From: a virus
Length of the DNA stretch: 36,552 nucleotides
Virus genome (UHGV): UHGV-0029170
Direction: 5' to 3' (one strand)
The translations under genes were made by a program, and so were the position numbers. Below the pieces are notes generated by a model. It saw nothing but the letters and a program-made list of their open reading frames with translations. It was not told the DNA's origin and made no database searches. Shown one piece after another: positions 1 to 36,552 of this stretch; positions within the stretch are counted from its first letter, which is position 1, and the number at the start of each line of letters is the position of its first letter.

Positions 1-677
1 CGAAGCTCGCGCCCCGTCTTCTGAAGGCAACGGCGCATTAACTCAATGATTACGATGGTGTATTGAGTGCGCCCGCCACCAAATTCAACCGTTTCGAACT
101 TTTCGTTGTACGGGTAATCGGCATCGACGATCTCACCATTCACGCGATACGGCTTATCCTTCGCGCGGCTCATGTACTCGAAGGATTCATCGTTCGCGAT
201 CGCTTCGGCGAGGTCTTGCCAGTCAACCTGATGGCATTCGTCGATTGCCAGGACTGAAGGAATGTAATCGCCCAGCATCTTAAACAGGCCGTTAACCACC
301 GTCCCTTCGGAGCCAACGACGATCGGGAAGTAAGCCGCCTTTGTGCCTAACCCGGCGCAATAAACGGAGTTTGGCACGTCAAGATTGCTGATTTCTTCGG
401 AATCCTGCTTCACGATCTCAGCCTGCCGGGCGAGAACCATCATAGGCAAGTTCATTGTTTTGCACTGCGCTGCGAGCATGGCGATCATGATGGTTTTGCC
501 AGCGGATACGGACGCCTTAATGTAAAACGGATGCTCATAGTTCGCGATCCGCTTCGCCGTCTCGATGTACGCGACAGCCTGGTACGGGTACGGAACGATA
601 TTTCCGACCGTGAACCGCTTTTGAATGGAGGGGATCTTGTCTGCGTAGGCTTCAATTTGTTGTTCAATTGTCAGCAT
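1..677 (-). CDS. ATP-dependent helicase (SF2, DExH-type), N-terminal part; gene continues beyond left edge of window
   Basis: Minus-strand frame open from ATG at 677-675 to the window edge (absent from ORF track because no stop lies inside the window). Hand translation MLTIEQQIEAYADKIPSIQKRF... contains Walker A-like SVSAGKT and motif II LAIDECH. Confidence 0.65.
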   Translation of the reverse strand, partial: MLTIEQQIEAYADKIPSIQKRFTVGNIVPYPYQAVAYIETAKRIANYEHPFYIKASVSAGKTIMIAMLAAQCKTMNLPMMVLARQAEIVKQDSEEISNLDVPNSVYCAGLGTKAAYFPIVVGSEGTVVNGLFKMLGDYIPSVLAIDECHQVDWQDLAEAIANDESFEYMSRAKDKPYRVNGEIVDADYPYNEKFETVEFGGGRTQYTIVIIELMRRCLQKTGREL

Positions 678-690
678 GGTTAATCCTGAT

Positions 691-718
691 TTGTCATTCG
701 CATGGTTGCGTGTATAAT
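691..718 (+). promoter_or_regulatory. sigma70-like promoter candidate (TTGTCA-16 nt-TATAAT) for the plus-strand unit starting at 768
   Basis: TTGTCA at 691-696, 16-nt spacer, TATAAT at 713-718; lies in the divergent gap between the helicase start (677) and ORF 768. Confidence 0.4.
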
Positions 719-756
719 ACAGAGCAAATTTTATCGTGTTTAACAAAAAGTGCTGT
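700..756 (-). promoter_or_regulatory. Degenerate copy of the conserved cassette (Box A CAGCACTTTTTGTTAAAC) upstream of the helicase gene
   Basis: Reverse complement reads cAGCACTTTTTGTTAAACACGAT...TATTATAC, 20-30 nt upstream of helicase ATG at 677. Confidence 0.35.
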
Positions 757-767
757 GAGGTTAAATT

Positions 768-1169
768 ATGGAACAAATGGCAAAGGTAGACAAGCGAACT
801 TTGAACGGCAATAACGGGACGTCACGCGGGAAAGATAAGAAGCCCCGCAAGAAGCCGACAGGCTATTATGTCCTGAAGGATGAAGTAAGGGCGGGACTGA
901 CTACCAGAATGGAATTGGTGATCGAGGCATACGGCGGCATCGCCAAAACAGCAAAGGAGTTGGGCGTTAGCATCCAAGTTGTTCAGCAGTGGATTAAGCG
1001 CGGCATGATTTCAGCCGATGGTGCTTACTTGGTGCATAAGAGTTACCGCCGCAATGACTGCAAAGGCTTCAGGGCTTCATTTTGCCGCCCGGATCTCAGA
1101 TTCGACAGCAACGGCAAGCCGATTACGCGCCGATGCGACCGCCGCGAAATGCTCCGCGTAGTCCGATAG
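768..1169 (+). CDS. Putative HTH DNA-binding protein (Cro/YdaS-like motif), Arg-rich C-terminus
   Basis: ATG at 768 preceded by GAGG 8 nt upstream; segment IAKTAKELGVSIQVVQQWIKRG looks like a helix-turn-helix; function inferred. Confidence 0.4.
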   Translation: MEQMAKVDKRTLNGNNGTSRGKDKKPRKKPTGYYVLKDEVRAGLTTRMELVIEAYGGIAKTAKELGVSIQVVQQWIKRGMISADGAYLVHKSYRRNDCKGFRASFCRPDLRFDSNGKPITRRCDRREMLRVVR

Positions 1170-1189
1170 CACAATTTGACTAACTACCA

Positions 1190-1229
1190 AACGCCTACCG
1201 GGTTATGATTCTCGCGTGGGCGTTTTTTA
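1190..1229 (+). terminator. Possible weak intrinsic terminator after ORF 768-1169
   Basis: AACGCC (1190-1195) pairs with GGCGTT (1219-1224), followed by T-run 1224-1229; loop is long, so weak. Confidence 0.25.
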
Positions 1230-1244
1230 TTTGGAGGTTATGAC

Positions 1245-2207
1245 GTGGATTTTTACGACGAAAAAGAGGTTTTGCCATACATGCCGGGGATGTGGCGCGA
1301 GGCGCTACAAAATATTTGCGGCATCCACTCCCGATACTTCAACGGCAAACACCAAGACTGCCCGAACTGCGGCGGCAAGGATCGCTTCCGCTGGACGGAC
1401 AAATTAGAGAATCGCGGCGACGGCGGGGCGTATTGCAGCGGATGCGGTGCTGATAAGGGGATCGGATGGTTGATGAAGTTAAGCGGCGAGCCGTATAGCG
1501 AGTGCATCAACATTCTTGGGCGATACCTGGGCAAAGTTCCGCAAGAGTACGTAGTTAAGCGCAACAAGCAGGTTACTCGCGATAACGGGTACGACTACGG
1601 CAAGATGGCAGATCACGATCGCGTCGTGGCGATAATGAACAGAACAGAGGCCGTCGATAGCACGCCTGTAACGCTCTATGAGGGCATTGAAAATGAGTTC
1701 GTTGAATCATACCGGGTTGGCGTAAAAACCCACGAGAACGGCAGGCAAGAGCTATTTCATGCACTACCGATGCAACTGGTACATGAAGACGGGCCGGACG
1801 ATGAATACTGCAACATCTTATTCATTGATGAGGAGGGCCGCGAGAAGATGTTAGCTGGCGACCTGACTTTCGGATCGGTGATCGTAACCAATCAGAGCGA
1901 AGGCGGTAACGGGCCGATTTACCTTGCTCGCTCTTGGGTGGAGGCGATGCACTTCAATATCGCAAGCTCGTTTAAGTGTGACGTGTGGGCATGCATCATC
2001 CCGTCCAACGTTGAGATCGTGGCCTACCGATATAAAGGAAAGGGTGGCGGCGAAGGTAAGCGAGAATTACGAGTCGTATGCAGCAGGAAAGATCGTGATA
2101 TGCTGGCGGCGGCTGAAGAACGCGATATGAAAGTTATCGTTCCGAACAATGACAACTTCAAAGGCGGATTCGAACGAAAGCTCTACGTGGCATCATCCCT
2201 TCTCTGA
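1245..2207 (+). CDS. Putative DNA primase (N-terminal zinc-ribbon CPNCGG...CSGCG)
   Basis: GTG start at 1245 with GGAGG at 1233-1237; Cys4 zinc-ribbon motif HQDCPNCGGKDRFRW...YCSGCGADKG typical of phage primase zinc-binding domains; sits next to helicase and ori-like region. Confidence 0.55.
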   Translation: MDFYDEKEVLPYMPGMWREALQNICGIHSRYFNGKHQDCPNCGGKDRFRWTDKLENRGDGGAYCSGCGADKGIGWLMKLSGEPYSECINILGRYLGKVPQEYVVKRNKQVTRDNGYDYGKMADHDRVVAIMNRTEAVDSTPVTLYEGIENEFVESYRVGVKTHENGRQELFHALPMQLVHEDGPDDEYCNILFIDEEGREKMLAGDLTFGSVIVTNQSEGGNGPIYLARSWVEAMHFNIASSFKCDVWACIIPSNVEIVAYRYKGKGGGEGKRELRVVCSRKDRDMLAAAEERDMKVIVPNNDNFKGGFERKLYVASSLL

Positions 2208-2703
2208 TTAAAACGTGAACAAATTTTAGGTAAGATTGATGATTTCAGTCTTACCTTTTTTTATGCCAAAAATTCAGCAACTTACCAACTGGTCGAACCA
2301 CTTTAGGTAAGATTTAGTAAGATGAATCTTACGTAAATTTCGCGCAAAATTTAACCAATTACACGCCATATATAGATAGTAAGTATATGATAAATAATAA
2401 TATTATTATTATTTCTCTATCTCTCTATACTTATCTTGGTAAGATTTCTCCGGGGTACGTGTCTTTTTTCGCTGGATTTCGCGCCAGATTTTTCATGGAT
2501 ATTCACCTATAGGGATCTTACCATCTTACCGATTTGCGTTAACTTTATGAAATGTATGGAAAAAACCACGTAAGATGCATCTTACTAAATCTTACGTAAA
2601 TTTCGCTCATTTTTTGACCAACCGCAGATAGCACTTTTTGACTTGCGCCGGGAATCGTCATGCGTATACTTAACGAAACGAAACCACAAATGGAGCAATA
2701 TCA
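2208..2703. repeat. AT-rich non-coding region with GGTAAGAT iterons, palindromes and direct repeats; candidate origin of replication / regulatory hub
   Basis: No ORF; GGTAAGA-N13-TCTTACC (2229-2255); GTAAGAT-2nt-ATCTTAC at 2317-2332 and 2570-2585; 18-bp direct repeat ATCTTACGTAAATTTCGC at 2326-2343 and 2589-2606; tandem ATCTTACC x2 at 2515-2530; pure A/T core 2367-2435. Confidence 0.5.
2628..2685 (+). promoter_or_regulatory. Conserved cassette copy in plus orientation (ATAGCACTTTTTGACTTGC...TATACTTAACGAAACGAAAC) upstream of exonuclease gene
   Basis: Shares Box A, a TATACT hexamer and the CGAAACGAAAC tail with the minus-strand copies; followed by RBS GGAG and ATG 2704. Confidence 0.5.
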
Positions 2704-3750
2704 ATGGCTGAAGCAATTTTCAGGGCATACACAAGCAGTGAATTGACCAACGAGCAATATCACGATCCTAATTCCTGGTGCGCGGAGTACGTTAGCGGCT
2801 CAAGCCTCGGCGAGATTTACGCAACATCCCCGGCGCACTGGAAATACAAGGTGCGCGAGGAAACCGCCGCGCTGGCGTTCGGAACCTGTTCGCATACCTG
2901 TATGCTTGAGACGGCAAAATTTAATGGCGAGTACCTGCGGGCGACTTCTCCTGGCGAGGTTAAAGATCTGATTACGTCGAAGTCGGCATTGTCTGCGAAG
3001 CTGAAAGCGTGTGGCCTGATTGGGACGTCCAACAAGGATTACCCGGAACTTCTGGAAATGGCATATCGCGCCGGGATTGACGTAAATGTTTGGTGGGCGA
3101 TTGAACTTTGCGACGAAAGCGCCGCGATGAACTCCGGGCGCAAGCTGGTTAAGGATGTTGATTTCGATGCCGTTGTTCAAATGCGAAGCGTGATGCTGGC
3201 CAACCCGCGACACGCCGCGTGTATCGAATCGCCTACCGCACAGCGTGAATTGTCAATCTTCGGTGAGATCTTCGGCGTCAAGGTCAAGGTTCGACTCGAT
3301 CATGTTGACGTTGTTTCAGATCCAGAACTAATCAAGGAGTGTGGGTTCAACCCGGATGAGGTTTTCGAGGTCGTGGTGATTACCGACTACAAAACCACGC
3401 AATCTTCCAAGCCTGACGATTTCGGGCGACTCGCCTTCAACTTGGGCTACTATCTCAAGATGGCATTGCAGCGCGATCTGTTCGTGAAGACTTACAACGA
3501 AAAACGCCCGGTAGTTGTCAGACTGCTAACGCAGGAGAAAAAATCACCGTTTGCTCCGCTGGCGTTCACCCTGACCAGCCAGCAGATCGAGATCGGTCGC
3601 AAGCAGTATCAAAGCGTGATTCATCAGTATGCGGAATGCGTGAAGCATGATTCATGGCCATCATATGAGTCAAACGCGGCGGAAGTCGTTTTGCCTACTC
3701 CGCAGTTTGTGAAATACATGTTCCCGGACGTATACGGCACAAATAGCTAA
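2704..3750 (+). CDS. PD-(D/E)xK family nuclease (putative recombination exonuclease)
   Basis: 348-aa ORF with RBS; D-x(n)-D/E-x-K-like segment ...DHVDVV...VVVITDYKTT; immediately upstream of Erf and SSB. Confidence 0.55.
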   Translation: MAEAIFRAYTSSELTNEQYHDPNSWCAEYVSGSSLGEIYATSPAHWKYKVREETAALAFGTCSHTCMLETAKFNGEYLRATSPGEVKDLITSKSALSAKLKACGLIGTSNKDYPELLEMAYRAGIDVNVWWAIELCDESAAMNSGRKLVKDVDFDAVVQMRSVMLANPRHAACIESPTAQRELSIFGEIFGVKVKVRLDHVDVVSDPELIKECGFNPDEVFEVVVITDYKTTQSSKPDDFGRLAFNLGYYLKMALQRDLFVKTYNEKRPVVVRLLTQEKKSPFAPLAFTLTSQQIEIGRKQYQSVIHQYAECVKHDSWPSYESNAAEVVLPTPQFVKYMFPDVYGTNS

Positions 3751-3809
3751 ACACTGGTTCGCACTTGTGATATAGTGCGCATTACCAATCAGGAAAAGGA
3801 AACTTTATC

Positions 3810-4466
3810 ATGCGCACATCTGAAAAATTTACCACCATCGCAGCCGCATTAATCAAGGCAAAATCTGGCTTCGTGGCCGCAAAGAAAAGCGGGAAGAACA
3901 ACCATCTTGGGAACACCTATGCGAATCTTGGTGATATCCTCGACGCTATTTCCCCGGCGCTGGAGAAGAACAAAATTATGGTCATTCAATCCATGATGGA
4001 TACCAGCACCGAAAAGGTTATGCACCTCGAAACTATGTTTTTGCATGAAAGCGGCGAGTTCATGGCGTTTCAGTACAATATGCCGATCAGTAAAACAGTC
4101 GAGCAAGCATATGGTTCAACAACATCTTACGCCCGCCGCTATGCACTGGCCGCAGCACTTGGAATCAAGCAGGCGGATGATGATGCAGAAATTACGAAAA
4201 TGACACCGAAAGACTTCAAAAAACGCATTGACGCGTGCGAAGATCTCGAATCGCTTCGGGAGATCTATAAGATGGCGAAACAAACGTTAACGCCTGCGGA
4301 ATGGAAAATGACGGAAGACGATATCACCAAACGCCAGGCAGAACTGAAAGTCACCCCGGCGAACGGCTTCAACCCTGGTAAACCGCAAGAGGTTGCTAAA
4401 CGGGAGCCGGAAAAGGTAGAATCAAAGCCCGAACCAGAAGCGCAAGATATCTCATCTTTCAACTAA
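3810..4466 (+). CDS. erf: Erf-family single-strand annealing protein
   Basis: RBS AGGAAAAGGA before ATG 3810; GSTTSYARRYALAAALGIKQADDDAE matches the conserved Erf core (P22 Erf GATSSYARKY...GIDDAKDAD) from memory. Confidence 0.75.
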   Translation: MRTSEKFTTIAAALIKAKSGFVAAKKSGKNNHLGNTYANLGDILDAISPALEKNKIMVIQSMMDTSTEKVMHLETMFLHESGEFMAFQYNMPISKTVEQAYGSTTSYARRYALAAALGIKQADDDAEITKMTPKDFKKRIDACEDLESLREIYKMAKQTLTPAEWKMTEDDITKRQAELKVTPANGFNPGKPQEVAKREPEKVESKPEPEAQDISSFN

Positions 4467-4495
4467 TTTAACCGGCGGGAAACCGCCCCATAGGA

Positions 4496-4966
4496 ATGAC
4501 AATGCATGTTGTAACAGGTGTTATCCGAAAGGAACCGTATGTCAAGGAAGGCAGCAACAATAACGGGCTGTGGAAAATGTACGCCGTAGACCTGTCGGAG
4601 CGAATGAAGATCCGCAATCGTGATGGCCAGGACGAAACGGTTTACACGAACTACCGCGCCGTTTTCTTTGCCAAAGAAAACATGATTAAGTGGTACGACG
4701 AAGCGCTGCAAATTGATAAGGTGATCAGCGTCACCTGTCGGACGCTTCAGATCGTGAACCGCGAGCACAACGGCACAATTTACAGCCACAATGAAATGAT
4801 TATGCCGCAACTAGAATTCAGCCAGCGCGAACCTGCGCAAAGCGGCGGAGGCAATCAACAATCCGGATGGGGTCAGCCTCAGCAACCGAAGCCGCAGCAA
4901 GCGCCTAAACCGCAAAACAGCGGCGGGAATCCGGGGATGGATTTCGATGATGATATCCCGTTCTAA
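4496..4966 (+). CDS. ssb: SSB-like single-stranded DNA-binding protein with host-SSB-like C-terminal tail
   Basis: C-terminus ...SGWGQPQQPKPQQAPKPQNSGGNPGMDFDDDIPF ends in the E. coli SSB tip DFDDDIPF after a Gly/Gln/Pro-rich linker; N-terminal ~110 aa compatible with a divergent OB fold. Confidence 0.6.
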   Translation: MTMHVVTGVIRKEPYVKEGSNNNGLWKMYAVDLSERMKIRNRDGQDETVYTNYRAVFFAKENMIKWYDEALQIDKVISVTCRTLQIVNREHNGTIYSHNEMIMPQLEFSQREPAQSGGGNQQSGWGQPQQPKPQQAPKPQNSGGNPGMDFDDDIPF

Positions 4967-4977
4967 CTTGACAACTA

Positions 4978-5003
4978 AAGGAGCCGAAAGGCTCCTTTTT
5001 TTT
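4978..5003 (+). terminator. Rho-independent terminator after ssb
   Basis: GGAGCC-GAAA-GGCTCC hairpin (4980-4995) followed by T8 (4996-5003). Confidence 0.75.
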
Positions 5004-5059
5004 CCTGTTTATTGATGCTATTATCTTCGTTACTCAACCAACCAAAGAGGACTAAAAAC

Positions 5060-7246
5060 ATGGCACTATACAGAGAAGGCAAAGCGGCTATGGCCGCCGA
5101 CGGAACCGTTACCGGGACTGGCACAAAATGGCAATCATCGCTTTCGCTGATTCGCCCAGGCGCGACGATTGTGTTTTTATCGTCACCAATTCAAATGGCC
5201 GTCGTAAACAAGGTGGTCAGCGACACTGAAATTAAAGCAATTACCACAAGCAGCGCTGTCGTAGAGTCTACTGACTACGCGATCCTATTAAGTGACTCTC
5301 TGACCGTTGACGGACTGGCGCAAGATGTTGCGGAAACTTTGCGCTACTATCAGTCGCAAGAAACAGTAATTGCGGATGCGGTCGAGTTCTTTAAGGAGTT
5401 CGATTTCGAATCGCTACAAAATCTTGCCAACCAAATCAAGGCAGACTCCGAAGCTGCTGAATCAAGCGCCGAGGCTGCGGCGACGTCTGAAAGTAATGCT
5501 AAAACTTCAGAGACTAAAGCCAAAGAGTCTGAAAATGCGGCAAAAAGTTCAGAGGTAGCAGCGGAGACTGCAAGAGACCAAGTACAGCAGATCATCAATG
5601 ATGCTGGCGAGCAGTCAACGCTGGTTGCGCTTGCTTCACATACGTTGCCAGGAGCATCAAAAGTCGCTCTTGCTGACGGATTTCTGAACGACTACATAAA
5701 GGAAAAAACTTATGAGTCACTTGGTGCTAAATTCGATGGCATAAACGATGATACTGCTGCGATCCAGGCAGGAAATGAGCTTGTAAAGCAGGGTTATTTA
5801 GTAAAGGCAGTAACGCCAAACGGTAGGGCGAGGATTACTTCACAAGTAACATTTTATGCTGGTTCTGGAGCTGTTGACATGGGTACGGCTTATCTGAAGC
5901 CTGATAGGAATTTGATGACTACTGGCTATGCGGCAAGGGTTATTGGAGACAATACGAGAACATATAATCTTGGCAGCAGATTGATAATCAATATGATTGG
6001 CCCATATGGTGAAATAGGTGAAAAGCCACCTACTGACACCAGTAGTATTACTACGCAACTATGCGGCCTAAATATCGACCCAGGTACTAATACACAGGTA
6101 TCTAATTTGGATATTAGTTGGAAGATCTTTGGATTCATGAAAAACGTAAGAATTGGGAGCAAGTCTGTATATTTGATTCGCGCATGGGGGCCAATGCATA
6201 GCAAAGCATGGGTTTGCAATGTTGAGTTTGACTGTCAAAATGACGCTGGAGAAAATATTAACTTCTTCGGCGGCACTGGTTCAGATTGCAGGAACTCTGA
6301 AAAAACTGCGGCTGATATCTATTCAACATCTGCAGGTCATTTTTTAGGACTGAATCTTATTGGTTATAGTCAGGATTATAATGATGTTGATTTAGACATC
6401 AATGGTGGGTACGTTTATAAATTAGCTGGTCAATTTGAAAATAACTCATTACAGCCTTATGTAAAAATGTCATATACTGTCGGTAAGCGACACCCAACTG
6501 TAATACTACAAACAGTTAATATTGATGGTGGTAATGACCAGGCGCAGGAGGCGGGAAACACTGGACGTCCTGCATGGTTTAAGATTGGTAATGGATGTAT
6601 TTTTCATGCTGACGGTGGAACATGGGGTAAGTATGATAAAATGCACAACACAAAGTTATTTGATGTAAGCGCTAATGGGCCTATTGCACTTAGCGTAAAA
6701 AATATTTACTTCGATACTTATGACGGTGTTGATAGCATAGAATGGGGAGCGCACGGAAACCCGATTAGGAATTATGATTTTAGCGATCACTCATTATCTG
6801 GTTGGAAAACAGAATATACATACCCATCAGGTGGTACACCAGTACCTCCGACGATAACGTATGACGATTCTAAGCCAATAGGAAAAGCAGTTAAAATTTC
6901 ATCGTCAGTTAGCAACGGTGGAACAACGACGCTATTCGGTCAGAAGATACCAGTAACTCCTGGAGGCATACTTTACATGTCCACAAATCTTTATTGGGAA
7001 AATATAGTCACAACAAACGGAACAGCATATTTCGGATATACGTTCTATGATGCATTTGGTGATGAAATAACGCACAACAACATAGGTGTAAACTTGAATT
7101 TGCAGCCAGCAAACGCTACAGCACCAGTTTTGTGCTCTGGTAGGGTGCGCATTCCTTCTGGTGCGGCATTTGTGCATGTTGGAATTCGCCATTATCAGAT
7201 GAGCGGAGATGTATGGATGGGTAAGATGAATGCATTTGTTCAATGA
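5060..7246 (+). CDS. Lateral tail fibre / tailspike with pectate-lyase-like (depolymerase-type) central domain; mosaic
   Basis: ATG at 5060 with AGAGGA RBS (ORF track start 5012 lacks RBS); Ala/Ser/Glu-rich fibre-like stretch; motif [17 protein letters not shown] typical of beta-helix pectate-lyase-like tailspikes; sequence after ~5.65 kb is markedly AT-rich by eye. Confidence 0.7.
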
Positions 7247-7419
7247 TTAATAATCATCAATGGATTTTCAGATAAGAGGACGAATAAATGGCATACGCAA
7301 CAATTCATACCAACTACGGCCTGCAATGGTTGGCGCAGGCCGAAACAACAGGAGTTACCTAAGAAAACATCGACATTGTTGATACATGACATATAAAGCA
7401 TCTCCAGACAACATAAGAA

Positions 7420-7447
7420 AAAGGGCCGTTCGGCCCTTTTATTTTGT
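7420..7447 (+). terminator. Rho-independent terminator for plus-strand tail fibre unit
   Basis: GGGCC-GTTC-GGCCC hairpin (7423-7436) followed by TTTTATTTTG. Confidence 0.65.
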
Positions 7448-7455
7448 CCAAAATA

Positions 7456-7477
7456 AAGACCCCTTGCGGGGTCTGTG
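7456..7477 (-). terminator. Rho-independent terminator immediately after J-like gene (minus strand)
   Basis: On minus strand: AGACCCCGCAAGGGGTCT hairpin then TTTATTTTGG, starting 2 nt after the stop at 7478. Confidence 0.65.
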
Positions 7478-10400
7478 TTAGCTGAAAGAGTTACTGTTCG
7501 TGCGGAACGCAGTTGCCGTGATGTTATCAATTGTAACGGTGTAATCGGTGACGGCATCTCGACCAGTGGCCTTCACAAAGAAGCTAACATTGTTGTTATC
7601 AGCAACCAAGTCAGCAGCGAATCGAAGTTCTACCGCAGTAGTTCCGGTGGAGATGTTACCAGCATCAATATAAATGCGGCGAACAGCCTGCTGGCCGCCA
7701 ATGTTGAAAGTTACATCAACGGTATAGCCCAAGTTTGACGCGCCAGTTCCATATGTCTCACCAATCAGCGTGCAGGAGAGAACTACAGTCATCCCATAAC
7801 CACGATTCTGGTAAGATCCATCGCGCTGCACAGTCTGGTTGCGTCGTAGCGTCATGCTGTCATAGCGTTTTGCCACTGCTATATCTCCGATAAACGCTTC
7901 TGCCTGCACTGTACCCTTAAATATACCGTCAGTCGCATAGATCGTGCCGCGAACAGTGGTGTTCTGGAATTCAGACCCACCATTCTTATTGATCATCCAT
8001 CCTTGATCCCCGGCGATGTAGTTGTTGGACTGAATGACGTTACCGATCTTCGCGTTGGTAATCGAACCGTCCTGAATAAGCGCGTTATTCATGAAAACCT
8101 GGTCATTCTGCACAACAAACGGTAGCGTATAATCACCGGATGCCGCATTGCGGATAATGGCAAATCTATCAGCAATGAAAAGCACTTGCGAAACAACGCT
8201 TCCACCACTTGCTGTAAGCTGCATGGCCATCCCGGAATTATATTCCTGTCCGTTGTACTTTAGTCCAAGTTTCATTGTATACATGGATCCAACTCCATTA
8301 ACGTCAGCCCATGAGTCTAGTTTCTGATCTAGCGCTGCGGAGTTCTCTCCAATCCTTGCTGAAAGCGCCTCTTCAGATGTAACGCGAGCCTCAGTTTCAT
8401 TGGCTAGTGCCTCATTAACTTGAGTTAATCCAGCATTGAGGTTTTCGTTGAACTCTGCCGAGATCTGGTTAACCTGCTGCACCCTGGCTTCCGTCTCATT
8501 TGCGATGAGAACTTCTGCATGTTTAATTTCAGCTTTCCTCTTTCCATTCTCCTTTTTCATTATTCTAACGTCAGCATCATTCGCCAGCGCATTTTGGATG
8601 ATACTGTTAGCGTATTCATTGAGTTTTGCCGCGCTATCCTGCGCACTATCCTGAAGTTCTTTCATCGCATCGCTGTCGAGTATCTCATCAAGGATTGTAT
8701 CCGTGATGGCGTTAACGTCAGTAGAAGACATACCGCGAGCGTAATCAGTCCATGGTGAAACGTTACCGATCCTGTCGACACTTCGCGCCTTGTACCAGTT
8801 CACATAGCCAGCGGGCAAAATTGAGTGCCAGTATTCAGCCGCCGGGTAAGGAATCAGTGTAAGCAGGCTTGCATCCTGATCGGTTCCGCTTTGCGACTGG
8901 TAAAGCTCAATGTATGCCGTGTCTTCCGCACCTTCAGGCATGGCCCACTTAACGCGAATGCCAAAGATCTCATCGTCCGACGCAAAAAGGTTAATCGGGC
9001 CTTTTGGCGCTCCGACTTTCCCGGTCAGTGTGGCGGTTGCCAACGCAGACCACGGAGACGCTACATTCCCTCCGCTAATGCACCTTACGCGCGCCTGGTA
9101 TTCACCAGCATAAATCCCTTCAATGTCAACCTGCGTTGTCGCTGTGCGCGGCACGTTGTTCCAGTTGCCGCCATCCTTACGCCATTGCACCTCGTAAAGT
9201 TTAGCGTACTGCACGGCAGACCATCCGATTACCATCGTCTCGACGCTCATCCCCTGCACAATTCGCGAGAATGAACTAATCGACACGTTTTCCGGCGCTC
9301 CCATTGAATCCGGGTCAACAACCGAAGTTGGGCGGTCGTCAGTGATTACGCCGTTGTCGATCGCGTCGTACTTGTTCGGGTTGTATTGGGTGGCTGTGAT
9401 GGCGAAAGTAAATTCGTCGTCATCGCTCCCCTTCTCAATCCTGGTAACAACGTACTGTTCAGCCGCCAGTTGGTCACTTTCGATCAGGAATACGCTGTCC
9501 GGCGCAACATCGAAGTTATATCCCACGTTTAGCGTCAGGGTTTTGCCGTCTGCTGATACGTTGGCGATGGTTCGGCGCACTGGCTTGCCGTCGTCAGTGT
9601 TCAGAATCAGCGTATCGCCCGCCTTCGCGTCGCAGCGGAAAGCTAGGAAAACCTGCGTTCCCGTTACTTCCATAATGCGACCTGACAAAACCAGGTTAAA
9701 GGCAGATTGCCAATGCGGATCTGCAACGTAAATTACATCGCCGCATGACGGGATCATGCCCTCAAGACCAGTAGAAAACGAAACGGTGGTTGCGCTTAGG
9801 TTCGTTTGCAGAATCCAGCGCCCGCGGCGGTTCGCTTCTGTCCGTCTGGTGCAACCGATCGCCGTGATGCTTGTCGGGTTATGCCCGAACCGCATTGCAG
9901 CGTCAGGGTTAAATACTGGTTCAACGTCCTGCTCGTACTGGTTTTCTTCGTCGTCGAACATCACGTTGCACGATGTGTACATCGTTTTTTCGCTCGGAAA
10001 AGTTCGCACGAATACGCCGTCAACGACGTTATCAGCAGTGAACAGGTAAACCGGATCGCGTGGCTTGTCGACGATAATCGAAAGGCTTTCCCCGTTGTAG
10101 AACGTCATTCCACGGAAGGCGGAACAAACATCCCTTACCAACTGGAACGCCTCTACCTGCGACTGCACGATCATATCCATCAGGTAACGCGGTTCCATCC
10201 CGCCTCGATTGTCCGGCACAAGCTCATCACAATATTGCGCCACCTCATAGAGCGACCACTTGTCGACCGGGATCCCTAACTCGCGCTGGTCTAACCCATA
10301 ACGCTGATTCATGATCAGATCGTAAAGAACCCAAGCCGGGTTGTTGCTCCACGCCCATTTGAAAGTTCCGTCCCACGTCCCGGCGTATGTCCTGTTAACA

Positions 10401-11179
10401 GGGTCGTAGTTGCGCGGAACCTGGACAATCTTCCACTTCTTCTTGAGCGAGATTGTCGGAATCTGGTTCTGGAACAGATCGCTATCAAACTCGACGTAAA
10501 GCATTGCCGTCAACGGGTAGCGGAATTTTGCATCAATCACCTCAGCGTAGGACTGAACCTGGAAGGCATCGACTACCTTCACCCCGTCAGCGTCCGGCGT
10601 AATTCGGCTTACGCGGATAAGCACCTGCGACGTGAAGTCTTGCGGTAGGTTGACGCGGATGCTGCGATCGTAACCGCCAGTCGTATTCTTCCCGTCGATT
10701 TTGTCGGTCAGGTAGGTTTGATAGCTCGCACCGTCAACCGCCATTTCGATCTTGTACTCAACGACCGAACCGACCATATCGCCATTATCTTTTTGCGTCA
10801 GCACGCGGGGCCATAACAGGCGGAAGCGGATAGCAGAAAGATTCTTGTTCGATACCGTCAGCGTGTACGGCGTGTTAAAGGTAACGTCGCGTGCAACCTG
10901 GAATTCAGCGCTTGATTCACTGAAGCCCTGGATGTAACTCTGCGTTTGCGTGCCGGGGCGAAATTCTGCAATAACGCCCTCATAGTTATAACTCCCGTCT
11001 TCGTTCTGAACCGGAACGCCTCCGAAATGCAACTGCTTCAGGCTGAAGTCATCCACTACTTCACCGTCAGAAACGGCCAGCAATAACTTAATCTTGTCTT
11101 TCGAGATCAGGTTATCAGGCATTTCTGCCGGGGTTCGCGTCTTGCTGGAACCGCCCTTGCGGGCCTTGATATTAGTCAT
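7478..11179 (-). CDS. Central tail fibre / host specificity protein (lambda J-like)
   Basis: 1233-aa ORF, RBS GGAGG before ATG 11179; N-terminus MTNIKARKGGSSKTRTP... and ...VLFIADRFAIIRNA... resemble lambda J; sits after I/K/L/M homologues in lambda order. Confidence 0.85.
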   Translation of the reverse strand: MTNIKARKGGSSKTRTPAEMPDNLISKDKIKLLLAVSDGEVVDDFSLKQLHFGGVPVQNEDGSYNYEGVIAEFRPGTQTQSYIQGFSESSAEFQVARDVTFNTPYTLTVSNKNLSAIRFRLLWPRVLTQKDNGDMVGSVVEYKIEMAVDGASYQTYLTDKIDGKNTTGGYDRSIRVNLPQDFTSQVLIRVSRITPDADGVKVVDAFQVQSYAEVIDAKFRYPLTAMLYVEFDSDLFQNQIPTISLKKKWKIVQVPRNYDPVNRTYAGTWDGTFKWAWSNNPAWVLYDLIMNQRYGLDQRELGIPVDKWSLYEVAQYCDELVPDNRGGMEPRYLMDMIVQSQVEAFQLVRDVCSAFRGMTFYNGESLSIIVDKPRDPVYLFTADNVVDGVFVRTFPSEKTMYTSCNVMFDDEENQYEQDVEPVFNPDAAMRFGHNPTSITAIGCTRRTEANRRGRWILQTNLSATTVSFSTGLEGMIPSCGDVIYVADPHWQSAFNLVLSGRIMEVTGTQVFLAFRCDAKAGDTLILNTDDGKPVRRTIANVSADGKTLTLNVGYNFDVAPDSVFLIESDQLAAEQYVVTRIEKGSDDDEFTFAITATQYNPNKYDAIDNGVITDDRPTSVVDPDSMGAPENVSISSFSRIVQGMSVETMVIGWSAVQYAKLYEVQWRKDGGNWNNVPRTATTQVDIEGIYAGEYQARVRCISGGNVASPWSALATATLTGKVGAPKGPINLFASDDEIFGIRVKWAMPEGAEDTAYIELYQSQSGTDQDASLLTLIPYPAAEYWHSILPAGYVNWYKARSVDRIGNVSPWTDYARGMSSTDVNAITDTILDEILDSDAMKELQDSAQDSAAKLNEYANSIIQNALANDADVRIMKKENGKRKAEIKHAEVLIANETEARVQQVNQISAEFNENLNAGLTQVNEALANETEARVTSEEALSARIGENSAALDQKLDSWADVNGVGSMYTMKLGLKYNGQEYNSGMAMQLTASGGSVVSQVLFIADRFAIIRNAASGDYTLPFVVQNDQVFMNNALIQDGSITNAKIGNVIQSNNYIAGDQGWMINKNGGSEFQNTTVRGTIYATDGIFKGTVQAEAFIGDIAVAKRYDSMTLRRNQTVQRDGSYQNRGYGMTVVLSCTLIGETYGTGASNLGYTVDVTFNIGGQQAVRRIYIDAGNISTGTTAVELRFAADLVADNNNVSFFVKATGRDAVTDYTVTIDNITATAFRTNSNSFS

Positions 11180-11266
11180 CGTTTAGCCTCCTGTTAATAG
11201 TTTTGCAATTGTACACGACAAAAAGCCCGGAGGCTATGCCCCCAGGCCAAAAAGCGAATCGCTTAA

Positions 11267-11869
11267 TTAGTTGTTGTCTTCGGCGTAAGATCCTGAACCG
11301 AACAGCGCACCGCCAGCCAATCTGTAACCGTATGGCAACTGGATTGGATAACCCGCTGCCGTGGTGTTAATCGGCCCGCCGAAAGCATACGATGGTTTGT
11401 TTTCCGGCGACTCGCTCGCTCGCATGTTGCCGCCCATCTGCGGTGCAATCATCTGCATTACGCCACCCAAGACCATTGCGCCACCAGCCATAAACGCCGC
11501 CGATGAAAACGCCCCCATTGCCGCCAGTGATGCACCGCCAGTGAAGAAGGCTGCAACCATAATCGCAGCTCCGATAACGATCTGCAACAATCCGCCGTTC
11601 TTTCTGGCCTTCGGGATGGGGATGATTCGGACTTCCTTCGCTACGGCGAACGTTGCAAAGTCATTCGTGCTGATTGGTTTTCCGTCCGCGACGATACCAA
11701 AGCGCATGTTAGAACCAACCTTGCTCTGCATGAAGGCTTTAAACCCTTCCACCTGGTAGGATAGCGCCCGAATGCATTCGCCGACTGAATCGACTGCGAG
11801 GTTATGGAAGACACCGAACCGACGCCCAAGGGAGCCGGAAAGTTTAATCATCTTTGTATGTGATGCCAT
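11267..11869 (-). CDS. Tail assembly protein (lambda I-like)
   Basis: 200-aa ORF between K-like and J-like genes; Gly/Ala-rich hydrophobic C-terminal half as in gpI; start may be internal (overlaps K-like gene by 26 nt). Confidence 0.65.
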   Translation of the reverse strand: MASHTKMIKLSGSLGRRFGVFHNLAVDSVGECIRALSYQVEGFKAFMQSKVGSNMRFGIVADGKPISTNDFATFAVAKEVRIIPIPKARKNGGLLQIVIGAAIMVAAFFTGGASLAAMGAFSSAAFMAGGAMVLGGVMQMIAPQMGGNMRASESPENKPSYAFGGPINTTAAGYPIQLPYGYRLAGGALFGSGSYAEDNN

Positions 11870-12581
11870 GTTTAAGATCCTTATGTCTGCAAATTAAAAC
11901 CTTGTGCTGCTCATACCACCCGGAATAGATATCCCGACGCGATAGCTTTCCGAAGGCGTGGTGAAGTATATTATTGTTTCCAACGTAAATCCCAGCGTGG
12001 TTCCACTTTTCCGCCTGAAGCTGGAAGATAATCATATCGCCTACTTCTGGATCGCCAGTGTTTTCGATGAATCCATCTTCGCGCCAGTAGTCGCGGTAAA
12101 GATCCTCTTTGTATTCCGGCTTCCACCATTCGAACGGCAGACGGCGGTCAGTCAGCGTGACGCCGTGGCGCTTGTGAAAATCCATCACCAGGCCGTAGCA
12201 ATCATACGCGCCCAAAGCCCAGGGGCGACCAATCAGCGGCCTGCGCTTCGGTTCGATAATCCGCATATCACCTTCTGGAATCGACACGATAACCCACGAC
12301 AAGCCAGATTCATCACAGAAGCATAAATCTGTGGCGCTCGGAACGGTGGTTGCCCCGTCGCCAGTGTGGGAGTGAACGAAGGCGATCGGCTCGCCTTCCA
12401 GTGACGCCAGCGCGTACTGTGTTTCGTCCGGCATTGATTCGTTCTCAGGATCTGGCGAAACGTTATCGAGTCGGTGATATTTCTGCACGCGTGATTTCTG
12501 CGTTACCAGCCCTGCGCACTCATGCGGGTAAACTTCCTTCGCATGCTGCATGATCTGCATTTTGATTTTTGGAGTTAACAT
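11844..12581 (-). CDS. Tail assembly protein (lambda K-like; JAB/MPN + NlpC/P60 domains)
   Basis: HECAGLV...FVHSHTGDGATTVPSATD (MPN-like HxH) and C-terminal Cys/His (CYGLV...NHAGIY) consistent with gpK. Confidence 0.75.
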   Translation of the reverse strand: MLTPKIKMQIMQHAKEVYPHECAGLVTQKSRVQKYHRLDNVSPDPENESMPDETQYALASLEGEPIAFVHSHTGDGATTVPSATDLCFCDESGLSWVIVSIPEGDMRIIEPKRRPLIGRPWALGAYDCYGLVMDFHKRHGVTLTDRRLPFEWWKPEYKEDLYRDYWREDGFIENTGDPEVGDMIIFQLQAEKWNHAGIYVGNNNILHHAFGKLSRRDIYSGWYEQHKVLICRHKDLKHGITYKDD

Positions 12582-12582
12582 A

Positions 12583-13335
12583 TTACCGTCCGCTTTTCAA
12601 GGTTGCAGTAGCGCAACCGCCAAAATCCAAAGCCTCATTTCCGAATCGCAATCTGCACGACGAAACAAGGCCACCGCAAACATCCTGGCTGGGATCATCA
12701 ACCCTATTCCCGTATTTGTCAAAGTATCCGTTTTGCCCGTTGTAACTGCATCCCTTCCCTGTTTTGTACCAGCCGCGTTGCGCCCAATAACAAACGGTTT
12801 GAGTCTGGCGGGCAGGAATCATCAAGCCATCCATATCGAAGACGGATGTTAGCTCAAACGTGGCCTTCTGCGGGTCAACCTGTTTAGGTCTTTCGATATA
12901 GTAAACGAACCGCCGAAAATCGCCATCAGCGACGCTACCATCTTCTTTCAGCAAATCCTTGACCAAAACCCATACCGTAACTTTCGCTTGCATGAGGCCG
13001 TTGTAGGCGCGAATAAGAGCACTCGCTTGCGCATCAATATTGCTAACCGTCAGCGTTGGCTTTTCTACCGTGCCGTCACTTGACATTGCGATACCACCAA
13101 TCCCGAACGGGCGCGGGCCGTATTGCTCGCCGCGAAACGTGATCGCCTTCGGTGTCAGCGTTCCACCGTTAACCGCTGCCAAAAGTTCTTCGGTTGAGTA
13201 GGCGATATTCTCGTTGTGGAATCGGTAGACCTGCCCGCCGAACTTCGTGGAGTCAATATCAATCAGCGTTAAGATCTCGCCGGGGAACAGCTTTTGAAGG
13301 CAGTTCGCAAACTCTTTTGAAACATTAGTTGTCAT
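12583..13335 (-). CDS. Minor tail protein (lambda L-like)
   Basis: 250-aa ORF with RBS GAGGAGG; C-terminal Cys cluster (CYWAQRGW...CSYNG...CGGLVSSCRLRFG) as in gpL family. Confidence 0.75.
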   Translation of the reverse strand: MTTNVSKEFANCLQKLFPGEILTLIDIDSTKFGGQVYRFHNENIAYSTEELLAAVNGGTLTPKAITFRGEQYGPRPFGIGGIAMSSDGTVEKPTLTVSNIDAQASALIRAYNGLMQAKVTVWVLVKDLLKEDGSVADGDFRRFVYYIERPKQVDPQKATFELTSVFDMDGLMIPARQTQTVCYWAQRGWYKTGKGCSYNGQNGYFDKYGNRVDDPSQDVCGGLVSSCRLRFGNEALDFGGCATATLKSGR

Positions 13336-13372
13336 CGTAATTCCTCCTCTTGTCGACTCCAGATCATATGTT

Positions 13373-13400
13373 AAAAAAAAGCGCCCGTAAAGGGCGCTTT
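13373..13400 (-). terminator. Terminator-like hairpin + U8 between M-like and L-like genes (minus strand)
   Basis: Minus strand: AAAGCGCCC-TTTAC-GGGCGCTTT followed by T8; lies in the 71-nt gap inside the tail operon. Confidence 0.5.
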
Positions 13401-13406
13401 GTGCTA

Positions 13407-13748
13407 TCAGGCAGAAGTGAACCGTTCGGCAAACTCCGCCGTTACCTCATACACCCCGCCACCCATCGGCGCGAGATTCACAGAGTCTGCCGTTACGACG
13501 AATACGCCCATTCTTCCATCTGGCGCCCTCCAGATAAAGGGCTTCGTCACGTGATTCTGGCAAAAATCATAAACCGCCTCCCAATCCCTCCCACCATAAA
13601 CGATCGGAACCGTCCGTCGCTTTGTGTTGATGCCACTCGATGCAGTCTGGATGTATCCGTTACCGAAACTAACCGCTCGCACGTTGTTGGATACGGCGAC
13701 TTTCGCCGCCCCTCCTTGAATTTGAGTACACCAGGAAAAAGAATCCAC
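13407..13748 (-). CDS. Minor tail protein (lambda M-like)
   Basis: 113-aa ORF directly downstream of tape measure gene (4-nt overlap), size and position as gpM. Confidence 0.7.
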   Translation of the reverse strand: MDSFSWCTQIQGGAAKVAVSNNVRAVSFGNGYIQTASSGINTKRRTVPIVYGGRDWEAVYDFCQNHVTKPFIWRAPDGRMGVFVVTADSVNLAPMGGGVYEVTAEFAERFTSA

Positions 13749-13750
13749 TG

Positions 13751-16729
13751 TTAACCCCTCGTTTTCTCGTTTACGTATTTCGCAATGCGTCCGTTTTGGC
13801 TTAGTGCCTCCGTGAACATATCATTAACGATCTGCCTTACGCCCTGCTCTAAGCCCTTGCTATCCTGACCGGAACCCATCGTGATGTTCACGTCACCCAT
13901 GCTAAACACCATTGCTGCCGATGCCGCAACATTCCCGCCATTCGTCACACCAGATCCTGACGAACCGTTAGAGCCTACCAGACCGCCGGAAGCATATCCA
14001 CGCATCAGCCTGTATAAATTTTCCGGCCCTAATCGGCTGGTCGCCTCTTTGGTAAAGACGAATTCGCCGCCATGCACAACGCCTTTAGGTTCGTACTTGC
14101 CACCGTTGCCAGTATAGCCGCCGTTGGCGAACCCTTTGCTGAACATGCTGGCGAAGCTGAACGTACCGCCGCCGCCGAACGCAGCAGACATTGCATTGAA
14201 CAGCGCCATTTTGATTAGCATGCTGGTAATGTCACTAATCACGCTTCTGGCGAAGTCGCTGAAGCTGGCCTTACCCGTCATGACAAAATCAGTTAGCACG
14301 CTCGCCATCCCGTTAAATGCGTTTTTGGTGATGCTCCCGATATTGGAGTACACGTCATTAACTTCGTTTCCAATGTCAGCCCAGGCATGCGTGAATCCCG
14401 CTTTCCAGTCAAGCATCTGCGCATCCTGCTGCGCGTAAAACTGTTCGCTTGCTGCCTGCATCTGCTTAAATTGGGCGTCGTCAAGCGATCCTCCATTATT
14501 CTTCCAGTCCGCCGCCATCTGCGCGTTTGCCCTGTAGCGCTCCTGCTGCTTACTCCCCATCCCGGCGGTATCCTGAAGCGCTTTTGTTTTCTCAGCCATC
14601 TGGTTCTGATACTTCACCGACTTGTCAAGCAAGGCGTTCAGGCGCTGCTGCCTGACAATCTGATCGCCCACGATCGCTTTCTGTTCCGCCATAGCGATGA
14701 TACTTTGCTTATTGGCTAACATCTGCTTTTCGCTCTGCGTCAGCTTACGCTTGGCGCTCGCTTCTTCCAGCACCTGGAATTTTGCGACAGTGGTAAAGTA
14801 GTCTTTACGCTGCTGGCTGATTTTGTCGTCAAGCCCTTTGTGCTGCTGCAATACTTTCAACTGCGCCTGTAATGACAGCAATTCGGACTGATACTGTTCA
14901 TCGATCTTAACCCCGGCGTCTACCTGCTCCTTCCTGGCGTTTCGGTTCTTCAGGATATCCTTTTCTTCCTGATTTACCTTATCCTTTGTTGCACTGCTGT
15001 AGCCGCCGGACACGTTTTTGTTTTTGGCCGCGTCAATGTAACCCATTTCGCCTTTCGCGATCCTTGCCTGCTGCTCCGCAATGGTCTTCGCCAGTTCCGC
15101 TGATTTGGCTTTGGAATCCTTGATTAGCTGTTCTTGCTGTGCAAGAAAATCATTCCCAAAGTCACCCATGCCAGGCACTTTCTGCAACTGCCGACCAGCA
15201 TCAACGATGAATTGTGCGATCATGGCGTCGCCATCCGCAATCAGTTTCCTGATAACGTTGATGATAGATGAAACCGTATCAACAATAAGGTTTAGCGCGC
15301 CGACGGTGTGATCACCTACCCACTTCCAGGAGTCTGCGGCCCACTTTTTAATGTCAGTCCACATCGTTTCAAGCGGCGTTGCGCTGTCTGCGATATCCTT
15401 CAGGCGTTTATCCATCGTGTCAGCAAAGATTTTCGTTGCCGCTTCCGCTGCTGCCGTCTCACCTTTGGTTTTTCGCAAAGATTCGATGTAGGTTAACTGC
15501 CCTTCCTTTAGGAAATTAAACTGATCATTCAGTTCGGCAAGCCCCTTAACCGGATCCTTTGCTATAGAGTCAAAGTAACCAGTAATGGTCTTTTCGCTCT
15601 CACCGGTCTGCGCCGCCCATTCCGCCGTAGTCTTCGTGATCGCCTTAATCTGGTTGATGCTGTATTTTCCAGATTGAGCCAGTGACGTTGCGATCGCCTG
15701 AATGCTTACGACAGTAGCCGATGATGTTTTGTTGATTTCATCGGTTAGGGAGGTGATTTGCCCGGTAGTTGTTGCAGCATAGCCACCAGTCAGCACCAAT
15801 GCATTCGCTAGATCTCGCTGTGACTTCCAGGAGTCGTACCCAGCTTTGGCGATAGCCGCAAGAGCAACACCCAAAGCAACCGCGCCAACTGTTAGCGGAT
15901 TAATGTAGCTCAACAAAACTTTGAACGTGTTCCCGATACCGCCGAAGCTATCCTTGATTTGCCCGCCTTGCTGAATAGCCACTAACCATACTGGCATCCC
16001 GGAAGCAAGAGACGTTACTACGTCAGTGATCTGCGCCGGAAGTTGGCGCATCGCCATTTTATATTGACCTGCTGAAATTCCAGCAAGCCCCATAGCATTC
16101 TGCTGTTTCTTTAACGCCTGCTCTTGCTGCTTCATGGCGTTAATGAACGGTGCCGATTCAGTTGAAACGCCTAATTGTGCCGCCTTCATTTCCAGCAGTT
16201 CGGCGCGAGTCTTGCCGATCGAGTCTGCTTGCTGTTTCAGGCTGGCGACAAAATCACGCCCGGCGTTGGTCGCCTTCTGCTTCGCCTCAGCCTCAGCGAT
16301 TGCCGCGCGGCCTTCTTCGGTTAGTGCCAACTGCTGCTGTCTCAGCTTGTTGGTGGTCGACTCAATGACAGCACCCAGGCGGAAGAATTCCTTATCTGGC
16401 ACAAGGCCCAATTGCCAGGCCTTATCCAGTTCTTCCGAAGCCTTGCGCAAGTTAGCCATTTTTGCGATCGTGGGATCGATAGCGCCCGCGATGTTGTTGA
16501 AATTGGTCTTGGCCTTTTCCGTGGTTTTCTTTTGGTTCTGCAACGCGCGGTTCATTTCCTCAGTCTGCGCCGTCGCGCGCTTCTCAGCGTCCGCCAGCGA
16601 CTGAAGACCCGCCCCGGTTTGTTGGCTTTGGTTCTTTAGTTCGGCAAGTGATCGCACCGCTCTGTCAACCTGCGACACGTCAACGCCGAACGTCAAGCCA
16701 GCTACTTTATCAGCCATGTTAGCCCCCAT
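13751..16729 (-). CDS. Tail tape measure protein
   Basis: 992-aa ORF, largely coiled-coil (Ala/Gln/Lys-rich heptads) with Gly-rich C-terminal part, located between chaperone G/GT and M; start probably at internal MADKV (16717). Confidence 0.85.
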   Translation of the reverse strand: MGANMADKVAGLTFGVDVSQVDRAVRSLAELKNQSQQTGAGLQSLADAEKRATAQTEEMNRALQNQKKTTEKAKTNFNNIAGAIDPTIAKMANLRKASEELDKAWQLGLVPDKEFFRLGAVIESTTNKLRQQQLALTEEGRAAIAEAEAKQKATNAGRDFVASLKQQADSIGKTRAELLEMKAAQLGVSTESAPFINAMKQQEQALKKQQNAMGLAGISAGQYKMAMRQLPAQITDVVTSLASGMPVWLVAIQQGGQIKDSFGGIGNTFKVLLSYINPLTVGAVALGVALAAIAKAGYDSWKSQRDLANALVLTGGYAATTTGQITSLTDEINKTSSATVVSIQAIATSLAQSGKYSINQIKAITKTTAEWAAQTGESEKTITGYFDSIAKDPVKGLAELNDQFNFLKEGQLTYIESLRKTKGETAAAEAATKIFADTMDKRLKDIADSATPLETMWTDIKKWAADSWKWVGDHTVGALNLIVDTVSSIINVIRKLIADGDAMIAQFIVDAGRQLQKVPGMGDFGNDFLAQQEQLIKDSKAKSAELAKTIAEQQARIAKGEMGYIDAAKNKNVSGGYSSATKDKVNQEEKDILKNRNARKEQVDAGVKIDEQYQSELLSLQAQLKVLQQHKGLDDKISQQRKDYFTTVAKFQVLEEASAKRKLTQSEKQMLANKQSIIAMAEQKAIVGDQIVRQQRLNALLDKSVKYQNQMAEKTKALQDTAGMGSKQQERYRANAQMAADWKNNGGSLDDAQFKQMQAASEQFYAQQDAQMLDWKAGFTHAWADIGNEVNDVYSNIGSITKNAFNGMASVLTDFVMTGKASFSDFARSVISDITSMLIKMALFNAMSAAFGGGGTFSFASMFSKGFANGGYTGNGGKYEPKGVVHGGEFVFTKEATSRLGPENLYRLMRGYASGGLVGSNGSSGSGVTNGGNVAASAAMVFSMGDVNITMGSGQDSKGLEQGVRQIVNDMFTEALSQNGRIAKYVNEKTRG

Positions 16730-16731
16730 AT

Positions 16732-16755
16732 GAAAAAAGCGCCAGTAGGCGCTTA
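16732..16755 (-). terminator. Terminator-like hairpin + U-tract between GT and tape measure genes (minus strand)
   Basis: Minus strand: AGCGCC-TACT-GGCGCT overlapping the GT stop, followed by TTTTTTCATATG. Confidence 0.4.
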
Positions 16756-17393
16756 TTGTGATTTTTTGTAGATCTGTTTTAGGTATTCACCCTCCAGGAT
16801 CTGCAAGTCAAGCAATGCCGCTTCTCGATTGTCGATTTTATACAATTCAAAGAACATAGGCAATGTATTATAGTCCAGCCCCGTTGGGCCATTCATCCCA
16901 ATGCGCCATTGCGTTTGCATGGCCTGGAATAGTTGCCAACTTTGGGCGGTCTGCTCATCGAAGAAAATTTCCTCTAAATCAGCCTCGTAATCCGATCGCC
17001 GTAAACCATACTCAGCAAGCTGGCGATCGGTTAACTCAGGCTGAAGCGTTAGATAAACAGCCCGCCTTAGACTTTTGCACGATGCCCGGCAAGCGCGGCC
17101 ATGTACGTTTGAGGCAATGCCATGACAAAGGAAGGGTAATGCGAGCACAGCCAGGAAATGTTTTCATCCGTAAATTCTTCGTCAAGATCCCAGCCTTCGG
17201 CCATGAAGCGGATAAAATCCACGTTACCTTTCGGCGCTTTTTCTTCGCTTTCATAAAACTCCTTCATTTCATCGGTGGAGTGATGTTTTACCGTCATGTT
17301 GATGGTTGCATCTTTGCCATCGGGGCAAGTGAAAGTTACCGGAAGTTTGAAGGAAGGAAGCTCTCCGCCAATACGAATTTTAAACTTAGCCAT
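16753..17393 (-). CDS. Tail assembly chaperone GT-like fusion produced by programmed -1 frameshift (predicted)
   Basis: ORF 16753-17148 is in the -1 frame relative to G and overlaps its last ~80 nt, arrangement conserved in siphovirus G/GT pairs; candidate slip region GCA AAA G just before the G stop; exact site not verified. Confidence 0.45.
17067..17393 (-). CDS. Tail assembly chaperone (lambda G-like)
   Basis: ATG at 17393 with AGGAG RBS (MAKFKIRIGG...); directly upstream of tape measure; overlapped by -1 frame ORF 16753-17148. Confidence 0.65.
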   Translation of the reverse strand: MAKFKIRIGGELPSFKLPVTFTCPDGKDATINMTVKHHSTDEMKEFYESEEKAPKGNVDFIRFMAEGWDLDEEFTDENISWLCSHYPSFVMALPQTYMAALAGHRAKV

Positions 17394-17469
17394 TTTATAA
17401 TCTCCTGATTGGTATGTATTGAATGCTATTATGCATAAAAAAAGGCGAGGCACAAGCCCCGCCAGTTAA

Positions 17470-18126
17470 TTAAGCGTTGGTTACAGGTAAGAAAACGTGC
17501 GAACCTTTAAGCGCAACGTTAAGGGCCACGGTTTCCATTTCGTTGACAGCCGTCGACGGGATATCATCGAAGGAAGCCGTTCCAGACCAATAACGAACTT
17601 CCGCCGCTCGCGGTACATACATGTACATCGCTTTCGCCTCTTTGCTCGCATCGGCAGCACGCAGAACCGGGTAGATCGCGTTGTCGTACTCATGCGCAAA
17701 TTGGTAGTTTAGCGTTACCGCCGATTTGTAGGTCGGTTCGGACTGCTCGCGTTCGTCGCTCAGGCACTGATAGTTATAATACTGCTGCTCGTTACCATCC
17801 TTACCCAAATCCTGAATGCATGGCAATTCGATCCAGTCAGAGATTATGCTTACGCTGCCAGTTGCCGCAGTGGGGTACTTGTTGGCGTCAGAAGTGTCGA
17901 ATTCTTCCAGGGTCGCAACACCCGCCGCCACTTCTTTAACGCGAGCCACCTTGTTCACAAAGTCGCTCCAAGTGCAATCGGTGAAGATTACAACATCGCC
18001 AGCCTCAAGCGCGCCAGTAGCAACCGTGATTTTTGGGTTTTTCGCGTCGTTAGTCATTGCGGAAAACGGGATCGCCGCCCCGCGTGCCTTCTCAAAGAAG
18101 ACCTTAGCACCGTTTGGTAAATGCAT
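17470..18126 (-). CDS. Major tail (tube) protein
   Basis: ATG at 18126 with GGAG RBS (MHLPNGAKVFF...); 218 aa; position between tail completion genes and G/GT. Confidence 0.65.
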   Translation of the reverse strand: MHLPNGAKVFFEKARGAAIPFSAMTNDAKNPKITVATGALEAGDVVIFTDCTWSDFVNKVARVKEVAAGVATLEEFDTSDANKYPTAATGSVSIISDWIELPCIQDLGKDGNEQQYYNYQCLSDEREQSEPTYKSAVTLNYQFAHEYDNAIYPVLRAADASKEAKAMYMYVPRAAEVRYWSGTASFDDIPSTAVNEMETVALNVALKGSHVFLPVTNA

Positions 18127-18281
18127 ATTCAATACTCCTGTTTGATGTTTGGTTAACCTCACCATTATGCCCGCTACTTAGCTGGAAGGCAAGAAATTAT
18201 AAGCACCTCGAATCGCCATGCGTAGCGTCACCACCTCCATTTCATTCACTGCTGCTGGCCTCAATAAAAATCTTGCTCCCG

Positions 18282-18716
18282 TTAGGTAAGTGCATAACCG
18301 CTCGCCTCCATTTTTTCACATCTTACCGTAAAGCGAACGGGGAGGAACCACCCGGTTTGCGCCTTCTGCACGCCGTGAACCTCGGCCCACTCGCTTACAT
18401 AAAGATTAATTTCTTTTTCGCCCAAGATTTTACCTTCAGGGAAGTATTTTGCAACATTTTGCGCGATTAACCTTGCTGCGTCGGTGCCAGTTCCGGGTTT
18501 AAAGATCACATCGACCTGAACCAGCCCCAGGTAAACGCGACACTCCCTGGAGAGGCTAACAGATCGGGAATCCGCTTCGACGTATGAAAATTTAAGATAC
18601 GTGTCGCCGTTGGCTGGCGGCGTAAAGTCAACGTTATCGCTCGCGATCTTAATCCCGTTATCGGAGGCAAATTTAGCCGCCGCTGCCTTGCATTTTAACG
18701 CAATATCATAGTGCAT
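18282..18716 (-). CDS. Putative tail terminator / tail completion protein
   Basis: 144-aa ORF immediately upstream of major tail gene; assignment by position only. Confidence 0.35.
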   Translation of the reverse strand: MHYDIALKCKAAAAKFASDNGIKIASDNVDFTPPANGDTYLKFSYVEADSRSVSLSRECRVYLGLVQVDVIFKPGTGTDAARLIAQNVAKYFPEGKILGEKEINLYVSEWAEVHGVQKAQTGWFLPVRFTVRCEKMEASGYALT

Positions 18717-19182
18717 TTTTCGCCCTCGCTCGTTTGATTGCTTCAGTCACATATACGCCTAATCGGATCGCGACTACTCCCATAACGCCATTCGGCGCTT
18801 GTTTTGAGTGTCCGTATTCGAGCGCGTTAGCATAGATTAGCATGTTACTGAACCAGATCGAAGTAATCCCGGCTCCCTTTGTGAACAGCGCAATGTTCGC
18901 GTTACCGTTCTGGATAGTCTTCGTCCCGGTCTGGTCGTATGCGTTGATTGCGTAAAGAGGAGCGCGATTAAAAGTAATTTGCCAGTTACCACGGAAGCGG
19001 CCTGTATCGACCGGAGAGCGCATCACAAGATCCTTTAGGATATCCTCGCACGTCATGCGTACAACGTCCTCCAGTGCGTCACCAGCCGCCTTGCACCATG
19101 CATCAATAGCCCCCGTGAACTCCCGGATGGTGTAGTTAGCCATAAGTCGCCACCCTTCGCAAAACTGGGCGGTAGGCAACAA
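18706..19182 (-). CDS. Neck/tail completion protein (HK97 gp10-like)
   Basis: Motif SPVDTGRFRGNW resembles the conserved DTGxLRxSW of the HK97 gp10 family; start possibly at internal MANYTIREF (19143). Confidence 0.5.
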   Translation of the reverse strand: MLPTAQFCEGWRLMANYTIREFTGAIDAWCKAAGDALEDVVRMTCEDILKDLVMRSPVDTGRFRGNWQITFNRAPLYAINAYDQTGTKTIQNGNANIALFTKGAGITSIWFSNMLIYANALEYGHSKQAPNGVMGVVAIRLGVYVTEAIKRARAKNAL

Positions 19183-19513
19183 CGGTTCCGGTAGGTTTTA
19201 CCGGGCGGGCATTCACTACGCGGTATCGCTCTCCGTCAACGTCGATTTCGTCACCTTCCATGATTGGTACGTCGTGAGTGAAGAAGCCGCGCTTGTCGCC
19301 AGCGAGGATAGTTTCTCCGTTGATATCGCGATCTTTGATATCCCGCACCGCACCTTTGATTGTGGTCACAACCTCGCCAGGGATGATATCCTCCCCGGTT
19401 TCGGGGTCGATGCCGCCGCCAGCGCCTTTGGTGTACTTGTTGAATACGCCATCGGCATCGCTGAAAAACTTAATGCCCGCACTCGCGCGGGCCTGAATTG
19501 CTTTGTAGTTCAT
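19136..19513 (-). CDS. Head-tail joining (head closure) protein, putative
   Basis: ATG at 19513 with GGGAGG RBS; position between connector and gp10-like genes. Confidence 0.4.
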   Translation of the reverse strand: MNYKAIQARASAGIKFFSDADGVFNKYTKGAGGGIDPETGEDIIPGEVVTTIKGAVRDIKDRDINGETILAGDKRGFFTHDVPIMEGDEIDVDGERYRVVNARPVKPTGTVVAYRPVLRRVATYG

Positions 19514-19518
19514 GGCGC

Positions 19519-19935
19519 TTAACCTCCCATGCCGCAACGATGAAGACCGCCAGCGGTAATAAGGCCGAAGCCGCCGCCGCGCATTTTCAGCATGCGCCAG
19601 TACATTTTACCCCACGGAGTTGATAGCATTTCGTTATCACTAGCCGAAGACACGCGATCGAACGTTTGGGAAAACTCCCCGGTCAGGGTGAATGACGCTA
19701 CACGCTGCGAGTATGATTCAACGCTTTCGCCTTCCTGCTTCATTGCGCCGTCCAGAAACATCAGATGCATGGTCATCAGCGCCAGCGCTGTAATGATCGA
19801 ATCGCCGAACTTAGACGCGCATACGAATTCCTCAGCCAGCACAACCCACGCGGTTAACAGTTCTTCCGGCACTTCTTTAAGCGGCGGCGCGAGGCTGCGC
19901 ATTTTTTCGATCACATCTTGAATCGTATAATTCAT
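19519..19935 (-). CDS. Head-tail connector / adaptor protein, putative
   Basis: 138-aa ORF following the capsid gene block; positional inference. Confidence 0.35.
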
Positions 19936-19985
19936 GGTCTTTCTCCAGATATGAAAAAGGACGCCGTAGCGCCCTTGTTGTTTTT

Positions 19986-20294
19986 TTATTCGGCGCTCGT
20001 AGGCTGCACGATGTTTTTTGCTTTCGCTTTCACTGCTGCGATGTAGTCGCGAGTGCGGCGAATATCATCGTGGAATTCTACGCGGCCTTTGAAGATATCG
20101 TGGCGGAATCGGTTAACTTGAGACTCTTCGATCTCGAAGGTTTCGCCCGGCAGCACTTTCTTGCCGTCGAACTTAATCAGGCAAGCACCCACGTTTTCCA
20201 TTGTTACCATATCCGGCTTCGCGGTTTCCGGCTGTGAGGTTTCCGGCTTTTCGTTGATTTCCGGTTCGATGGTAGCAGTATCTTTTTTAGCCAT
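19986..20294 (-). CDS. Hypothetical structural-region protein
   Basis: 102-aa ORF between major capsid gene terminator and connector gene. Confidence 0.35.
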
Positions 20295-20354
20295 TTTGTA
20301 TCTCTCCTGTTTTGGTTAGGTTTGATTTAAACACAATGAAAGGTTTTTCGCAAC

Positions 20355-20380
20355 AATAAAAAATGGCCCGAAGGGCCATT
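20355..20380 (-). terminator. Rho-independent terminator after major capsid gene (minus strand)
   Basis: Minus strand: ATGGCCC-TTCG-GGCCAT followed by TTTTTTATT, 5 nt after the stop at 20385. Confidence 0.7.
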
Positions 20381-20384
20381 CTAA

Positions 20385-21326
20385 TTACACGCCAGAAAGA
20401 ATGGCGATGGTCAGCGGACGATACACGATGAGGCCAGTGCATTTGGAGGTGCAAGGCACTTTGAAATGCAGGTCTTTCGGCTGCATCGGCAGCATGTTGA
20501 AGCGCTCCGGAATCTCGATCGACATATTCATCGGATCTTTTTCGTATGCCAGCACGCCTTTAGTACCTGCGCCATCGATATCTTCCAGTTCCGCAATCGC
20601 GGTGATGGTGATATTCGGGTAGTTCTCTTTGAACCACGAGAGGTAACTTTCCGTAACGTCCGGCATTTTCTGCGTCAGCAGACGGCGCTTGGACGGCGGG
20701 ATCACGATGTTGGTAACATGGTGACGACCCAGCGTTACATCTTCGATCGTATCGATCAGATCCTGCAACTCGCTGAATGCGATTTCCGGCGTAGTCCAGC
20801 TTGCGGAGGTCAGGCGGTTAATGTTCGGCTGATCGAACACGCTAACGATGTTGTGCGGCGCGGAACCTTTGAACACCAGATCGTTAACAAGGGTTTCATG
20901 ACCTTCGCGAGCAAGGGACGCTTTGCGGTCGCTCAGGCTGGAACCAAGCGCCTGACCAGCTTTGATCTCGTCGATGGAGATAAACCACGCGTTACCCAGG
21001 CGGAAGACTTTACCAGTTTTCTCGGACGCCATCGCTTCAACGGTCGGCAGGTCGTCGGTATAATCCGCGATGATTTTCGCAGAGGTCACGCCGTCGAATT
21101 CCAGCCATTCGAAGTTTTTCGTTACCGGACTCAGTTCGGTAGTAACCGGGAAAAGCTCCAGCACACCAGTTTGCGGATAAGCCTGCTCGTACTGGCGATT
21201 TAAGAGTTGGGTAAGCTGATTAACAGTCCAGATGCCGTGCGCATCGAGTTTGTTAGCGTCGATGCCCATACCCTGCATCGCAACCTTGATTGCATTCTGC
21301 TCGAATGCATCTAATTTCATAGTCAT
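20385..21326 (-). CDS. Major capsid protein
   Basis: 313-aa ORF flanked by strong hairpin terminators, after decoration and scaffold genes; positional and size inference. Confidence 0.65.
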   Translation of the reverse strand: MTMKLDAFEQNAIKVAMQGMGIDANKLDAHGIWTVNQLTQLLNRQYEQAYPQTGVLELFPVTTELSPVTKNFEWLEFDGVTSAKIIADYTDDLPTVEAMASEKTGKVFRLGNAWFISIDEIKAGQALGSSLSDRKASLAREGHETLVNDLVFKGSAPHNIVSVFDQPNINRLTSASWTTPEIAFSELQDLIDTIEDVTLGRHHVTNIVIPPSKRRLLTQKMPDVTESYLSWFKENYPNITITAIAELEDIDGAGTKGVLAYEKDPMNMSIEIPERFNMLPMQPKDLHFKVPCTSKCTGLIVYRPLTIAILSGV

Positions 21327-21407
21327 GTGAAACTCCTGTTTGTGTGTTTTGACTTAACGAGATGAAGAATAGCACGAATTGCTAAACGGTCAAAGGTTTT
21401 TTTAACG

Positions 21408-21436
21408 CATGAAAAAGGGGCCGAAGCCCCTATTTT
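21408..21436 (-). terminator. Hairpin + U-tract after decoration-protein gene
   Basis: GGGGC-TTCG-GCCCC (21417-21430) with T-runs on both sides. Confidence 0.55.
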
Positions 21437-21949
21437 TTACTCGCCACCAGCGGCGGGAGCGACTGGCGCGGTTGCATCCTGCGTTAGCTGGATTTTCACC
21501 AGGATATCGCCATCTTTGTTTTTGAACCACTCGCCAGTGTGAGTGTACCCGGTTTTGATTAGGCCAGCATCGCCTTTTGCTACGGTGCCATCAGCGCCGA
21601 AAGTTACCAGCGACTTAAACGCGCAATCTGCTGCGGTTACGGTAGATGCAGCGCGACACCACACGCGGCCATGCGTCATAACGTTTACGGCGGAATACTG
21701 GTCGTATTTGAATTCCGGCGATTGGTAATGGGAATGAGTGGTTACGCCCACCAGAACAGCATCGGCAGTTTTAGCGGTATCGACCACTTTATGACCATCA
21801 ACAACGCCACCGGACAACGCGACCAGAACGCCAGTTAAAATGTCATTTGCAGCAGCACAGGTGCCGTCGATGTTGTACAGCGAAGTGTCGGCGATCTGGC
21901 CCGGAATGCAAATATCGCGCTTGCGGGTATAGGTTGCAGGAATTGCCAT
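21437..21949 (-). CDS. Head decoration / accessory capsid protein, putative
   Basis: 170-aa Gly/Ala/Thr-rich ORF between scaffold and major capsid gene; positional inference. Confidence 0.4.
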   Translation of the reverse strand: MAIPATYTRKRDICIPGQIADTSLYNIDGTCAAANDILTGVLVALSGGVVDGHKVVDTAKTADAVLVGVTTHSHYQSPEFKYDQYSAVNVMTHGRVWCRAASTVTAADCAFKSLVTFGADGTVAKGDAGLIKTGYTHTGEWFKNKDGDILVKIQLTQDATAPVAPAAGGE

Positions 21950-22000
21950 GATTAAATCTCCTTGATTTGGATTTTGTAGCGGCCCGAAGGCCGCACGGTA

Positions 22001-23131
22001 TTAGTTACGGAATTTGGCTTGCGGGTCGATGATGTTAGAACCATCGAGTTTAGGCGCGCCTTTTTTGTCTTCCTGCTCACCATCTTCTTTTTTGGCGAAG
22101 ACTTTAGAGCGATTGCTTGCCATCTTATCAGAATTGGCGATAAAGTCAAAAGAAGCGTCGATGTACGAATCTTCTTTGTCTGACAGGTCGCGTCCATCCG
22201 CTTCTTTGATGTAAGCAACTTTCATCGCTTTAACGTCCAGGCCGTCGCACTTGATGCCAGCGGCGGAGACGATCGCAACAACTTTCTGCTTCGCGTCTTC
22301 GTCAGCTTTGATTTTGGCAACGCGTGCGGCCACTTCGTCTTCAATGCCATCAACTTTGGTTTGAAGCGCGTCGCGCTCTGCGGTGATGCTCGTTACCTGA
22401 CTGGTTGCGGTTGCGATCTGTGCATCCAGTTTTGCGATATGTGCGCCTACGTTATCGGCTACTTCGACGTCTACGCCGTCAATTTTGATAATCATCGTTT
22501 TAGCTCCTTTGTGGTTTGAGTCGTCATCATAGGGAAATTCTTGCTCACTATCAAGATTTAATTTCGCAATTCCTGCGCGGCCACGAAAAACAAGCGCCAC
22601 ATGGTTAACGCGAATCTTCGTTTGCACCGCATCAAAGCGAACCCAATCAGAGACGGAATCATTTTTCAGTTCTTCGAAGTTTTCCGGTAGTTCTTCATCG
22701 AAGTAGTATTCGCCAGTCGCGTTGTTGCCCCAGCCTTTTTTGTCGATATCAATCGAGGTGTACCCAACGGACAATTCAGCCGCTACGCGCTGTTTCGCCT
22801 GCTCGATCGACTCCCCATCGTAAATCATCACCGGAACCAGAACCCCGATCCCGTCCTCTTTGCCAGCGCCGGAACAGGAGCCGACCACTAGCCCTTTTGC
22901 GTTTTTGGCATTGACCATCTTGTGACCCAAAGTGATTGGCTTGCCCTGGTATGACGCCAGCGATTCAGCGTCGAACACTTCGGATCGCGGGCGAAACTCA
23001 ACGCGCGGGCCGTTCGGAGTCTGGTAGGTCTGTGCGCCGATACGCGCAACGATCGGGGTATCGACCAGAAAGCCGTTCTCATCAAAGCGGGCCTTCACCT
23101 TTACCGTGTCGAATCTTTGAACTCTTTTCAT
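22001..23131 (-). CDS. Prohead protease / scaffolding protein, putative
   Basis: 376 aa; N-terminal globular part then charged Ala/Lys/Asp/Glu-rich coiled-coil region (...AKIKADEDAKQKVV...) typical of scaffolds. Confidence 0.5.
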   Translation of the reverse strand: MKRVQRFDTVKVKARFDENGFLVDTPIVARIGAQTYQTPNGPRVEFRPRSEVFDAESLASYQGKPITLGHKMVNAKNAKGLVVGSCSGAGKEDGIGVLVPVMIYDGESIEQAKQRVAAELSVGYTSIDIDKKGWGNNATGEYYFDEELPENFEELKNDSVSDWVRFDAVQTKIRVNHVALVFRGRAGIAKLNLDSEQEFPYDDDSNHKGAKTMIIKIDGVDVEVADNVGAHIAKLDAQIATATSQVTSITAERDALQTKVDGIEDEVAARVAKIKADEDAKQKVVAIVSAAGIKCDGLDVKAMKVAYIKEADGRDLSDKEDSYIDASFDFIANSDKMASNRSKVFAKKEDGEQEDKKGAPKLDGSNIIDPQAKFRN

Positions 23132-23904
23132 TGTAATTCCTCTACGTTATTAAAATCGGGAACCGCCCAGCAACGGCAACCGTACTCCTCGCCGGGAAAA
23201 ATGCCGTCACCGTTTACGCGGCGTCGCTTACCTTCTAGTTTGATGTGGCTTTCGCGTTCGCGGTCGTCCATCATGCCGAACCAAAAGTAATGCGATACTT
23301 TAGCATCTTTTAGGCGCTGCATCATCAACATACTGTTAAAACTTCCGACAATGCCGATCGCCCGGTTGCGCGACCAACTGCCATAAATAGCGTATCGGCC
23401 CTCGATGATTTCATCGATCTGCTCGCGAGTCTTGCCGATGTTGTTGGCGGTTCGAACTTTCGTTGTCCAGTCAGCGACGATATCGGCTGTTAACTTCTGG
23501 ATTGAAGCCTTTGCGGTATCCTGCCATTTCTTCAGCGCCTGCTGATACCATTGCTCATAACCACCAGCGCCGAACTCCTTCAGCATCATGACCGCTTCAT
23601 TATCGCGCCCGCCAGCCGCCAGCGCAATAACCAGCCATTGCTTAGAGTTGAAACGGTAGATTGTCAGACCAATGGAGGCAAGCGCCGCAATGACGGTGAC
23701 AAAGAACGCAATCGCCGCCTCGTTGATATCGTCTTCCGCCTCGTTAATCTCCTCAGCCGTGGCGTCAAACTTCAGGCGGTCTAACCGATCCCGCATTTCC
23801 ACGACCAGATCGGTTGTCGCGTCCTGCATCAAGCGGGATAAATCCCGCTCGCTTGCTTCAGGATAACGCCAGTTTGGAATTCTGCCGTTAACTTTCATCG
23901 CCAC
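23128..23904 (-). CDS. Minor head / head morphogenesis protein
   Basis: 258-aa ORF overlapping portal gene end, conventional position of head morphogenesis protein. Confidence 0.5.
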   Translation of the reverse strand: MAMKVNGRIPNWRYPEASERDLSRLMQDATTDLVVEMRDRLDRLKFDATAEEINEAEDDINEAAIAFFVTVIAALASIGLTIYRFNSKQWLVIALAAGGRDNEAVMMLKEFGAGGYEQWYQQALKKWQDTAKASIQKLTADIVADWTTKVRTANNIGKTREQIDEIIEGRYAIYGSWSRNRAIGIVGSFNSMLMMQRLKDAKVSHYFWFGMMDDRERESHIKLEGKRRRVNGDGIFPGEEYGCRCWAVPDFNNVEELQ

Positions 23905-25207
23905 CCTCCTCGGTGTTATTCAGGATCTGCGTGCTTTGCGTTTTGGTCTTGCCTGACCCTGGCGTGCGATCCGGTAGCTGCTTCTGTCCCGGCGCATTGC
24001 CCTTCAGTTTCAGTTCTGGAACCATTGCGGACAGGGTATCGCGCGCTTCGTTCGCGTCAATGACCTGATCTGTAACTAGTCCTTGCACTGCTTCGGCGTT
24101 TTTCTTAAAGATATCAGCCTTCTCTGAATCTGTCGGAAGTGACAGCGGTTCGAACTCTACGCTGAAGTCTTCCTCAGTGACGATGAATTGTAGCAGGAAT
24201 TCTAACAGCGGTTTGTAGTCGCCGTTGCGCTTCCGCTCCACCAGCTTATAAAACGTCTGCAACGCAGTGTTTTGACTGGCACTAACGCCGCCTGTGTTTT
24301 TGTTCTTCAGCACAATTTCGTGAATACCTGACAGCGCGACAATCCGATCCATTTTGGCGGAAAGGAATTCCGGAATGCCTGAAATATCGGAGTTGATAAC
24401 GGTGTAATCCTCATCGGTCGCGTCAATCCCGATCGTGTTGCCAACGCCGGAATTCGCGTCAACCTGGGCCATGCGCAATCGGGCCGCGTATTCGCCTTCC
24501 TTGTCGTCGCAGATTAGAGCAAGACCTTTGGCCTTCCATACGCCCTGCTGCTTACGCTTCAGCAACTGCGTTGCGAGGCACTCCGAATAATCGTAATCAA
24601 GAATCGCTTCAATCATCGACTTGTTCAGCACCGTGCCGCCAGCGCCCTTGTTGAGTTTTCGCACCTTGTTGGTTACACGCTCGCCGTCGATGTAGTGCAT
24701 GCGGGTATAATGCACGTTAAAGTCGCTTCCGCCGTTTAGAGGCTTGACGGTGTACATTTTAGGCTTGCCGAATCGTGGGCTTCGCGGGTTCTTCTCCTCC
24801 TCCGCTACGGACACCGAATCGTAGTCGTAAACGACAATTGATTCCAGCGGCTTACCGCGCTTCGCGGCTGAAGTCAGCATGCGGCCATCGTTAACCATCG
24901 CCAGGACGTAAGAGCCACCATACAGGCGCGCCCAGCAGAGGGCATCGGTGATTTGCGGCTCAAGTTTAAGGCCGTCCCACTCTGACTGGAATTTCGTATT
25001 ATCGGAGACGCCGTTAAGCTGGAAGCCGGGCGACACCATTTCTTCCGGGATCACGTCAACAATCTTTTTCGCCAGTCCGTTGCTGTGATAGAACTCCTCG
25101 ACTTGCGACATATTCCCGAACGTGCTTGCAATCATCGCCGTGGTTGACGCGTACCCCGCGCCACCATTGAAGATCTGATTGTAATCATCCATCTTGATAG
25201 CTTTCAT
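23888..25207 (-). CDS. Portal protein
   Basis: 439-aa ORF immediately downstream of large terminase gene. Confidence 0.75.
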   Translation of the reverse strand: MKAIKMDDYNQIFNGGAGYASTTAMIASTFGNMSQVEEFYHSNGLAKKIVDVIPEEMVSPGFQLNGVSDNTKFQSEWDGLKLEPQITDALCWARLYGGSYVLAMVNDGRMLTSAAKRGKPLESIVVYDYDSVSVAEEEKNPRSPRFGKPKMYTVKPLNGGSDFNVHYTRMHYIDGERVTNKVRKLNKGAGGTVLNKSMIEAILDYDYSECLATQLLKRKQQGVWKAKGLALICDDKEGEYAARLRMAQVDANSGVGNTIGIDATDEDYTVINSDISGIPEFLSAKMDRIVALSGIHEIVLKNKNTGGVSASQNTALQTFYKLVERKRNGDYKPLLEFLLQFIVTEEDFSVEFEPLSLPTDSEKADIFKKNAEAVQGLVTDQVIDANEARDTLSAMVPELKLKGNAPGQKQLPDRTPGSGKTKTQSTQILNNTEEGGDES

Positions 25208-25253
25208 ATTTTAACCTTGTGTGATTTGTGGGCCGTTAAGCCCACATTATGTA

Positions 25254-26858
25254 TTAGCGGCCCAGCTTTTTCAATCCTGCTAGGCGTTTCATTCGCTCTA
25301 CCGGGTCATCGCTCAGGTTCATTTCCATGTTCGCGGCGTCAAATACGTTGTCGCAAATGTCATCGTGTGGATGTGAATCGTCATAGGTAAATGCGCTCAT
25401 TTCCGCCACAAGCTCCGCAATGAACGGATGGTTGTCCGGCAGTACGACGCGGCCACCCTTGATAATTGGCTGCGCATCCATCGCGCGAGTAACCTTATCT
25501 TTGTCGCGCTGAACCGGGACGATCTCACCCATGCCATTAACTGCTTTGGTCAGATCCTGGATTAGACCCGTACCACTCGCCTTGTCTTCGATGTAAATCT
25601 TTCGCAGATTCCCGCATTCCTTGTTTCCGCGCCAGCACTGCTTAATGAATGCCTCGGCCTGCACACGCAAATCCGGCGCTTCCCACTTGCCACGAATTCC
25701 ATCAATGAAGTAGACGCGATCGCGGTACTTACCCCAATAGCACAACACGGAATAGTCGTTTAGCTCATTCGTCTTCTGCGCGGTATCCGCCGTAATGAAG
25801 GTGTACTCGAACTTGTCCGGGCGCGGTTCATGCGCCTTTTCGCTGTCGCCGTAATAGCGCCACCATTCCGACTTAAATACGTTGCCGCCCAATGCGATCG
25901 GCTCCTGCTGATACTGCGAAAGGAATGTATAAAGATCGGCCTCGCGCAAGGCAACCAGGTTCTCGATCGATTCGTTGTCCTCCCAAAATGACCAGTATTC
26001 GACACCATCAATGACAACCGACGGACCGGATAACACGTCGCGCTCGAACTCGGGACGCAACCAGTCAGGAAGCGATTCGCCGTATTCCCTCGTTACCATC
26101 GCCGGAATAACAATGCGATCGAATTCGATAGCCATCCCGCCGCTCATCATGAACCAGGTGGAATCCTGTGCATGCAGCCGCTGCTGTACGGATAGGATCG
26201 GCGTTTCGTCGCCTTGTTTCTTCTTCGCTCGACGTGATCGAATGGTGTTCTTCAGCAAGGTGTGGCTCTTTTCGCGCTTCACCTTTGAGAACATATCATC
26301 AGGCTTGTCGATATCATCCAGCGCGATTAGGCCACTGAAACCAGGCGTCATGTACCCACCACGCTTACCGACGATCTGACCACCAGACGAACGGGACACC
26401 ATTTCCAGCCTTACGCGTTCATTGTCATCCAGAACCTGGAATTCGTCGATCTGCTTCCGCCCGAATTTAGAGGGCCATAGCTCCTGCCATTCGCCCGATG
26501 AAAAGATCTTGATTACGCGGTCGGAGTTGCCTTTTGAAAGCGCATCACCCTGCGAGATCTGAAGGTTGCGAACCTTCCGGCACTTGAGATACGCATACGG
26601 CGCGAGGTGGATAGAAAACGCTTCGGTTTTCGTCGAACCCGGCGCAACGTTTACGATCGTGCTTTTGCGCTTTCCGGCGATAATTTCATCTACCGTGTGG
26701 CAAAAGTAGGAGTGGTGCCAGTTCCACATCAGCTTTTCGCCCTGGATAATCTGAAACCAGATCTTCAGGAACAGCGAAAAGTTGCGCGTGCTCAATGCCT
26801 TGATTGCCAGCTTATCGGCTGGCTTCAGGTCTTCCCAAATAATCATTTCGTCATTCAT
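25254..26858 (-). CDS. Terminase large subunit
   Basis: 534-aa ORF; N-terminal ATPase-like region (VAPGSTKTEAF) and C-terminal acidic nuclease-like motifs (HPHDDICDNVFDA); follows small terminase gene. Confidence 0.75.
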   Translation of the reverse strand: MNDEMIIWEDLKPADKLAIKALSTRNFSLFLKIWFQIIQGEKLMWNWHHSYFCHTVDEIIAGKRKSTIVNVAPGSTKTEAFSIHLAPYAYLKCRKVRNLQISQGDALSKGNSDRVIKIFSSGEWQELWPSKFGRKQIDEFQVLDDNERVRLEMVSRSSGGQIVGKRGGYMTPGFSGLIALDDIDKPDDMFSKVKREKSHTLLKNTIRSRRAKKKQGDETPILSVQQRLHAQDSTWFMMSGGMAIEFDRIVIPAMVTREYGESLPDWLRPEFERDVLSGPSVVIDGVEYWSFWEDNESIENLVALREADLYTFLSQYQQEPIALGGNVFKSEWWRYYGDSEKAHEPRPDKFEYTFITADTAQKTNELNDYSVLCYWGKYRDRVYFIDGIRGKWEAPDLRVQAEAFIKQCWRGNKECGNLRKIYIEDKASGTGLIQDLTKAVNGMGEIVPVQRDKDKVTRAMDAQPIIKGGRVVLPDNHPFIAELVAEMSAFTYDDSHPHDDICDNVFDAANMEMNLSDDPVERMKRLAGLKKLGR

Positions 26859-26867
26859 GATCGGCCC

Positions 26868-27395
26868 TTAAATCTTGTCCAGAATGTTGCTAACAGCCTT
26901 CTCCAATACTTCATCGGTGATCTCGTTCTTGTTGCCAGCAACGGCGTCAATGTTGAGAACAGCAGGCTTATCGATGCCCATTTCCTTGCCGACGAACGAG
27001 GCGTTAATCATGCCGACGGCAGCAAGCTGGAATTTCTGCTCATAGATTACAGAGTCGATAAACTCCATGACCGGGGCATAGTTCGGGTCGTGGCGATAGC
27101 GTGTAAGCGTCGACTGGTTCACGCCACAAAACAGGCTTAACCCTGTGATCGTGAAAATGCGCGGCTTGTTCACTCCCCACTCGTTAACATCGCCCTGAAA
27201 AGTGGCGGTTTCCGCAGCCTTGATGGCGTTTTCTTCGGCCCACTGGAAATAGCCCTTCGCGATCTCGAAGAATTGTTGTGGCGTCATTTCGGCGGTTCGC
27301 CCCAGCACTACGCCAAAATCTTTTTCGTACAGCGCCTTGAAATTGCCTTCGAAGTGCGATTTCGTTACGCGTTTTTTGCGTTCTTCAGACATTGT
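26868..27395 (-). CDS. Terminase small subunit, putative
   Basis: ATG at 27395 with GGAGG RBS (MSEERKKRV...); first gene after the terminator/promoter junction at ~27.42-27.47 kb. Confidence 0.5.
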   Translation of the reverse strand, partial: TMSEERKKRVTKSHFEGNFKALYEKDFGVVLGRTAEMTPQQFFEIAKGYFQWAEENAIKAAETATFQGDVNEWGVNKPRIFTITGLSLFCGVNQSTLTRYRHDPNYAPVMEFIDSVIYEQKFQLAAVGMINASFVGKEMGIDKPAVLNIDAVAGNKNEITDEVLEKAVSNILDKI

Positions 27396-27422
27396 TAATC
27401 CTCCTTCTGTGTTGAGTTGCGA

Positions 27423-27469
27423 GTATACCAGATTGCAGGCACAAAAAAACCCGCCGAAGCGGGTTATGT
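27423..27469 (-). promoter_or_regulatory. Terminator hairpin (27448-27465) followed by extended -10-like TGgTATACT: early/late junction
   Basis: Minus strand: AACCCGC-TTCG-GCGGGTT + T7 directly after stop at 27470, then CTGGTATACTCGCAA and RBS/ATG of terminase small subunit. Confidence 0.5.
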
Positions 27470-27733
27470 TCATATCAGTTTGTTACGCCGCTTCAGTGTT
27501 TTCTGAAGTGATGCAAAAGGCTCACAGTCAACATACGGGAGCGGCGAAAAAGCAATTCGTTTTGCGATACCTTCCGGATCGCCAATTTTTTCCCAACGCG
27601 CAGTTTTCTTATTGTACATCATGGCAGCAAAAGTGCCTTCATGTACCCGCTTTGAAAGGCGCTCAACAAGGCGAGCCGCGCCAACGTGATAGCCTATGAC
27701 AAGCATTAAAAAAGCAACAATCAGAGTTACCAT
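27470..27733 (-). CDS. Small membrane protein (N-terminal TM helix)
   Basis: 87 aa; MVTLIVAFLMLVIGYHVGAA hydrophobic start; stop/start overlap with upstream 62-aa ORF. Confidence 0.4.
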   Translation of the reverse strand: MVTLIVAFLMLVIGYHVGAARLVERLSKRVHEGTFAAMMYNKKTARWEKIGDPEGIAKRIAFSPLPYVDCEPFASLQKTLKRRNKLI

Positions 27734-27921
27734 TACTTAACTTCCCTTATGTAGTTTATGTTGATTTTGTGAGTATCTAGATTAACGCCGGATCTCTTTT
27801 TTGCTTTCTCTACCGCGTCGGCGGTATCGTTCGCCTCAAGTGTCATGCTGAACTCTTGAATGCAGGATTTGCAAAAGCCACCCATTTTCCTTGCCGTGAG
27901 CATGATTTTGTACTGCATCAT
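27733..27921 (-). CDS. Hypothetical small protein
   Basis: 62 aa; RBS GAGGGG; preceded by hairpin+U-tract at 27934-27950. Confidence 0.4.
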   Translation of the reverse strand: MMQYKIMLTARKMGGFCKSCIQEFSMTLEANDTADAVEKAKKRSGVNLDTHKININYIREVK

Positions 27922-28058
27922 AACCCCTCAATAAAAGCCCCTAAGCGGGGCGCGACTTGCGGACTATCGCCGCCTCTTGTGTCTACGTGACCACGATACC
28001 CGGTCAGCGACAGTGCGTCAATAGGCGGTTGATTCGTTCGCTTGCTTTTTGACCTTTA

Positions 28059-28235
28059 TTACCATCCCCACTTCTCATAGTAGAAGTCATCTACTCGCTT
28101 TCCTGCACAGTAAGCCTCCTCGATTTCACCTTCTGTGATATCGAATGATTTACCGTTTAGCTCTACGATTAGCTCCAGTTGCTCACCCCAATCCTCAAGG
28201 CTAGAGTTCATTCTAGTTGATGATAAATCCGCCAT
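28059..28235 (-). CDS. Hypothetical small acidic protein (not in ORF track)
   Basis: Hand translation MADLSSTRMNSSLEDWGEQLELIVELNGKSFDITEGEIEEAYCAGKRVDDFYYEKWGW; ATG overlaps stop of upstream ORF (TAATG); fills an otherwise empty gap. Confidence 0.35.
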   Translation of the reverse strand: MADLSSTRMNSSLEDWGEQLELIVELNGKSFDITEGEIEEAYCAGKRVDDFYYEKWGW

Positions 28236-28483
28236 TATTCGTATTCTCCATCTTTACGCCCAAAACGCCCTTCCAGGTATCCAGCTATCCAGATAAACTG
28301 GCCGCGAGTAACCAGCGTGTTGATTTGCGCCCAATGTTTATCGATCATCTTCGCGGCGACCTGATCGTAGGTCTTCTTGTCCTTCTTGATGGCGTCTTTT
28401 GTTTCTGCTGCCATCTGCTTTGCTATGCGCTTCACGGCGTTGTACTGCGCTTCATTCAGTCCGAACATTTGGCCTTCTCCCAT
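28235..28483 (-). CDS. Hypothetical protein
   Basis: 82-aa ORF; likely start at internal ATG 28468 (RBS GGGAGAAGG). Confidence 0.4.
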   Translation of the reverse strand: MGEGQMFGLNEAQYNAVKRIAKQMAAETKDAIKKDKKTYDQVAAKMIDKHWAQINTLVTRGQFIWIAGYLEGRFGRKDGEYE

Positions 28484-28692
28484 TCTACCCAGGTTCCGCG
28501 AGCAATGAACACTTCAACACGCAGCGGACTATTGAAATTTTTGTAGATGAAGATGAACCCTTTTCTGCTGTCCGTCTCCACCTGCGCAACCGGGAACGCC
28601 AGCGGCTTGATGGCGTCGTCCGACTCACTCATGCGGATACCAGTAATCGTTGCGCCAATCGGCATATCTTCGACTTTTGAGTATTCAGGCAT
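28456..28692 (-). CDS. Hypothetical protein
   Basis: 78 aa; RBS AAGGAG 10 nt upstream of ATG 28692. Confidence 0.45.
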   Translation of the reverse strand: MPEYSKVEDMPIGATITGIRMSESDDAIKPLAFPVAQVETDSRKGFIFIYKNFNSPLRVEVFIARGTWVEWEKAKCSD

Positions 28693-28761
28693 ACAATCGC
28701 ACTCCTTAAATTTGCGCCCGCCAGAATGGCTTACAGGCGCTTTAAACTGTATTCGATTTCG

Positions 28762-29337
28762 TTAATTTTTTACGTGGTGGCAAGGTTCGCCATCTTTGAC
28801 CTCGCCCCACGCCCGGCGCTTGTTCCGCTCCAACTTTTCCGCCACCGCTTCAGCCAACTGCTCATCACTGAATCCGGCGCGGCGGGTTGCGTCCCATACC
28901 AACATGAGGATATCGGCGAACTCGCTAATGTCATCCGGCGCTTCGGCGGCCTCGATCGCCTCTTTCGCCAGGTGCTTGAGCGGCCCGACTGGCCCAACGT
29001 TGCCGAACTGGCGATCCGACCACTCCGCGTGCTGCTCCCGAATATTGGTGAACGGGTCGGCCTTCACTTCCGGCTCCGCTCGCAGGCATTGAAAATCGCT
29101 CCACGTCTTCGGGTTGTGCTGCATCTCACGCAGGCTCGCTAACGCGCCGTTGATATCCATGCCTTCCGGCCAGTTAACCTTGAACGCTTCAGGCTTGCGG
29201 AAATGCTCGACAAGATCGCCACCAAGAACGGTTTGCTGCATAATCGCCTGCTCTTTGGTGTCGCAGATGAGGCGGAGCGATTTGCGCCCCTCGTTGGTTC
29301 CGATAGTGTAGGTCAGTACCCAAATTTTGTTGCTCAT
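28762..29337 (-). CDS. Putative nucleotide pyrophosphohydrolase (MazG-like C-terminal domain)
   Basis: ATG 29337 overlaps stop of upstream ORF (ATGA); C-terminal EWSDRQFG...LKHLAKEAIEAAEAPDDISEFADILMLVWDATRRAGF...AEKLERNKRR resembles MazG/dNTP-pyrophosphohydrolase helices. Confidence 0.45.
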   Translation of the reverse strand: MSNKIWVLTYTIGTNEGRKSLRLICDTKEQAIMQQTVLGGDLVEHFRKPEAFKVNWPEGMDINGALASLREMQHNPKTWSDFQCLRAEPEVKADPFTNIREQHAEWSDRQFGNVGPVGPLKHLAKEAIEAAEAPDDISEFADILMLVWDATRRAGFSDEQLAEAVAEKLERNKRRAWGEVKDGEPCHHVKN

Positions 29338-29546
29338 TCTTCCACAACCTCGCATTCGTCTTCGCTCACGCTGATATTGTCACCAGCCTGGATAAATTCG
29401 CTATTGCGCGGGGCAATTACGCAGTATGAGCCGTCATTGAAGTGGCCATCGACCTCAAGAATGTCGCCGATTTTGAGGCCGCATTCTTCCAGGGTAATTG
29501 AGCCGTCGCCGTTGAGTGTGTCGATTTTGGTGATTTTGATTTTCAT
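29334..29546 (-). CDS. Hypothetical small acidic protein
   Basis: 70 aa, net charge about -11; first ORF downstream of cassette copy 29559-29621. Confidence 0.45.
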   Translation of the reverse strand: MKIKITKIDTLNGDGSITLEECGLKIGDILEVDGHFNDGSYCVIAPRNSEFIQAGDNISVSEDECEVVEE

Positions 29547-29558
29547 TGCTGTAACTCC

Positions 29559-29621
29559 GTTTCGTTTCGATGGGGTAACTATACCAGCTTACCCCCGATC
29601 GGTTTTAGCAATTCGTGCTAT
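29559..29621 (-). promoter_or_regulatory. Conserved promoter/operator cassette copy
   Basis: Minus strand: ATAGCACGAATTGCTAAAACCGATCGGGGGTAAGCTGGTATAGTTACCCCATCGAAACG. Confidence 0.5.
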
Positions 29622-29817
29622 TTGGCAGGCCATCCATGACTTTCAGTTTAACCCACTCGATGCGCCCCTGCGCCTCGGCAATGCCTAACTCATAACTCGC
29701 GCCTTTCTGGTGAGGGCGAACCCGCCAGCGTTTGCCGCCCTCATCGCACCAGTAATAGAACTTCCCGCGAAAGCGCACGTTGTAGGTAAAGCCGTTGAAC
29801 CACATTTTGATGTTCAT
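29605..29817 (-). CDS. Hypothetical protein (basic, Trp/Tyr-rich)
   Basis: 70 aa; stop TAA lies inside Box A of the downstream cassette. Confidence 0.4.
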   Translation of the reverse strand: MNIKMWFNGFTYNVRFRGKFYYWCDEGGKRWRVRPHQKGASYELGIAEAQGRIEWVKLKVMDGLPNSTNC

Positions 29818-29825
29818 GTATCACC

Positions 29826-30050
29826 TCACCACTTAAAATTGCGGGAAATGATCACGCTGCCAACGGCGGAAAGTGCAATCCAGGGCCAGCACAACACAGG
29901 ATAAAGATCGTCTTTGTCGGTAGAGTCCGCAGATTTCAGGAAGGCCCGCGTGAGGAAACAGCCGCACGCATACAGGGCCAGAATAAGAACCACCAGGGCA
30001 ATAATTGCGTAAATCATGATGTTTTTCCTTGTCTTTGGTGGGGTAGCCAT
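29826..30050 (-). CDS. Small membrane protein (two predicted TM segments)
   Basis: IMIYAIIALVVLILALYACGCF and WPWIALSAVGSVIIS hydrophobic stretches; RBS GGAG 7 nt before ATG 30050. Confidence 0.4.
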   Translation of the reverse strand: MATPPKTRKNIMIYAIIALVVLILALYACGCFLTRAFLKSADSTDKDDLYPVLCWPWIALSAVGSVIISRNFKW

Positions 30051-30082
30051 GCAGCAACTCCGGTTAGTGTTTGTGGTTCGTG

Positions 30083-30403
30083 CTATTGCTGGAGTTTTGC
30101 GAAGGCGTCGGCCATCATGCGCAAAACTCGCGCGTGATCTTCAACGTCATAGCCAGGTTCGGTGCGCATGATTTCCCGAATCTTCTCGATCGTGGCGATA
30201 GCCTCCTGAAGTTCACCAGTCAGGAAAGCAACCTGCTGTTCAAGCTCCGCTATTCGTGAGAACGGTTCACGCATGAATGATTCGCACGAGGCATCACTAA
30301 GAGCCCAATCGATCCCGGCGCGAATAACGGCTTTTAACAGCGGGTCGTCGTCTTTGGCGAAGTTGTCGGACGGGATCAGGTGTATGATTTGTGTGGTGTT
30401 CAT
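30083..30403 (-). CDS. Hypothetical protein
   Basis: Start set to ATG 30403 (MNTTQII...) because ORF-track start lies inside the upstream cassette. Confidence 0.4.
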   Translation of the reverse strand: MNTTQIIHLIPSDNFAKDDDPLLKAVIRAGIDWALSDASCESFMREPFSRIAELEQQVAFLTGELQEAIATIEKIREIMRTEPGYDVEDHARVLRMMADAFAKLQQ

Positions 30404-30430
30404 GGTTAGGATCCATCTCTTGTTAGTGTT

Positions 30431-30479
30431 GGGATAGTATGCACCATCCCCGGACGTTCGTTTTAGCAATTAGTGCTAT
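30431..30479 (-). promoter_or_regulatory. Conserved promoter/operator cassette copy
   Basis: Minus strand: ATAGCACTAATTGCTAAAACGAACGTCCGGGGATGGTGCATACTATCCC. Confidence 0.45.
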
Positions 30480-30967
30480 CAAAGGGCGTCTAATTCCGCC
30501 TCAATGAATTCGTACCACTCGTGGCCGTTTGCGGGATCGTGTTCGGTTCCATGCAGCCAGTCCGTATGGGTGGAACAGAATTCGCCGGATTTGTTGAAGT
30601 AAAAGTCGGCCCATGACCGCGCCCAATCGCCGACGCCAGCGAACGTGCCGAACTTGCGGATGTATGCGTCGGTGTATCCGCGCTGCTTCGCTATGCGCTT
30701 CAGTGCGCGAACCAGCAACTTACGCGGAGACGCCTTTGACACTTTCCGCAGGTGGAAAAGCGCGTTTTCCGGCTCGCTACCAACACGGATGGTCAAATCT
30801 TCGTCAGCATCCAGCGGATTGACGATAAATTCGTTAAGGTATCCGCCCTGGATTACGTGCGCTGTGCCTAGTGGCTCGCGCACCTCGACGGCATCGAATA
30901 CGCAGCCGATAAGGTGGCGCTCACGTTCGCGGGCCGCATTGACAACCATAAGTTTGACGGTTTTCAT
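30479..30967 (-). CDS. Hypothetical protein
   Basis: 162-aa ORF; start ATG overlaps stop of upstream gene (TAATG). Confidence 0.45.
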   Translation of the reverse strand: MKTVKLMVVNAARERERHLIGCVFDAVEVREPLGTAHVIQGGYLNEFIVNPLDADEDLTIRVGSEPENALFHLRKVSKASPRKLLVRALKRIAKQRGYTDAYIRKFGTFAGVGDWARSWADFYFNKSGEFCSTHTDWLHGTEHDPANGHEWYEFIEAELDAL

Positions 30968-31185
30968 TATCGGATCTCCTTCACCTGGTGAACTTCGAGA
31001 AGGTTGGTTACTTCACGGATGCCGCAGTCCTCGAATTCCTCTTCGGCCCCTGCTGCCACCCTTAATCTGGTAAACCCGGCGTCATCGTCGATTGCGACTT
31101 CAATAACCTGCTCGCTCGAAAGCTCGATGTATGCGCAGCCGTAGGAATTCAGCTCTTCCAGCAGTGCGATTAAATTGTCGTTCAT
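30967..31185 (-). CDS. Hypothetical small acidic protein
   Basis: 72 aa, net charge about -12 (DDD, EEEFED runs); ATG 31185 with AGGAG RBS. Confidence 0.45.
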   Translation of the reverse strand: MNDNLIALLEELNSYGCAYIELSSEQVIEVAIDDDAGFTRLRVAAGAEEEFEDCGIREVTNLLEVHQVKEIR

Positions 31186-31212
31186 TGCGTTGCTCCTGAT
31201 TGGATTGTTCAC

Positions 31213-31268
31213 TTCAGTAACGCCACTTTATCAAATGACGTTACGGCAGTTTTAACAAAAAGTGCTAT
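31213..31268 (-). promoter_or_regulatory. Conserved cassette copy (variant with GTAACG...CGTTAC inverted repeat)
   Basis: Minus strand: ATAGCACTTTTTGTTAAAACTGCCGTAACGTCATTTGATAAAGTGGCGTTACTG. Confidence 0.45.
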
Positions 31269-31450
31269 TCTTTTTCGCCGCTGAACGCTGCCCGATACCC
31301 ACGGCGGAACCCGTTAATCTCCGACAGGCGGCATACGCCAATAATCATGCACAGCATTCCGATCGTCTGCCAGCCTACGTGGTCATGCAGTGCCAGGCCG
31401 CCCAGGAAGAAAGCCCAATACAGCGCGAGTTTCTTTTTGCTTACTTTCAT
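31265..31450 (-). CDS. Small membrane protein
   Basis: 61 aa; hydrophobic LALYWAFFLGGLAL and IGMLCMIIGV segments. Confidence 0.4.
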   Translation of the reverse strand: MKVSKKKLALYWAFFLGGLALHDHVGWQTIGMLCMIIGVCRLSEINGFRRGYRAAFSGEKE

Positions 31451-31692
31451 ACTTTCACCTCAAATAGAACGTTGTTTTCGTATGGCCTATTGGCATACAT
31501 GGCGATCTTTTCGTCCGGCATACGGCAGGCGGGCCAGAATTCTTCGTCCTCAGTAGTTACCTGGTCGTCCTGCAAAATCCATACTTCATCAAGGCCAGGG
31601 CCGAACCTGGCTTCATACTCGCGGCCAGGTGTGAAATAGGTGGATAGCGGCGAATAGCCAGCGTGCGTGCAAATTACTTTTACCGTTTCCAT
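31447..31692 (-). CDS. Hypothetical protein
   Basis: 81 aa; start overlaps upstream stop (TAATG). Confidence 0.4.
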   Translation of the reverse strand: METVKVICTHAGYSPLSTYFTPGREYEARFGPGLDEVWILQDDQVTTEDEEFWPACRMPDEKIAMYANRPYENNVLFEVKV

Positions 31693-31994
31693 TAGTAGAT
31701 CCCGTTAGTCCAAACGTAGCCGTGTTCGATTATCTCGCGCAGCTTAACCTTCTTCGGCGCTGGATTTACTCCGTCTCCGCCAGTGTAGAACCCTGTTCCA
31801 TACGCAAAATGAACCTGCTTCGCGAACAGTCCGCCGCGCGCCTGGATGTAAAGTCGGTTGCGCATGGCCAGACCTCTAAGCGTGTTGACCTGCTCGATGG
31901 GGTCGCCTTTTACATTCGAGATCTTGCACATTACTGGCTTTTCGCCAAATTGCCCGGTTAAGCAGTGGCGGTCGAAGTCTGATAAACGTATCAT
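31692..31994 (-). CDS. Hypothetical protein
   Basis: 100-aa ORF in the co-directional array. Confidence 0.4.
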   Translation of the reverse strand: MIRLSDFDRHCLTGQFGEKPVMCKISNVKGDPIEQVNTLRGLAMRNRLYIQARGGLFAKQVHFAYGTGFYTGGDGVNPAPKKVKLREIIEHGYVWTNGIY

Positions 31995-32003
31995 CCAGAC
32001 ACC

Positions 32004-32375
32004 TCAAAGCTGATTTGCAAAGATGTGCCAGACGTGATCTTCTGGCGTGCGTTTCATTAGTTTGTGCGCCTTGCGTGCCATGCGCTTATAGTCGCGGGCG
32101 GTAAGTTTCGTGGGGTCGGCAACGAACGATTCAACAATTAACCCATCGCAATGATATTCCGGCAGCCATTCCCGATGGGTTCGCCATTCGTTGAAAGTGG
32201 TTAGCTGGATAACGGAATGCAAGTCACTGTGAAGGTGCTCCCCGCGCTCGCCGTAATGGAAAGCTCCGCGAATTTTGCCATCATTGCCTACGTGCAAAAG
32301 GTGAATGCGGCTTTTCTTGCCTTCGAAGTTGGTTCCGACGATGGCGACAACTGCGTTTTTGACGATCTGCTTCAT
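32004..32375 (-). CDS. Hypothetical protein (His-rich)
   Basis: 123 aa; first ORF downstream of cassette copy 32400-32448. Confidence 0.45.
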   Translation of the reverse strand: MKQIVKNAVVAIVGTNFEGKKSRIHLLHVGNDGKIRGAFHYGERGEHLHSDLHSVIQLTTFNEWRTHREWLPEYHCDGLIVESFVADPTKLTARDYKRMARKAHKLMKRTPEDHVWHIFANQL

Positions 32376-32399
32376 GGTGAATCTCCGTTGTTTGGTGTA

Positions 32400-32448
32400 T
32401 GGCCATTATGCCCGATCTGCTGACCGGGCGTTTAGCAAAAAGTGCTAT
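32400..32448 (-). promoter_or_regulatory. Conserved promoter/operator cassette copy
   Basis: Minus strand: ATAGCACTTTTTGCTAAACGCCCGGTCAGCAGATCGGGCATAATGGCC. Confidence 0.5.
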
Positions 32449-32646
32449 TCAGAAACAGAGCGCCTCACGCTCCAGGCTGGCCAGTGACGGAAAGCTGAAT
32501 TTTGTAACGTGGTACGAGCCGCCAACATAGCCGGAAATGCTGATATTGTTGAACTCAACCTCAACACTGATAATCTTCATGTTCTTGCTGAAGGCGTACA
32601 TTGCAAGCGCACGGTGCGCCCGCGCCAGGAATTCGAATTGGTTCAT
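32449..32646 (-). CDS. Hypothetical protein
   Basis: 65 aa; ATG overlaps upstream stop (ATGA). Confidence 0.35.
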   Translation of the reverse strand: MNQFEFLARAHRALAMYAFSKNMKIISVEVEFNNISISGYVGGSYHVTKFSFPSLASLEREALCF

Positions 32647-32900
32647 TTAAAGATCGCCCCTTTGATTTTGTTCCAGAAAGCGAATGGCTGACGCTGCGGC
32701 TTCAGTTCCACGATATCGTGATCATAGAATCCGCGATGCTTGCCGCAAAGGAGCGGCTGCACGCCATCCGTTACCATATCGCCAATGAAGAACCGCTTGC
32801 CGCTATCCATGAAGTAAAGGCCGTGGCATACGCCTGGCGCGGCATGAGTTGCGGTATCTGGCAGGCTGTATACCCTGCCGCGAGATTTGAATTGCTGCAT
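32643..32900 (-). CDS. Hypothetical protein
   Basis: Start set to ATG 32900 (MQQFK...) with AGGAGA RBS. Confidence 0.4.
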   Translation of the reverse strand: MQQFKSRGRVYSLPDTATHAAPGVCHGLYFMDSGKRFFIGDMVTDGVQPLLCGKHRGFYDHDIVELKPQRQPFAFWNKIKGAIFK

Positions 32901-32941
32901 TATCCTGTCTCCTTGCATAATTTGGTCGTTAATCGACTTCG

Positions 32942-32990
32942 TGATAATTATGCCCGATCCTCTGACCGGGCGTTTAGCAATGCGTGCTAT
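32942..32990 (-). promoter_or_regulatory. Conserved promoter/operator cassette copy
   Basis: Minus strand: ATAGCACGCATTGCTAAACGCCCGGTCAGAGGATCGGGCATAATTATCAC. Confidence 0.5.
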
Positions 32991-33307
32991 TTCAGGCCGC
33001 GAAGGTCAATCTTCGATCTTGCCCAATCAGGGAAGCGAGCCATTTCGCCAACCTGAACCATTTTGTTTCCGCCCGGCCCCTTATCCACCCATGAATCAGG
33101 CGAGTAGCTCAGTAGGCGAACATTTTCAACGGTCGACTCATAGGCCCAAATCGCCCCGTCTTCATCAATGGCAACCGTGTTAGTCCAAACTGGCACGTCA
33201 AGCGACTGCATATCGAACGTGCCAGGGATGTTAATCTGGAAGGCTACAACGTGGCGCTGCGTGATGGTGGCCACTACTTGCTCGCCGGATTTAACTTCGT
33301 TAATCAT
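32987..33307 (-). CDS. Hypothetical protein
   Basis: Start set to ATG 33307 (MINEVKSGEQ...) with AAGGAG RBS. Confidence 0.4.
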   Translation of the reverse strand: MINEVKSGEQVVATITQRHVVAFQINIPGTFDMQSLDVPVWTNTVAIDEDGAIWAYESTVENVRLLSYSPDSWVDKGPGGNKMVQVGEMARFPDWARSKIDLRGLK

Positions 33308-33317
33308 TGCGTTCTCC

Positions 33318-33530
33318 TTACAGGAACATTCCAGCCAGGCGCAGGCGGGTAATGATGCTATCCCGTTTAGCGCGCAGGCCATCATAGTAATCTTCCAGTT
33401 GCGCATCCCATGACGGCAGGTCAAGCATAAGATTCATTTCGTTGCACACCACCTTCAGCGCGTGGAAGTGTTGCTCTACCGCGCGACGGTGAAATGCTGC
33501 ATTGAGTGGGTTGTTTTGGTTGCCGATCAT
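33318..33530 (-). CDS. Hypothetical protein
   Basis: 70 aa; first ORF downstream of cassette copy 33545-33602. Confidence 0.4.
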   Translation of the reverse strand: MIGNQNNPLNAAFHRRAVEQHFHALKVVCNEMNLMLDLPSWDAQLEDYYDGLRAKRDSIITRLRLAGMFL

Positions 33531-33544
33531 GTTTACGCTCCTCT

Positions 33545-33602
33545 GTTTCGATGGGGTAATGATAGCGCATCACCCCGATTGCGTTTTAACAAAAAGTGCT
33601 AT
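33545..33602 (-). promoter_or_regulatory. Conserved promoter/operator cassette copy
   Basis: Minus strand: ATAGCACTTTTTGTTAAAACGCAATCGGGGTGATGCGCTATCATTACCCCATCGAAAC. Confidence 0.5.
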
Positions 33603-34093
33603 TACTGTGGGATCTGGAAGCAGAGTTCCCGCCAGTTGCGATGCTCGCGGCCAGTGTTGCCCAGGAAGCAGACTGTTCGCGCAATGTGGCCGTACTGCTC
33701 CGAACCGCGAATCCATTCGCCCAGGTAATCATTCGCGTCGTCGTCATCCGGCAGGCAGTGGCGCGGGCGCATCTTGAATGCGAAGACGTCGCCGTTACCG
33801 TCGATGGCAATGTGGGTGGCCCCGCCCTGGATGGCCGTCTGTGCGGTTGCAGTCGTGGTGCTTTTGTCGATGCCAGCCAGGAAGTTAGAGAATTCGTTCA
33901 TGGCCATGCTCTTTTGCTCCGGCTCCGCCTCGACAAGCAGAAGTGTATCGTTGCCGACCATCGCAAAGAAGATCGCCGCTGTCATATTCGACTTCTTCAC
34001 AATCTTGCCTTCGCGCTTGCGCATCATCACTGCGTCATCTTCCAGCCAGTAAATCAGGCCATTAAGGGTGTTGAGGTATTCGCGAGATTTCAT
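33602..34093 (-). CDS. Hypothetical protein
   Basis: 163 aa; RBS GGAGCA before ATG 34093; first ORF downstream of cassette copy 34110-34169. Confidence 0.45.
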   Translation of the reverse strand: MKSREYLNTLNGLIYWLEDDAVMMRKREGKIVKKSNMTAAIFFAMVGNDTLLLVEAEPEQKSMAMNEFSNFLAGIDKSTTTATAQTAIQGGATHIAIDGNGDVFAFKMRPRHCLPDDDDANDYLGEWIRGSEQYGHIARTVCFLGNTGREHRNWRELCFQIPQ

Positions 34094-34109
34094 TGTGGTG
34101 CTCCGTTGT

Positions 34110-34169
34110 TCGTTTCGATGGGGTTACTATAGCAAGCCGCCCCGATCGTGTTTTAACAAAAAGTGCTAT
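34110..34169 (-). promoter_or_regulatory. Conserved promoter/operator cassette copy (extended -10-like TGCTATAGT)
   Basis: Minus strand: ATAGCACTTTTTGTTAAAACACGATCGGGGCGGCTTGCTATAGTAACCCCATCGAAACGAAC. Confidence 0.5.
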
Positions 34170-34381
34170 TTGAAGTTGTGAACCTGGTTCCCGCCGCTGT
34201 GGTCGTCAATGTCAACGCCGTCGCAGGTGACGTAAAAGCCGCGAATTACGGTGAAGCGCCACTTGCCTAACCAGTGGAAGTATACGCCGTGCTCGCTGCC
34301 ATGGACGGCTTTGGTTGATGAGTATGGGATCGGCATCCCGGCGAAGGTGCGAAGTTTGGTTGTTGCTGAAAATCGTGGCAT
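34166..34381 (-). CDS. Hypothetical protein
   Basis: ORF 34166-34387; start probably ATG 34381 (AGGAGG RBS 7 nt upstream). Confidence 0.4.
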   Translation of the reverse strand: MPRFSATTKLRTFAGMPIPYSSTKAVHGSEHGVYFHWLGKWRFTVIRGFYVTCDGVDIDDHSGGNQVHNFK

Positions 34382-34450
34382 GGCCATTCCTCCTGGCGTT
34401 TGCCGTGCTGGTGGTGGGAATATAGCGCCACCGAAGCGGCGCTATTGTGA

Positions 34451-34558
34451 TTATTTACCCTGGCGCGCAAGGTAGCGCTCTTTGAGTTTCTGCCAGTGCC
34501 AGCGCATAACGTGTTCGTTATGGTAGTTGCTGGTTGAATATGGATTCTTCTTGCTCAT
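34451..34558 (-). CDS. Very small basic protein, about 35 aa (not in ORF track)
   Basis: Hand translation MSKKNPYSTSNYHNEHVMRWHWQKLKERYLARQGK; GGAG 8 nt upstream of ATG 34558; fills gap between neighbouring genes. Confidence 0.25.
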   Translation of the reverse strand: MSKKNPYSTSNYHNEHVMRWHWQKLKERYLARQGK

Positions 34559-34575
34559 CTTCATCTCCAGGTTGC

Positions 34576-34761
34576 TTACTTGATTCGAACTTCAACTTCA
34601 ATGTCGGACTGCGGCGCGAAGAGTTGGGCCTTTCCATTAACGCGAATGGTAAGAATGTTCCCCTTGCGATCTGCTGCGAGAACCAGGCGAAACTTGCCAG
34701 CAAACTTAACCATCATTCCCGGCTTAACTTCGCTCATCTTGATAACCTTATCCATCTTCAT
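34576..34761 (-). CDS. Hypothetical small protein
   Basis: Start set to ATG 34761 (MKMDKVIKM...) with GAGGTGA RBS; first ORF downstream of cassette copy 34770-34830. Confidence 0.4.
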   Translation of the reverse strand: MKMDKVIKMSEVKPGMMVKFAGKFRLVLAADRKGNILTIRVNGKAQLFAPQSDIEVEVRIK

Positions 34762-34769
34762 CACCTCAG

Positions 34770-34830
34770 TTCGTTGTCGATGGGTAAATAATACCGGATC
34801 TCGCCATCGGCGTTTTAGCAAAAAGTGCTA
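34770..34830 (-). promoter_or_regulatory. Conserved promoter/operator cassette copy
   Basis: Minus strand: ATAGCACTTTTTGCTAAAACGCCGATGGCGAGATCCGGTATTATTTACCCATCGACAACGAAC. Confidence 0.5.
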
Positions 34831-35037
34831 TCTTTCCACCTCGTGCATATCGCCAACCGAAAGATAATAAGCGATATCAAGGCGGCTCATTGTGGGATGA
34901 GGCCAGCCGCATTCATGCCAGATAACATCGCCCTCGCCTTTAGTCCACATGGTTTCGCCATCCCAGCGCCAAAGGCGGTTATTGAGGCGCGATCCGTAGA
35001 CCGCGCCAGGTTTTACATCGCTCGCCTTAAAATTCAT
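34828..35037 (-). CDS. Hypothetical protein
   Basis: ORF 34828-35088; likely start at internal ATG 35037 (MNFKASDVKPG...). Confidence 0.35.
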   Translation of the reverse strand: MNFKASDVKPGAVYGSRLNNRLWRWDGETMWTKGEGDVIWHECGWPHPTMSRLDIAYYLSVGDMHEVER

Positions 35038-35179
35038 AATCGACAACCCCGAACTCGTTAACGATCTGCGCCTTGTAAAAGCCACCATTTGCCGCCAGAT
35101 TGTAGCACGCCGCCACGGTCTCGAACTCGCGCACTTCCGGCTTGCTGTTTTCGTGTTCCCAGGTAATCAGAGTAATCAT
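35027..35179 (-). CDS. Hypothetical small protein, about 50 aa
   Basis: Start set to ATG 35179 (MITLITWEH...) with GAGGAAACC RBS, because ORF-track start lies inside the upstream cassette. Confidence 0.35.
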   Translation of the reverse strand: MITLITWEHENSKPEVREFETVAACYNLAANGGFYKAQIVNEFGVVDYEF

Positions 35180-35191
35180 TTCGGTTTCCTC

Positions 35192-35255
35192 GGTTCGTTG
35201 TCGATGAAGAGATAATACCCGATCGCTCTGACCGGGTTTTAACAAAAAGTGCTAT
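35192..35255 (-). promoter_or_regulatory. Conserved promoter/operator cassette copy
   Basis: Minus strand: ATAGCACTTTTTGTTAAAACCCGGTCAGAGCGATCGGGGTATTATCTCTTCATCGACAACGAAC. Confidence 0.5.
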
Positions 35256-35557
35256 TGCGGGCAGTCGAGGCTAATGATGTTGTCGGCCTCATCGGCCATC
35301 ATCGCCAGGACGTTCGACGCGCCGATGAATTCCGGCTTCGTCACTGCCTGGCCCGTCTCGGTGATGTGCTGAATGTAAGATTCAGATTCCGGGAGAAATG
35401 ACATTAACAGCAAGTCGGCTGTAACGCATTCCAGGGCGGTTGGATTTTCGTCGTCCGATGCAGTGGCAATGGCTGCGATAACCTCCTGCTCGCTGATTGG
35501 CGTGTCGCCCAGGCGCATCGGTGCCGCCGGGTCGTTTTGGTCTGGATATAGTTTCAT
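35252..35557 (-). CDS. Hypothetical acidic protein
   Basis: 101 aa, net charge about -14; second gene of the minus-strand array. Confidence 0.45.
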   Translation of the reverse strand: MKLYPDQNDPAAPMRLGDTPISEQEVIAAIATASDDENPTALECVTADLLLMSFLPESESYIQHITETGQAVTKPEFIGASNVLAMMADEADNIISLDCPQ

Positions 35558-35559
35558 GG

Positions 35560-36093
35560 TTATTCTCCTGTGATTTTGGCTTTCAGTGCCATTGTGTAAC
35601 CGTTGTAAAGCAGGCCTTTTGGCATCACTTCGTCAATGATGGCAAGGCATCTTTCCCGCTCAGAGGTAGCGCCCTGCTTTCTGTACGCTTCCGCCTCCAT
35701 GTGCGAGCCAGTCATTGCGTCGAACTCGGTAAAGACGGAGATTAACCCCACCCCCAGGCTCACGCGCAACACCTCGCCCGGCTCCAGGAGTTTCAGCAAC
35801 GGCCTGCGGAAATGGTTGTCGACAGGATGAACGCCGAACTTCTCCGCGAACTCCTCCGCCGTCATCTGGATACGCCGCCCGCCATCCAGGAACATGCGCC
35901 GGATCTCGGAAGAGCGGTTGCCAGTGAATGTGCCTTCCGGCTTCGCGGCTTCCTGGCTCCGCCCGGCTGGCCTGGTGGCGTCACCAAACGTGATGGATTG
36001 CAGCCATTCATGGTACGCGGCCTGTTTTTCTGCGTCGTACTGCATCCACTCGGACACGTCGACTTCCTCGAACTCATAACCTTTATATTGCAT
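35560..36093 (-). CDS. Hypothetical protein, first gene of the minus-strand small-gene array
   Basis: ORF 35560-36108; likely start ATG 36093 (MQYKGYEFEE...) with GGGGGAA RBS; no recognisable motif. Confidence 0.45.
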   Translation of the reverse strand: MQYKGYEFEEVDVSEWMQYDAEKQAAYHEWLQSITFGDATRPAGRSQEAAKPEGTFTGNRSSEIRRMFLDGGRRIQMTAEEFAEKFGVHPVDNHFRRPLLKLLEPGEVLRVSLGVGLISVFTEFDAMTGSHMEAEAYRKQGATSERERCLAIIDEVMPKGLLYNGYTMALKAKITGE

Positions 36094-36287
36094 GTGTTTC
36101 CCCCACATTTACGGCGTTTGTGTGTGTTTGGTAAGGCTATCTTACTGGCTCAAGGCCTTGTCGTCAAAGGGTTTGTGCGTGTGTGGTAAGATTCGGAAGC
36201 ATCCCCTATATACCCCTTTACATATATCGCGCGGCGGAACATCTAAAATTTACGGCTCTCGCAAGATGATTCCGGTAGCCATGCCGG

Positions 36288-36420
36288 GAGAAATCTTACC
36301 AAACATATATAGATAGAGAGAGTAATAATAATAATATTGTTATTTATCATATACTTATATATTTATTATAGTCTTATATTGGTCACTTTTTGTGCAATTT
36401 TCAGGTAAGATTTTTCCTCC
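36288..36420. repeat. AT-rich core flanked by inverted GGAGAAATCTTACC / GGTAAGATTTTTCC arms; partial inverted copy of 2367-2452
   Basis: 36288-36357 matches the reverse complement of 2367-2452 over ~70-85 bp (shared GGAGAAATCTTACCAA...AATAATAATAATATTRTTATTTATCATATACTTA); second arm at 36404-36417. Confidence 0.5.
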
Positions 36421-36552
36421 CCCACATTCCCACACGACGCAAGTGTTGGTGAAACACACCTGACGTTTTGCTGGCTTCGAGCGGCAAATTATGTGCATGG
36501 TGCATACATCTATGCAATTCGTTGCACATCATGAAGCACTCCATCATCACAT

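What the first reader, a model, noticed from the sequence alone, without database searches (positions are those of the whole stretch)
2208..2703. AT-rich iteron region between primase and recombination genes: candidate replication origin
About 500 bp with no ORF, containing at least 9 copies of the heptamer GTAAGAT/ATCTTAC in inverted (2229-2255; 2317-2332; 2570-2585), tandem (2515-2530) and isolated arrangements, an 18-bp direct repeat ATCTTACGTAAATTTCGC (2326-2343 and 2589-2606), and a ~70-bp stretch of pure A/T (2367-2435) that would melt easily. It lies next to the primase-like and helicase genes. This architecture (iterons plus a DNA-unwinding element) is typical of origins; alternatively the iterons are operators of a regulator.
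Basis: partly seen in the sequence, partly recalled or inferred. Interest (0 to 1): 0.7.

Follow-up and report, generated by a model that had tools for sequence, protein, structure and literature searches.

The report
Candidate replication origin of T1-like phage
A conserved 500-bp non-coding stretch in a T1-like Klebsiella phage has twelve copies of a 7-base protein-binding motif, six on each side of an easily melted AT-rich block, which makes it the best candidate yet for the unmapped replication origin of this phage family, though it could instead be a gene-control region.

Summary
GTAAGAT occurs 20 times in the window (2.8 expected), and 10 exact plus 2 one-mismatch copies lie in 2230-2595, six on each side of an AT block (2367-2436; 83% A+T, not pure A/T). 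Motif positions are 92% invariant across 35 distinct Weberviruses, against 53% for the rest of the spacer.

New findings:
- A roughly 130-bp paralogue of the core module lies inverted at 36283-36411, and the two AT blocks are the two least stable duplex stretches in the window.
- The same two-locus layout occurs in Eclunavirus and T1, but with different motifs (CGGAGGAT; TAAC-core). More lineages carry yet other motifs upstream of exo. The binder is therefore phage-encoded and fast-evolving.
- The first inverted pair is also the primase terminator.
- The family encodes a Cro-fold HTH protein (768-1169) and, outside the window, an MCM-like DUF3987 helicase with a variable C-terminal winged helix, the protein class that reads SaPI origins.

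Best reading (about 0.5): a SaPI/SPP1-style iteron plus unwinding-element origin, one of two copies. Main rival (about 0.3): an operator array for the Cro-like regulator of the exo operon and early promoters. Published T1-like genome papers report no origin. Nothing has been tested experimentally.

The parts
768..1169 (+). Gene for a 133-aa Cro-fold HTH protein (T1 gp23-like). It is one candidate binder of the heptamers.
1245..2207 (+). Primase gene (T1 gp24-like) with an N-terminal zinc ribbon.
   Evidence: Pfam Zn_Ribbon_Prim 8.5e-11. PHROG 510 'DNA primase'. Annotated as primase in Skenny.
2228..2263 (+). Intrinsic terminator of the primase gene. Its stem arms are themselves a heptamer pair: GGTAAGATTGA / TCAGTCTTACC (sites 2230-2236 + and 2248-2254 -).
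   Evidence: 12-bp stem, 5-nt loop, T7 tail. RNA fold -16.3 kcal/mol, z -4.47. Annotated as a terminator in Skenny. Invariant in 35 relatives.
2279..2285 (-). Degenerate heptamer (AACTTAC, one mismatch).
2306..2333 (.). Site triplet A: GTAAGAT (2307), GTAAGAT (2317) and ATCTTAC (2326), oriented -> -> <-. The last two form the 16-bp palindrome GTAAGATGAATCTTAC.
   Evidence: Spacings of 10 and 9 bp. Invariant in relatives.
2326..2455 (+). Core module of about 130 bp: ATCTTAC, a degenerate DR-like box (..GCGCAAAATTTAACCAAT), the AT block, then GGTAAGATTTCTCCGGG. It is paralogous to 36283-36411 on the opposite strand.
   Evidence: Four-way alignment of both loci in the window and in Skenny, 80% mean column identity.
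2367..2436 (.). AT-rich block (83% A+T), the candidate DNA-unwinding element. It contains the invariant core TAAGTATATGATA (2380-2392).
   Evidence: Nearest-neighbour stability z = 5.5, second least stable stretch in the window after its paralogue. The 13-mer occurs only in the two modules.
2439..2445 (+). Heptamer immediately to the right of the AT block (context TGGTAAGATTTCTCCGGG).
2515..2529 (-). Tandem heptamer pair ATCTTACcATCTTAC, 8-bp period.
2569..2596 (.). Site triplet B: GTAAGAT (2570), ATCTTAC (2579) and ATCTTAC (2589), oriented -> <- <-. It includes the palindrome GTAAGATGCATCTTAC and is the mirror image of triplet A.
   Evidence: (I1, D4).
2628..2670 (+). Probable promoter of the exo-erf-ssb operon: a T1-family DR box ATAGCACTTTTTGACTTGC (2628-2646), 18 nt, then the -10-like TATACT (2665-2670). 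The RBS GGAG is at 2692-2695 and the ATG at 2704.
   Evidence: Same geometry as 10 DR boxes upstream of early genes. The block is invariant in relatives. The DR family is described for phage TLS (PMC11447400). The promoter assignment is an inference.
2704..3750 (+). Exonuclease VIII / DUF3799 gene, first gene of the recombination operon downstream of the cluster.
36130..36193 (.). Second-locus sites near the leftward early promoter: GGTAAGGCTATCTTAC (36130-36146) overlaps the -10, and GGTAAGATT (36185-36193) lies upstream of the -35.
   Evidence: Promoter-like TTGACG-17-TAAGAT at 36167-36139. The -10 overlap is not conserved in Skenny.
36283..36411 (-). Paralogous core module in inverted orientation: ATCTTAC (36293-36299), the AT block (36306-36375, 86% A+T, least stable stretch in the window) and GTAAGAT (36405-36411). 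It lies in the divergent early-gene intergenic region.
   Evidence: It corresponds to the record ends of Skenny.

Best explanation
The region is a nucleoprotein assembly site of the 'iterons plus DNA-unwinding element' type. It is most likely one of two paralogous replication origins of the phage.

Proposed mechanism:
1. A phage-encoded sequence-specific protein binds the twelve GTAAGAT heptamers. Six lie on each side of the AT block, in both orientations, and many are spaced about one helical turn apart or arranged as 16-bp palindromes.
2. The bound arrays bend and strain the DNA. A conserved IHF-like core inside the AT block may help.
3. The 70-bp AT block, the most meltable sequence in the genome together with its paralogue, opens.
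4. The MCM-like DUF3987 helicase is loaded there, as SaPI Rep helicases load at their origins, and the adjacent zinc-ribbon primase primes synthesis by the host polymerase.

The binder is either the C-terminal winged helix of the DUF3987 helicase or the Cro-fold HTH protein encoded 1 kb upstream. The same sites may also modulate the exo-erf-ssb promoter that lies just downstream.

Shown: the anatomy, its conservation, the paralogy of the two loci, the motif turnover between lineages, and the protein folds. Inferred: binding, melting, helicase loading and initiation.
For: 1. Motif cluster far above chance: 20 copies against 2.8 expected, ten of them within 366 bp.
2. Purifying selection on the sites: site positions are 92% invariant, against 53% for other intergenic positions and 66% for the coding flanks, in 35 distinct Weberviruses. 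All ten sites are present in about 37 IMG/VR genomes. The region is retained in 343 of 347 phage records.
3. The two AT blocks are the two least stable duplex stretches of the window (z 5.5 and 5.8; next highest 3.5).
4. A paralogous module of about 130 bp, in inverted orientation, lies in the divergent early region.
5. Same layout, different motif:
   - Eclunavirus: CGGAGGAT, with 7 sites at the primase-exo spacer and 10 at the early region, including runs at 10-bp period.
   - T1: GTGTAACAG and CGATTAAC arrays around AT blocks at the same two loci.
   - At the exo-upstream locus only: Snitter has CTATAACA, another lineage has TGTATGAAA, and other genera have NAACA-type motifs.
   - In each of three complete genomes, these two loci hold the strongest clusters of short repeats in non-coding DNA.
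6. The regular promoter of exo lies downstream of the arrays and is separate from them.
8. The SaPI origin matches the anatomy: 6-12 short iterons, half on each side of a central AT-rich region, pointing in opposite directions, read by the winged helix of Rep (PMC9371898).
9. The SPP1 initiator G38P binds two distant loci made of repeat boxes plus an unwinding element (PMC5737612).
10. Papers on T1-like phages report that no origin was found.
Against: - There are no replication data of any kind.
- The cluster is linked to the exo operon rather than to the replication genes. In T1 it lies between cor and exo, about 5 kb from the primase.
- In E. coli relatives, motif pairs sit directly upstream of the -35 of a canonical exo promoter. 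That is a typical position for a transcription factor.
- A Cro-fold regulator is encoded next door, and two sites form 16-bp palindromes typical of Cro/CI operators.
- Cumulative GC skew shows no inflection at this locus. Its minimum is at the second locus, where transcription also diverges.
- I found no simple correspondence between the HTH recognition helix and the motif, and the binder is unidentified.
- T1 uses partly different motifs at its two loci.
Confidence: 0.5

Rival explanations
1. A purely transcriptional control region. The heptamers are operators of the Cro-fold HTH protein (T1 gp23-like). This protein would switch the exo-erf-ssb recombination operon and the divergent early promoters on or off, much as Cro acts at OL and OR in lambda, where PL drives the red genes. 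The AT block would serve as a bendable element or UP-like element that allows looping between operator sets.
For: - Cro fold of the adjacent protein, with its most variable segment in the HTH helices.
- Two 16-bp palindromes with 7-2-7 geometry.
- The cluster always lies upstream of exo, even when the cassette is inverted and moved relative to the primase.
- Tandem sites at about -49 and -58 of canonical exo promoters in E. coli relatives.
- A site upstream of, and in this phage overlapping, the leftward early promoter at 36139-36193.
- Exactly two loci, as with lambdoid OL and OR.
Against: - Twelve sites spread over 366 bp, around a 70-bp block of extreme instability, is far more than known Cro operators need.
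- In Webervirus the nearest site is about 80 nt upstream of the inferred exo transcription start, so it cannot occlude the promoter.
- No site lies at the regulator's own promoter (600-770) or at the roughly ten other DR-type promoters.
- The overlap with the early -10 is not conserved in Skenny.
- The helix-to-motif correspondence is weak.
Confidence: 0.3
2. The heptamer is part of a promoter: TAAGAT as a -10 hexamer, with TGGTAAGAT as an extended -10. The AT block is then the UP element of strong host-polymerase promoters that fire outwards from the module.
For: - Three sites read TGGTAAGAT (2437-2445, 36184-36192, and 36293-36301 on the minus strand), a perfect TGnTAnnnT.
- The one at 2439 points towards exo, and the one at 36293 points towards the leftward early genes.
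- The scan calls TTGACG-17-TAAGAT at 36167-36139.
Against: - In Eclunavirus the equivalent positions carry CGGAGGAT. Other lineages have GTGTAACAG, CTATAACA or TGTATGAAA, which cannot act as -10 hexamers.
- Most copies lack a TG or any -35, and many sit in palindromes or tandems.
- The promoter scan finds no excess of promoters in the region.
- Exo has its own promoter downstream.
Confidence: 0.05
3. Some other DNA transaction: a packaging or recombination site, or sites for a nucleoid-organising or centromere-like protein. For example, inverted 130-bp modules could promote segment inversion, or the sites could bind terminase.
For: - The second locus coincides with the start of the T1 record, which is annotated there as a 2.8-kb repeat_region. 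That this start is the pac end, and the repeat the terminal redundancy, is from memory.
- The two modules are inverted repeats.
- The exo cassette is rearranged between genera.
Against: - The locus studied here is far from the terminase genes and the pac site.
- A virulent phage has no need for a partition system.
- The strict conservation of twelve oriented sites around an AT block is not what a recombination hot spot requires.
Confidence: 0.07

Closest known systems
SaPI replication origins (read by the Rep initiator-helicases of Staphylococcus aureus pathogenicity islands)
   Same: - Six to twelve short repeats, half on each side of a central AT-rich region, with opposed orientations, spanning about 320-370 bp.
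- Specificity differs between elements.
- The cognate helicase is SF3 or MCM-like (SF6) with a C-terminal winged helix, and a separate or fused primase is encoded alongside (PMC9371898).
- Here: 12 heptamers arranged six and six around a 70-bp AT block across 366 bp, plus an MCM-like DUF3987 helicase with a variable winged helix and a zinc-ribbon primase.
   Different: - In SaPIs the origin lies immediately downstream of rep. Here the helicase gene is many kilobases away and the cluster lies upstream of exo.
- There are two paralogous copies per genome.
- An additional Cro-fold protein is a candidate binder.
- One repeat pair doubles as a terminator.
- No binding or replication data exist.
Bacillus phage SPP1 oriL / oriR
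   Same: The initiator G38P binds two distant loci, each made of repeated boxes next to an AT-rich unwinding element. A 356-bp fragment is sufficient for origin function (PMC5737612).
   Different: SPP1 oriL lies inside the initiator gene. The repeats are longer AB boxes placed on one side of the unwinding element. The initiator family (pfam09524) and the DnaB-type helicase with its loader are unrelated to the proteins here.
Satellite phage P4 ori and crr (from memory, not checked here)
   Same: Two separated loci carry the same octamer in direct and inverted copies next to AT-rich DNA, bound by the C-terminal domain of a primase-helicase. The T1 record notes its primase as similar to P4-type alpha proteins.
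   Different: P4 alpha is a single fused protein with an SF3-type helicase. Here the primase and an MCM-like helicase are separate proteins. The resemblance is recalled from memory and was not tested.
Lambdoid OL/OR operators bound by Cro/CI
   Same: Two operator loci per genome. There are palindromic sites of about 16-17 bp. The binder has a Cro fold. One locus lies upstream of the recombination (exo) genes, and the other sits between divergent early operons.
   Different: Lambdoid loci have three sites within about 80 bp that overlap the promoters. Here there are 12 sites over 366 bp, mostly remote from the promoter, many as single or tandem half-sites, surrounding a 70-bp AT block. There are no sites at the regulator's own promoter.
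21-nt intergenic direct repeats of TLS/T1 (aaATAGCACnnnTTGnTAAAA)
   Same: Present in this window: 13 copies at up to 3 mismatches, against 1.1 expected. A degenerate copy lies at 2628-2646, inside the region. Described in PMC11447400.
   Different: This is a different element from the heptamers. The DR boxes sit singly, 18-19 nt upstream of -10-like hexamers, in front of many genes. The heptamers occur only at two loci.

Membership tests
Iteron + DUE replication origin (SaPI / SPP1 / plasmid type) | A cluster of several copies of one short motif, far above chance | tested here: met
   20 copies in the window against 2.8 expected; 10 exact and 2 near-exact within 366 bp.
Iteron + DUE replication origin (SaPI / SPP1 / plasmid type) | An AT-rich, easily melted segment adjacent to or between the repeats | tested here: met
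   2367-2436 is 83% A+T with a stability z of 5.5. It and its paralogue are the two extremes of the window.
Iteron + DUE replication origin (SaPI / SPP1 / plasmid type) | SaPI type: repeats on both sides of the AT region, at least two per side, in opposed orientations | tested here: met
   Six sites to the left (2230-2332) and six to the right (2439-2595), with both orientations on each side.
Iteron + DUE replication origin (SaPI / SPP1 / plasmid type) | Repeat sequence is specific to the element and changes between relatives while the layout is kept | tested here: met
   GTAAGAT, CGGAGGAT, GTGTAACAG/CGATTAAC, CTATAACA, TGTATGAAA and NAACA motifs in different Drexlerviridae lineages at the same locus.
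Iteron + DUE replication origin (SaPI / SPP1 / plasmid type) | A cognate initiator encoded by the element binds the repeats | not testable with these tools
   Two candidates exist: the Cro-fold HTH protein and the winged helix of the MCM-like DUF3987 helicase. Binding has not been shown, and the covariation analysis was inconclusive.
Iteron + DUE replication origin (SaPI / SPP1 / plasmid type) | Replication starts there, or the fragment confers replication | not testable with these tools
   No data. GC skew is uninformative at this locus. No plasmid carries the module on its own.
Cro/CI-type operator region | A Cro/CI-fold regulator is encoded by the phage | tested here: met
Cro/CI-type operator region | Palindromic operators of about 14-18 bp | tested here: met
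   GTAAGATGAATCTTAC (2317-2332) and GTAAGATGCATCTTAC (2570-2585). However, most of the other sites are single or tandem half-sites.
Cro/CI-type operator region | Operators overlap or abut the regulated promoters | tested here: inconclusive
   In Webervirus the nearest site is about 80 nt upstream of the inferred exo transcription start. In E. coli relatives, pairs lie at about -49 and -58. At the early promoter the overlap is present here but absent in Skenny.
Cro/CI-type operator region | Sites at the regulator's own promoter (autoregulation) | tested here: not met
   No GTAAGAT between the helicase and HTH genes (600-770).
Intrinsic (rho-independent) terminator, for 2228-2263 only | A stable hairpin followed by a U-run, just after a stop codon | tested here: met
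   12-bp stem, T7 tail, -16.3 kcal/mol, z -4.47, 21 nt after the primase stop codon. Annotated in Skenny.
Sigma-70 -10 element (TAAGAT as a promoter hexamer) | The TAnnnT hexamer is kept at equivalent positions in relatives | tested here: not met
   The equivalent sites read CGGAGGAT in Eclunavirus, and GTGTAACAG, CTATAACA or TGTATGAAA elsewhere.

The most novel reading that the evidence does not exclude
T1-like phages replicate from two paralogous, oppositely oriented SaPI-type origins. The short iteron 'code' of these origins turns over rapidly between genera. It is read by the diversifying winged helix of an MCM-like helicase, possibly together with a Cro-fold protein acting as a replisome organiser rather than a repressor. 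The same sites are reused as a terminator stem and as promoter-proximal control sites for the recombination operon.
Probability: 0.25. Interest if true: 0.7.

Novelty: new member of a known kind. Interest (0 to 1): 0.6.

Why it matters
T1 is one of the classical T phages, and Drexlerviridae (including hundreds of Klebsiella therapy candidates) are heavily sequenced. Even so, their replication origin has never been located. The two genome papers I could read say explicitly that no origin or iterons were found.

This work points to two specific fragments of 130-500 bp and two specific proteins that can be tested directly. If confirmed, three things would follow:
- A bacterial virulent phage would be shown to use an MCM-like self-loading helicase at an iteron/AT-block origin, a design so far documented in satellites (SaPIs).
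- The family would offer a natural series of changed-specificity pairs of origin and initiator.
- It would provide a practical handle for phage engineering, for example origin-carrying plasmids as decoys or amplifiable vectors.

If the region instead proves to be an operator array, it would define the regulon of the only obvious transcription factor of these phages.

Tried and rejected
- Heptamer as a -10 promoter element: rejected because relatives carry non-promoter motifs at the same places, and the scan shows no excess of promoters.
- Structured RNA: no Rfam match at E-value up to 1.
- Small protein genes in the spacer: the three 41-45-aa ORFs are intact in only 57-80% of relatives.
- Host-factor sites: unlikely, because the motif differs between phages of closely related hosts.
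- An IHF-like core (TATCATATACTTA) is conserved in both modules, but only by a one-mismatch consensus match. I treat it as a lead.
- Identifying the binder by covariation:
  - Three-way and five-way comparisons of the HTH protein, primase, SF2 helicase, DUF3987 helicase, gp16-like protein and VRR-NUC nuclease show all at about 50-77% pairwise identity.
  - Both the HTH helices and the DUF3987 winged helix are the most variable windows of their own proteins, so the test does not discriminate between them.
  - The recognition-helix variants do not map simply onto the motifs.
- GC skew: it follows transcription direction. The minimum is at the second locus and there is no signal at this one.
- PDB sequence searches with the primase and the DUF3987 protein found nothing useful.
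- Literature: several searches found no transcript-start, origin-mapping or motif data for Drexlerviridae.

Full report
**Identity and context.** The window is a Webervirus (Drexlerviridae, T1-like Klebsiella siphophage). It is 93-95% identical to many deposited genomes and is the reverse complement of the phage Skenny record. The finding covers the 496-bp spacer between the primase gene (1245-2207; Zn_Ribbon_Prim) and the exonuclease VIII gene (2704-3750), which is followed by erf and ssb. Upstream lie a 133-aa HTH gene (768-1169) and, divergently, an SF2 helicase gene.

**Observation.** GTAAGAT/ATCTTAC occurs 20 times in the window, against 2.8 +/- 1.6 in shuffles.
- Ten exact copies lie between 2230 and 2595, with two one-mismatch copies at 2248-2254 and 2279-2285.
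- That puts six sites to the left and six to the right of an AT-rich block (2367-2436).
- They form two mirror-image triplets, 2307/2317/2326 (-> -> <-) and 2570/2579/2589 (-> <- <-). Each triplet contains a 16-bp palindrome and a neighbour 10 bp away.
- There is also a tandem pair with an 8-bp period (2515/2523), a single site abutting the AT block (2439), and an inverted pair at 2230/2248.
- The 18-bp direct repeat is exact and belongs to a 34-nt repeat family.
- The AT block is 83% A+T rather than pure A/T. It and one other place are still by far the least stable duplex stretches of the window (z 5.5 and 5.8; next highest 3.5).
- The inverted pair 2228-2256 followed by T7 is a good intrinsic terminator for the primase gene and is annotated as such in Skenny.
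- No Rfam family matches, and the small ORFs are not conserved.

**Selection.** The whole spacer is retained at 84-96% identity in 343 of 347 matching phage records. In an alignment of 35 distinct Webervirus sequences, the heptamer positions are 92% invariant, against 53% for the rest of the spacer and 66% for the coding flanks. Other invariant blocks are TAAGTATATGATA inside the AT block, ACGTAAATTTCGC next to two sites, and a block at 2628-2670.

**A second copy.** Five further sites lie at 36130-36411 (four exact heptamers and one degenerate half-site), in the large intergenic region between the two divergent clusters of small early genes.
- A module of about 130 bp (ATCTTAC, a degenerate DR-like box, the AT block, GGTAAGATTTCTCCGGG) is shared by the two loci at about 80% identity and in opposite orientation.
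- The 13-mer core occurs only in these two modules.
- The other extreme of duplex instability is the AT block of this second copy.

**Relatives with a different motif.**
- Eclunavirus (primase 58% identical) has the same layout in the same spacer, but the repeat is ATCCTCCG/CGGAGGAT, including four copies at a 10-bp period.
- In the complete genome of phage Phc this motif clusters at exactly the two homologous loci: 7 copies at the primase-exo spacer and 10 at the early region.
- In T1 the cluster upstream of exo uses GTGTAACAG around an AT block. The early region uses CGATTAAC (three at a 9-bp period) plus a GTGTAACA pair.
- At the exo-upstream locus, Erwinia phage Snitter uses CTATAACA, another lineage uses TGTATGAAA, and many E. 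coli genera use NAACA-type pentamers or heptamers.
- In each of three complete genomes, the strongest non-coding clusters of short repeats are at these two loci.
- A motif that changes between lineages while the layout stays the same indicates a phage-encoded, sequence-specific binder. It rules out the idea that TAAGAT is simply a sigma-70 -10 hexamer.

**Promoters.**
- The window contains 13 copies of the 21-nt T1-family direct repeat described for phage TLS.
- Ten of them precede early genes and are followed, after 18-19 nt, by a -10-like hexamer and a conserved leader.
- A degenerate copy at 2628-2646, with TATACT at 2665-2670, is the likely exo promoter. In E. coli relatives exo has a canonical TTGACT-17-TAcAAT promoter.
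- The arrays and AT block are therefore extra DNA upstream of an ordinary promoter.
- In the E. coli relatives, however, the last motif pair lies directly upstream of the -35 (about -49 and -58). In this window one site lies upstream of, and one overlaps, the leftward early promoter. Some transcriptional role for the binder is therefore plausible.

**Synteny.** In T1 the cluster lies between cor and exo, about 5 kb from the primase. In Webervirus, Eclunavirus and one other lineage it follows the primase. In Snitter it again precedes exo, away from the primase. So the cluster travels with the exo-erf-ssb cassette. The regulatory model requires that linkage; the origin model only permits it.

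**Candidate binders.**
- HTH protein.
  - The family is confined to Drexlerviridae.
  - It also has a conserved, disordered basic N-terminal arm and a conserved C-terminal extension.
  - Its HTH helices are the most variable part of the family, and the recognition helix is invariant within Webervirus. I could not derive a simple helix-to-motif rule across genera.
- DUF3987 helicase (T1 gp9-like).
  - The gene lies outside the window, in the early cluster that starts at the second locus.
  - It ends in a canonical winged helix that matches ORC/Cdc6 winged helices.
  - That winged helix is the most variable part of the protein.
  - This agrees with the published view that DUF3987 proteins are replicative SF6 helicases with a C-terminal wHTH (PMC4889955).

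**Comparison with known systems.**
- SaPI origins consist of 6-12 penta- or hexanucleotide iterons, half on each side of a central AT-rich region and pointing in opposite directions. They are read by the C-terminal winged helix of a self-loading SF3 or MCM-like Rep helicase, with a primase encoded alongside (PMC9371898). The present region matches in number, size, symmetry, span and protein class.
- The SPP1 initiator binds two distant loci made of repeat boxes plus an unwinding element (PMC5737612), which is a precedent for two copies.
- The Cro fold of the neighbouring protein, the 16-bp palindromes, the two-locus pattern and the position upstream of recombination genes also recall lambdoid OL/OR.

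**Verdict.** I judge the origin reading the most likely (about 0.5), because of:
- the extreme AT blocks flanked by balanced arrays;
- the paralogous second copy;
- the motif turnover between lineages;
- the matching helicase class;
- the absence of any other iteron cluster in genomes whose origin is unknown.

A purely transcriptional operator array for the Cro-like protein is the main rival (about 0.3), and the two are not mutually exclusive. Nothing here shows binding, melting or initiation. The decisive experiments are listed under next steps.

Noticed in passing
window 36130-36412 (and beyond the window end): A second cluster of GTAAGAT sites with an inverted paralogue of the AT-block module, in the divergent early-gene intergenic region. 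Relatives (Skenny 49380-49520, T1 120-150) also have a separate GATTGC/GATTAC repeat cluster next to it. The T1 record starts inside this region and annotates its first 2.8 kb as a repeat_region; that this marks the pac end and terminal redundancy is from memory.
   Followed up: partly
window 29603-35255 (- strand), 738-756 (-), 1166-1184 (+), 2628-2646 (+): Thirteen copies of the T1/TLS 21-nt repeat ATAGCACnnnTTGnTAAAA (1.1 expected). Each early-gene copy is followed after 18-19 nt by a -10-like hexamer and a conserved leader (..CATCGAAACGAA..). They look like a phage-specific promoter class whose -35 region is replaced by the repeat box. The TLS authors list their function as an open question.
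   Followed up: partly
window 35236-35218, 32971-32953, 32429-32411 (- strand, spacers of DR promoters): Several DR-promoter spacers contain the same GC-rich palindrome CCCGGTCAGnnGATCGGG, which includes a GATC (Dam) site, between the repeat box and the -10-like hexamer.
   Followed up: no
window 2228-2263: The primase terminator hairpin is built from an inverted pair of the binding heptamers. In Eclunavirus the equivalent terminator is an ordinary GC-rich hairpin without the motif (L039 4936-4963). The double use therefore seems specific to Webervirus.
   Followed up: partly
window 2380-2392 and 36345-36357: The invariant 13-mer TAAGTATATGATA in both AT blocks reads, on the other strand, TATCATATACTTA. 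That is one mismatch from the IHF consensus WATCAANNNNTTR and has an A/T tract beside it.
   Followed up: partly
window 2208-7246 compared with T1 (L044 252-5282): The cassette [repeat cluster - exo - erf - ssb] is inverted and lies on the other side of the tail-fibre gene in Webervirus relative to T1.
   Followed up: partly
plasmid record CP124687.1 (hit H140): A 49,647-bp 'plasmid' of Paraclostridium bifermentans in PLSDB is a complete Webervirus genome (91% identity over the spacer). It is probably a contaminant or a mis-filed phage.
   Followed up: no
Skenny L002 40598-41728 (outside the window): The T1 gp16-like 'DNA repair exonuclease' has an N-terminal match to sigma-70 region 4 (Pfam Sigma70_r4_2, 4.7e-6). 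This is a further HTH-bearing protein that could be the factor reading the DR-type promoters.
   Followed up: no

Follow-up and report, generated by a model that had tools for sequence, protein, structure and literature searches.

A three-gene recombination operon of a T1-like Klebsiella phage and the repeat that precedes it

The locus and its source

The segment from 2704 to 4966 contains three genes, which encode a RecE-like exonuclease, an Erf-family annealing protein, and an SSB. An intrinsic terminator follows the genes, and a copy of an intergenic repeat that is known from the Drexlerviridae precedes them (Table 1). All coordinates refer to the window, which is the whole stretch of viral DNA that was analyzed (36,552 nucleotides). 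The window is from a Webervirus (Drexlerviridae, T1-like) that infects Klebsiella, and the segment is an ordinary recombination operon of such a phage. It has 97% DNA identity to deposited Klebsiella phage genomes. Among the 356 phage records that match the segment, 341 cover at least 80% of its length, and many label the genes as exonuclease VIII, Erf-like annealing protein, and SSB. The module was already known: hundreds of deposited Webervirus genomes carry its annotation, and it can be traced to genes 27 to 29 of phage T1. We also considered a prophage or an E. coli origin for the segment, but megablast found no match to it in E. coli genomes.

Table 1. Features of the operon and its flanks (window coordinates)
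Feature	Coordinates	Strand	Description
Intrinsic terminator closing the upstream primase gene	2228..2262	+	12-bp stem, then T7; upstream boundary of the transcription unit
Copy of the Drexlerviridae 21-nt intergenic repeat	2626..2646	+	Consensus aaATAGCACnnnTTGnTAAAA; here caGATAGCACTTTTTGACTTGCG; presumed upstream half of the operon promoter
-10-like hexamer	2665..2670	+	TATACT, 21 nt downstream of TTGACT (2638-2643)
Shine-Dalgarno site	2692..2695	+	GGAG, 8 nt ahead of the ATG at 2704; coincides with a ribosome binding site in the Sweeny record
RecE-like (exonuclease VIII-type) PD-(D/E)xK exonuclease	2704..3750	+	348 aa; T1 gp29 ortholog; from profiles and fold
Erf-family single-strand annealing protein	3810..4466	+	218 aa; ortholog of T1 gp28 and SECphi27 Gp77; from profiles
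Divergent SSB	4496..4966	+	156 aa; predicted OB domain (1-109), disordered Q/G/P linker (110-148), acidic tip DFDDDIPF; T1 gp27 ortholog; from PHROG and structure model
Intrinsic terminator of the operon	4977..5006	+	AAAGGAGCC-GAAA-GGCTCCTTT, then a T run

The gaps between the genes are 59 nt (exonuclease to erf) and 29 nt (erf to ssb), and each of the three ORFs has a Shine-Dalgarno-like site before it. The start of the SSB is ambiguous: AGGA at 4492-4495 abuts the ATG at 4496 and is 6 nt before the ATG at 4502. The true start may be the ATG at 4502. Relatives of the SSB are 153-156 aa long.

Terminators were found only outside the three-gene block. In the one after the SSB gene (4977-4998), 5 of the 9 base pairs of the stem are G-C pairs, the loop is GAAA, and the predicted folding energy is -16.4 kcal/mol (z = -3.2). 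The Sweeny record annotates a terminator at this same place, and in T1 the corresponding site, behind ST27, also carries terminators. The terminator on the primase side folds with -17.7 kcal/mol (z = -4.3), and its equivalent is annotated in both the Sweeny and the KpV522 records. With the primase gene closed by this second terminator (2228-2256), the module is delimited on both sides as a transcription unit. Within it, the nuclease and annealase genes are adjacent and co-directional, and their synteny is kept in relatives, as is expected for a two-component module.

The three proteins

The exonuclease matches Pfam family PF12684 (PDDEXK-like DUF3799) with 58.2 bits (the cut-off is 26; E = 1.4e-15) and the exonuclease VIII family of PHROG (PHROG 412; E = 2.7e-97). 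Its match to the NCBIfam model of exodeoxyribonuclease VIII (NF007259) scores 42 bits, as compared to an equivalog cut-off of 1269 (E = 3e-11), and covers only positions 613-862 of the 877 in the profile. Judging by sequence, then, the protein is a homolog of the nuclease domain of RecE and not an equivalog of full-length RecE. A search of the PDB sequences with this sequence by itself found nothing; a profile of 38 relatives reached E. coli RecE (3H4R; E = 3e-7). In the profile alignment, ITDYKTT lies on IMDVKTT of RecE, with D228-x-K230 on DVK. The D...(D/E)xK motif is present as RLDHVD ... ITDYKTT (D199, D228, K230), and these three residues and H64 are invariant in the 38 relatives. The catalytic assignment of the aligned residues in RecE comes from the work on 3H4R. 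The AlphaFold2 (AF2) model of the exonuclease has a pLDDT of 91.7 and a pTM of 0.83, and its best Foldseek match in the PDB is again 3H4R (E = 8.4e-9, TM 0.68 on the target), followed by other PD-(D/E)xK nucleases (Cas4, AddB, AdnA, and Exo5). The two catalytic strands of the phage nuclease are separated by up to about 25 residues more than in the shortest (Rtp-type) versions.

The annealing protein matches Pfam PF04404 over residues 11-132 (84.2 bits, with a cut-off of 25; E = 1.2e-23), PHROG 155 (E = 6e-46), and the Erf-like PHROG 2324. It also aligns to Gp77 of SECphi27 (PDB 9Y6U) across residues 1-217 (E = 2.3e-44), with 40% identity over the full length and 46.5% over the N-terminal 130 residues. 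It shares the Pfam ERF domain with Gp77 and with P22 Erf. Gp77, whose gene adjoins an SSB, assembles into a 24-mer ring and is essential to its phage (PMC13017515), in which gene 77 has been deleted with complementation in trans. The solved ring and the essentiality belong to Gp77; the protein of our phage is known from its sequence and would share these properties by homology.

The third protein matches the SSB family of PHROG (PHROG 44) with E = 3.1e-28, and its N-terminal domain alone matches with E = 2.1e-18. The Pfam model for SSB (PF00436) matched neither the full-length protein (E up to 0.1) nor residues 1-112 (E up to 10). TIGR00621 gave 14 bits, which is under the cut-off of 54. A profile of 26 relatives, when compared to the SSBs in the PDB, matched only in the tail, and none of the 120 relatives listed has a precomputed Pfam domain. 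In the AF2 model, residues 1-109 are beta-rich with a single helix (61-70) and have a pLDDT of 80-94, and residues 110-151 have a pLDDT below 50. Foldseek found 25 matches in the PDB at E <= 1e-3. Nearly all of these are SSB or PriB, including complexes with ssDNA, and the top 50 structural neighbors of the model are also almost all SSB or PriB. These are modest similarities (TM 0.5-0.6 on the target, rmsd of 6-7 A, and 11-21% identity). Because Pfam, NCBIfam, and the profile of 26 relatives all missed the OB domain, the OB fold is visible only by structure prediction.

The protein ends in MDFDDDIPF, and its final residues are identical to those of the SSBs of Klebsiella and E. coli. All 26 aligned relatives have the DD(D/N)IPF tip, which is the most conserved part of the family. 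Sequence similarity to the host SSB is confined to the tail (residues 110-156). On the strength of the model, the third protein is a divergent OB-fold SSB with a host-type acidic tip. Like the bacterial SSBs (PF00436), it would have an OB fold, a disordered linker rich in Q, G, and P, and a C-terminal tip. Unlike them, it has an OB domain that escapes the Pfam model, and the phage protein is 154-156 aa long while the E. coli chain in the PDB has 178 aa.

An earlier interpretation of this DNA, made without database searches (the sequence-only reading), had described the SSB as a chimera. The tail is indeed host-like in sequence, but a recent fusion is not supported: the OB domain, linker, and tip follow the standard plan of an SSB, and the resemblance to E. 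coli ssb in DNA sequence is negligible. Specifically, when we compared 4800-4975 to 5,426 E. coli genomes with sensitive settings for blastn, we obtained only matches of 44-50 nt with 77-82% identity and E = 2-7, and the match to E. coli ssb was 44 nt at 82% identity (E = 7). The host-like GWGQPQQP motif in the linker is also found in SSB orthologs from other sources.

The same reading had proposed that these genes form a two-component recombinase (a PD-(D/E)xK exonuclease and an Erf annealase) accompanied by a dedicated SSB, all within a single transcription unit that ends at a strong terminator, and this proposal was correct. Its ORF coordinates were exact. The nuclease is supported by PF12684, PHROG 412, and the match to RecE by both profile and fold; the annealase is supported by PF04404, the Erf families of PHROG, and Gp77. 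The profile searches that it had named did give matches (84 bits for Erf PF04404 and 58 bits for nuclease PF12684). The terminator, which it had placed at 4978-5003, is confirmed by the stem-loop, the T run, the folding energy, and the annotation in the Sweeny record. It had also called this a known type of module. The activities that we ascribe to this phage's three proteins are those expected from homologs with 17-40% identity (RecE and Gp77) or, for the SSB, from the fold alone.

Gene order in related phages

The order exo-erf-ssb is kept in T1, JLBYU10, TR3, Salmonella phage BS5, and over 300 Weberviruses, and it is unchanged in T1, Warwickvirus, Braunvirinae, and Skatevirus phages. In T1 (gp29/gp28/gp27), TLS (Gp51/Gp53/Gp54), Rtp, and SECphi27 (Gp75-78), the same three families appear in the same order, with a terminator at the end. 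The T1 exonuclease is about 50% identical to ours, and T1 ST27 is 41% identical to our SSB. The setting of the block does differ: in T1, it is inverted, lies on the other side of the tail-fiber gene, and converges with the fiber gene, while in this phage it comes after the primase gene and runs in the same direction as the fiber gene. Thus, the block moves as a unit. In some genera, unlike in this phage, a small additional ORF separates erf from the exonuclease gene.

The operon shares its two-component logic, an exonuclease and an annealase, with RecE/RecT of the E. coli Rac prophage, and the C-terminal PD-(D/E)xK domain of RecE is common to both nucleases by profile and fold. However, the phage protein has just the nuclease domain (about 260 aa out of the 866 aa of RecE), and the identity is only around 17%. 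Also, the phage annealase belongs to the Erf family instead of the RecT family, and the phage operon adds an SSB.

The exonuclease gene is preceded by a 500-nt spacer, which is AT-rich in its core and contains GTAAGAT repeats. We rejected the idea that this spacer is an obligatory part of the module, as it is absent from TR3, BS5, and BUCT006, and JLBYU10 keeps only a gap of about 310 nt. The T1 block is also accompanied by a spacer, with a different heptamer, and when the spacer cores from the window and from T1 are aligned, they have little in common beyond being AT-rich.

The repeat upstream of the operon

The repeat copy before the exonuclease gene belongs to the published repeat ATAGCACnnnTTG, which is present in both T1 and TLS. 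It has the ATAGCAC-N3-TTG core, is oriented with the gene, and lies 76 nt before the ATG at 2704. In TLS, the repeat likewise sits about 76 nt before the start codon, according to the 2024 TLS paper (PMC11447400). The core ATAGCACNNNTTG has 11 perfect copies in the window, or 14 if one mismatch is allowed (2.3 were expected); the copy at the exonuclease gene is at 2628-2640 on the + strand. This copy is a variant member of the family because the 3' TAAAA is missing: it has TTGACTTGCG in place of TTGnTAAAA, and the other copies in the window keep TAAA(A).

The sequence-only reading had placed a cassette-type promoter at 2628-2685. The element does belong to a repeated cassette, but a scan for consensus sigma-70 promoters called none at this location. 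Nor does the sequence fit a canonical sigma-70 promoter: TTGACT and TATACT are spaced by 21 nt instead of 16-18 nt, and the hexamer found where a canonical -35 element would lie shares just 3 of 6 positions with TTGACA. On the other hand, a -10-like hexamer occurs exactly 22 nt after TTGNNN in 22 of the 28 repeat copies from the window and T1, and at 21-23 nt in 24 of the 28; we estimate that at one fixed spacing, about 0.5 copies would be expected by chance. Every copy of the repeat has the orientation of the gene behind it, and the leader and ribosome binding site that come after the repeat are alike from copy to copy. The copy at the exonuclease gene is also conserved across 7 Weberviruses, in which TATACT and the core ATAGCACTTTTTG are invariant and nearby positions of the spacer vary (the A of TTGACT varies to C). 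The fixed phasing of the repeat to the -10 element is our own observation, and it is absent from the available part of the TLS paper (PMC11447400).

It is possible, and we suggest it tentatively, that these elements form an uncharacterized class of Drexlerviridae promoters, with ATAGCAC-N3-TTG at about -51 to -39, a fixed distance of 21-22 nt to the -10 element, and no -35-like hexamer in the canonical position. Without such a hexamer, recognition would need more than plain sigma-70 contacts: the phage might supply an activator or an appropriator, or the alpha subunit might make an unusual contact. The phage encodes an HTH regulator (768-1169). If this promoter class is real, then the recombination genes would share a temporal class with the early small genes. 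For this operon, transcription most likely would start about 27 nt upstream of the exonuclease's ATG, from the ATAGCAC-N3-TTG repeat and the TATACT -10 element, and stop at 4977-5006.

Proposed role and alternative explanations

The mechanism that we propose is based on the RecE/RecT, lambda Red, P22 Erf, and SECphi27 Gp77 systems. The phage's DNA would be headful-packaged and terminally redundant, and after injection, the exonuclease would resect the 5' strands at double-strand ends. The SSB would coat the exposed 3' single strands, and its DDDIPF tip could engage proteins that normally dock on the host's SSB. The Erf protein, if it forms a ring, would anneal complementary single strands. This annealing would circularize the genome and would later yield concatemers; headful packaging needs concatemers. 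By analogy, the most likely role of the operon is to join the genome ends and to build DNA chains for packaging. On the genetics of RecE and Erf in T1, we found only secondary mentions in the literature. Overall, it is highly probable that the segment is the Webervirus recombination operon, corresponding to T1 genes 29, 28, and 27, that it would serve genome-end joining and concatemer formation, and that it would be transcribed from a repeat-plus-TATACT promoter.

The element at 2628-2670 might instead not be a promoter at all: the repeat could be an operator, a stoperator, or an enhancer-like site, and the operon would depend on a different promoter within the 500-nt spacer or on transcripts that run on from the primase gene. 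We consider this unlikely, although the failed sigma-70 scan, the 21-nt spacing, and the missing 3' TAAAA would all fit. Furthermore, a promoter is annotated in KpV522 some 100 nt farther upstream (at about 2545-2575 of the window), and T1 has a canonical TTGACT-N17-TATAAT promoter, not the repeat, directly before its exonuclease gene. The TLS paper left the function of the repeat open, listed a stoperator, an enhancer-binding site, and an UP element as possibilities, and found few canonical promoters (PMC11447400). Against this, the phasing to a -10-like hexamer holds across two genera, the copies point along the downstream gene with a similar leader and ribosome binding site behind them, and TATACT and ATAGCACTTTTTG are invariant amid a variable spacer. 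Also, the strong terminator between the primase gene and the module argues against read-through.

For the proteins, two other roles were weighed. The third protein might act mainly as a decoy or an adaptor, with a tip that competes for or recruits the partners of the host SSB and an OB domain that binds, for instance, Erf or the exonuclease. This could account for the lack of a Pfam match for SSB even at E = 10, for the lack of precomputed Pfam domains among the 120 relatives listed, and for the pattern of conservation (similarity to the host SSB in residues 110-156 only, with the tip conserved best), and the T1 record names the ortholog a hypothetical protein. But the N-terminal domain alone matches the SSB family of PHROG (E = 2e-18), the model has an OB fold with SSB or PriB, ssDNA complexes among them, as nearly all of its top 50 neighbors, the protein is built exactly like a bacterial SSB, with an OB domain, a linker, and a tip, and a place after the annealase is typical of phage SSBs, so we view a decoy or adaptor as quite improbable. 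Even less credible, in our view, is that the nuclease mainly degrades the host chromosome or counters defenses and that its place beside erf is historical. How T1-like phages degrade the host's genome is an open question according to the TLS paper (PMC11447400), the nuclease fold is common to Cas4, AddB, and Exo5, which have other roles, and in Vibrio phage BUCT006, a different protein, which has no annotation, comes after the nuclease homolog. However, the best match of the nuclease by both sequence and fold is RecE, the resection partner of RecT, and the order exo-erf(-ssb) is kept in at least five genera of phages despite inversion or relocation of the block.

As a finding, the operon has little significance, and the sole open scientific thread is the non-canonical promoter repeat before it. 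The operon is a candidate Klebsiella-adapted set of exonuclease, annealase, and SSB for recombineering. The SECphi27 ortholog of the Erf protein, Gp77, is the trigger of the defense system RAZR (PMC13017515). As compared to Gp77 (9Y6U/9Y9C), the Erf protein of this phage has the differences L20G, S31N, D41G, D53K, and E55K, which are at or near the interface with the defense protein in the RAZR study. As Gp77 is both essential and the trigger of RAZR, variation in Erf could affect which hosts a therapeutic Klebsiella phage can infect.

The recombination module and its proteins

The sequence-only reading took the region to be a recombination module of an exonuclease, an Erf annealase, and an SSB, and evidence from Pfam, PHROG, protein folds, and synteny shows this to be correct. 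The three open reading frames have exactly the coordinates that it gave (see the table), and both the Pfam ERF profile that it proposed and a PDDEXK-like family, PF12684, match above their cut-offs. The module is already known and is annotated as routine in relatives. Positions 2500-5100 share 96-97% identity with complete Klebsiella phage genomes, among them phi1_146047, CBB98, Sweeny, and MezzoGao; there are 356 matching phage records, 341 of which cover at least 80% of the segment, and there was no match among the E. coli genomes searched. The matching phages are Weberviruses (family Drexlerviridae), which are T1-like siphoviruses. Many of the records already carry the labels exonuclease VIII, Erf-like ssDNA annealing protein, and single-strand DNA binding protein, and in the Sweeny record the three genes are given as the equivalents of T1 gp29, gp28, and gp27.

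Coordinates of the module genes, their Shine-Dalgarno-like sites, and the ATAGCAC repeat copies
Feature	Coordinates	Strand	Remarks
Exonuclease ORF	2704-3750	+	348 aa
Erf annealase ORF	3810-4466	+	218 aa
SSB ORF	4496-4966	+	156 aa from ATG 4496
Shine-Dalgarno-like, exonuclease	2692-2695	+	GGAG
Shine-Dalgarno-like, erf	3796-3802	+	AAGGAAA
Shine-Dalgarno-like, ssb	4492-4495	+	AGGA
Repeat copy	744-756	-	
Repeat copy	1166-1178	+	
Repeat copy	2628-2640	+	Upstream of the exonuclease gene
Repeat copy	21369-21381	+	
Repeat copies, nine	29609-35255	-	

The exonuclease belongs to PF12684 (DUF3799) and matches the PHROG exonuclease VIII family at 2.7e-97. Only the C-terminal nuclease part of NCBIfam's exodeoxyribonuclease VIII model is matched (positions 613-862 of 877), with a score far below the equivalog cut-off, and a single-sequence search against PDB sequences found no match. 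The family occurs in 1,641 phage records (tblastn). We found 197 relatives at E <= 1e-3, among them the T1 and Rtp proteins, and built an alignment from 38. The resulting profile matches RecE (3H4R) at 3e-7, with ITDYKTT opposite IMDVKTT of RecE, and no variation occurs at H64, D199, D228, or K230 in the alignment. RecE is also the best PDB neighbor of the AlphaFold model (pLDDT 91.7; E = 8.4e-9, TM 0.68 on the target), followed by the Cas4, AddB, AdnA, and Exo5 nucleases. Compared to the shortest relatives (Rtp type), the exonuclease has up to ~25 additional residues inserted between the two catalytic strands. This lineage-variable insertion (residues ~203-222) lies between the D199 strand and the D228-x-K230 strand; it is absent from Rtp-type relatives and longer in T1-type relatives. 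At the canonical QxxxY position of RecB-family nucleases, the exonuclease has K252-M-A-L-Q256, which is invariant in its family.

The Erf protein scores 84 bits against Pfam ERF (cut-off 25) and matches one solved structure, Gp77 of phage SECphi27 (PDB 9Y6U/9Y9C), over its full length (2.3e-44), with 40% identity overall and 46.5% in the N-terminal 130 residues. Gp77 is a structural homologue of P22 Erf, forms a 24-mer ring, is essential for the phage, is encoded next to a putative SSB gene, and triggers the defense RNase RAZR (PMC13017515). Within residues 19-55 of Erf, we compared the positions that the RAZR study assigned to the Gp77-RAZR interface or its vicinity, or to escape sites. The Webervirus protein retains S19 and V22 but differs from Gp77 by L20G, S31N, D41G, D53K, and E55K; D53K and E55K reverse the charge at the proposed salt bridge.

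The third protein is less readily recognized. It fails the Pfam SSB model, both as a whole and as residues 1-112, and is below the cut-off for the TIGR ssb model; none of the 120 relatives listed, out of 477 (many on 45-52 kb contigs), has a Pfam domain. Only residues 110-156 resemble solved SSBs in sequence (Klebsiella 7F2N and E. coli 1EQQ). The N-terminal domain alone matches the remote-homology PHROG 44 SSB family at 2e-18. A model built with 26 relatives as input has a beta-rich domain and one helix in residues 1-109 (pLDDT 80-94), followed by a disordered tail. At E <= 1e-3, the model has 25 PDB matches, nearly all of them to OB domains of bacterial SSB or PriB, with modest TM scores of 0.5-0.6. 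The DD(D/N)IPF tip is present in all 26 aligned relatives. The PHROG 44 match, the SSB-type model, and the conserved tip together argue that this protein is a divergent SSB with a standard three-part layout. The sequence-only reading had called it an SSB chimera, but a recent chimeric origin is unsupported. Orthologues from other sources also carry the GWGQPQQP linker motif, which is common to the host SSB, and the T1 orthologue (41% identity) ends in FDDDIPF. The comparison with E. coli genomes gave no support for a recent fusion either: similarity to E. coli ssb at the DNA level extends over just ~44 nt (82% identity, E = 7).

As for where this divergent SSB begins, the AGGA site abuts ATG 4496 but is 6 nt ahead of ATG 4502, so the shorter product of 154 amino acids seems more likely. 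The relatives are 153-156 amino acids long.

Operon boundaries, synteny, and proposed mechanism

The operon is followed by a strong terminator, as the sequence-only reading had claimed, with a 9-bp stem, a GAAA loop, and a T run at 4977-5003 (-16.4 kcal/mol, z = -3.2); a terminator is also annotated in Sweeny. The primase gene likewise ends in a strong terminator (2228-2256), which gives the block a boundary on its upstream side as well. The exonuclease-erf gap contains a hairpin (CGCACT-N8-AGTGCG, 3760-3779) that overlaps a weak promoter-like site (3748-3776), and a second hairpin (GGCGG-GAAA-CCGCC, 4474-4487) directly precedes the ssb ribosome binding site. These hairpins may affect mRNA stability or translation. 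Directly 3' of the operon terminator, and upstream of the tail-fiber gene (ATG 5060 or 5090), is an extended -10-like motif, TGcTATTAT (5016-5024). A terminator followed by TGnTAnAAT also occurs at several late-gene junctions in the T1 genome (8312, 22784, and 24963), and the layout is consistent with the "transcripton" arrangement described for T1.

The order exo-erf-ssb, followed by a terminator or a convergent tail-fiber gene, is also found in T1, Warwickvirus JLBYU10 (with one extra small ORF), Braunvirinae TR3, and Salmonella Skatevirus BS5; in Vibrio phage BUCT006, a different protein comes after the nuclease. The Webervirus block has the opposite orientation to that of T1 and lies between the primase and tail-fiber genes. 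The block behaves as a movable unit.

Beyond the observed protein families, conserved motifs, folds, operon boundaries, and synteny, a mechanism can be proposed by analogy to RecE/RecT, lambda Red, P22 Erf, and SECphi27 Gp77. At the termini of the headful-packaged, terminally redundant genome, the nuclease would resect 5' strands; the SSB would coat the 3' tails and could, via its tip, dock proteins that bind the host SSB; and Erf rings would anneal complementary strands, giving circles and later concatemers for packaging. In classical T1 genetics, the recombination genes are required for concatemer formation.

A promoter-like repeat

The sequence-only reading placed a "cassette-type promoter" at 2628-2685. 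The repeated cassette is real, but a consensus promoter scan makes no call there because TTGACT (2638-2643) and TATACT (2665-2670) are 21 nt apart. The window contains 11 perfect copies of ATAGCACNNNTTG, or 14 matches if one mismatch is allowed (2.3 expected), and T1 has 16 perfect copies of the repeat core. Nearly all of the copies are oriented toward a downstream gene and are followed by a similar leader and ribosome binding site. This is the 21-nt direct repeat aaATAGCACnnnTTGnTAAAA described for phage TLS, where it precedes start codons by about 76 nt, and it is also present in T1 and Rtp; the paper on TLS counts the function of the repeat (ATAGCACnnnTTGnTAAAA) among open questions (PMC11447400). 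The copy upstream of the exonuclease gene (2626-2646) is exactly 76 nt ahead of ATG 2704 and lacks the 3' TAAAA.

We lined up all 28 perfect copies in the window and T1 by their core and measured the spacing to the -10. In 22 of them, a -10-like hexamer lies exactly 22 nt after TTGNNN, as compared to about 0.5 copies expected by chance at one fixed spacing, by our own estimate; the spacing is 21 nt in the exonuclease copy and 23 nt in one T1 copy. None of the copies in the window or T1 has a -35-like hexamer at the canonical position. Seven Weberviruses that share just 84-96% identity in the spacer all have the same ATAGCACTTTTTG core and TATACT. Given the fixed -10 phasing, the membership in the repeat, and the conservation of the core and TATACT, we regard 2626-2670 as a probable promoter of a non-canonical, family-specific type. 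More broadly, these sequence patterns point to a non-canonical class of promoter, possibly activator-dependent, and the ATAGCAC repeat is the one thread that deserves separate study. The annotators of Klebsiella phage KpV522 placed a promoter about 100 nt further upstream. The T1 exonuclease gene has a canonical TTGACT-N17-TATAAT upstream. The plus-strand copy at 21369 is antisense among minus-strand late genes and continues directly into a terminator hairpin, and comparable antisense copies occur in T1 at 15086 and 18850.

Repeats in the primase-exonuclease spacer

Of the 20 GTAAGAT/ATCTTAC heptamers in the whole window, where 2.8 would be expected, 10 fall in the 500-nt non-coding spacer that separates the primase gene from the exonuclease gene (2208-2703). 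The spacer heptamers include two 16-bp palindromes, GTAAGATGAATCTTAC (2317-2332) and GTAAGATGCATCTTAC (2570-2585), and flank an AT-rich core (~2380-2429). Nearly all of the heptamer copies are identical in seven Weberviruses, while their surroundings vary. They are candidate operators for the HTH regulator (768-1169) or candidate replication-origin iterons; the paper on TLS reports no origin-type iterons in that genome (PMC11447400).

An element of ~130 nt, comprising an AT-rich core with "ATATATAGATAG" and flanking GTAAGAT sites, occurs twice in inverted orientation (2296-2460 and 36270-36425), and its 50-nt core is 92% complementary. The minus-strand cluster of small early genes begins at the second copy. 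In T1, analogous AT-rich regions occur ahead of the exonuclease gene (29900-30300) and at the left end of the genome (120-520), but the repeated motifs differ and sequence homology between the element and these regions is not demonstrable. All six copies of TGTAACA in T1 lie within these two regions.

Follow-up and report, generated by a model that had tools for sequence, protein, structure and literature searches.

The ssb Locus and Its Gene Neighborhood

The window analyzed here, the whole 36,552-nucleotide stretch of the virus genome UHGV-0029170, carries three co-oriented genes, exo, erf, and ssb, on the plus strand. The first of these (2704..3750) encodes a RecE/exonuclease VIII-like PD-(D/E)XK nuclease (Pfam PF12684, 1.4e-15; phrog_412 “exonuclease VIII,” 2.7e-97), and the second (3810..4466), which lies immediately upstream of ssb, encodes an Erf-family single-strand annealing protein (PF04404 ERF, 1.2e-23; phrog_155, 6e-46). 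The last gene, ssb (4496..4966), comprises 156 codons and a stop codon, with a translation exactly as first quoted in the original prediction. The group is closed by a strong intrinsic terminator (4977..5003, plus strand), in which a hairpin with a 9-bp stem and a GAAA loop (4977-4998) is followed by a T-run. The adjacent and co-oriented genes for the nuclease, the single-strand annealing protein (SSAP), and the SSB form a recombination module that is predicted to be a single transcription unit. A second hairpin, which consists of a G+C-only 5-bp stem and a GAAA tetraloop (GGCGG-GAAA-CCGCC) with no T-run after it, is located in the erf-ssb spacer (4474-4487) and might act in the stability or processing of the RNA or influence the translation of ssb. 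Farther upstream, a primase-like ORF with a GTG start (1245-2207, 320 aa) matches only the N-terminal half of phrog_510 (positions 10-321 of 667); a primase-helicase zinc ribbon is its sole Pfam match above threshold, and a terminator-like hairpin follows it (2228-2256).

Many Klebsiella phage genomes match nucleotides 2700-5100 of the window along the entire segment with 96-97% identity, and the four genes that they have in this segment are annotated as exonuclease VIII, Erf-like annealing protein, single-strand DNA-binding protein, and tail fiber. The source belongs to Webervirus, a T1-like genus of the Drexlerviridae, and is a phage of Klebsiella. E. coli, which had originally been taken as the host, must be replaced by Klebsiella, and the SSB tails of the two hosts are almost the same.

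Comparison of the ssb ORF with its counterpart in phi1_146047, a 97%-identical relative, revealed 0, 2, and 12 differences at the first, second, and third codon positions, respectively. This substitution pattern identifies 4496..4966 as a real gene that is under purifying selection in the plus-strand frame. An antisense ORF with a TTG start (4463..4810, 115 aa) was rejected as unsupported, because the substitutions fit the plus-strand frame. A Shine-Dalgarno-like AGGA, as read from the sequence (4492..4495, plus strand), abuts the ATG at 4496 and is located 6 nt upstream of another ATG at 4502; many homologs start with MHV or MPH, and the annotated coding sequence of phi1_146047 starts with MHV. 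This spacing and the starts of the homologs make the ATG at 4502 the likelier initiation codon, so that the true product probably begins with MHVV and comprises 154 aa.

A PHROG profile search matched residues 1-156, i.e., the full length of the protein, to phrog_44 “single strand DNA binding protein” with high significance (E = 3.1e-28, 100.3 bits), which places it in this group. The SSBs of the T1-like Drexlerviridae (phrog_44) are its direct homologs: they occupy the same place after exonuclease VIII and Erf and are annotated as SSBs in GenBank. The homologs from E. coli T1-like phages are 41-57% identical to it by tblastn and 60-67% identical in full-length alignment. Those from Klebsiella Webervirus genomes are 88-98% identical (OB-domain query region) and already bear the SSB label, so the gene call itself adds nothing. 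There is no difference of substance between the present gene and these homologs; it is one of them, and the feature is already known as a gene annotated as SSB in hundreds of genomes. The annotation is uneven among the GenBank relatives (e.g., OR896849.1, LR757892.1, and NC_049842.1), with several Webervirus records giving “hypothetical protein,” and one GenBank record describes the whole exo-erf-ssb stretch as “similar to terminase large subunit” and “similar to hypothetical protein.”

The order exonuclease-Erf-SSB is also found in the Webervirus relatives and is conserved in another Drexlerviridae subfamily, namely in an E. coli Warwickvirus, where one extra small gene is present. The Vibrio-phage homologs do not adjoin an Erf gene; thus, partnership with Erf is not a property of the OB protein family as such. 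The complete genome of phi1_146047 is annotated with a primase, two helicases, an SSB, and the exonuclease/Erf pair, and neither a DNA polymerase nor a second SSB is annotated in it. The original proposal that the protein serves the adjacent Erf/exonuclease module agrees with the exo-Erf-SSB unit and its terminator, but it covers a part of the matter only, because the Vibrio homologs stand apart from Erf and no polymerase is annotated in the lineage.

A Predicted, Divergent OB Domain

Structure prediction, which had been suggested as a check on the N-terminal domain, assigns residues 1-111 (4496..4828, plus strand) to a divergent SSB/PriB-type OB fold. In the AlphaFold2 model of the monomer, which was built from a 32-sequence alignment, these residues form a confident barrel (block-mean pLDDT 75-95), with a predicted order of three strands, a helix at residues 61-70, and further strands. 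This arrangement is consistent with the SSB-type OB fold, in which the barrel has five strands and long hairpins and strands 3 and 4 are separated by a helix. Among the top 50 PDB matches in Foldseek, 49 were SSB or PriB (E about 1e-5 to 2e-4), the sole exception being an RNA-editing OB protein, and all named matches in BFVD were SSBs except two, a DUF3127 protein and an uncharacterized protein.

At the level of primary structure, the N-terminal ~110 residues had been described as not E. coli-like, and the searches agree with this description. BLASTP against E. coli SSB aligned the tail alone and left the N-terminal domain unaligned; phmmer and BLASTP comparisons with the E. coli and Klebsiella SSBs found nothing beyond the tail; and a sequence search of the PDB returned matches in the tail (7f2n and 1eqq) and none in the N-terminal domain. 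Neither the query nor any of 25 diverse family members matched the Pfam SSB model PF00436, or any other credible Pfam family, at E<=1. Weak Pfam matches to Botulinum_HA-17, TFIIA, and DUF3127 were below threshold and were discarded as noise. In a different class of phage SSBs, represented by T7 gp2.5 and Enc34 ORF6 (DUF2815), a variant of the OB fold is combined with an acidic tail that ends in Phe and contacts replication proteins; the present protein matched neither the gp2.5/DUF2815 family nor its fold variant.

A close architectural counterpart is the bacterial homotetrameric SSB (PF00436; PDB 1eqq, 1eyg, and 7f2n), which has the same succession of OB domain, linker, and acidic tip and on which the predicted phage fold superposes. 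However, the OB domain of the phage protein is only about 11-21% identical to the bacterial one in structural alignments and is invisible to Pfam and BLASTP. An hhalign comparison with a gammaproteobacterial SSB profile gave a weak match of low probability (E = 0.023) with the same order of elements. The conserved aromatic residues that stack on bases in E. coli SSB are W40, W54, F60, and W88. In this weak alignment, the invariant Y53 falls on W54 and the near-invariant F58 on F60; S34-E35 is paired with the SE of TSESW, W40 is paired with M37, and W88 is located outside the aligned region. The replacement of W40 by Met37 suggests that the mode of DNA binding may differ from that of E. coli SSB.

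When 1.84 billion representatives were searched, the family defined by this domain amounted to 32 clusters at 50% identity; a larger database yielded 483 clusters at 90% identity. It is a small, phage-only family without Pfam coverage. The missing Pfam model for the OB domain is the likely cause of the inconsistent annotation of the gene, since pipelines that rely on domains label such proteins “hypothetical” in many records.

It could be argued from these properties that the protein is not a general SSB at all but a PriB-like primosome adaptor, a loader or mediator of Erf, or an origin factor, in which the tip would serve merely as an address label. PriB is indeed present among the top structural matches, although bacterial SSBs outnumber it among the best of them, and PriB possesses neither the linker nor the tip, whereas the phage protein has the complete SSB architecture. 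The failure of every Pfam SSB model to match the domain, the narrowness of the family (the 32 clusters mentioned above), and the substitution of Met for W40 of E. coli SSB would be compatible with a specialized function; by contrast, the weak hhalign alignment pairs the invariant aromatic residues with stacking positions of SSB, and the complete genome of the relative is annotated with no other SSB gene. We consider such a specialized role to be very improbable.

The C-Terminal Tip and the Linker

The last nine residues of the protein (M148-F156; 4937..4963, plus strand) constitute the acidic tip MDFDDDIPF. The original prediction of a host-type SSB tip was borne out in full: the SSBs of K. 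pneumoniae (PDB 7f2n) and E. coli (1eqq) have the same residues at 9/9 positions of their tips, and the ending DDDIPF is that of bacterial-type SSBs. The identical tip is found in 70 of the 80 gammaproteobacterial ssb loci among the matches listed. Within the phage family, 118 of the 120 closest clusters retain D(D/E)IPF despite their hypervariable linkers, and the exact host form MDFDDDIPF is specific, among these 120, to the Klebsiella clade (17 clusters).

The tip is joined to the OB domain by a Gly/Gln/Pro-rich linker (residues 112-147; 4829..4936, plus strand), whose length and sequence differ greatly from one family member to another. The pLDDT is below 50 for residues 112-151 and 154-156 in the AlphaFold2 model, and residues 112-156 are predicted to be disordered. 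In pLDDT, composition, and hypervariability, this segment corresponds to the intrinsically disordered linker of bacterial-type SSBs. The linker contains GWGQPQQP (residues 124-131; 4865..4888, plus strand), an exact 8-mer that is common to the phage protein and the host SSB and is the same as the block conserved in the SSB linkers of Enterobacterales, Vibrio, and Aeromonas. In the block around it, 13 of 16 residues are identical (GGGNQQSGWGQPQQPK in the phage, GGGQQQGGWGQPQQPQ in Klebsiella). When the phage linker was subjected to 5000 composition-preserving shuffles, the shared 8-mer had p = 0.001 and the Smith-Waterman score p = 0.0006; thus, the likeness of the linker to that of the host exceeds what Gly/Gln/Pro composition or low complexity would produce. 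A similarity limited to low-complexity composition, which had been named in advance as one observation that would refute the prediction, is accordingly not the case, as the conserved tip is present and the shuffle p is about 0.001.

The description of the linker and tip as a “near-exact copy” of their host counterparts is nevertheless appropriate for only a part of the tail. The tip (9/9) and the GWGQPQQP block are shared, but the phage linker comprises about 38 aa, compared with about 53-56 in the host SSB, and is about 15-18 residues shorter than that of bacterial SSBs, and the host segment GGNQFSGGAQSR is absent from it. BLASTP against E. coli SSB aligned the tail with 39% identity over 41 columns and a 12-residue gap (E = 0.004), and in a gapped global alignment with the host, 32 of the 47 phage tail residues were identical and 15 differed. 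The tails of the E. coli and Klebsiella SSB sequences used in these comparisons agree with the PDB alignments, that of Klebsiella with the 7f2n alignment over residues 117-174; the Klebsiella-type query recovered Enterobacteriaceae SSBs with 93-96% identity.

Proposed Function

The predicted fold and the alignments are in line with the original claim of an SSB-type protein, in which the OB domain is followed by a disordered linker and an acidic tip identical to that of the host. We consider it quite likely that the protein is the phage's own SSB, whose OB domain coats ssDNA and whose tip recruits both host partners and Erf; ssDNA binding, the oligomeric state, and every protein-protein contact of the phage SSB are inferred. 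The diverged OB domain (residues 1-111) would coat ssDNA that arises from phage replication or forks and from the upstream RecE-like exonuclease, and the flexible Gly/Gln/Pro linker would present a tip that does not differ from the one on the SSB of Klebsiella or E. coli. SSB-interacting proteins dock on this peptide, so that ssDNA coated by the phage SSB could recruit the partners of the host SSB, such as the Pol III chi subunit, primase, PriA, RecO, and ExoI, and the neighboring phage Erf annealase would most likely be recruited by it as well. The outcome would be that a phage without a DNA polymerase of its own could use the host replisome, and that Erf would reach SSB-coated ssDNA.

The original suggestion that the protein plugs into the host SSB interactome is plausible and matches established knowledge of SSB tails; phage and plasmid SSBs that carry the host C-terminal docking peptide are themselves an established idea. 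The nine-residue SSB tip alone accounts for the binding of RecO, PriA, PriC, and chi, to which the linker contributes nothing (Shinn et al., PMC7145534). RecT/Redbeta annealases recognize about the last seven residues of SSB, and this recognition sets their host range (Filsinger et al., bioRxiv 10.1101/2020.04.14.041095). By analogy with the precedents of Redbeta/RecT and Sak4, a contact between the SSB tip and Erf may be expected in the present phage. The Sak4 precedent comes from phage HK620, whose SSB is encoded beside this annealase and stimulates annealing and recombineering only with its last six residues in place (Hutinet et al., 2018, PMC5928155). In both phages, a phage-encoded SSB adjoins a single-strand annealing protein; however, Sak4 is a RecA-like ATPase and not an Erf protein, the HK620 tip is NDYPPF in contrast to the host DDDIPF, and the relation between SSB and annealase is experimental in HK620, whereas that of the Webervirus SSB is deduced.

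Recombination need not be the main reason for which the tip is maintained. Since no polymerase is annotated in the near-identical phi1_146047 genome, coupling to the host replisome is at least as likely to be the reason. Phage T1 needs the Pol III elongation genes of its host for DNA synthesis, which fits a phage without an annotated polymerase.

A tip identical to that of the host would also make competition with host SSB physically unavoidable once the protein is abundant. The protein may therefore be imagined as a decoy or competitor, which draws SSB-interacting proteins (e.g., ExoI, RecQ, RecO, and PriA) off the host SSB. Its effect would be to shut down host repair and replication restart, or to protect phage ssDNA ends, and not productive recruitment. 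In a 2026 preprint, an unrelated phage SSB-like protein that ends in FDDDIPF was proposed to perturb SbcB/ExoI activity and to trigger the defense system DRT10 (bioRxiv 10.64898/2026.04.29.721553). This protein, Bas52_0087, is divergent and has a disordered C-terminus, as does the Webervirus SSB, and an interface with host SSB partners such as ExoI has been proposed for it as the DRT10 trigger (10.64898/2026.04.29.721553); however, it has a two-OB architecture, exceeds 350 aa, and belongs to an unrelated phage. A lineage without an annotated DNA polymerase, on the other hand, needs productive coupling to host enzymes, and the gene resides within a recombination/replication operon and not among early host-takeover genes. 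Moreover, competition and recruitment are not mutually exclusive. A protein that acts primarily as a decoy thus appears unlikely to us, and although the phage SSB may compete with the host SSB to some degree, nothing favors competition over a simple use of host partners.

A search of the literature retrieved mentions of the Drexlerviridae and Webervirus SSBs and their OB family in genome announcements only, and no biochemical work on them. If the phage SSB functions as proposed, the compact exo-Erf-SSB cassette with its host-compatible tip could be of practical use in Klebsiella phage engineering and Erf-type recombineering.

Tails across the Family and Their Origin

Besides delimiting a phage-only OB family that Pfam does not cover, the present analysis adds that similarity of the linker follows the host lineage. 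Weberviruses combine a host-like linker with an MDF tip, whereas E. coli T1-like phages mostly end in N/S/M-QFDDDIPF and have plain Gln-rich linkers. Most of the latter linkers are nearly pure poly-Gln/Arg/Pro of variable length, with QFDDDIPF kept. In a shuffle test from which the last six residues were excluded, Webervirus linkers had z = 6-7, compared with z = 0.0 and 0.7 against enterobacterial linkers and 1.8 and 2.2 against Vibrio linkers for the E. coli T1-like phages; the E. coli T1-like linkers are no more host-similar than their own shuffled versions. The GWGQPQQP block turns up in a number of separate lineages, distant representatives among them. It is kept by Weberviruses, by some E. 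coli phages (e.g., NBD2), and by Vibrio phages.

The Vibrio-phage homologs, which are about 32-36% identical by tblastn, have tails of the form ...QGWGQPQQPQQAP...PQYN(E/N)PPMDFD(D/S)DIPF. PQYNEPP is typical of the SSBs of Vibrio, Photobacterium, and Aeromonas, whereas Enterobacterales SSBs have SNEPP. Vibrio-phage linkers had z = 11-16 against Vibrio SSB linkers and z = 5-13 against enterobacterial ones. The tails can be summarized as GWGQPQQP ... (E/N)P(P/G)MDFDDDIPF in members from Enterobacterales phages and GWGQPQQP ... PQYNEPPMDFDDDIPF in members from Vibrio phages. Judged from these sequences, the tails follow the host lineage beyond the universal tip, either by repeated exchange or by selection.

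A tempting, if rather doubtful, generalization is that the phage-specific OB family treats its disordered tail as an exchangeable, host-matched module. Such a module would imply repeated capture of, or homogenization with, the 3′ ends of host ssb genes. Host-like linkers beyond the tip could then be selected for allowing phage and host SSBs to mix in cooperative filaments or condensates. Mimicry of the linker would in that case be a second, optional layer, given that plain poly-Gln has taken the place of the linker in many E. coli T1-like phages, which keep the tip. Tails that track the host would provide a simple natural system in which to study for which function selection maintains the SSB linker, a point still debated for E. 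coli SSB.

The records of 19 “Campylobacter phages” also match the phage SSB. One of them, “Campylobacter phage C4” (MG065657.1, UNVERIFIED), is classified as a Hanrivervirus (Drexlerviridae) with an Erf-SSB pair and an enterobacterial-type tail, GGWGQPQQ...PPMDFDSDIPF. Its record is unverified, its stated host is doubtful, and it was set aside as uninformative about host tracking.

The significant protein-level similarity of both linker and tip, and the tails that follow the host lineage, with PQYNEPPMDF in Vibrio phages and post-IPF extensions like those of some bacterial SSBs, could be accounted for by a recent chimera, in which the 3′ end of a host ssb was recombined onto the phage OB-domain gene. 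The comparison genes were ssb genes from close Enterobacteriaceae (93-96% identical SSB), with no Klebsiella locus among the matches listed. Local alignments of the tail DNA with seven enterobacterial ssb genes fell in the middle of a null distribution obtained from random back-translations of the same tail peptide with phage codon usage (p = 0.31-0.58 over the seven hosts). In two identical motifs, the third-position matches between phage and host were 0.50 and 0.62, which are not above those between hosts (0.58 and 0.65). No match below E = 2 was obtained when nt 4800-4970 were compared by blastn with the complete genomes of E. coli (5426), and matches at that level, which occurred in 61 of the 5426 genomes, covered the tip codons alone. 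In addition, the linker lacks one host segment, and 15 of its 47 tail positions differ from those of the host.

The tail DNA is thus no more host-like than the identity of the peptide requires, and synonymous sites, the back-translation null, and blastn agree in giving no sign of recent capture. DNA-level capture tests of Vibrio phage/host pairs were likewise negative except for one borderline case, in which an excess of DNA similarity was found at p = 0.003; as one of 12 comparisons, it is not robust after multiple testing. For the present tail, as compared with enterobacterial ssb genes and E. coli genomes, a recent chimera is highly unlikely. The likeness of the tail is kept at the protein level, through an old acquisition or through selection, and the tail may have been captured in the distant past.

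Another hint of exchange comes from the very end of the protein. The tails of the Vibrio phage K437b protein and of one metagenomic representative run about 15 residues past IPF (APVGLQFGKKFMHVI, APFGLQYSSHAIHSL), and these extensions resemble those in two bacterial ssb loci (L030 and L080). The sites at which such extensions were found are L083 (2995-3531), P0125, and the two bacterial loci, with IGFGYDCSRVAIHAL as a further example. The occurrence of one type of extension on unrelated OB domains suggests, at the level of sequence, that the tail is an exchangeable module. An extension past IPF would bury the C-terminal Phe, which is normally free.

Follow-up and report, generated by a model that had tools for sequence, protein, structure and literature searches.

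A Webervirus tailspike gene that joins a conserved anchor to an AT-rich putative depolymerase module likely imported from lower-GC phages

The gene at 5060-7246 of the window (the whole 36,552-nt stretch of viral DNA analysed here, UHGV virus genome UHGV-0029170) probably encodes the side tailspike of a Webervirus and is a two-part chimera. Its composition, the edges of its homologies and its near identity to a gene of another phage family are together best explained by an anchor joined to an AT-rich, portable depolymerase module, likely imported by recombination from lower-GC phages. The window itself is a Klebsiella Webervirus (Drexlerviridae; a KP36/T1-like siphovirus), 97% of 24 kb of its backbone aligning at 95% identity with Klebsiella Weberviruses. 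PHROG tail-fibre families match the gene product (best E 2e-90), the KpS2 "tailspike depolymerase" is 96% identical to it within the module, and the exact protein falls in the same 90% cluster.

The tailspike locus lies between the ssb/recombination genes and a convergent gene for a J-like central fibre (7478-11179), an order matching that of KpS2, phi1_146057, GH-K3 and Snook. The open frame spans 5012 (TTG) to 7246. The TTG at 5012 was rejected as a start, because it adjoins the ssb terminator and lacks a ribosome-binding site, and because relatives begin at MALYREG; the ATG at 5060, with AAGAGGA upstream, is the true start. No convincing sigma-70 promoter was seen between the ssb terminator and this ATG. 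On its 5' side the tailspike transcription unit is bounded by the ssb terminator, which also sits close to where a block 99% identical to phi1_146057 begins. The features of the locus are:

4977-4998, plus strand: intrinsic terminator after the ssb gene (terminator scan, sequence, sliding identity)
5045-5051, plus strand: ribosome-binding site AAGAGGA, 8 nt before ATG 5060 (direct sequence reading)
5060-7246, plus strand: tailspike/tail-fibre depolymerase gene, 728 aa (ORF list, PHROG, KpS2 homology)
5060-5611, plus strand: genus-conserved N-terminal virion anchor and Ala/Ser/Glu-rich helical bundle, aa 1-184, GC 0.50 (homology)
5612-5627, plus strand: 5' crossover zone, the QSTLV codons (aa 185-189) and the first base of codon 190
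5628-7246, plus strand: exchanged AT-rich receptor-binding/enzymatic module, aa 190-728, GC 0.41, GC3 0.33
7247-7287, plus strand: 3' untranslated flank, apparently co-transferred with the module (homology)
7287-7331, plus strand: 3' crossover zone, in the stub ORF, common to Weberviruses and Mydoviruses
7288-7362, plus strand: 24-codon stub ORF, MAYATIHTNYGLQWLAQAETTGVT and a stop codon, putative fossil 5' end of a PF12571 tail-fibre gene
7419-7440, either strand: bidirectional intrinsic terminator, ending the tailspike unit (terminator scan)
7457-7474, minus strand: terminator of the convergent central-fibre (J-like) gene (terminator scan, ORF list)

The anchor-coding part of the gene (5060-5647) has a GC content of 0.495 and a GC3 of 0.48, and the module (5648-7243) values of 0.410 and 0.327. 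For the 32 other genes of the window, GC3 in 532-codon windows is 0.609±0.038, with a minimum of 0.496, so that the module stands at z = -7.3; its codon adaptation to the window's own usage is likewise low (0.544 versus 0.715±0.027; z = -6.3). The lowest-GC 1596-nt stretch in the whole 36.5-kb window begins at 5680, and a maximum-likelihood analysis of GC puts its change points at 5680 and 7458. The initial annotation had noticed a change of composition at about 5.65 kb, and these calculations bear it out. Two of the three codons it had named as raised are indeed so, ATA (24.4 per 1000 codons in the module versus 1.8 elsewhere) and TTA (13.2 versus 6.2), whereas AGA by itself is just mildly raised, although AGA and AGG together make up 67% of the Arg codons of the module, versus 13% elsewhere. 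Likewise, the anchor is backbone-like in GC, as had been proposed, but its GC3 is at the low edge of the genome's own range. Within the tailspike gene the GC3 change point is at 5486 instead of the homology breakpoint, since A-ending codons are already in use in the Ala/Ser/Glu-rich bundle; the junction was therefore placed by all-position GC and by the homology edges instead of by GC3.

AT-richness might also be intrinsic to the domain, reflecting its amino-acid content or selection for slow translation and folding of a beta-helix, and not horizontal transfer. In keeping with this, the GC content of the module is about 0.41-0.42 in every carrier genome, which makes it slightly GC-richer than its neighbours in a genome of GC 0.39, and the GC3 of the anchor is also lowish. 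The shift is greatest at synonymous third positions, however (GC3 0.33 versus 0.61), about 340 Weberviruses bear unrelated sequence past the same point, and an unrelated myovirus has a gene that shares 92.7% DNA identity with the module, the homology starting and stopping abruptly. This nucleotide identity across families contradicts an intrinsic cause, which we regard as highly improbable.

Residues 1-184 are the Webervirus-conserved, KP36-like anchor and helical bundle, which would dock the spike onto the tail. Residues 1-193 match Depo32 (7VYV, 7VZ3) and DpK2 (7LZJ) with E values of 1e-98 to 1e-99 (phmmer); DpK2 has the same length as Depo32. What had been described as an Ala/Ser/Glu-rich fibre shaft is rich in these residues (aa 120-190) but is better named an anchor and helical bundle, after Depo32, in which these elements extend to residue 185 and a neck begins at 186 (PMC10581125). 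Homology to Weberviruses with other C-terminal modules (GH-K3, Snook and about 340 more records) ends at 5625-5627, and the DNA matches of 345 phage records reach no further than about 5627-5635. The gene is thus a mosaic, as first proposed. Homology to VIK251_00052, a gene of the 142-kb Mydovirus myovirus vB_KpnM_VIK251, begins at 5612. Hence 5612-5627, encoding the first part of the neck motif QSTLVALA (aa 185-192), is the sole stretch homologous to the other Weberviruses and to the Mydovirus gene alike. Its counterpart in Depo32 is the beginning of the neck helix. Within Mydovirus, an identical junction divides KB57_053 from VIK251_00052. The 17-residue motif that was said to open the acquired domain is present, at aa 222-238, but the breakpoint (5612-5627) is about 30 codons upstream of GAKFDG.

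From 5612 to 7331 the window is 91.2% identical in DNA to the VIK251_00052 region. Over the module the figures are 92.7% in nucleotides (1596 nt) and 95.9% in amino acids (532 aa), or 94% in amino acids over the 555-aa BLASTP alignment. Moreover, the GC content of the module fits that of low-GC myoviruses (0.39-0.44) and not that of the Webervirus backbone (0.50); both observations support the horizontal acquisition suggested by the initial annotation. Mydovirus genes have a GC content of 0.40-0.45 and a GC3 of 0.36-0.46, against a GC3 of 0.33-0.37 for the module and 0.61 for the Webervirus backbone. As the module matches its Mydovirus neighbours only roughly in GC3, its real source may be some other donor. 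The source would be a pool of lower-GC phages, the composition of the module having yet to ameliorate in Webervirus. Transfer the other way, from an origin in Weberviruses to Mydovirus and other large myoviruses, seems unlikely. It would agree with the distribution of the four copies whose DNA identity is 92% or more, three of which are in Weberviruses, and with the two sub-lineages formed by the Webervirus copies, but not with a GC of 0.41 and a GC3 of 0.33-0.37, which are Mydovirus-like and far from the Webervirus values of 0.50 and 0.61, nor with the remoter relatives (64% down to 44% amino acid identity), all of which are in large myoviruses, jumbo phages or Serratia prophage-like DNA.

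Import from lower-GC phages would not have been a single event. In a second Webervirus lineage (P0003) the module is nearer that of the 149-kb phage contig P0004 (88.7% nucleotide identity) than that of the window (83.4%), and therefore at least two siphovirus-myovirus transfers have to be assumed. The module is also borne by other anchors, in proteins with an N-terminal PF18668, PF27114, PF26208 or PF12571 domain, and P0162 has it on yet another. A search of 1.8 billion sequences gave about 14 cluster representatives close to the module, and 53 with E<1e-30. A second and more recent layer is suggested by phi1_146057, which is 99% identical to the window from about 4950 to 7250, with flanks of about 84% and 70% identity (range 70-85%). 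The whole gene, from terminator to stop codon, would thus have moved again among Webervirus backbones. The window is an assembly contig (Logan/ENA), and metagenomic assembly could have created the junction by wrongly joining reads of a Webervirus to those of a Mydovirus. The same junction and the full-length gene are found, however, in KpS2 (94% nucleotide identity) and phi1_146057 (99% over the gene), isolated independently and completely sequenced, and both are also seen in further contigs. The two isolates contradict an assembly artefact, the chances of which we consider close to nil.

At the 3' side, homology to VIK251 continues as far as 7331, and homology to Snook is regained at 7287. 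The interval 7247-7287 is common to the Mydovirus copy and KpS2 and absent from Weberviruses with other modules. The gap at 7247-7420 is AT-rich, as first noted (GC 0.385), but the import reaches only to about 7287, the rest being mostly intergenic DNA of the Webervirus backbone. In blastn searches the DNA of the stub matches exactly the start codons of Mica_016 (PF12571) and ep3_0042; the translations, MSYKTIHTNYGLQRMAAAEATGV and MPFLTIHTNYGLQKLAQAESTG, align with 16-18 of the first 23 codons identical. The PF12571 HMM scores the stub at E 0.018 and 15.4 bits, below the curated cutoff of 23, and we take 7288-7362 to be a truncated relic of the start of a PF12571 (P2 gpH-type) gene and not a functional member. 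In Mydovirus KB57 a different module is found between the same two boundary elements (the QSTL..LA neck and the PF12571 stub), and both elements, the QSTLxxLA neck motif and the stub, are present in Webervirus and in Mydovirus.

Probably, the module entered through homologous recombination at two short conserved stretches: on the 5' side the neck-coding QSTL..LA, and on the 3' side the fossil PF12571 start after the stop codon; for the stub, such a role is suggested by homology edges that coincide in a few genomes. More tentatively, the module may be a cassette between two conserved "landing pads" kept across Webervirus siphoviruses and Mydovirus myoviruses. The 5' pad could then be the neck-coding QS(T/V)L..LA....GA.K.GL, and the 3' pad the non-functional PF12571 fossil, an assignment that we put forward with equal reserve. 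If so, homologous recombination at the landing pads could carry depolymerase modules from one phage family to another, and the homology that the stub offers would explain its persistence.

After a short neck, the module (aa 185-728) would form a capped right-handed parallel beta-helix and then a CBM-like beta-sandwich. In the predicted structure (pLDDT 88) the core is a single-stranded right-handed parallel beta-helix, and the CBM-like beta-sandwich lies at the C-terminus. The features assigned to the module are:

5702-6775, plus strand: right-handed parallel beta-helix domain, about aa 215-572 (predicted)
5723-5773, plus strand: beta-helix N-terminal cap motif (GAKFDGxxDDTAAIQ), aa 222-238 (profile matches)
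6251-6439, plus strand: candidate catalytic rungs, with E398; S437, D439, Y440 and D442; and E460
6251-6253, plus strand: E398 in DAGEN, candidate catalytic residue
6368-6385, plus strand: S437, D439, Y440 and D442 in YSQDYND, candidate catalytic rung
6437-6439, plus strand: E460 in QFENN, candidate catalytic residue
6788-7243, plus strand: predicted C-terminal CBM-like beta-sandwich, about aa 577-728 (model strands 391-535, Foldseek)

The cap motif fits the consensus of such tailspikes, GA.GDG..DDT.AiQ, and the family profile of the module aligns it with 5JS4, 5M5Z, 6E0V and 7CHU. In the predicted model, helix 40-50 comes after the cap motif. Over its full length the module is structurally most similar to glycosidase tailspikes, K2-2 first (Foldseek E 1e-15, TM 0.66, identity 15%) and CBA120 TSP4/TSP2; identity to every solved tailspike is at most 15%. 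The prediction thus agrees with the beta-helix fold that the opening motif had suggested. Scans of the whole protein, of its beta-helix part and of its C-terminal part against Pfam, pectate-lyase families such as PF12708 included, gave no match to the module with the E threshold relaxed to 10. It is in fold and cap motif only that the module resembles the Pfam pectate-lyase/beta-helix families. Searches of PDB sequences found the anchor only when a single sequence was used, and the cap motif only with the family profile. Since the catalytic part had no Pfam, NCBI-style or solved-structure sequence match, the enzyme assignment is drawn only from fold and conservation. For the C-terminal sandwich, Foldseek returned CBM22, CBM4, CBM16, CBM61 and a porphyran-binding CBM (TM per target 0.58-0.72), and a Pfam scan of this part gave no sequence match to CBM families. 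The equivalent sandwich of K2-2 is needed for trimerisation (PMC10936425). In the window protein, which most likely trimerises through its module, the sandwich probably assists trimer packing and/or glycan binding.

Among 65 family members, E398, E460, S437 and Y440 are conserved in all, and D439 and D442 in 91-94%. K2-2 is a retaining glycosidase with the carboxylates Glu267/Glu323 (PMC10936425). Such carboxylate pairs are found in tailspike glycosidases, and by analogy E398/D439/E460 may be catalytic too. The chemistry is probably that of a glycoside hydrolase acting via the invariant carboxylates E398, D439/D442 and E460. That the beta-helix instead binds without catalysis, or that the module is a polysaccharide lyase or an esterase, we consider rather unlikely, given that its top full-length structural matches are glycosidases, that two Glu are invariant and one Asp is 91-94% conserved on successive rungs, and that no SGNH or other esterase domain was found in the module. 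The target that the putative hydrolase would bind and cleave is most likely a single type of Klebsiella capsular polysaccharide; capsule cleavage would set the K-type host range and give plaque halos.

The closest known systems by anchor are Depo32, of phage GH-K3, and DpK2, which share the locus and are about 90% identical over aa 1-193. The plan of Depo32 is also the same (anchor, neck, beta-helix and CBM-like domain), with the swap point at the neck-helix boundary (about residue 185). In contrast to Depo32 (907 aa), however, the window protein has 728 aa, without the extra connection domain and the C-terminal helix bundle; sequence similarity is absent beyond aa 193, and the conserved acidic residues differ. 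The 5060-7246 product cannot be assumed to share the K2 specificity of Depo32. [quoted passage not shown] The last two are the same full-length chimera, whereas in VIK251_00052, annotated as hypothetical and encoded in a baseplate gene cluster, the module is attached to a Mydovirus anchor of 59 aa. A literature search found no published biochemical characterisation of these three proteins. The K24 phage vB_KpnS_Kp13 was discarded as a relative, since its depolymerase differs (762 aa) and is absent among the full-length matches. In its accessible portion, a preprint describes a conserved N-terminal chassis with swapped RBDs, including Webervirus/Mydovirus pairs with about 90% RBD identity (bioRxiv 10.64898/2026.05.12.724579); the pair it reports there is KL24-specific and not tied to the module of the window. 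KpS2 and VIK251 are absent from its supplements in the form available, and the accessible portion mentions neither the PF12571 stub nor nucleotide breakpoints.

Near-identical deposited genes (KpS2) and the sharing of RBDs by Webervirus and Mydovirus are thus already known, and the tailspike gene is a clear but ordinary instance of host-range module swapping. Modular exchange of receptor-binding proteins is well established as a principle. The module belongs to a family with no Pfam model, solved structure or known substrate, and it very probably decides which Klebsiella capsule type the phage strips and infects. It would therefore be the part to alter in host-range engineering, or to express as an anti-virulence enzyme, and the breakpoints and boundary elements offer precise, naturally validated splice points for module swaps between siphoviruses and myoviruses.

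The window is a complete metagenome-assembled contig (36.5 kb) from a Webervirus of Klebsiella (Drexlerviridae; KP36/T1-like). When 24 kb of backbone served as query, vB_KpnS-KLPN4 matched 97% of it at 95% identity, and 192 records covered at least 80%. The order erf, ssb, tailspike and convergent J-like central fibre is common to the window, KpS2, phi1_146057, GH-K3 and Snook. The tailspike region contains the following features:

4977–4998, intrinsic terminator 5' of the tailspike start (terminator scan)
Between that terminator and the ATG at 5060, RBS AAGAGGA (sequence)
5060–7246, plus strand, tailspike gene
7288–7362, plus strand, ORF of 24 codons, MAYATIHTNYGLQWLAQAETTGVT and stop, preceded by an RBS of its own and starting at the overlap of VIK251 and Snook homologies
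7419–7440, terminator closing the tailspike transcription unit (terminator scan)

The ORF had been listed with a start at 5012; the true start is the ATG at 5060, which the terminator and the RBS precede (product of 728 aa). Elsewhere, a non-coding AT-rich gap of ~500 bp (2208–2703; GC ~0.37) separates the primase-like gene from the exonuclease VIII-like one. It holds at least eight copies of GGTAAGATT / AATCTTACG, facing either way, and two palindromes, GTAAGATG.ATCTTAC; these elements look like iterons or operators, and the gap may accordingly be a replication origin or a regulatory region.

The initial annotation described the tailspike gene as a conserved N-terminus fused to a probably horizontally acquired enzymatic module, AT-rich from about 5.65 kb and enriched in AGA, ATA and TTA codons. 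The shift in composition is genuine and lies far beyond the range of the remaining contig: GC is 0.495 in 5060–5647 and 0.410 in 5648–7243, and GC3 drops from 0.48 to 0.327, as compared to 0.609 ± 0.038 (minimum 0.496) in equal-length windows of the 32 other genes (z = −7.3). Codon usage is not uniform, with codon adaptation to the window at z = −6.3, ATA at 24.4 per 1000 codons versus 1.8 elsewhere, TTA at double its frequency elsewhere, and AGA plus AGG making up 67% of the Arg codons versus 13%. The contig-wide GC minimum for a 1.6-kb stretch begins at 5680, and the GC change points are 5680 and 7458. The motif given in the initial annotation as the opening of the distal domain is at residues 222–238. 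Moreover, comparison with related phages located the edges of the mosaic. Megablast with 4900–7600 retrieved 345 phage records, nearly all from Klebsiella Weberviruses and, a handful excepted, stopping at query ~728–736 (window 5627–5635); only KpS2 and phi1_146057 run on through the gene, and the 142-kb Mydovirus vB_KpnM_VIK251 (Vequintavirinae) matches the distal part only. By blastn, homology to the Weberviruses GH-K3 and Snook stops at 5625–5627 and that to VIK251 starts at 5612; the 16-nt overlap encodes QSTLV, inside a neck motif, QSTL(V/S)xLA, common to all three proteins compared. Residues 1–193 match residues 1–193 of Depo32, the GH-K3 tailspike depolymerase (E 2e-99), and nothing beyond residue 193 was matched in the sequence search of solved structures. 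The structure of Depo32, a K2 depolymerase from a Webervirus, has its anchor and helical bundle up to residue 185 and its neck helix from 186 (PMC10581125), which places the crossover exactly on a structural domain boundary.

Horizontal acquisition of the module is likewise supported. The VIK251 protein (591 aa; a hypothetical protein by annotation, encoded in a cluster of baseplate/tail genes) is 94% identical to the window protein from residue 174 to the end. Over the 1596 nt of the module, identity is 99.0% to phi1_146057, 94.2% to KpS2, 92.7% to VIK251, 83.4% to P0003, from a second Webervirus lineage and present on several contigs of ~50 kb, and 79.8% to P0004, on a 149-kb phage contig. 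Because P0003 is closer to P0004 (88.7%) than to the window, at least two siphovirus–myovirus exchanges are needed. Remoter relatives (64% to 44% aa identity) are carried by a 157-kb phage and by jumbo phages of ~250–300 kb and also occur in Serratia DNA, and the module follows varied N-termini, in proteins with PF18668/PF27114, PF26208 or PF12571 domains and, in P0162, another anchor. P0162 (846 aa; contig of ~40 kb), a member of the 90% cluster of the window protein, joins the module and the end of the helical bundle to a different, longer N-terminal anchor, MTIVAANWIGENTATVG…, a further chassis for it. A 95% identical fragment, P0019 (298 aa; 1115-bp contig), which is deposited under Staphylococcus epidermidis as a partial hypothetical protein, is most likely Klebsiella phage DNA contaminating that assembly. 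The module has a GC of 0.41–0.42 and a GC3 of 0.33–0.37 in every genome context; its flanks have a GC of 0.49–0.51 in Weberviruses, 0.39 in the 149-kb contig and 0.44 in the Mydovirus, whose neighbouring genes have a GC3 of 0.36–0.46. This constant low GC against the Webervirus flanks favours import into Webervirus from a pool of lower-GC phages, without amelioration, although composition does not identify the donor.

Sliding identity indicates, as a second and younger layer of the mosaic, that the complete transcription unit, between the terminators at 4977–4998 and 7419–7440, also moved among Webervirus backbones, since the window is 98–100% identical to phi1_146057 from ~4950 (ssb terminator) to ~7250 (stop codon) but only ~84% upstream (erf/ssb) and ~70% downstream; the pattern indicates a recent whole-gene transfer within the genus. 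Upstream of the block, KpS2 is closest (94–99%), and from 7250 on the window is 98–100% identical to a P0003-type Webervirus contig. Within 7250–8400, where the minus-strand J-like central fibre gene has its 3' end, identity to that contig (L006) is 99.6%, whereas only about half aligns with KpS2 and phi1_146057, at ~79%; the distal central fibre is thus a separate mosaic block, with a history unlike that of the adjacent tailspike.

A Pfam scan of the module gave no family matches. An AlphaFold2 model built from a 19-sequence alignment (mean pLDDT 88, pTM 0.84; unreliable only in one loop and in the N-terminal 19 residues, a neck that would depend on the trimer) has the beta-helix fold anticipated by the initial annotation. 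Over the full length, Foldseek ranks the Klebsiella K2-2 tailspike (E 1e-15, TM 0.66), Kp7 gp52 and CBA120 TSP4 best, with consistent matches among viral predicted structures; the final ~150 residues separately match CBM22, CBM4, CBM16 and CBM61 beta-sandwiches. In K2-2, a retaining glycosidase, the Glu267/Glu323 pair is inter-subunit, and trimerisation requires the C-terminal sandwich (PMC10936425). Against solved structures, the family profile matched nothing outside the GAKxDGvtDDtaAiq cap, found in the phiAB6 tailspike (1.8e-9), a GH55 glucanase, phi92 gp150 and the phage E2 pectin lyase. An exhaustive profile search gave 918 representatives with E<1e-3, of which 53 reach E<1e-30 and ~14 are close. 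Across 65 representatives, E398 (DAGEN), E460 (QFENN), and S437 and Y440 (YSQDYND) are invariant and D439 and D442 are 91–94% conserved; E398, S437–D442 and E460 lie on successive predicted rungs. From the fold matches and these residues we propose that the module is a glycoside-hydrolase capsule depolymerase. A lyase or a non-catalytic module seems unlikely, but both stand as alternatives because the fold scores do not discriminate between them and a hydrolase.

Near-identical genes are public, the KpS2 copy being annotated "tailspike depolymerase", and a conserved KP36-like anchor with a variable depolymerase is textbook for Webervirus (PMC10581125). A 2026 preprint explicitly describes Webervirus and Mydovirus depolymerases with ~90% RBD identity as a recent cross-morphotype exchange (bioRxiv 10.64898/2026.05.12.724579). 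The window tailspike is a clean, well-resolved case of this known phenomenon, in an uncharacterised depolymerase family; the sole new element, and mildly so, is the pair of boundary elements, chiefly the putative PF12571 fossil. At the 3' side, VIK251 homology extends 85 nt beyond the stop, to 7331, and Snook, a Webervirus whose module is unrelated, regains homology at 7287. Distant blastn of this flank gives matches downstream of the equivalent tailspike in many Weberviruses and in several Mydoviruses, and also at the very start of two tail-fibre genes: that of Escherichia phage ep3, and Mica_016 of Burkholderia phage Mica, which is annotated PF12571 and immediately follows a tailspike gene. 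The translations align (MSYKTIHTNYGLQRMAAAEATGV and MPFLTIHTNYGLQKLAQAESTG), and we read the 24-codon ORF, which scores under the family cutoff against PF12571 (E 0.018), as a fossil left by the 5' part of a P2 gpH-type fibre gene. The Mydovirus proteins KB57_053 and VIK251_00052 have their first ~45 residues in common, differ from the same QS.L..LA junction onwards and are both followed by the stub. At this equivalent locus, KB57 (1009–3100) and VIK251 (5824–7720) carry unrelated modules, KB57_053 being annotated 'colanic acid degradation', between an identical ~45-aa anchor and the same PF12571 stub. Given the shared junction and stub, the exchangeable unit has, in the few genomes compared, one and the same pair of conserved patches at its ends in Webervirus and in Mydovirus. 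Homologous recombination between the neck patch and the stub would then be the most economical route by which the module is carried across phage families.

Follow-up and report, generated by a model that had tools for sequence, protein, structure and literature searches.

The junction between the M-like and L-like tail genes

The stretch of DNA analysed here, referred to as the window, is the 36,552 nt virus genome UHGV-0029170, which belongs to a T1-like phage of the genus Webervirus, family Drexlerviridae; the region discussed below is 96-97% identical to Klebsiella phages of that genus. According to Pfam, its tail genes follow the usual order of tube, chaperones, tape measure, M, L, K, I and J. 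The earlier note on this DNA had placed a hairpin between the M-like and L-like genes, before the ribosome binding site of the latter, and both the Pfam matches and the position of the Shine-Dalgarno sequence agree with that placement. On the minus strand the junction reads ...GCC-TGA-TAGCAC-AAAGCGCCC-TTTAC-GGGCGCTTT-TTTTT-AACATATGATCTGGAGTCGACAAGAGGAGGAATTACG-ATG, in which everything 3' of TTTTT can be read more finely as AACA-TATGAT-CTGGAGTC-GACAAG-AGGAGG-AATTACG-ATG. In the order of transcription, the features are:

13407..13748, minus strand: M-like minor tail gene (lambda M family), from the ORF list; Pfam PF05939, E = 1.7e-19; TGA stop at 13409-13407
13401..13407, minus strand: ATAGCAC heptamer, the first A of which is also the final base of the TGA; half of the T1-like 21 nt repeat, standing here as an orphan
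13400..13373, minus strand: hairpin plus U8 tract, AAAGCGCCC-TTTAC-GGGCGCTTT, with a perfect 9 bp stem
13378..13400, minus strand: the terminator-like hairpin itself; perfect 9 bp stem with 6 G-C pairs, 5 nt loop TTTAC
13400-13392, 13391-13387 and 13386-13378, minus strand: 5' arm, loop and 3' arm of the hairpin, respectively
13380-13373, minus strand: U8 tract (eight Ts)
13386..13391, minus strand: -35-like hexamer TTTACG (4/6) from a promoter scan, consisting of the five loop bases plus the base that opens the 3' arm
13363..13368, minus strand: -10-like hexamer TATGAT (5/6) from the same scan, 17 nt past the -35-like hexamer and 9 nt past the stem
13355..13400, minus strand: near-invariant 46 nt block of the Webervirus alignment (hairpin, T8, 4 nt, TATGATCTGGAGTC)
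13348-13343, minus strand: AGGAGG, the Shine-Dalgarno sequence for the L-like gene, whose ATG lies 7 nt further 3'
12583..13335, minus strand: L-like minor tail gene (lambda L family), from the ORF list; Pfam PF05100, E = 5.3e-40; ATG at 13335-13333

Both gene boundaries differ among relatives in small ways. Compared with all 80 related loci, the window carries TGA in place of GGA at 13409, making its M-like protein one codon shorter. An ATG inside the TATGAT hexamer (13365-13333 region, minus strand) was considered as a small ORF or an alternative start of L, and was rejected as coding because its frame is not conserved and it is not preceded by a Shine-Dalgarno sequence. In the window this ATG is not in the L frame; the ORF it opens has 11 codons and overlaps the L start through ATGA. 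The KLPN1 clade (locus L130, 494), by comparison, has it in frame with L, and there it is annotated as the start of that gene; hence the annotated start of L is inconsistent among weberviruses.

Structure of the hairpin and similar motifs in the window

The hairpin starts 6 nt 3' of the M-like stop codon, and the unit formed with the U8 tract ends 37 nt 5' of the L-like ATG. It had previously been described as a perfect GC-rich hairpin with an 8-U tract on the minus strand, and the sequence and the predicted RNA fold show both coordinates and description to be exact; three of the eight Ts are paired with AAA at the base of the stem. In isolation the hairpin has a folding energy of -14.9 kcal/mol, and ViennaRNA predicts exactly the 9 bp stem inside a 101 nt context. 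Its orientation is that of the late genes, being on the strand from which they are transcribed and downstream of the M-like TGA.

The window was searched for a strict form of this motif, defined as a perfect stem of at least 7 bp with at least five G-C pairs, a loop of 3-8 nt and at least six Ts in nine. Ten sites were found, whereas 60 dinucleotide shuffles gave 0.2 on average and never more than 3, an enrichment of around 50-fold in the window. The site at the M/L junction exceeds the other nine in G-C pairs, whilst its stem length and T count equal the highest among the ten. Taken as a whole, the 101 nt context has an unremarkable free energy (z = -1.68), which is what might be expected of an inverted repeat that had arisen by chance and had no function. 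Against this stand the expectation of just 0.2 strict motifs per shuffled window and the comparative data presented below, in which the hairpin is found at the same position throughout the family and is nearly invariant in Webervirus; these comparisons refute a chance origin, which we regard as practically excluded.

Three other possibilities for the site itself were rejected. A bidirectional terminator is not favoured by the plus strand, on which the hairpin is followed by TTTGTGCT, a poor U-tract, and an attenuator or alternative structure is not favoured by the 101 nt fold, in which no pairing competes with the arms of the terminator. The sole match in an Rfam scan of 13200-13550 was STnc50 on the opposite strand, which at 23 bits against a gathering threshold of 55 (E = 0.1) is noise.

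Comparable hairpins are distributed over the late region, where they match the annotated terminators of T1 in position, most being found directly past the stop codons of late modules:

17463-17444, minus strand: hairpin after the tube gene
16754-16737, minus strand: hairpin after the chaperone genes
11248-11224, minus strand: hairpin after the I-like gene
7474 and 7440 (7474-7419), minus strand: hairpins after the J-like gene
20382-20360 and 21431, minus strand: hairpins after the capsid genes
27465-27448, minus strand: hairpin before the small terminase gene

Two perfect 9 bp hairpins, at 7419-7440 and 4977-4998, might terminate transcription both ways, as they are flanked by A- and T-tracts on both sides. 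The first lies where the late minus-strand genes meet the plus-strand ORF 5012-7246; the second is between this ORF and another on the plus strand, 4496-4966.

Conservation across the Drexlerviridae

Within Webervirus, the 46 nt block running from the hairpin to GGAGTC was aligned in 40 distinct sequences, comprising 39 weberviruses and the window. Only four of the 46 columns vary, each of them in just one or two sequences; in the same alignment, 83 of 100 third codon positions of the M-like gene vary (83%). Among forty IMG/VR weberviruses, AAAGCGCCCTTTACGGGTGCTTTTTTTTGGCCTATGATCTGGAGTC is essentially unchanged, and the T8 run is invariant in 80 webervirus loci. The window has two peculiarities of its own: the C at 13383 makes a G-C pair where the 80 related loci have a T, and hence a G.U wobble, and the four bases preceding the -10-like hexamer (13369-13372) are AACA rather than the GGCC of all 80 related loci. 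An exact-match search of IMG/VR found no identical copy of the hairpin variant in the window.

The hairpin is not confined to this genus. A strict hairpin followed by a T-run was found at 32 of 33 distinct junctions from other Drexlerviridae, sampled from Tunavirus, Tlsvirus, Warwickvirus, Vilniusvirus and unclassified lineages, in each case around 0-11 nt from the M stop codon; random 70 nt windows taken from the same loci as a control yielded it once in 621. The G-C cores of the stems differ between lineages, there being at least ten (GCGCCC, GGCCCGC, GCCGCC, GCCGC, GCCTCC, GCCCGC, GCCAGC and others), each of which pairs perfectly or with G.U. This complete pairing is partly so by construction, the hairpins having been chosen by a hairpin finder, and it is the positional enrichment that represents the real test. 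A covariation count on a MAFFT alignment was dropped in favour of the tally by lineage because stem and loop lengths differ between lineages, leaving the MAFFT columns out of register.

On these comparative grounds, the M/L hairpin is maintained by selection, and its designation as terminator-like in the earlier note is borne out insofar as it is a structure of terminator type on the late strand. The only sampled Drexlerviridae lineage to have no M/L hairpin is represented by locus L107 (IMGVR_UViG_3300045988_050399, around 1170-1200), the spacer of which is about 25 nt long. Hence the terminator is not indispensable at this junction.

The same junction in T1, TLS and lambda

A terminator at this position has been annotated before. 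The T1 RefSeq record (NC_005833) has a 'rho-independent transcriptional termination site' at 22793..22816, between gp37, an M homologue resembling N15 gp17, and gp36, an L homologue resembling N15 gp18. In the 2024 re-annotation of TLS, terminator T46 is listed at 22718..22742 (Table S1; PMC11447400), which is the M/L junction of the TLS genome (locus L109). Both are known as computational annotations, as is the site in the window, and all three have the family, junction and orientation in common. In each, the hairpin is rich in G-C and is accompanied by A- and U-tracts, and the loop carries a TTG-type hexamer with a -10-like hexamer 17 nt further on. The stem sequences are unlike one another, being AAAAGCCCGC/GCGGGTTTTT in T1, GCCGC/GCGGC in TLS and GCGCCC/GGGCGC in the window, and the hairpin is 11 nt from the stop codon in T1 but 6 nt from it in the window.

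The comparison with lambda is different. The genes are homologous and lie in the same H-M-L-K-I-J order, but in lambda the M and L genes share one nucleotide, leaving neither an intergenic spacer nor a terminator. When compared with intrinsic terminators of E. coli and lambda, such as lambda tR2, the window site has the same G-C stem of 7-10 bp, short loop, seven or eight Us and upstream A-tract; unlike tR2, it is embedded in an essential late gene cluster, where it follows a stop codon by 6 nt and coincides in part with a promoter-like sequence. The earlier note had started from the premise that these two genes are normally cotranscribed in lambda-like tail operons, thereby implying that a terminator between them would be unusual. 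Given the overlapping genes of lambda and the terminators of the T1-like phages, this premise is true for lambda and not for the Drexlerviridae, in which a terminator at the M/L junction is the rule. As the same signal has previously been annotated at the same junction in T1 and TLS, there is nothing unusual about this intrinsic terminator at a module boundary, whose counterparts are already on record in the annotations of the family's type phages. Two webervirus GenBank records that were checked have no terminator annotated at the M/L junction, and the site merits such an annotation in webervirus records.

A promoter-like sequence overlapping the terminator

The hairpin shares its loop with a promoter-like sequence that was absent from the earlier note. 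TTTACG-17-TATGAT (13391-13363) has nine of the 12 bases of the sigma70 consensus, the -35 hexamer being the weak one, and between five and ten of 500 shuffles score equally to this pair. Transcription from it would be predicted to start at around 13358-13355. In most of the other lineages with a spacer of at least 35 nt, the loop contains the start of a TTG-type hexamer, at +0 to +2, and this hexamer is separated from the -10 hexamer by 17 nt in most of these and by 16-18 nt in two. The -10 hexamers of other lineages are TATAAT, TACAAT, TAGAAT, TATGAT or TATCAT. In 14 of the 15 lineages with a long spacer, a -10-like hexamer with at least five of six consensus bases lies approximately 10-15 nt past the G-C core; the scripted count was 13 of 15, compared with 1.6 expected from shuffles, with L104 added once the end of its core had been corrected. 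The offset of the -10 hexamer moves with the length of the stem, such that the spacing is kept.

Hence a candidate promoter of sigma70 type, conserved as judged from sequence comparison, appears to overlap the terminator, and the embedded hexamers are probably active as such. Some other constraint might conceivably account for the fact that weberviruses keep both the loop and the CTGGAGTC following the -10 hexamer invariant. The window has the same arrangement of hairpin and promoter-like sequence at two further places, with TTGTGC-16-CATAAT following the tube gene and TACAAT following the I-like gene.

The late region of T1 was described in 2004 as consisting of 'transcriptons', units flanked by terminators and having RpoD promoters (cited in PMC11447400); the authors of the TLS analysis, applying stricter promoter criteria, did not confirm them (PMC11447400). 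The M/L junction resembles such a unit in that a terminator and, immediately past it, a sigma70-like promoter sequence are placed at a module boundary, and differs in that the support for it here is comparative only, consisting of the fixed 17 nt spacing and the conserved -10 hexamer. These two properties favour the old and disputed transcripton idea at this junction.

A stronger form of this idea is that the terminator is an efficient full stop, with L, K and I being expressed solely from the embedded promoter and each transcripton functioning independently, with almost no read-through. Whilst the strong hairpin and U8 tract, with the perfect stem of the window, the conserved promoter geometry and the agreement with the T1 model are all consistent with this, the promoter is weak, with nine of 12 matches, and the placement of the hairpin relative to both flanking genes, considered below, argues for read-through. 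We therefore consider a full stop unlikely. A further speculation, which we likewise think doubtful, is that terminator and promoter constitute a single integrated unit across the Drexlerviridae, at which a polymerase that has let go of its RNA on the U-tract would already be positioned on a promoter and could re-initiate locally through post-termination recycling.

Relation to the 21 nt direct repeat

The earlier note had also pointed out that the hairpin directly follows ATAGCAC, the same heptamer as in an element it called Box A. This corresponds to a 21 nt direct repeat, aaATAGCACnnnTTGnTAAAA, described for TLS, T1, Rtp and Rogue1, the role of which was given as unknown (PMC11447400). The junction shares with this repeat (DR1-18 of TLS) the ATAGCAC sequence, its adjacency to a stop codon and its orientation along the direction of transcription; however, the TTGnTAAAA half three nt past the core is missing, the heptamer being followed by aaaGCGCCCTTT. 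The heptamer occurs 16 times in the window, where 3.6 copies would be expected, and 12 of these belong to full repeats:

35255, 34831, 34169, 33602, 32990, 32448, 31268, 30479 and 29621, minus strand: full repeats, ATAGCAC-N3-TTGNTA
1166, 2628 and 21369, plus strand: full repeats, ATAGCAC-N3-TTGNTA

The four remaining orphans, the copy at 13407 among them, are close in number to the chance expectation. Furthermore, 29 of 40 IMG/VR webervirus loci read ATAATCA or ATAATCG at this position, with single loci having ATAACAC or ATAATCAC, and T1 has TAACGCC. Hence, with the second half of the repeat absent and the first not conserved, the heptamer at 13407 is probably a coincidence: its identity to that of Box A stands, but a connection with that element is not supported.

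It might nevertheless be argued that the site is a variant of the repeat in which the hairpin has taken the place of the TTGnTAAAA half. The heptamer is strongly over-represented in the window, ATAGCAC overlaps the M stop codon in KL3 and some Tunavirus relatives too, and the -10 hexamer lies 32 nt past the heptamer here, compared with 31 nt (or, in one case, 30 nt) in full repeats. Weighing against this are the missing half, the chance-level number of orphans and the sequences found in most weberviruses and in T1; those weberviruses with ATAATCA keep both the hairpin and the -10 hexamer unchanged. Such a variant is accordingly quite improbable.

The full repeats have several properties of their own. 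In 11 of the 12, a -10-like hexamer is found 30 or 31 nt past the heptamer (31 nt in ten), and TTGNTA is separated from it by 21-22 nt, not 17. These repeats resemble promoters of non-canonical geometry. Among elements such as those at 29621-29560, 33602-33540 and 34169-34110 on the minus strand, some have an inverted repeat, GATCGGGG...CCCCATCG, around the -10-like hexamer, whilst others have CCCGGTC-N5-GATCGGG just 5' of it; a CATCGA(A/C)AAC motif is shared 3' of the -10 hexamer. The plus-strand repeat at 21369-21389, in the region of the head genes, opposes the late genes and lies beside the hairpin at 21416-21431, which is potentially bidirectional. This arrangement may point to antisense transcription, and has an analogue in TLS, where the opposite-strand repeat DR7 is next to T35.

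Termination, read-through and expression of the downstream genes

We propose, with a probability of roughly 0.7 and on the basis of sequence comparison, that the M/L site is a leaky Rho-independent terminator for host RNA polymerase, which would also act as a 3' stabiliser and be accompanied by re-initiation downstream. As the counterpart of the T1 gp37/gp36 terminator and of TLS T46, it would end the module of the tape measure and M-like genes and open that of L, K and I. RNA polymerase would pause at the U8 tract, allowing the 9 bp hairpin to form, and some transcripts would be released with 3' ends predicted at around 13375-13373. The released RNA would retain the hairpin at its 3' end, where it may shield the transcript from 3'-to-5' exonucleases. 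Termination would probably be partial, since a ribosome terminating at the M-like stop codon could hinder the folding of the hairpin, and L, K and I would be expressed from read-through RNA, probably with a contribution from the weak sigma70-type promoter inside the terminator. A literature search returned no usable Term-seq, RNA-seq or 3'- or 5'-end mapping data for T1-like or Webervirus phages.

The earlier note had suggested either a partial terminator, which might set the stoichiometry of tail tip proteins, or a 3' hairpin that stabilises the mRNA; a partial terminator and a stabiliser are both plausible. Two indirect arguments point to leakiness. In the lineages L045/NBD2, L047/LF82-40 and L127, the hairpin is kept although only 15-18 nt separate it from the start of L; as there is no room for a promoter in such a spacer, L would need read-through RNA in these three lineages, which favours leaky termination over a full stop. 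Secondly, lambda tR2 in E. coli is almost fully repressed in vivo by a ribosome terminating at a stop codon close to it, reaching full efficiency only at distances above approximately 30 bp (PMC4824070). By analogy, a hairpin 6 nt past a stop codon is likely to terminate incompletely.

The same proximity to the stop codon, through the low termination it predicts, is equally compatible with a hairpin that functions mainly as a stabiliser of mRNA 3' ends or a barrier to processing, being mostly read through and protecting the tape-measure and M-like RNA after endonucleolytic cleavage. The conservation of structure despite variation in sequence also suits such a role. However, the T-run that uniformly follows the stem is specific to termination, and would be needless for a hairpin required for stability; those hairpins that tie for the best scores in the strict scan likewise closely follow stop codons. 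Stabilisation as the main function therefore seems improbable.

It is also conceivable that the late terminators are overridden by a phage antitermination system, in the manner of lambda Q, which would confine the relevance of the hairpin to the early phase of infection or to stray transcription. The presence of about eight terminator-like hairpins within approximately 20 kb of essential late genes would be readily accommodated by such a system. Yet the string 'antitermin' is absent from the TLS paper (PMC11447400), no antiterminator is annotated in the T1 record, and the conserved downstream -10 hexamers would be superfluous, all of which makes antitermination very improbable.

Implications for late transcription in T1-like phages

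The analysis confirms that this webervirus shares the late-gene layout of T1, with terminators at module boundaries. This has little weight as a discovery; what is new is modest: sequence comparison supports a promoter embedded in the terminator, and the position of the hairpin is conserved across the family. Were the integrated terminator and promoter unit to prove real, the long late cluster would be cut into mRNAs that decay separately, whilst the transcriptional flux was retained. The M/L site would also be a clean case in which to see how the closeness of a stop codon sets the level of read-through within a compact operon of a phage.

Follow-up and report, generated by a model that had tools for sequence, protein, structure and literature searches.

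Why does a sequence resembling the start of the major tail gene stand a short distance ahead of that gene itself? The DNA analysed here (the window, a stretch of 36,552 nt taken at its full length) belongs to a Klebsiella webervirus (Drexlerviridae) whose structural genes lie on the minus strand. Within it, a 17-codon open reading frame occupies 18242-18295 on the minus strand, running from an ATG at 18295-18293 to a TGA stop at 18244-18242; its DNA, ATGCACTTACCTAACGGGAGCAAGATTTTTATTGAGGCCAGCAGCAGTGAATGA, encodes the peptide MHLPNGSKIFIEASSSE followed by the stop. An earlier note had reported this frame with correct coordinates and sequence, had recognized its likeness to the start of the tube gene at 18126, and had offered two explanations: the beginning of another allele of that gene, left behind by recombination, or a short upstream reading frame. 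The note had also recorded that the ATG overlaps the end of the preceding gene, and we find that it falls within the final codons of that gene, which is the tail terminator gene (ATGCACTTACCTAA; TAA stop, 18284-18282). A Shine-Dalgarno sequence, GGAGG at 18309-18305, lies 9 nt 5′ of this ATG.

The tail terminator gene on the 5′ side (18282-18716, minus strand; 144 aa) matches PF13554 at E = 1e-23 and is annotated as ‘tail terminator’ in phages Kp109 and KP36; its last 14 nt overlap the feature under study. On the 3′ side stands the gene for the major tail (tube) protein (17470-18126, minus strand; 218 aa), which begins MHLPNGAKVFFEKA and is assigned to PF08813 (E = 2e-51) and phrog_584. Its product matches the PDB entries 9l0f and 9jlf at E ~ 1e-70. 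Like the earlier note, we place the start of the tube gene at 18126 rather than at the in-frame ATG at 18165, because a ribosome-binding site (AGGAG, 18139-18135) lies 8 nt upstream, the gene is annotated with a length of 657 nt in relatives and the solved homologues align from residue 1. The mechanically called frame runs 13 codons further upstream to the ATG at 18165 (MVRLTKHQTGVLN). The ATG of the 17-codon frame and that of the tube gene are 169 nt apart, with a gap of 115 nt from the stop of the former to the ATG of the latter.

The two stubs and their parent gene

A tblastn comparison of the 174-nt interval with the tube protein returned two pieces, both too similar for coincidence. The N-terminal piece matches the start of the real tube protein at E = 1e-5, with 9 of 12 residues identical. 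The second piece, missed in the earlier note, is C-terminal: the minus strand from 18252 to 18178 encodes a tail-tube C-terminus, ending AVNEMEVVTLRMAIRGAYNFLPSS before a stop, in a frame that differs from that of the 5′ piece, and its segment AVNEMEVVTLRMAIRGAYNFLP matches tube residues 193-214 (AVNEMETVALNVALKGSHVFLP) at E = 2e-7. The nucleotides of the two 5′ ends are identical at 26 of 39 positions, and the first 12 codons differ by four synonymous and three non-synonymous changes; the description of these differences as mostly synonymous was overstated. Direct nucleotide alignment of the interval with the real tube gene gave no significant match, the best being 13 of 14 positions on the wrong strand. 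The likeness is visible only at the protein level and against the true parent gene.

That parent is present in relatives. A query of 1601 bp that includes the site found matches in 351 phage records, at identities of up to 93%, and almost all of these are Klebsiella phages. Among the matches listed, the query spans 1601 bp in 12 records, collinear with the window; in other records it spans ~2171 bp, where two consecutive ‘major tail protein’ genes are annotated, and some of these ~570-bp-longer records label the pair ‘tail depolymerase’ and ‘major tail protein’. In Kp109, the upstream paralog (UP, 228 aa) starts in overlap with the terminator gene (ATGCACTTACCTAA) and is followed by a 51-nt spacer with a ribosome-binding site and then by the downstream paralog (DOWN, 215 aa). 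The tandem pair is flanked by the tail terminator gene on one side and the tape-measure chaperone on the other, with UP ranging from 227 to 232 aa and DOWN from 215 to 218 aa. Full-length identity between the two proteins is 43%; both are members of PF08813 and phrog_584, with matches to the solved tube proteins 9jlf and 9l0f.

When the window is aligned with Kp109, a single clean gap of 569 bp appears, on either side of which an end of the upstream gene is kept. The 5′ stub (18253-18295, minus strand) corresponds to nt 1-43 of the ~687-nt gene and is identical to Kp109 gene 12 at 43 of 43 positions; the comparison with relatives that the earlier note had proposed decided the case. The 3′ stub (18178-18252, minus strand) corresponds to the last 75 nt, including the stop TAA, and is homologous to the 3′ ends of intact alleles, with 64-67 of the 75 nt identical to various ones among them. 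Beyond it, the original 51-nt intergenic spacer between the paralogs (18127-18177, minus strand) is collinear with that of Kp109 and contains the AGGAG at 18139-18135.

The deletion junction falls between 18253 and 18252. UP nt 44-612 are missing, which amounts to 83% of the gene; what is left in the window comes to codons 1-14 in one frame and the final 24 codons with the stop in another. The PF08813 core domain, which an intact relative matches over residues 101-224, is absent from the remnant. Because 569 nt is not a multiple of three, the loss changed the frame and created an early stop, which comes four codons past the junction: the 17-codon frame consists of the 5′ stub, four frameshifted codons (SSSE) and a stop. 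We conclude that the feature is very probably a non-functional deletion scar, a pseudogene of a second tail-tube gene.

The reconstructed history is short. The sampled weberviruses descend from an ancestor in which the tail terminator gene was followed by a tandem pair of PF08813 tube paralogs, with UP starting inside the end of the terminator gene and DOWN being the real major tail gene. In the lineage of the window, a single out-of-frame internal deletion of 569 bp then took out UP nt 44-612. What it spared was 43 nt at the 5′ end and 75 nt at the 3′ end, along with the 51-nt spacer of the original arrangement and the ribosome-binding site in it; the 17-codon frame is the 5′ stub continued as far as a frameshifted stop. 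Derivation of the intact two-gene phages from the scar by insertion is very unlikely, given the homology at both ends in different frames. By inspection against the available intact alleles, we found no microhomology at the junction, where CCAGCA is joined to GCAGTG with no bases in common. A GCCAG repeat was considered as the deletion mechanism and rejected, as it predicts a product of the wrong length.

The earlier note was right that a dead remnant of the start of a tail-tube gene lies here. Its proposal that the remnant is a displaced allele of the same gene, left by recombinational allele replacement, could draw on the resemblance of the stub to the real gene's start (9 of 12 residues) and on the mosaicism of weberviruses in this region, but we consider it highly improbable. 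The stub is identical throughout its 43 nt to a distinct gene, a separate paralog that stands in tandem with the tube gene in ~80 phages and is 43% identical to it, and the presence of a matching 3′ stub and of the original spacer is the footprint of an internal deletion, not of an allele swap.

Three states of the locus and the 17-codon frame

Weberviruses come in three forms at this locus: with both tube genes (class A, intact UP), with a long scar (class B, the 569-bp deletion) or with a short scar (class C, a larger deletion of ~630 bp). A sample of 60 records, evenly spaced out of 348 matching webervirus GenBank records, comprised 15 of class A, 2 of class B and 42 of class C, with 1 cut at the record end. 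The two tandem tube paralogs are carried by about a quarter of the weberviruses sequenced, and class C, which includes KP36, accounts for ~70%. Counts made independently of this sample are in agreement with it. A UP orthologue (>=60% protein identity) was found in 81 records. Two tube-gene matches occur in 82 records, which among the matches listed are weberviruses only; other Drexlerviridae genera have one tube-gene match each among the matches listed.

The class B junction occurs in exactly 13 GenBank records, together with two IMG/VR contigs and one metagenome contig. The 13 records are nearly identical to one another across the scar, and the class B records listed carry no annotation within the interval. 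They have the junction position and the junction string AGCAGCAGT in common with the window; the junction sequence differs between carriers (GAGGCCAGCAGCAGTG versus GAATCAAGCAGCAGTT), and the 5′ stub shows no changes relative to the intact gene in the window and four in the 13 records. Judged by these sequences, the window is a distinct, less decayed descendant of the same deletion event. Neither its own version of the scar nor the intact parent allele was found in GenBank, IMG/VR or metagenome contigs, the best regional match in GenBank being 93%: its 3′-stub pattern, GTGAATGAAATGGAGGTGGTGACGCTACG, had no match in IMG/VR, and a degenerate junction pattern found only the other version, in the two IMG/VR contigs and the metagenome contig. 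Between the window and KLPN4, one pair with few sites, 12 of 74 positions (16%) differ in the scar outside the terminator overlap and the last 30 nt. At four-fold degenerate sites the same two phages differ by 7.6% (terminator gene) and 28.9% (tube gene). The value for the scar falls between these and, for one pair and few sites, is consistent with a roughly neutral rate.

Class C leaves ~17 nt of the 5′ end, mostly codons of the terminator gene too, and ~35 nt of the 3′ end. Intact UP alleles have two endings, LPSS (GCCATCCAGCTAA) and LPA (GCCAGCCTAA); class B scars end in the former, Kp109-type allele and class C scars in the latter, L012-type allele, with the downstream spacer type also matching the allele type in both. 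The terminator-gene tree places class B among the class A phages, the window adjoining Kp109, and puts class C together with L012, a phage of class A. In the tree of the tube gene the classes are intermingled, which points to frequent recombination in the region. Classes B and C appear to be separate deletions, by which the gene would have been lost at least twice, as read from allele signatures in a mosaic genome. Phages of the KP36 type resemble the window in having lost the upstream paralog and kept CTTATAAyTTCTTGCCA, the 17-nt spacer and CATAAT; they differ in the larger deletion (~630 bp), in ATC for the start codon and in a scar derived from the LPA allele, the last of which argues for a separate event. 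A two-step origin, with a second deletion inside the class B scar followed by recombination, is unlikely.

Class C loci show two further peculiarities. The terminator protein ends GYPST instead of GYALT (for example in KP36, L035:890-960), and the old stop of the lost gene is mutated in most class C loci, which read CCTGG instead of CCTAA. An older loss in class C than in class B would fit these sequences, the ATC start and the mutated stop agreeing with it.

The carriers also bear on whether the 17-codon frame is a functional upstream frame, a 17-aa leader peptide whose translation is coupled to the terminator gene and which tunes expression of the tube gene. We give this very little credence. 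The frame has a good Shine-Dalgarno sequence at a distance of 9 nt, its ATG overlaps the end of the terminator gene, it is open in all class B carriers and it is probably translated; however, the Shine-Dalgarno sequence and the ATG are both codons of the overlapping terminator gene, so that their retention needs no further explanation. The C-terminus is a by-product of the frameshift and differs between class B carriers in residues and in length (IEASSSE versus IESSSS before the stop; 17 versus 16 aa), with the 13 GenBank carriers and two IMG/VR contigs reading MHLPNGSKIFIESSSS followed by the stop. Nor is the start conserved, as ATC replaces ATG in class C, in ~70% of weberviruses. Coupling is not possible, since the tube ATG follows the stop at a distance of 115 nt and is served by a ribosome-binding site of its own. 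There is no RNA structure to modulate either: the minus strand of 18110-18310 folds no better than its shuffles (z = +0.94), and the whole window gave 0 matches to Rfam at the gathering threshold. On this comparison, the 17-codon frame is without sign of selection.

Two other readings are scarcely credible. Tandem paralogs with similar ends can mislead assemblers, and an assembly artefact would have collapsed the two genes into a chimeric stub; but the nucleotide identity of these paralogs is too low to collapse (26 of 39 at the start), the junction joins UP to UP and not UP to DOWN, and it is found, with later substitutions, in 13 GenBank genomes that are independent of one another, in two IMG/VR contigs and in one metagenome contig. 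A programmed frameshift fusing the N- and C-terminal stubs, which are both open, adjacent and one frame apart, into a mini-protein of ~39 aa has a negligible chance of being correct, as 18240-18260 holds neither a canonical slippery heptamer nor a stimulatory structure, the junction is not conserved between carriers (GAGGCCAGCAGCAGTG versus GAATCAAGCAGCAGTT) and the ATG of the 5′ stub is missing from class C.

A predicted promoter and the sequence spared by deletion

The 3′ end of the scar behaves differently: its last ~30 nt hardly vary and are, from their sequence conservation, clearly under constraint. A near-invariant element, CTTATAATTTCTTGCC, lies inside the 3′ stub (18188-18203, minus strand) and is present in class A, B and C phages. 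Among 26 distinct sequences from 44 loci of all three classes, CTTATAAyTTCTTGCCA is invariant or nearly so. In the intact UP alleles compared, 16 in number, a single codon encodes each of the Y, F, L and P residues within the element, and N is encoded by AAT with one exception (F20, which has Lys AAG), whereas conserved residues adjoining the element use two to four codons. The freezing of synonymous sites within the element indicates constraint on the DNA rather than on the protein.

A pattern scan placed a predicted sigma-70-type promoter at 18164-18192 (minus strand), with a −35 hexamer TTGCCT (18192-18187), a 17-nt spacer and a −10 hexamer CATAAT (18169-18164). The window's TTGCCT-17-CATAAT scores 9 of 12 matches and most relatives, with TTGCCA, score 10 of 12. 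Over the 26 distinct sequences, the −35 is TTGCCA in 25 and the −10 is CATAAT in all 26, and the spacer between them is always 17 nt although it has 8 distinct sequences, the two main types of which differ at roughly half of their positions. The window alone has TTGCCT in the predicted −35, a slightly weaker match. No further copies of the element or of the −35/−10 pattern were found within the window; as a single site there, it is not a repeated phage promoter motif. The ATG at 18165 lies inside the predicted −10 and has no ribosome-binding site, and automatic callers could mis-start the tube gene there.

The curated KP36 record annotates two promoters at the homologous site, itself a prediction, and a rho-independent terminator after the tube gene at a site equivalent to that of a hairpin in the window. 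This hairpin (17437-17463, minus strand; GGCGGGGC and GCCTCGCC followed by seven T residues) is strong, resembles an intrinsic terminator and lies right after the tube gene. Together, the predicted promoter and the hairpin would bracket the tube gene as a single promoter-to-terminator unit. Pattern and conservation suggest that the promoter drives the major tail gene and limits where deletions can end. The A/T-rich TTATAATTT just upstream could be similar to an UP element or could be the −10 of a second promoter, as KP36 annotates. The conserved element could also have another role, for example as an RNA processing site or a recombination linker.

These observations suggest why particular pieces of the lost gene persist. 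Coding for UP would play no part in the survival of two of them. The first 14 nt of the remnant would be kept as terminator codons. The last ~30 nt would survive as the carrier of the −35 hexamer, and possibly of the A/T-rich upstream element, with the −10 lying in the spacer. If promoter and hairpin terminator together make the tube gene a high-output transcription unit in its own right, a deletion would be viable only when it stops upstream of the promoter element, which would explain the retention of this element in both deletion classes. Read in this way, the sequence that the deletions spared marks out a likely promoter of the gene whose product is the most abundant tail protein.

Gene remnants at mosaic or deletion joints are a general phenomenon in tailed phages, as is familiar from lambdoid and mycobacteriophage genomics. 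Like them, the scar in the window is short, decaying and unannotated, the fragment of a gene still complete in relatives, and it is a new example of the well-known deletion-derived gene remnant, a case of ordinary gene decay. Unlike them, it keeps both ends of one gene, which indicates a single internal deletion, and one of these ends appears to be kept by regulatory constraint. That two deletion classes both spared an apparent embedded promoter is the modest point it adds.

The intact upstream paralog and its labels

Weberviruses are widely isolated as therapeutic Klebsiella phages, and the more interesting question that the locus raises concerns the gene that is intact in relatives rather than the scar. 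KLPN1 (ORF34/ORF35), Kp109 (genes 12/13) and F20 (gp43/gp42) have the same position, terminator-stop overlap, spacer and ribosome-binding site as the window; they hold a complete upstream gene of 227-232 aa, whereas in the window 83% is lost and the rest is frameshifted. The scarred phages are natural knock-outs of the second tube gene and could serve for functional study.

Intact UP proteins (L001:1106-1789, L004:2922-3617, L053:577-1269) combine a conserved C-terminal core with a hypervariable N-terminal part of ~100 residues. The N-terminus occurs in at least three unrelated-looking versions (the Kp109 type, the SegesCirculi/PWKp15 type and the F20 type), and nucleotide diversity is ~0.3 in this part and <0.1 in the core. 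Both paralogs keep two cysteines 18 residues apart (LPC and YQC; C115/C133 in Kp109 UP, C103/C121 in the tube protein of the window). The pair corresponds by position to C108/C126 of the NBD2 tube protein, an inter-ring disulfide pair (PMC13576161). The second cysteine is lost from one of the intact upstream alleles, L005, which reads YQF there.

As a matter of speculation, the tube may take up UP as an optional subunit whose variable part is exposed at the surface. A fuller version of this idea, which we put forward as possible but doubtful, is that UP is a genuine optional tail-tube subunit that co-assembles into the tube or caps it and modulates interaction with encapsulated hosts, that weberviruses are dimorphic for it, and that it was shed at least twice through promoter-limited deletions. 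T5 pb6 and P74-26 are likewise siphovirus cases of a duplicated tail-tube module; according to PMC13576161, their duplicated domains are fused in frame in one protein that forms pseudo-hexameric trimers and is essential. Weberviruses, by contrast, have two separate genes, one of them evidently dispensable.

Database labels give the pair another identity. In the KLPN1 record (KR262148), both tube genes (KLPN1_34/35) are labelled ‘tail protein/depolymerase’, both paralogs in the VAC6 record (MZ428224) carry depolymerase labels, and ‘putative tail depolymerase’ or a similar label stands on plain tail-tube proteins in further GenBank records. The labelled paralogs show only the tube-protein domain in Pfam and PHROGs. 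The label traces to the hypothesis, quoted in PMC12023860, of a possible endosialidase-like domain in ORF34/35. A study of 21 Klebsiella phages reported some weberviruses, including VAC6, with ‘two different depolymerase genes’ (PMC10100988). Such two-depolymerase counts are probably annotation artefacts that have been carried forward. Our literature search found no paper on two tube genes, dimorphism or the scar in weberviruses.

Downstream of the tube gene, two overlapping reading frames (17070-17393 and 16753-17148, both on the minus strand) look like a tape-measure chaperone pair produced through programmed frameshifting, and KLPN1_36 is annotated as a two-piece join.

Follow-up and report, generated by a model that had tools for sequence, protein, structure and literature searches.

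[quoted passage not shown] The window analyzed here is this whole viral sequence, 36,552 nucleotides long, a Webervirus (T1-like, Drexlerviridae) and Klebsiella phage (97% identity). The features of the locus are as follows.

20385 to 21326, minus strand: major capsid protein gene, served by the promoter P_mcp (ORF list; "major head protein" in the annotation of relatives)
21366 to 21374, minus strand: extended −10 element of P_mcp, with TG at 21374-21373, then c, then TATTCT at 21371-21366
21369 to 21388, plus strand: orphan Box A, a 20-bp candidate marbox, ATAGCACGAATTGCTAAACG, reversed relative to capsid gene transcription
21388 to 21393, minus strand: −35 hexamer of P_mcp, TTGACC (promoter scan), with TTG invariant in ten aligned relatives
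21397 to 21403, minus strand: A7 tract, UP-element-like, at about −46 to −40 of P_mcp (A-tract conserved in an anchored alignment of ten phages)
21416 to 21431, both strands: bidirectional intrinsic terminator hairpin, AGGGGCTTCGGCCCCT plus T-run, which closes the decoration gene transcript (terminator scan)
21437 to 21949, minus strand: decoration-like protein gene, upstream of the capsid gene (ORF list)

The orphan box and the capsid promoter

The decoration-like gene, annotated as "capsid decoration protein" in the relative KA1-2 and, in TLS, as a decoration protein with an IgG domain, is separated from the major capsid gene by 110 bp. The orphan Box A lies within this gap, its near end 43 bp from the capsid ATG. 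The terminator, also annotated in KpV522, is the dominant hairpin of the predicted intergenic fold; with z = −1.4 the fold is not unusual, the terminator hairpin alone being prominent, and the intergenic RNA that includes the orphan gave no Rfam match at E values up to 1, so that a function of the orphan at the RNA level was rejected.

The initial annotation had described the sequence at 21369-21387 as almost identical to Box A of the 29559 copy. ATAGCACGAATTGCTAAAC is present there on the plus strand, and only 1 of its 19 bases differs from the copy at 29603-29621 (minus strand). A search of the window for the 19-mer with ≤3 mismatches returned five copies, against 0.01 expected. Comparison with randomized sequence, a check named beforehand, gave a clear result: scored with a weight matrix built from the nine early copies only, the orphan reached 28.7 bits, against a maximum of 19.0 and a mean of 9.9 in 200 Markov randomizations. 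The box also sits between the decoration-like and major capsid genes without the rest of its cassette, as had been claimed, having neither a −10 hexamer 18 bp downstream, where the plus strand reads GCATGA, nor the conserved leader. Every other copy runs with transcription, whereas the orphan is inverted. A plus-strand promoter starting from the orphan was rejected, there being no −10 element and a terminator 27 bp further on, as was a class I mechanism in which the reversed box would activate a promoter further downstream, whose start would fall within the capsid coding region.

What the orphan does coincide with is a promoter of the capsid gene. The promoter scan found TTGACC-16-TGcTATTCT, a complete sigma-70 promoter just after the decoration gene terminator. 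The orphan, which occupies the whole 16-bp spacer of this promoter, shares with the extended −10 element the TG and the first three bases of the hexamer; the marbox bases ATA and GCAC provide the TAT of the −10 hexamer and the TG. Transcription would start near 21359, and the A7 tract may act as an UP element. At the place homologous to P_mcp, a 28-bp promoter is annotated in KpV522. Judged by its sequence, P_mcp should work with sigma-70 alone.

A second site, at 36513-36526, had been described as a perfect palindrome related to Box A. TGCAATTCGTTGCA is present there, but neither part of that description holds. Its reverse complement is TGCAACGAATTGCA; it therefore consists of 5-bp arms around a nonsymmetric 4-nt center and is no perfect palindrome. 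Inverted repeats of this 5-4-5 form number 52 in the window, against ∼40 expected. The site has one 9-mer in common with Box A, a kind of match expected ∼4.9 times per window by chance and found singly at five other places; the closest fit to the box consensus in its vicinity has four mismatches, and the site is missing from the top matrix hits. It falls within a small gp01-like ORF close to the end of the genome, and we reject it as a relative of Box A, the likeness being a chance resemblance.

Box A and the marbox consensus

[quoted passage not shown] A ChIP-seq consensus, gcactaattgctaaa, is also available, with ≥14 of 15 matches defining a conserved marbox (Sharma et al. 2017). The orphan, ATAGCACGAATTGCTAAACG, matches AYNGCACNNWNNRYYAAAYN with 0 mismatches, satisfying all 14 specified positions, where 0.02 such sites would be expected per window; of the 15 positions in the ChIP-seq consensus, its 15-mer, GCACGAATTGCTAAA, matches 14 and the copy at 30460 all 15. 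With ≤1 mismatch allowed, the literature 20-mer hit the window 13 times (0.53 expected) and KpV522, KpCol1, ESCO41, and T1 15 to 21 times each (<1 expected); the same scan of phage T7 gave three hits. A scan of viral contigs with TTGACNNTTTARCNNNNNNTGMTAT proved too degenerate, returning T1-, window-, and KpCol1-type sequences among many unrelated promoters.

The pattern of conservation is likewise that of a marbox. In an information profile of 55 phage boxes, positions 1 to 7 and 11 to 18 are conserved and positions 8 to 10 are free, giving two recognition elements with a free A/T-rich stretch and no dyad symmetry, as in monomer binding. The initial annotation had called Box A a dyad, a label that we abandon: because its conservation is asymmetric (ATAGCAC ... 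TTGYTAAA) and A17 and A18 have no mirror partners, Box A is not a true dyad but an asymmetric site of the monomer-bound kind. A dimeric HTH repressor would have a palindromic operator, from which the asymmetric profile and a polarity fixed in 55 of 65 boxes also set Box A apart. Compared with host marboxes, the phage boxes vary far less among themselves and lie much closer to the consensus. Such uniformity would also suit a dedicated phage-encoded binder.

Several other identities were considered and rejected. The sigma-54 consensus is TGGCAC-N5-TTGCW, with an invariant GG (−24 GG/−12 GC); the box, TAGCAC-N3-TTGC, has AG instead of GG, its spacing is 2 bp short, and a sigma-70 −10 element comes after it. 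CCCCAT in the leader would suit a sigma-32 promoter, but this motif is not in every copy and the −35-like element is ∼30 bp off. TTGYTA cannot serve as a −35 hexamer, lying a constant 21 to 22 bp from the −10 element, about 5 bp too far. We know of no UP element, Fis, IHF, CRP/FNR, or LysR-type site that the invariant ATAGCAC fits.

The 13 other copies in the window are all forward, 17 to 18 bp upstream of a −10 hexamer and without a −35 hexamer at a usable distance.

714 to 756, minus strand: forward cassette of the helicase operon; marbox 737-756, ACAGCACTTTTTGTTAAACA (0 mismatches), 17 bp, TATTAT
1166 to 1209, plus strand: variant forward cassette ahead of the primase gene; ATAGCACAATTTGACTAACT (2 mismatches), 18 bp, TATGAT
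2628 to 2670, plus strand: variant forward cassette ahead of the exonuclease VIII gene; ATAGCACTTTTTGACTTGCG with a degenerate second recognition element, 17 bp, TATACT
3734 to 3776, plus strand: forward cassette ahead of the erf gene; ACGGCACAAATAGCTAAACA (0 mismatches), 17 bp, TATAGT
29578 to 29621, minus strand: forward class II cassette, the copy with which the orphan was originally compared; marbox 29602-29621, ATAGCACGAATTGCTAAAAC, 18 bp, TATAGT at 29578-29583
30436 to 30479, minus strand: forward class II cassette; marbox 30460-30479, whose core GCACTAATTGCTAAA agrees with the ChIP-seq consensus at 15/15, 18 bp, CATACT
31225 to 31268, minus strand: forward class II cassette; marbox 31249-31268, 18 bp, TAAAGT
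32405 to 32448, minus strand: forward class II cassette; marbox 32429-32448, 18 bp, CATAAT
32947 to 32990, minus strand: forward class II cassette; marbox 32971-32990, 18 bp, CATAAT
33559 to 33602, minus strand: forward class II cassette; marbox 33583-33602, 18 bp, TATCAT
34126 to 34169, minus strand: forward class II cassette; marbox 34150-34169, 18 bp, TATAGT
34788 to 34831, minus strand: forward class II cassette; marbox 34812-34831, 18 bp, TATTAT
35212 to 35255, minus strand: forward class II cassette; marbox 35236-35255, 18 bp, TATTAT

The erf cassette is conserved in KpV522, KpCol1, and T1. Across four genomes, a −10-like hexamer follows 17 to 19 bp past the box in 55 of 65 cases (background, 4.3%), and in 48 of them the distance is exactly 18 bp. 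Class II marboxes are forward, overlap the −35 region, and are centered near −41, and all 13 sibling cassettes are placed in this way. They resemble the E. coli micF and fumC promoters, with a forward marbox over the −35 position and 17 to 18 bp to the −10 element: micF has a marbox, 18 bp, TAGAAT, and 7 bp to the known RNA 5′ end, and in fumC the marbox is 18 to 19 bp from the −10 element. The micF class II complex has been resolved by cryo-EM. The orphan differs from class II on both counts, being reversed and centered near −20 of P_mcp, with no −10 element at 18 bp.

A proposed role for host regulators in early and capsid transcription

We propose, with a probability of roughly 0.55, that a host MarA-family protein drives the early promoters and that it occupies, and probably represses, the capsid promoter. 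Box A would be a marbox, an asymmetric 20-bp site for one molecule of a host AraC/XylS-type regulator, MarA, SoxS, or Rob (RamA in Klebsiella). The cassettes would be early and middle promoters in which the marbox replaces the −35 element; as in the micF/fumC-like class II arrangement, the bound activator would contact the alpha-CTD and sigma-70 region 4 and recruit RNA polymerase. The orphan would be a reversed site in another kind of promoter, one made up, in order, of terminator, A-tract, TTGACC, marbox spacer, TG, TATTCT, and capsid gene. A MarA-family protein bound to it would cover about −13 to −32 and would most likely hinder polymerase binding or promoter opening, as is reported of pbpG and rob in E. 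coli. The host factor that switches on the early promoters might thereby hold the capsid promoter down until it becomes limiting, either by titration on replicating phage DNA, with roughly 15 to 20 marboxes per genome, or through MarA/SoxS turnover. The analysis shows the match in sequence, the geometry, the layout of the promoter, and its conservation; binding by the host protein, repression as the direction of the effect, and the means of relief are what we infer here.

The idea that Box A is a regulator site tying the capsid gene to the early cassettes had been raised in the initial annotation, and the marbox match, the class II geometry, and the position within P_mcp lend it partial support: because both boxes match the host marbox, one host factor may time the early genes and the capsid gene. 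The orphan box itself stood up to analysis, whereas the right-edge palindrome, the dyad, and the notion of the orphan as a mere cassette fragment did not, the orphan being an inverted copy in a different promoter type.

The binder could be a phage protein instead. Box A would then be the operator of, for example, a 133-aa HTH regulator or an unannotated early protein, and its likeness to a marbox would be convergent or coincidental. We regard this as unlikely, although the genome does encode a candidate.

768 to 1169, plus strand: gene for a 133-aa single-HTH (Cro/YdaS-like) "transcriptional regulator," the rival candidate binder (profile matches)

The protein matches phrog_2856, "transcriptional regulator," at 1e-75; its Pfam HTH hits are weak and below family cutoffs, and a structure database search gave weak single-HTH hits only. 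Its conserved gene adjoins two boxes, 737-756 and 1166-1185, and the product is 55 to 92% identical across T1, ESCO41, and KpCol1, with the HTH helix conserved. Boxes much more uniform than host marboxes would also be explained, and in C14 variants one segment of the box, TAGCA-N5-TGCTA, forms a dyad. On the other hand, early promoters must fire before phage proteins exist, yet these have no usable −35 element; the asymmetric conservation and the fixed polarity of every promoter copy are unlike a dimeric single-HTH operator; and the 14 specified marbox positions are all present, with a spacing to the −10 element that equals that of micF to the base. Nor does the phage appear to supply a MarA-type protein of its own: Pfam searches of 10 ORFs (9 early ones and the terminase small subunit), tblastn with Rob against five genomes, and the annotation of relatives revealed no MarA/Rob homolog.

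Reliance on host MarA-family regulators has its own difficulties. Unstressed cells contain little MarA or SoxS, and most Rob is described as sequestered, so that dependence on these regulators is not obviously advantageous for a fast virulent phage. In a Keio collection screen for host genes required by LL5, a T1-like phage, rob, marA, and soxS go unmentioned, a silence for which redundancy of the three could be the reason.

A MarA-family protein might also bind the orphan yet stimulate the capsid promoter, through DNA bending or distortion near the −10 element, in which case early and capsid genes would be coactivated; we think this quite improbable. The model for it is flgBP2, where MarA bound at −16 to −30 activates a sigma-28 promoter by distorting the base pair at −11, with no polymerase contact (PMC12781870). 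As in flgBP2, the orphan lies between the −35 and −10 elements and adjoins the latter, its core spanning about −13 to −27, and the −10 hexamer of the window, TATTCT, is imperfect. Because activation is also possible from a marbox between −35 and −10, as flgBP2 shows, the sign of the orphan's effect is uncertain. However, the flgBP2 mechanism offsets a melting defect of a sigma-28-dependent promoter (PMC12781870), whereas P_mcp looks like a strong sigma-70 promoter and needs no help, since a near-consensus sigma-70 −35 hexamer, TG, and A−11/T−7 are present. The orphan also overlaps the TG and the first three −10 bases. Furthermore, rob, with a marbox inside its sigma-70 core promoter, is reportedly repressed, which again counts against activation. 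The same outcome is documented for the sigma-70 core promoter marbox of pbpG (PMC12052159).

Conservation of the orphan bears on whether any protein reads it at all. A reversed box in the capsid promoter spacer occurs in at least eight Drexlerviridae lineages (Webervirus, Nouzillyvirus, Kyungwonvirus, Hanrivervirus, Tlsvirus, Pocis76, Warwickvirus, and T1), with diverged flanks. In F20 and in a large Webervirus clade (KpCol1, Roth44, and KLPPOU149), the key G of GCAC has been lost from the orphan (ATATCAC...), and the −35, TG, and −10 elements are retained, which suggests that its marbox function is dispensable or weakened in these phages; the early boxes of KpCol1, the one genome of this clade scanned in full, are intact. 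In Rogunavirus e4/1c, the reversed orphan is wholly absent.

These patterns can be set against a model with no trans factor, in which RNA polymerase itself reads Box A as an UP-like element or a shifted −35 hexamer and the orphan is a box-derived spacer that supplies the TG, the TAT, and an A/T-rich stretch. The TG and TAT of P_mcp do come from the reversed box, the Webervirus clade that tolerates loss of the GCAC G keeps the TG and −10 elements, and "UP enhancer elements" and stoperators are among the options listed in the study of phage TLS (PMC11447400). We nevertheless give this model the lowest probability of all: TTGYTA is 22 bp from the −10 element, 5 bp too far for a −35 hexamer; the invariant ATAGCAC contains G/C, unlike an UP element; and in the spacer, TTTAAC/TTTAGC beside the −35 hexamer, which has no role for sigma-70, is conserved in at least eight lineages, as a second recognition element demands. 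We retain the repressing host regulator as the preferred explanation of the orphan.

Comparison with known systems

The repeat itself is not new. The 21-nt direct repeats of phage TLS, aaATAGCACnnnTTGnTAAAA, belong to the same family as Box A (German, Kropinski et al. 2024, PMC11447400), and the orphan, which reads gaATAGCACgaaTTGcTAAAc, fits this pattern. Its direct counterpart is TLS DR7, atatagcattttttgttaaac, at 15044..15024 on the negative strand between the decoration and capsid genes. The authors left the function of the repeats open, suggesting a stoperator, enhancer site, or UP element; they stated that the repeats follow the direction of transcription, predicted no promoter at DR7, and did not mention the marbox or MarA (PMC11447400). 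The described placement, with transcription and ∼76 bases upstream of a start codon, is not that of the orphan, and TLS DR7 likewise lies on the opposite strand. A repeat already cataloged in TLS, with its function unexplained in 2024 (PMC11447400), would acquire an identity that is new as far as our literature search found, the search having returned nothing that links marboxes to T1-like phages. Reading the repeat as a marbox makes the question left open in TLS experimentally simple.

The broader proposition is that Drexlerviridae, including T1, run their early/middle program on roughly 15 to 20 class II marbox promoters per genome and carry a reversed marbox in the capsid promoter, MarA, SoxS, Rob, or RamA acting as a co-sigma factor and early-to-late timer. 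This we consider a serious possibility at slightly less than even odds. If it is true, infection efficiency should track the stress state of the host (antibiotics, salicylate, bile salts, oxidative stress, and ramR/marR resistance mutations), and replicating phage DNA should titrate MarA, SoxS, Rob, and RamA off host resistance genes. Widely used Klebsiella and E. coli therapy phages would then be wired to the regulators that drive multidrug efflux, with relevance to phage-antibiotic combinations and to the response of marR/ramR resistance mutants to phages. A phage without its own polymerase or sigma factor would, moreover, gain a compact separation of early from capsid transcription.

In its early half, this scheme recalls the middle promoters of T4, in which a MotA box replaces the −35 element and the sigma-70 −10 element is kept, the box being centered at −30 and both MotA and AsiA being phage encoded. 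The phage cassettes share the activator box in place of the −35 element and the retained sigma-70 −10 element. Unlike in T4, the box is centered near −41 and equals the site of a host regulator, and no phage activator was found.

For the capsid promoter, a close parallel is E. coli rob, whose marbox reportedly lies between the −35 and −10 elements and is repressed by MarA; reversed marboxes are found in the repressed promoters rob, purA, and hdeA. The orphan, too, lies inside the core promoter between −35 and −10 and is reversed, being on the plus strand with the capsid gene on the minus strand. As in the phage, the rob marbox is reversed in a 16-bp spacer, in the same register and overlapping the −10 hexamer; the aligned spacers and −10 hexamers read AGCAAAAAATGC and TATTAT in rob, AACAAAAAATGC and TATTAT in ESCO41, and AGCAATTCGTGC and TATTCT in the window. 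In rob, however, the second recognition element of the marbox is degenerate and the −35 hexamer is poor, whereas the phage site combines a full-consensus marbox with a strong −35 hexamer, TG, and an A-tract, at a late structural gene of a virulent phage.

[quoted passage not shown] The core of this marbox, GCACTTTTTGCT, is the same as that of the phage boxes, but the site is forward, whereas the phage orphan is reversed with 0 mismatches; because the pbpG marbox is forward, orientation may not be obligatory for this type of site. If the proposed reading is correct, the orphan would be the first phage case of rob/pbpG-type repressive marbox placement.

The Box A family and the marbox

A copy of the repeated element Box A, ATAGCACGAATTGCTAAAC, is present at 21369-21387 on the plus strand and has a single mismatch to the minus-strand copy at 29603-29621. 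As the initial annotation described, it sits between the decoration-like and major capsid genes without the rest of the promoter cassette; the gap between these genes is 110 bp. At ≤3 mismatches, the 19-base box occurs five times in the window (0.01 expected); a relaxed search brings the family to 13 cassette copies and this orphan. We carried out the proposed matrix-versus-random comparison with a weight matrix built from nine early copies alone, the orphan left out: the orphan scored 28.7 bits, and the best scores in 200 randomised windows had a mean of 9.9 and a maximum of 19.0. The orphan is real, nonrandom, and deeply conserved.

Other parts of that description did not survive. Box A is not a true dyad: bases 1-7 and 11-18 are conserved and 8-10 are free, an asymmetry expected where a monomer binds through two unlike recognition helices. 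The right-edge TGCAATTCGTTGCA (36513-36526, inside a small gp01-like ORF at the genome end), reported as a related perfect palindrome, lacks that symmetry, has at least four mismatches to the box consensus, and has a single 9-mer in common with the box, where chance alone predicts 4.9 such matches. It is unrelated to Box A and is noise.

Box A fits the published site of the MarA/SoxS/Rob family (marbox or soxbox), making it a candidate binding site for these host proteins. Published consensus sequences are AYNGCACNNWNNRYYAAAYN (PMC2064960) and GCAHWWWWTGYYAAA (PMC6900184); for the ChIP-seq consensus gcactaattgctaaa, a match of ≥14/15 defines a conserved marbox (PMC5684230). The orphan has no mismatches to the marbox 20-mer and matches 14 of the 15 ChIP-seq positions; the copy at 30460-30479 matches all 15. 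Scanning at ≤1 mismatch with the literature 20-mer, not the phage-derived matrix, gave 13 matches in the window (0.53 expected). KpV522 has 15, KpCol1 16, ESCO41 15, and T1 21 (<1 expected in each), and phage T7 has 3. Across four genomes, a -10-like hexamer lies 17-19 bp downstream in 55 of 65 boxes, at exactly 18 bp in 48; the background is 4.3%.

Pfam searches of 10 ORFs (nine early ones and the terminase small subunit) and tblastn with Rob against five genomes revealed no phage-encoded AraC/XylS-type protein. Weak points of the marbox model are that Rob is reportedly largely sequestered and MarA and SoxS are stress induced (PMC5684230), and that their genes go unmentioned in a Keio screen run with a T1-like phage, though the three regulators are redundant.

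Early promoter cassettes

Many Webervirus (Drexlerviridae, T1-like) Klebsiella phages are 97% identical to the window over a 4-kb stretch around the orphan. Minus-strand genes run from ∼7.4 kb to the right end (tail, head, terminase, then ∼25 small early genes), and plus-strand recombination and replication genes fill the left 7 kb. An inverted repeat of ∼126 bp with a very AT-rich core (36287-36412 and 2325-2451, copies 81% identical) is flanked by GGTAAGAT/ATCTTACC 8-mers at 2229, 2306, 2438, 2515, 2523, 36185, 36293, and 36404. The primase and exonuclease VIII genes flank one copy, and the second precedes the first early operon, close to the genome end. The repeat might be an origin, iteron, or packaging-related element.

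The cassettes follow the pattern aaATAGCAC-nnn-TTGyTAAAac. The gap to a -10-like hexamer, such as TATAGT, TATTAT, or CATAAT, is exactly 18 bp, or 17 in a few copies. A conserved leader, CCCATCGAAACGAAC, precedes a ribosome-binding site and ATG in many copies. All cassettes are codirectional with transcription, and the orphan is inverted, a point missing from the initial annotation. TTGYTA was rejected as a -35 element, being 22 bp from the -10, which is too far; no -35-like element was seen 17 bp from the -10.

[quoted passage not shown] In the Escherichia coli K-12 genome, the micF marbox ACAGCACTGAATGTCAAAAC is followed by 18 bp, TAGAAT, 7 bp, and the known MicF 5' end, and the distance from marbox to -10 at fumC is 18-19 bp. 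Because their geometry equals that of micF and fumC and agrees with the class II definition, the cassettes are, by every sequence criterion, predicted class II marbox promoters. In the micF cryo-EM structure, SoxS touches alpha-CTD and sigma-70 region 4, behaving like a co-sigma factor. A rival reading has the box bound by the phage's conserved single-HTH regulator (768-1169), but box asymmetry, fixed polarity, and the exact micF spacing disfavor a dimeric operator.

Further features of the early region are as follows.

29557-29575, 33540-33556, 34106-34123, 34768-34785, 35193-35209, and also 2671-2685: leader (C)CCATCGAAACGAAC
35217-35237, also 32411-32428 and 32953-32970; 40043-40076 in KpV522: cassette hairpins
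691-718, plus: sigma-70-type promoter TTGTCA-16-TATAAT, serving the HTH regulator gene
737-756, minus: marbox cassette (-10 at 714-719), serving the helicase operon
35573-35592, minus: marbox-like 20-mer ATGGCACTGAAAGCCAAAAT, one mismatch, without a -10

With the leader starting 2-3 nt after the -10 in many cassettes, a common 5' end is expected for many early mRNAs. The GC-rich hairpins lie within the 18 bp that separate marbox and -10 in many cassettes and precede the T-rich -10; they score as terminator-like in a terminator scan, and the KpV522 annotation calls a terminator. Given this position, terminator and restart promoter appear interleaved. The face-to-face promoters at 691-756 have overlapping -10 hexamers, so the two directions may compete. 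ATGGCACTGAAAGCCAAAAT lies inside the 3' end of ORF 35560-36108, 15 nt before the next start codon, and is probably chance or a relic.

The reversed box in the predicted capsid-gene promoter

On the minus strand, the decoration-like gene's stop codon is followed by a terminator hairpin (21431-21416) with a T-run, an A7 tract, and P_mcp, the predicted promoter of the major capsid gene.

21393-21388, minus: -35 TTGACC
Between -35 and -10, minus: 16-bp spacer GTTTAGCAATTCGTGC, the marbox in reverse
21371-21366, minus: -10 TATTCT, ∼40 nt from the ATG

The reversed marbox doubles as core promoter sequence: its GCAC end provides the TG of an extended -10, and the TAT of the -10 comes from its ATA. 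The KpV522 record annotates a promoter at the homologous position.

Promoter spacers normally vary freely. We aligned ten phages on the -10: Webervirus (three types), Nouzillyvirus ESCO41, Kyungwonvirus CS01, Hanrivervirus egaa, Tlsvirus Stevie, Pocis76, Warwickvirus PeterMerian, and T1. The -35 TTG, the reversed box ([G/C]TTTAACAAAAA[G/A]TGC in most), and TATnnT are kept, and the flanks have diverged on both sides. The conserved spacer bases are exactly those that a marbox requires, and its free middle is likewise free. The arrangement is absent from Rogunavirus e4/1c. One Webervirus clade (KpCol1, Roth44, KLPPOU149) and F20 have ATATCAC; because the G of GCAC is replaced, the orphan appears weakened there and cannot be essential. 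A whole-genome scan found the early boxes of KpCol1 intact.

Within the window, P_mcp is the only box-bearing late promoter. Other late operons restart from extended -10 promoters directly after terminators, without a marbox, for example at these two places.

27440-27470: TGGTATACT, after hairpin 27448-27465, upstream of the small terminase gene
11200-11215: GTGTACAAT, upstream of the tail protein J gene

T1 (boxes at 18831-18850, 8362-8381, and 25021-25040) carries a second box in reverse orientation ahead of its tape-measure chaperone gene and forward boxes abutting the small terminase and tail protein J start codons, with no promoter room; an ESCO41 box (25496-25515) likewise abuts the tail protein J start codon. 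The window has no counterparts at those places.

Regulatory models and known systems

The suggestion that one factor links early and late transcription is partly supported: the most plausible reading of the orphan is a reversed marbox within the capsid-gene promoter, and the right-edge palindrome drops out. Judged by its sequence, P_mcp should be a strong sigma-70 promoter without an activator. A MarA-family monomer at ∼-13 to -32 would overlap the TG/-10 and lie directly against the -35. In our preferred model, the factor that fires the early promoters would also hold the capsid promoter down, which might be freed once the factor becomes limiting, perhaps through titration by replicating genomes (∼15-20 marboxes each) or Lon-dependent turnover, to which MarA and SoxS are subject. 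A MarA-family protein could instead activate P_mcp, as at the sigma-28 promoter flgBP2, where MarA bound at -16 to -30 activates transcription by DNA distortion (PMC12781870). The regulatory idea is now in a form testable by a few simple experiments.

In phage TLS, the repeat was published as a 21-nt direct repeat, aaATAGCACnnnTTGnTAAAA, present in 21 copies and reported for T1, Rtp, and Rogue1 as well; its role (stoperator, enhancer site, or UP element) was left open, and neither marbox nor MarA was mentioned (PMC11447400). TLS DR7 (negative strand, 15044..15024), between the decoration (14557..14997) and capsid (15087..16061) genes, is the orphan's counterpart, listed without comment or a predicted promoter (PMC11447400, Supplementary Table S1). 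No link between marboxes and T1-like phages was found in the full-text literature searched, which takes in few subscription journals.

At pbpG, a sigma-70 promoter with a marbox in its spacer is repressed by MarA/SoxS/Rob (PMC12052159). Like P_mcp, the pbpG promoter, TTGACG-ATCGCACTTTTTGCTCGT-TATGAT, carries the marbox between its hexamers. For rob, a reversed marbox is reported between the hexamers, with repression by steric hindrance. Its K-12 promoter has the same register as the phage promoters, with 17 of 18 bases identical to ESCO41 across AGCAAAAAATGCTATTAT.
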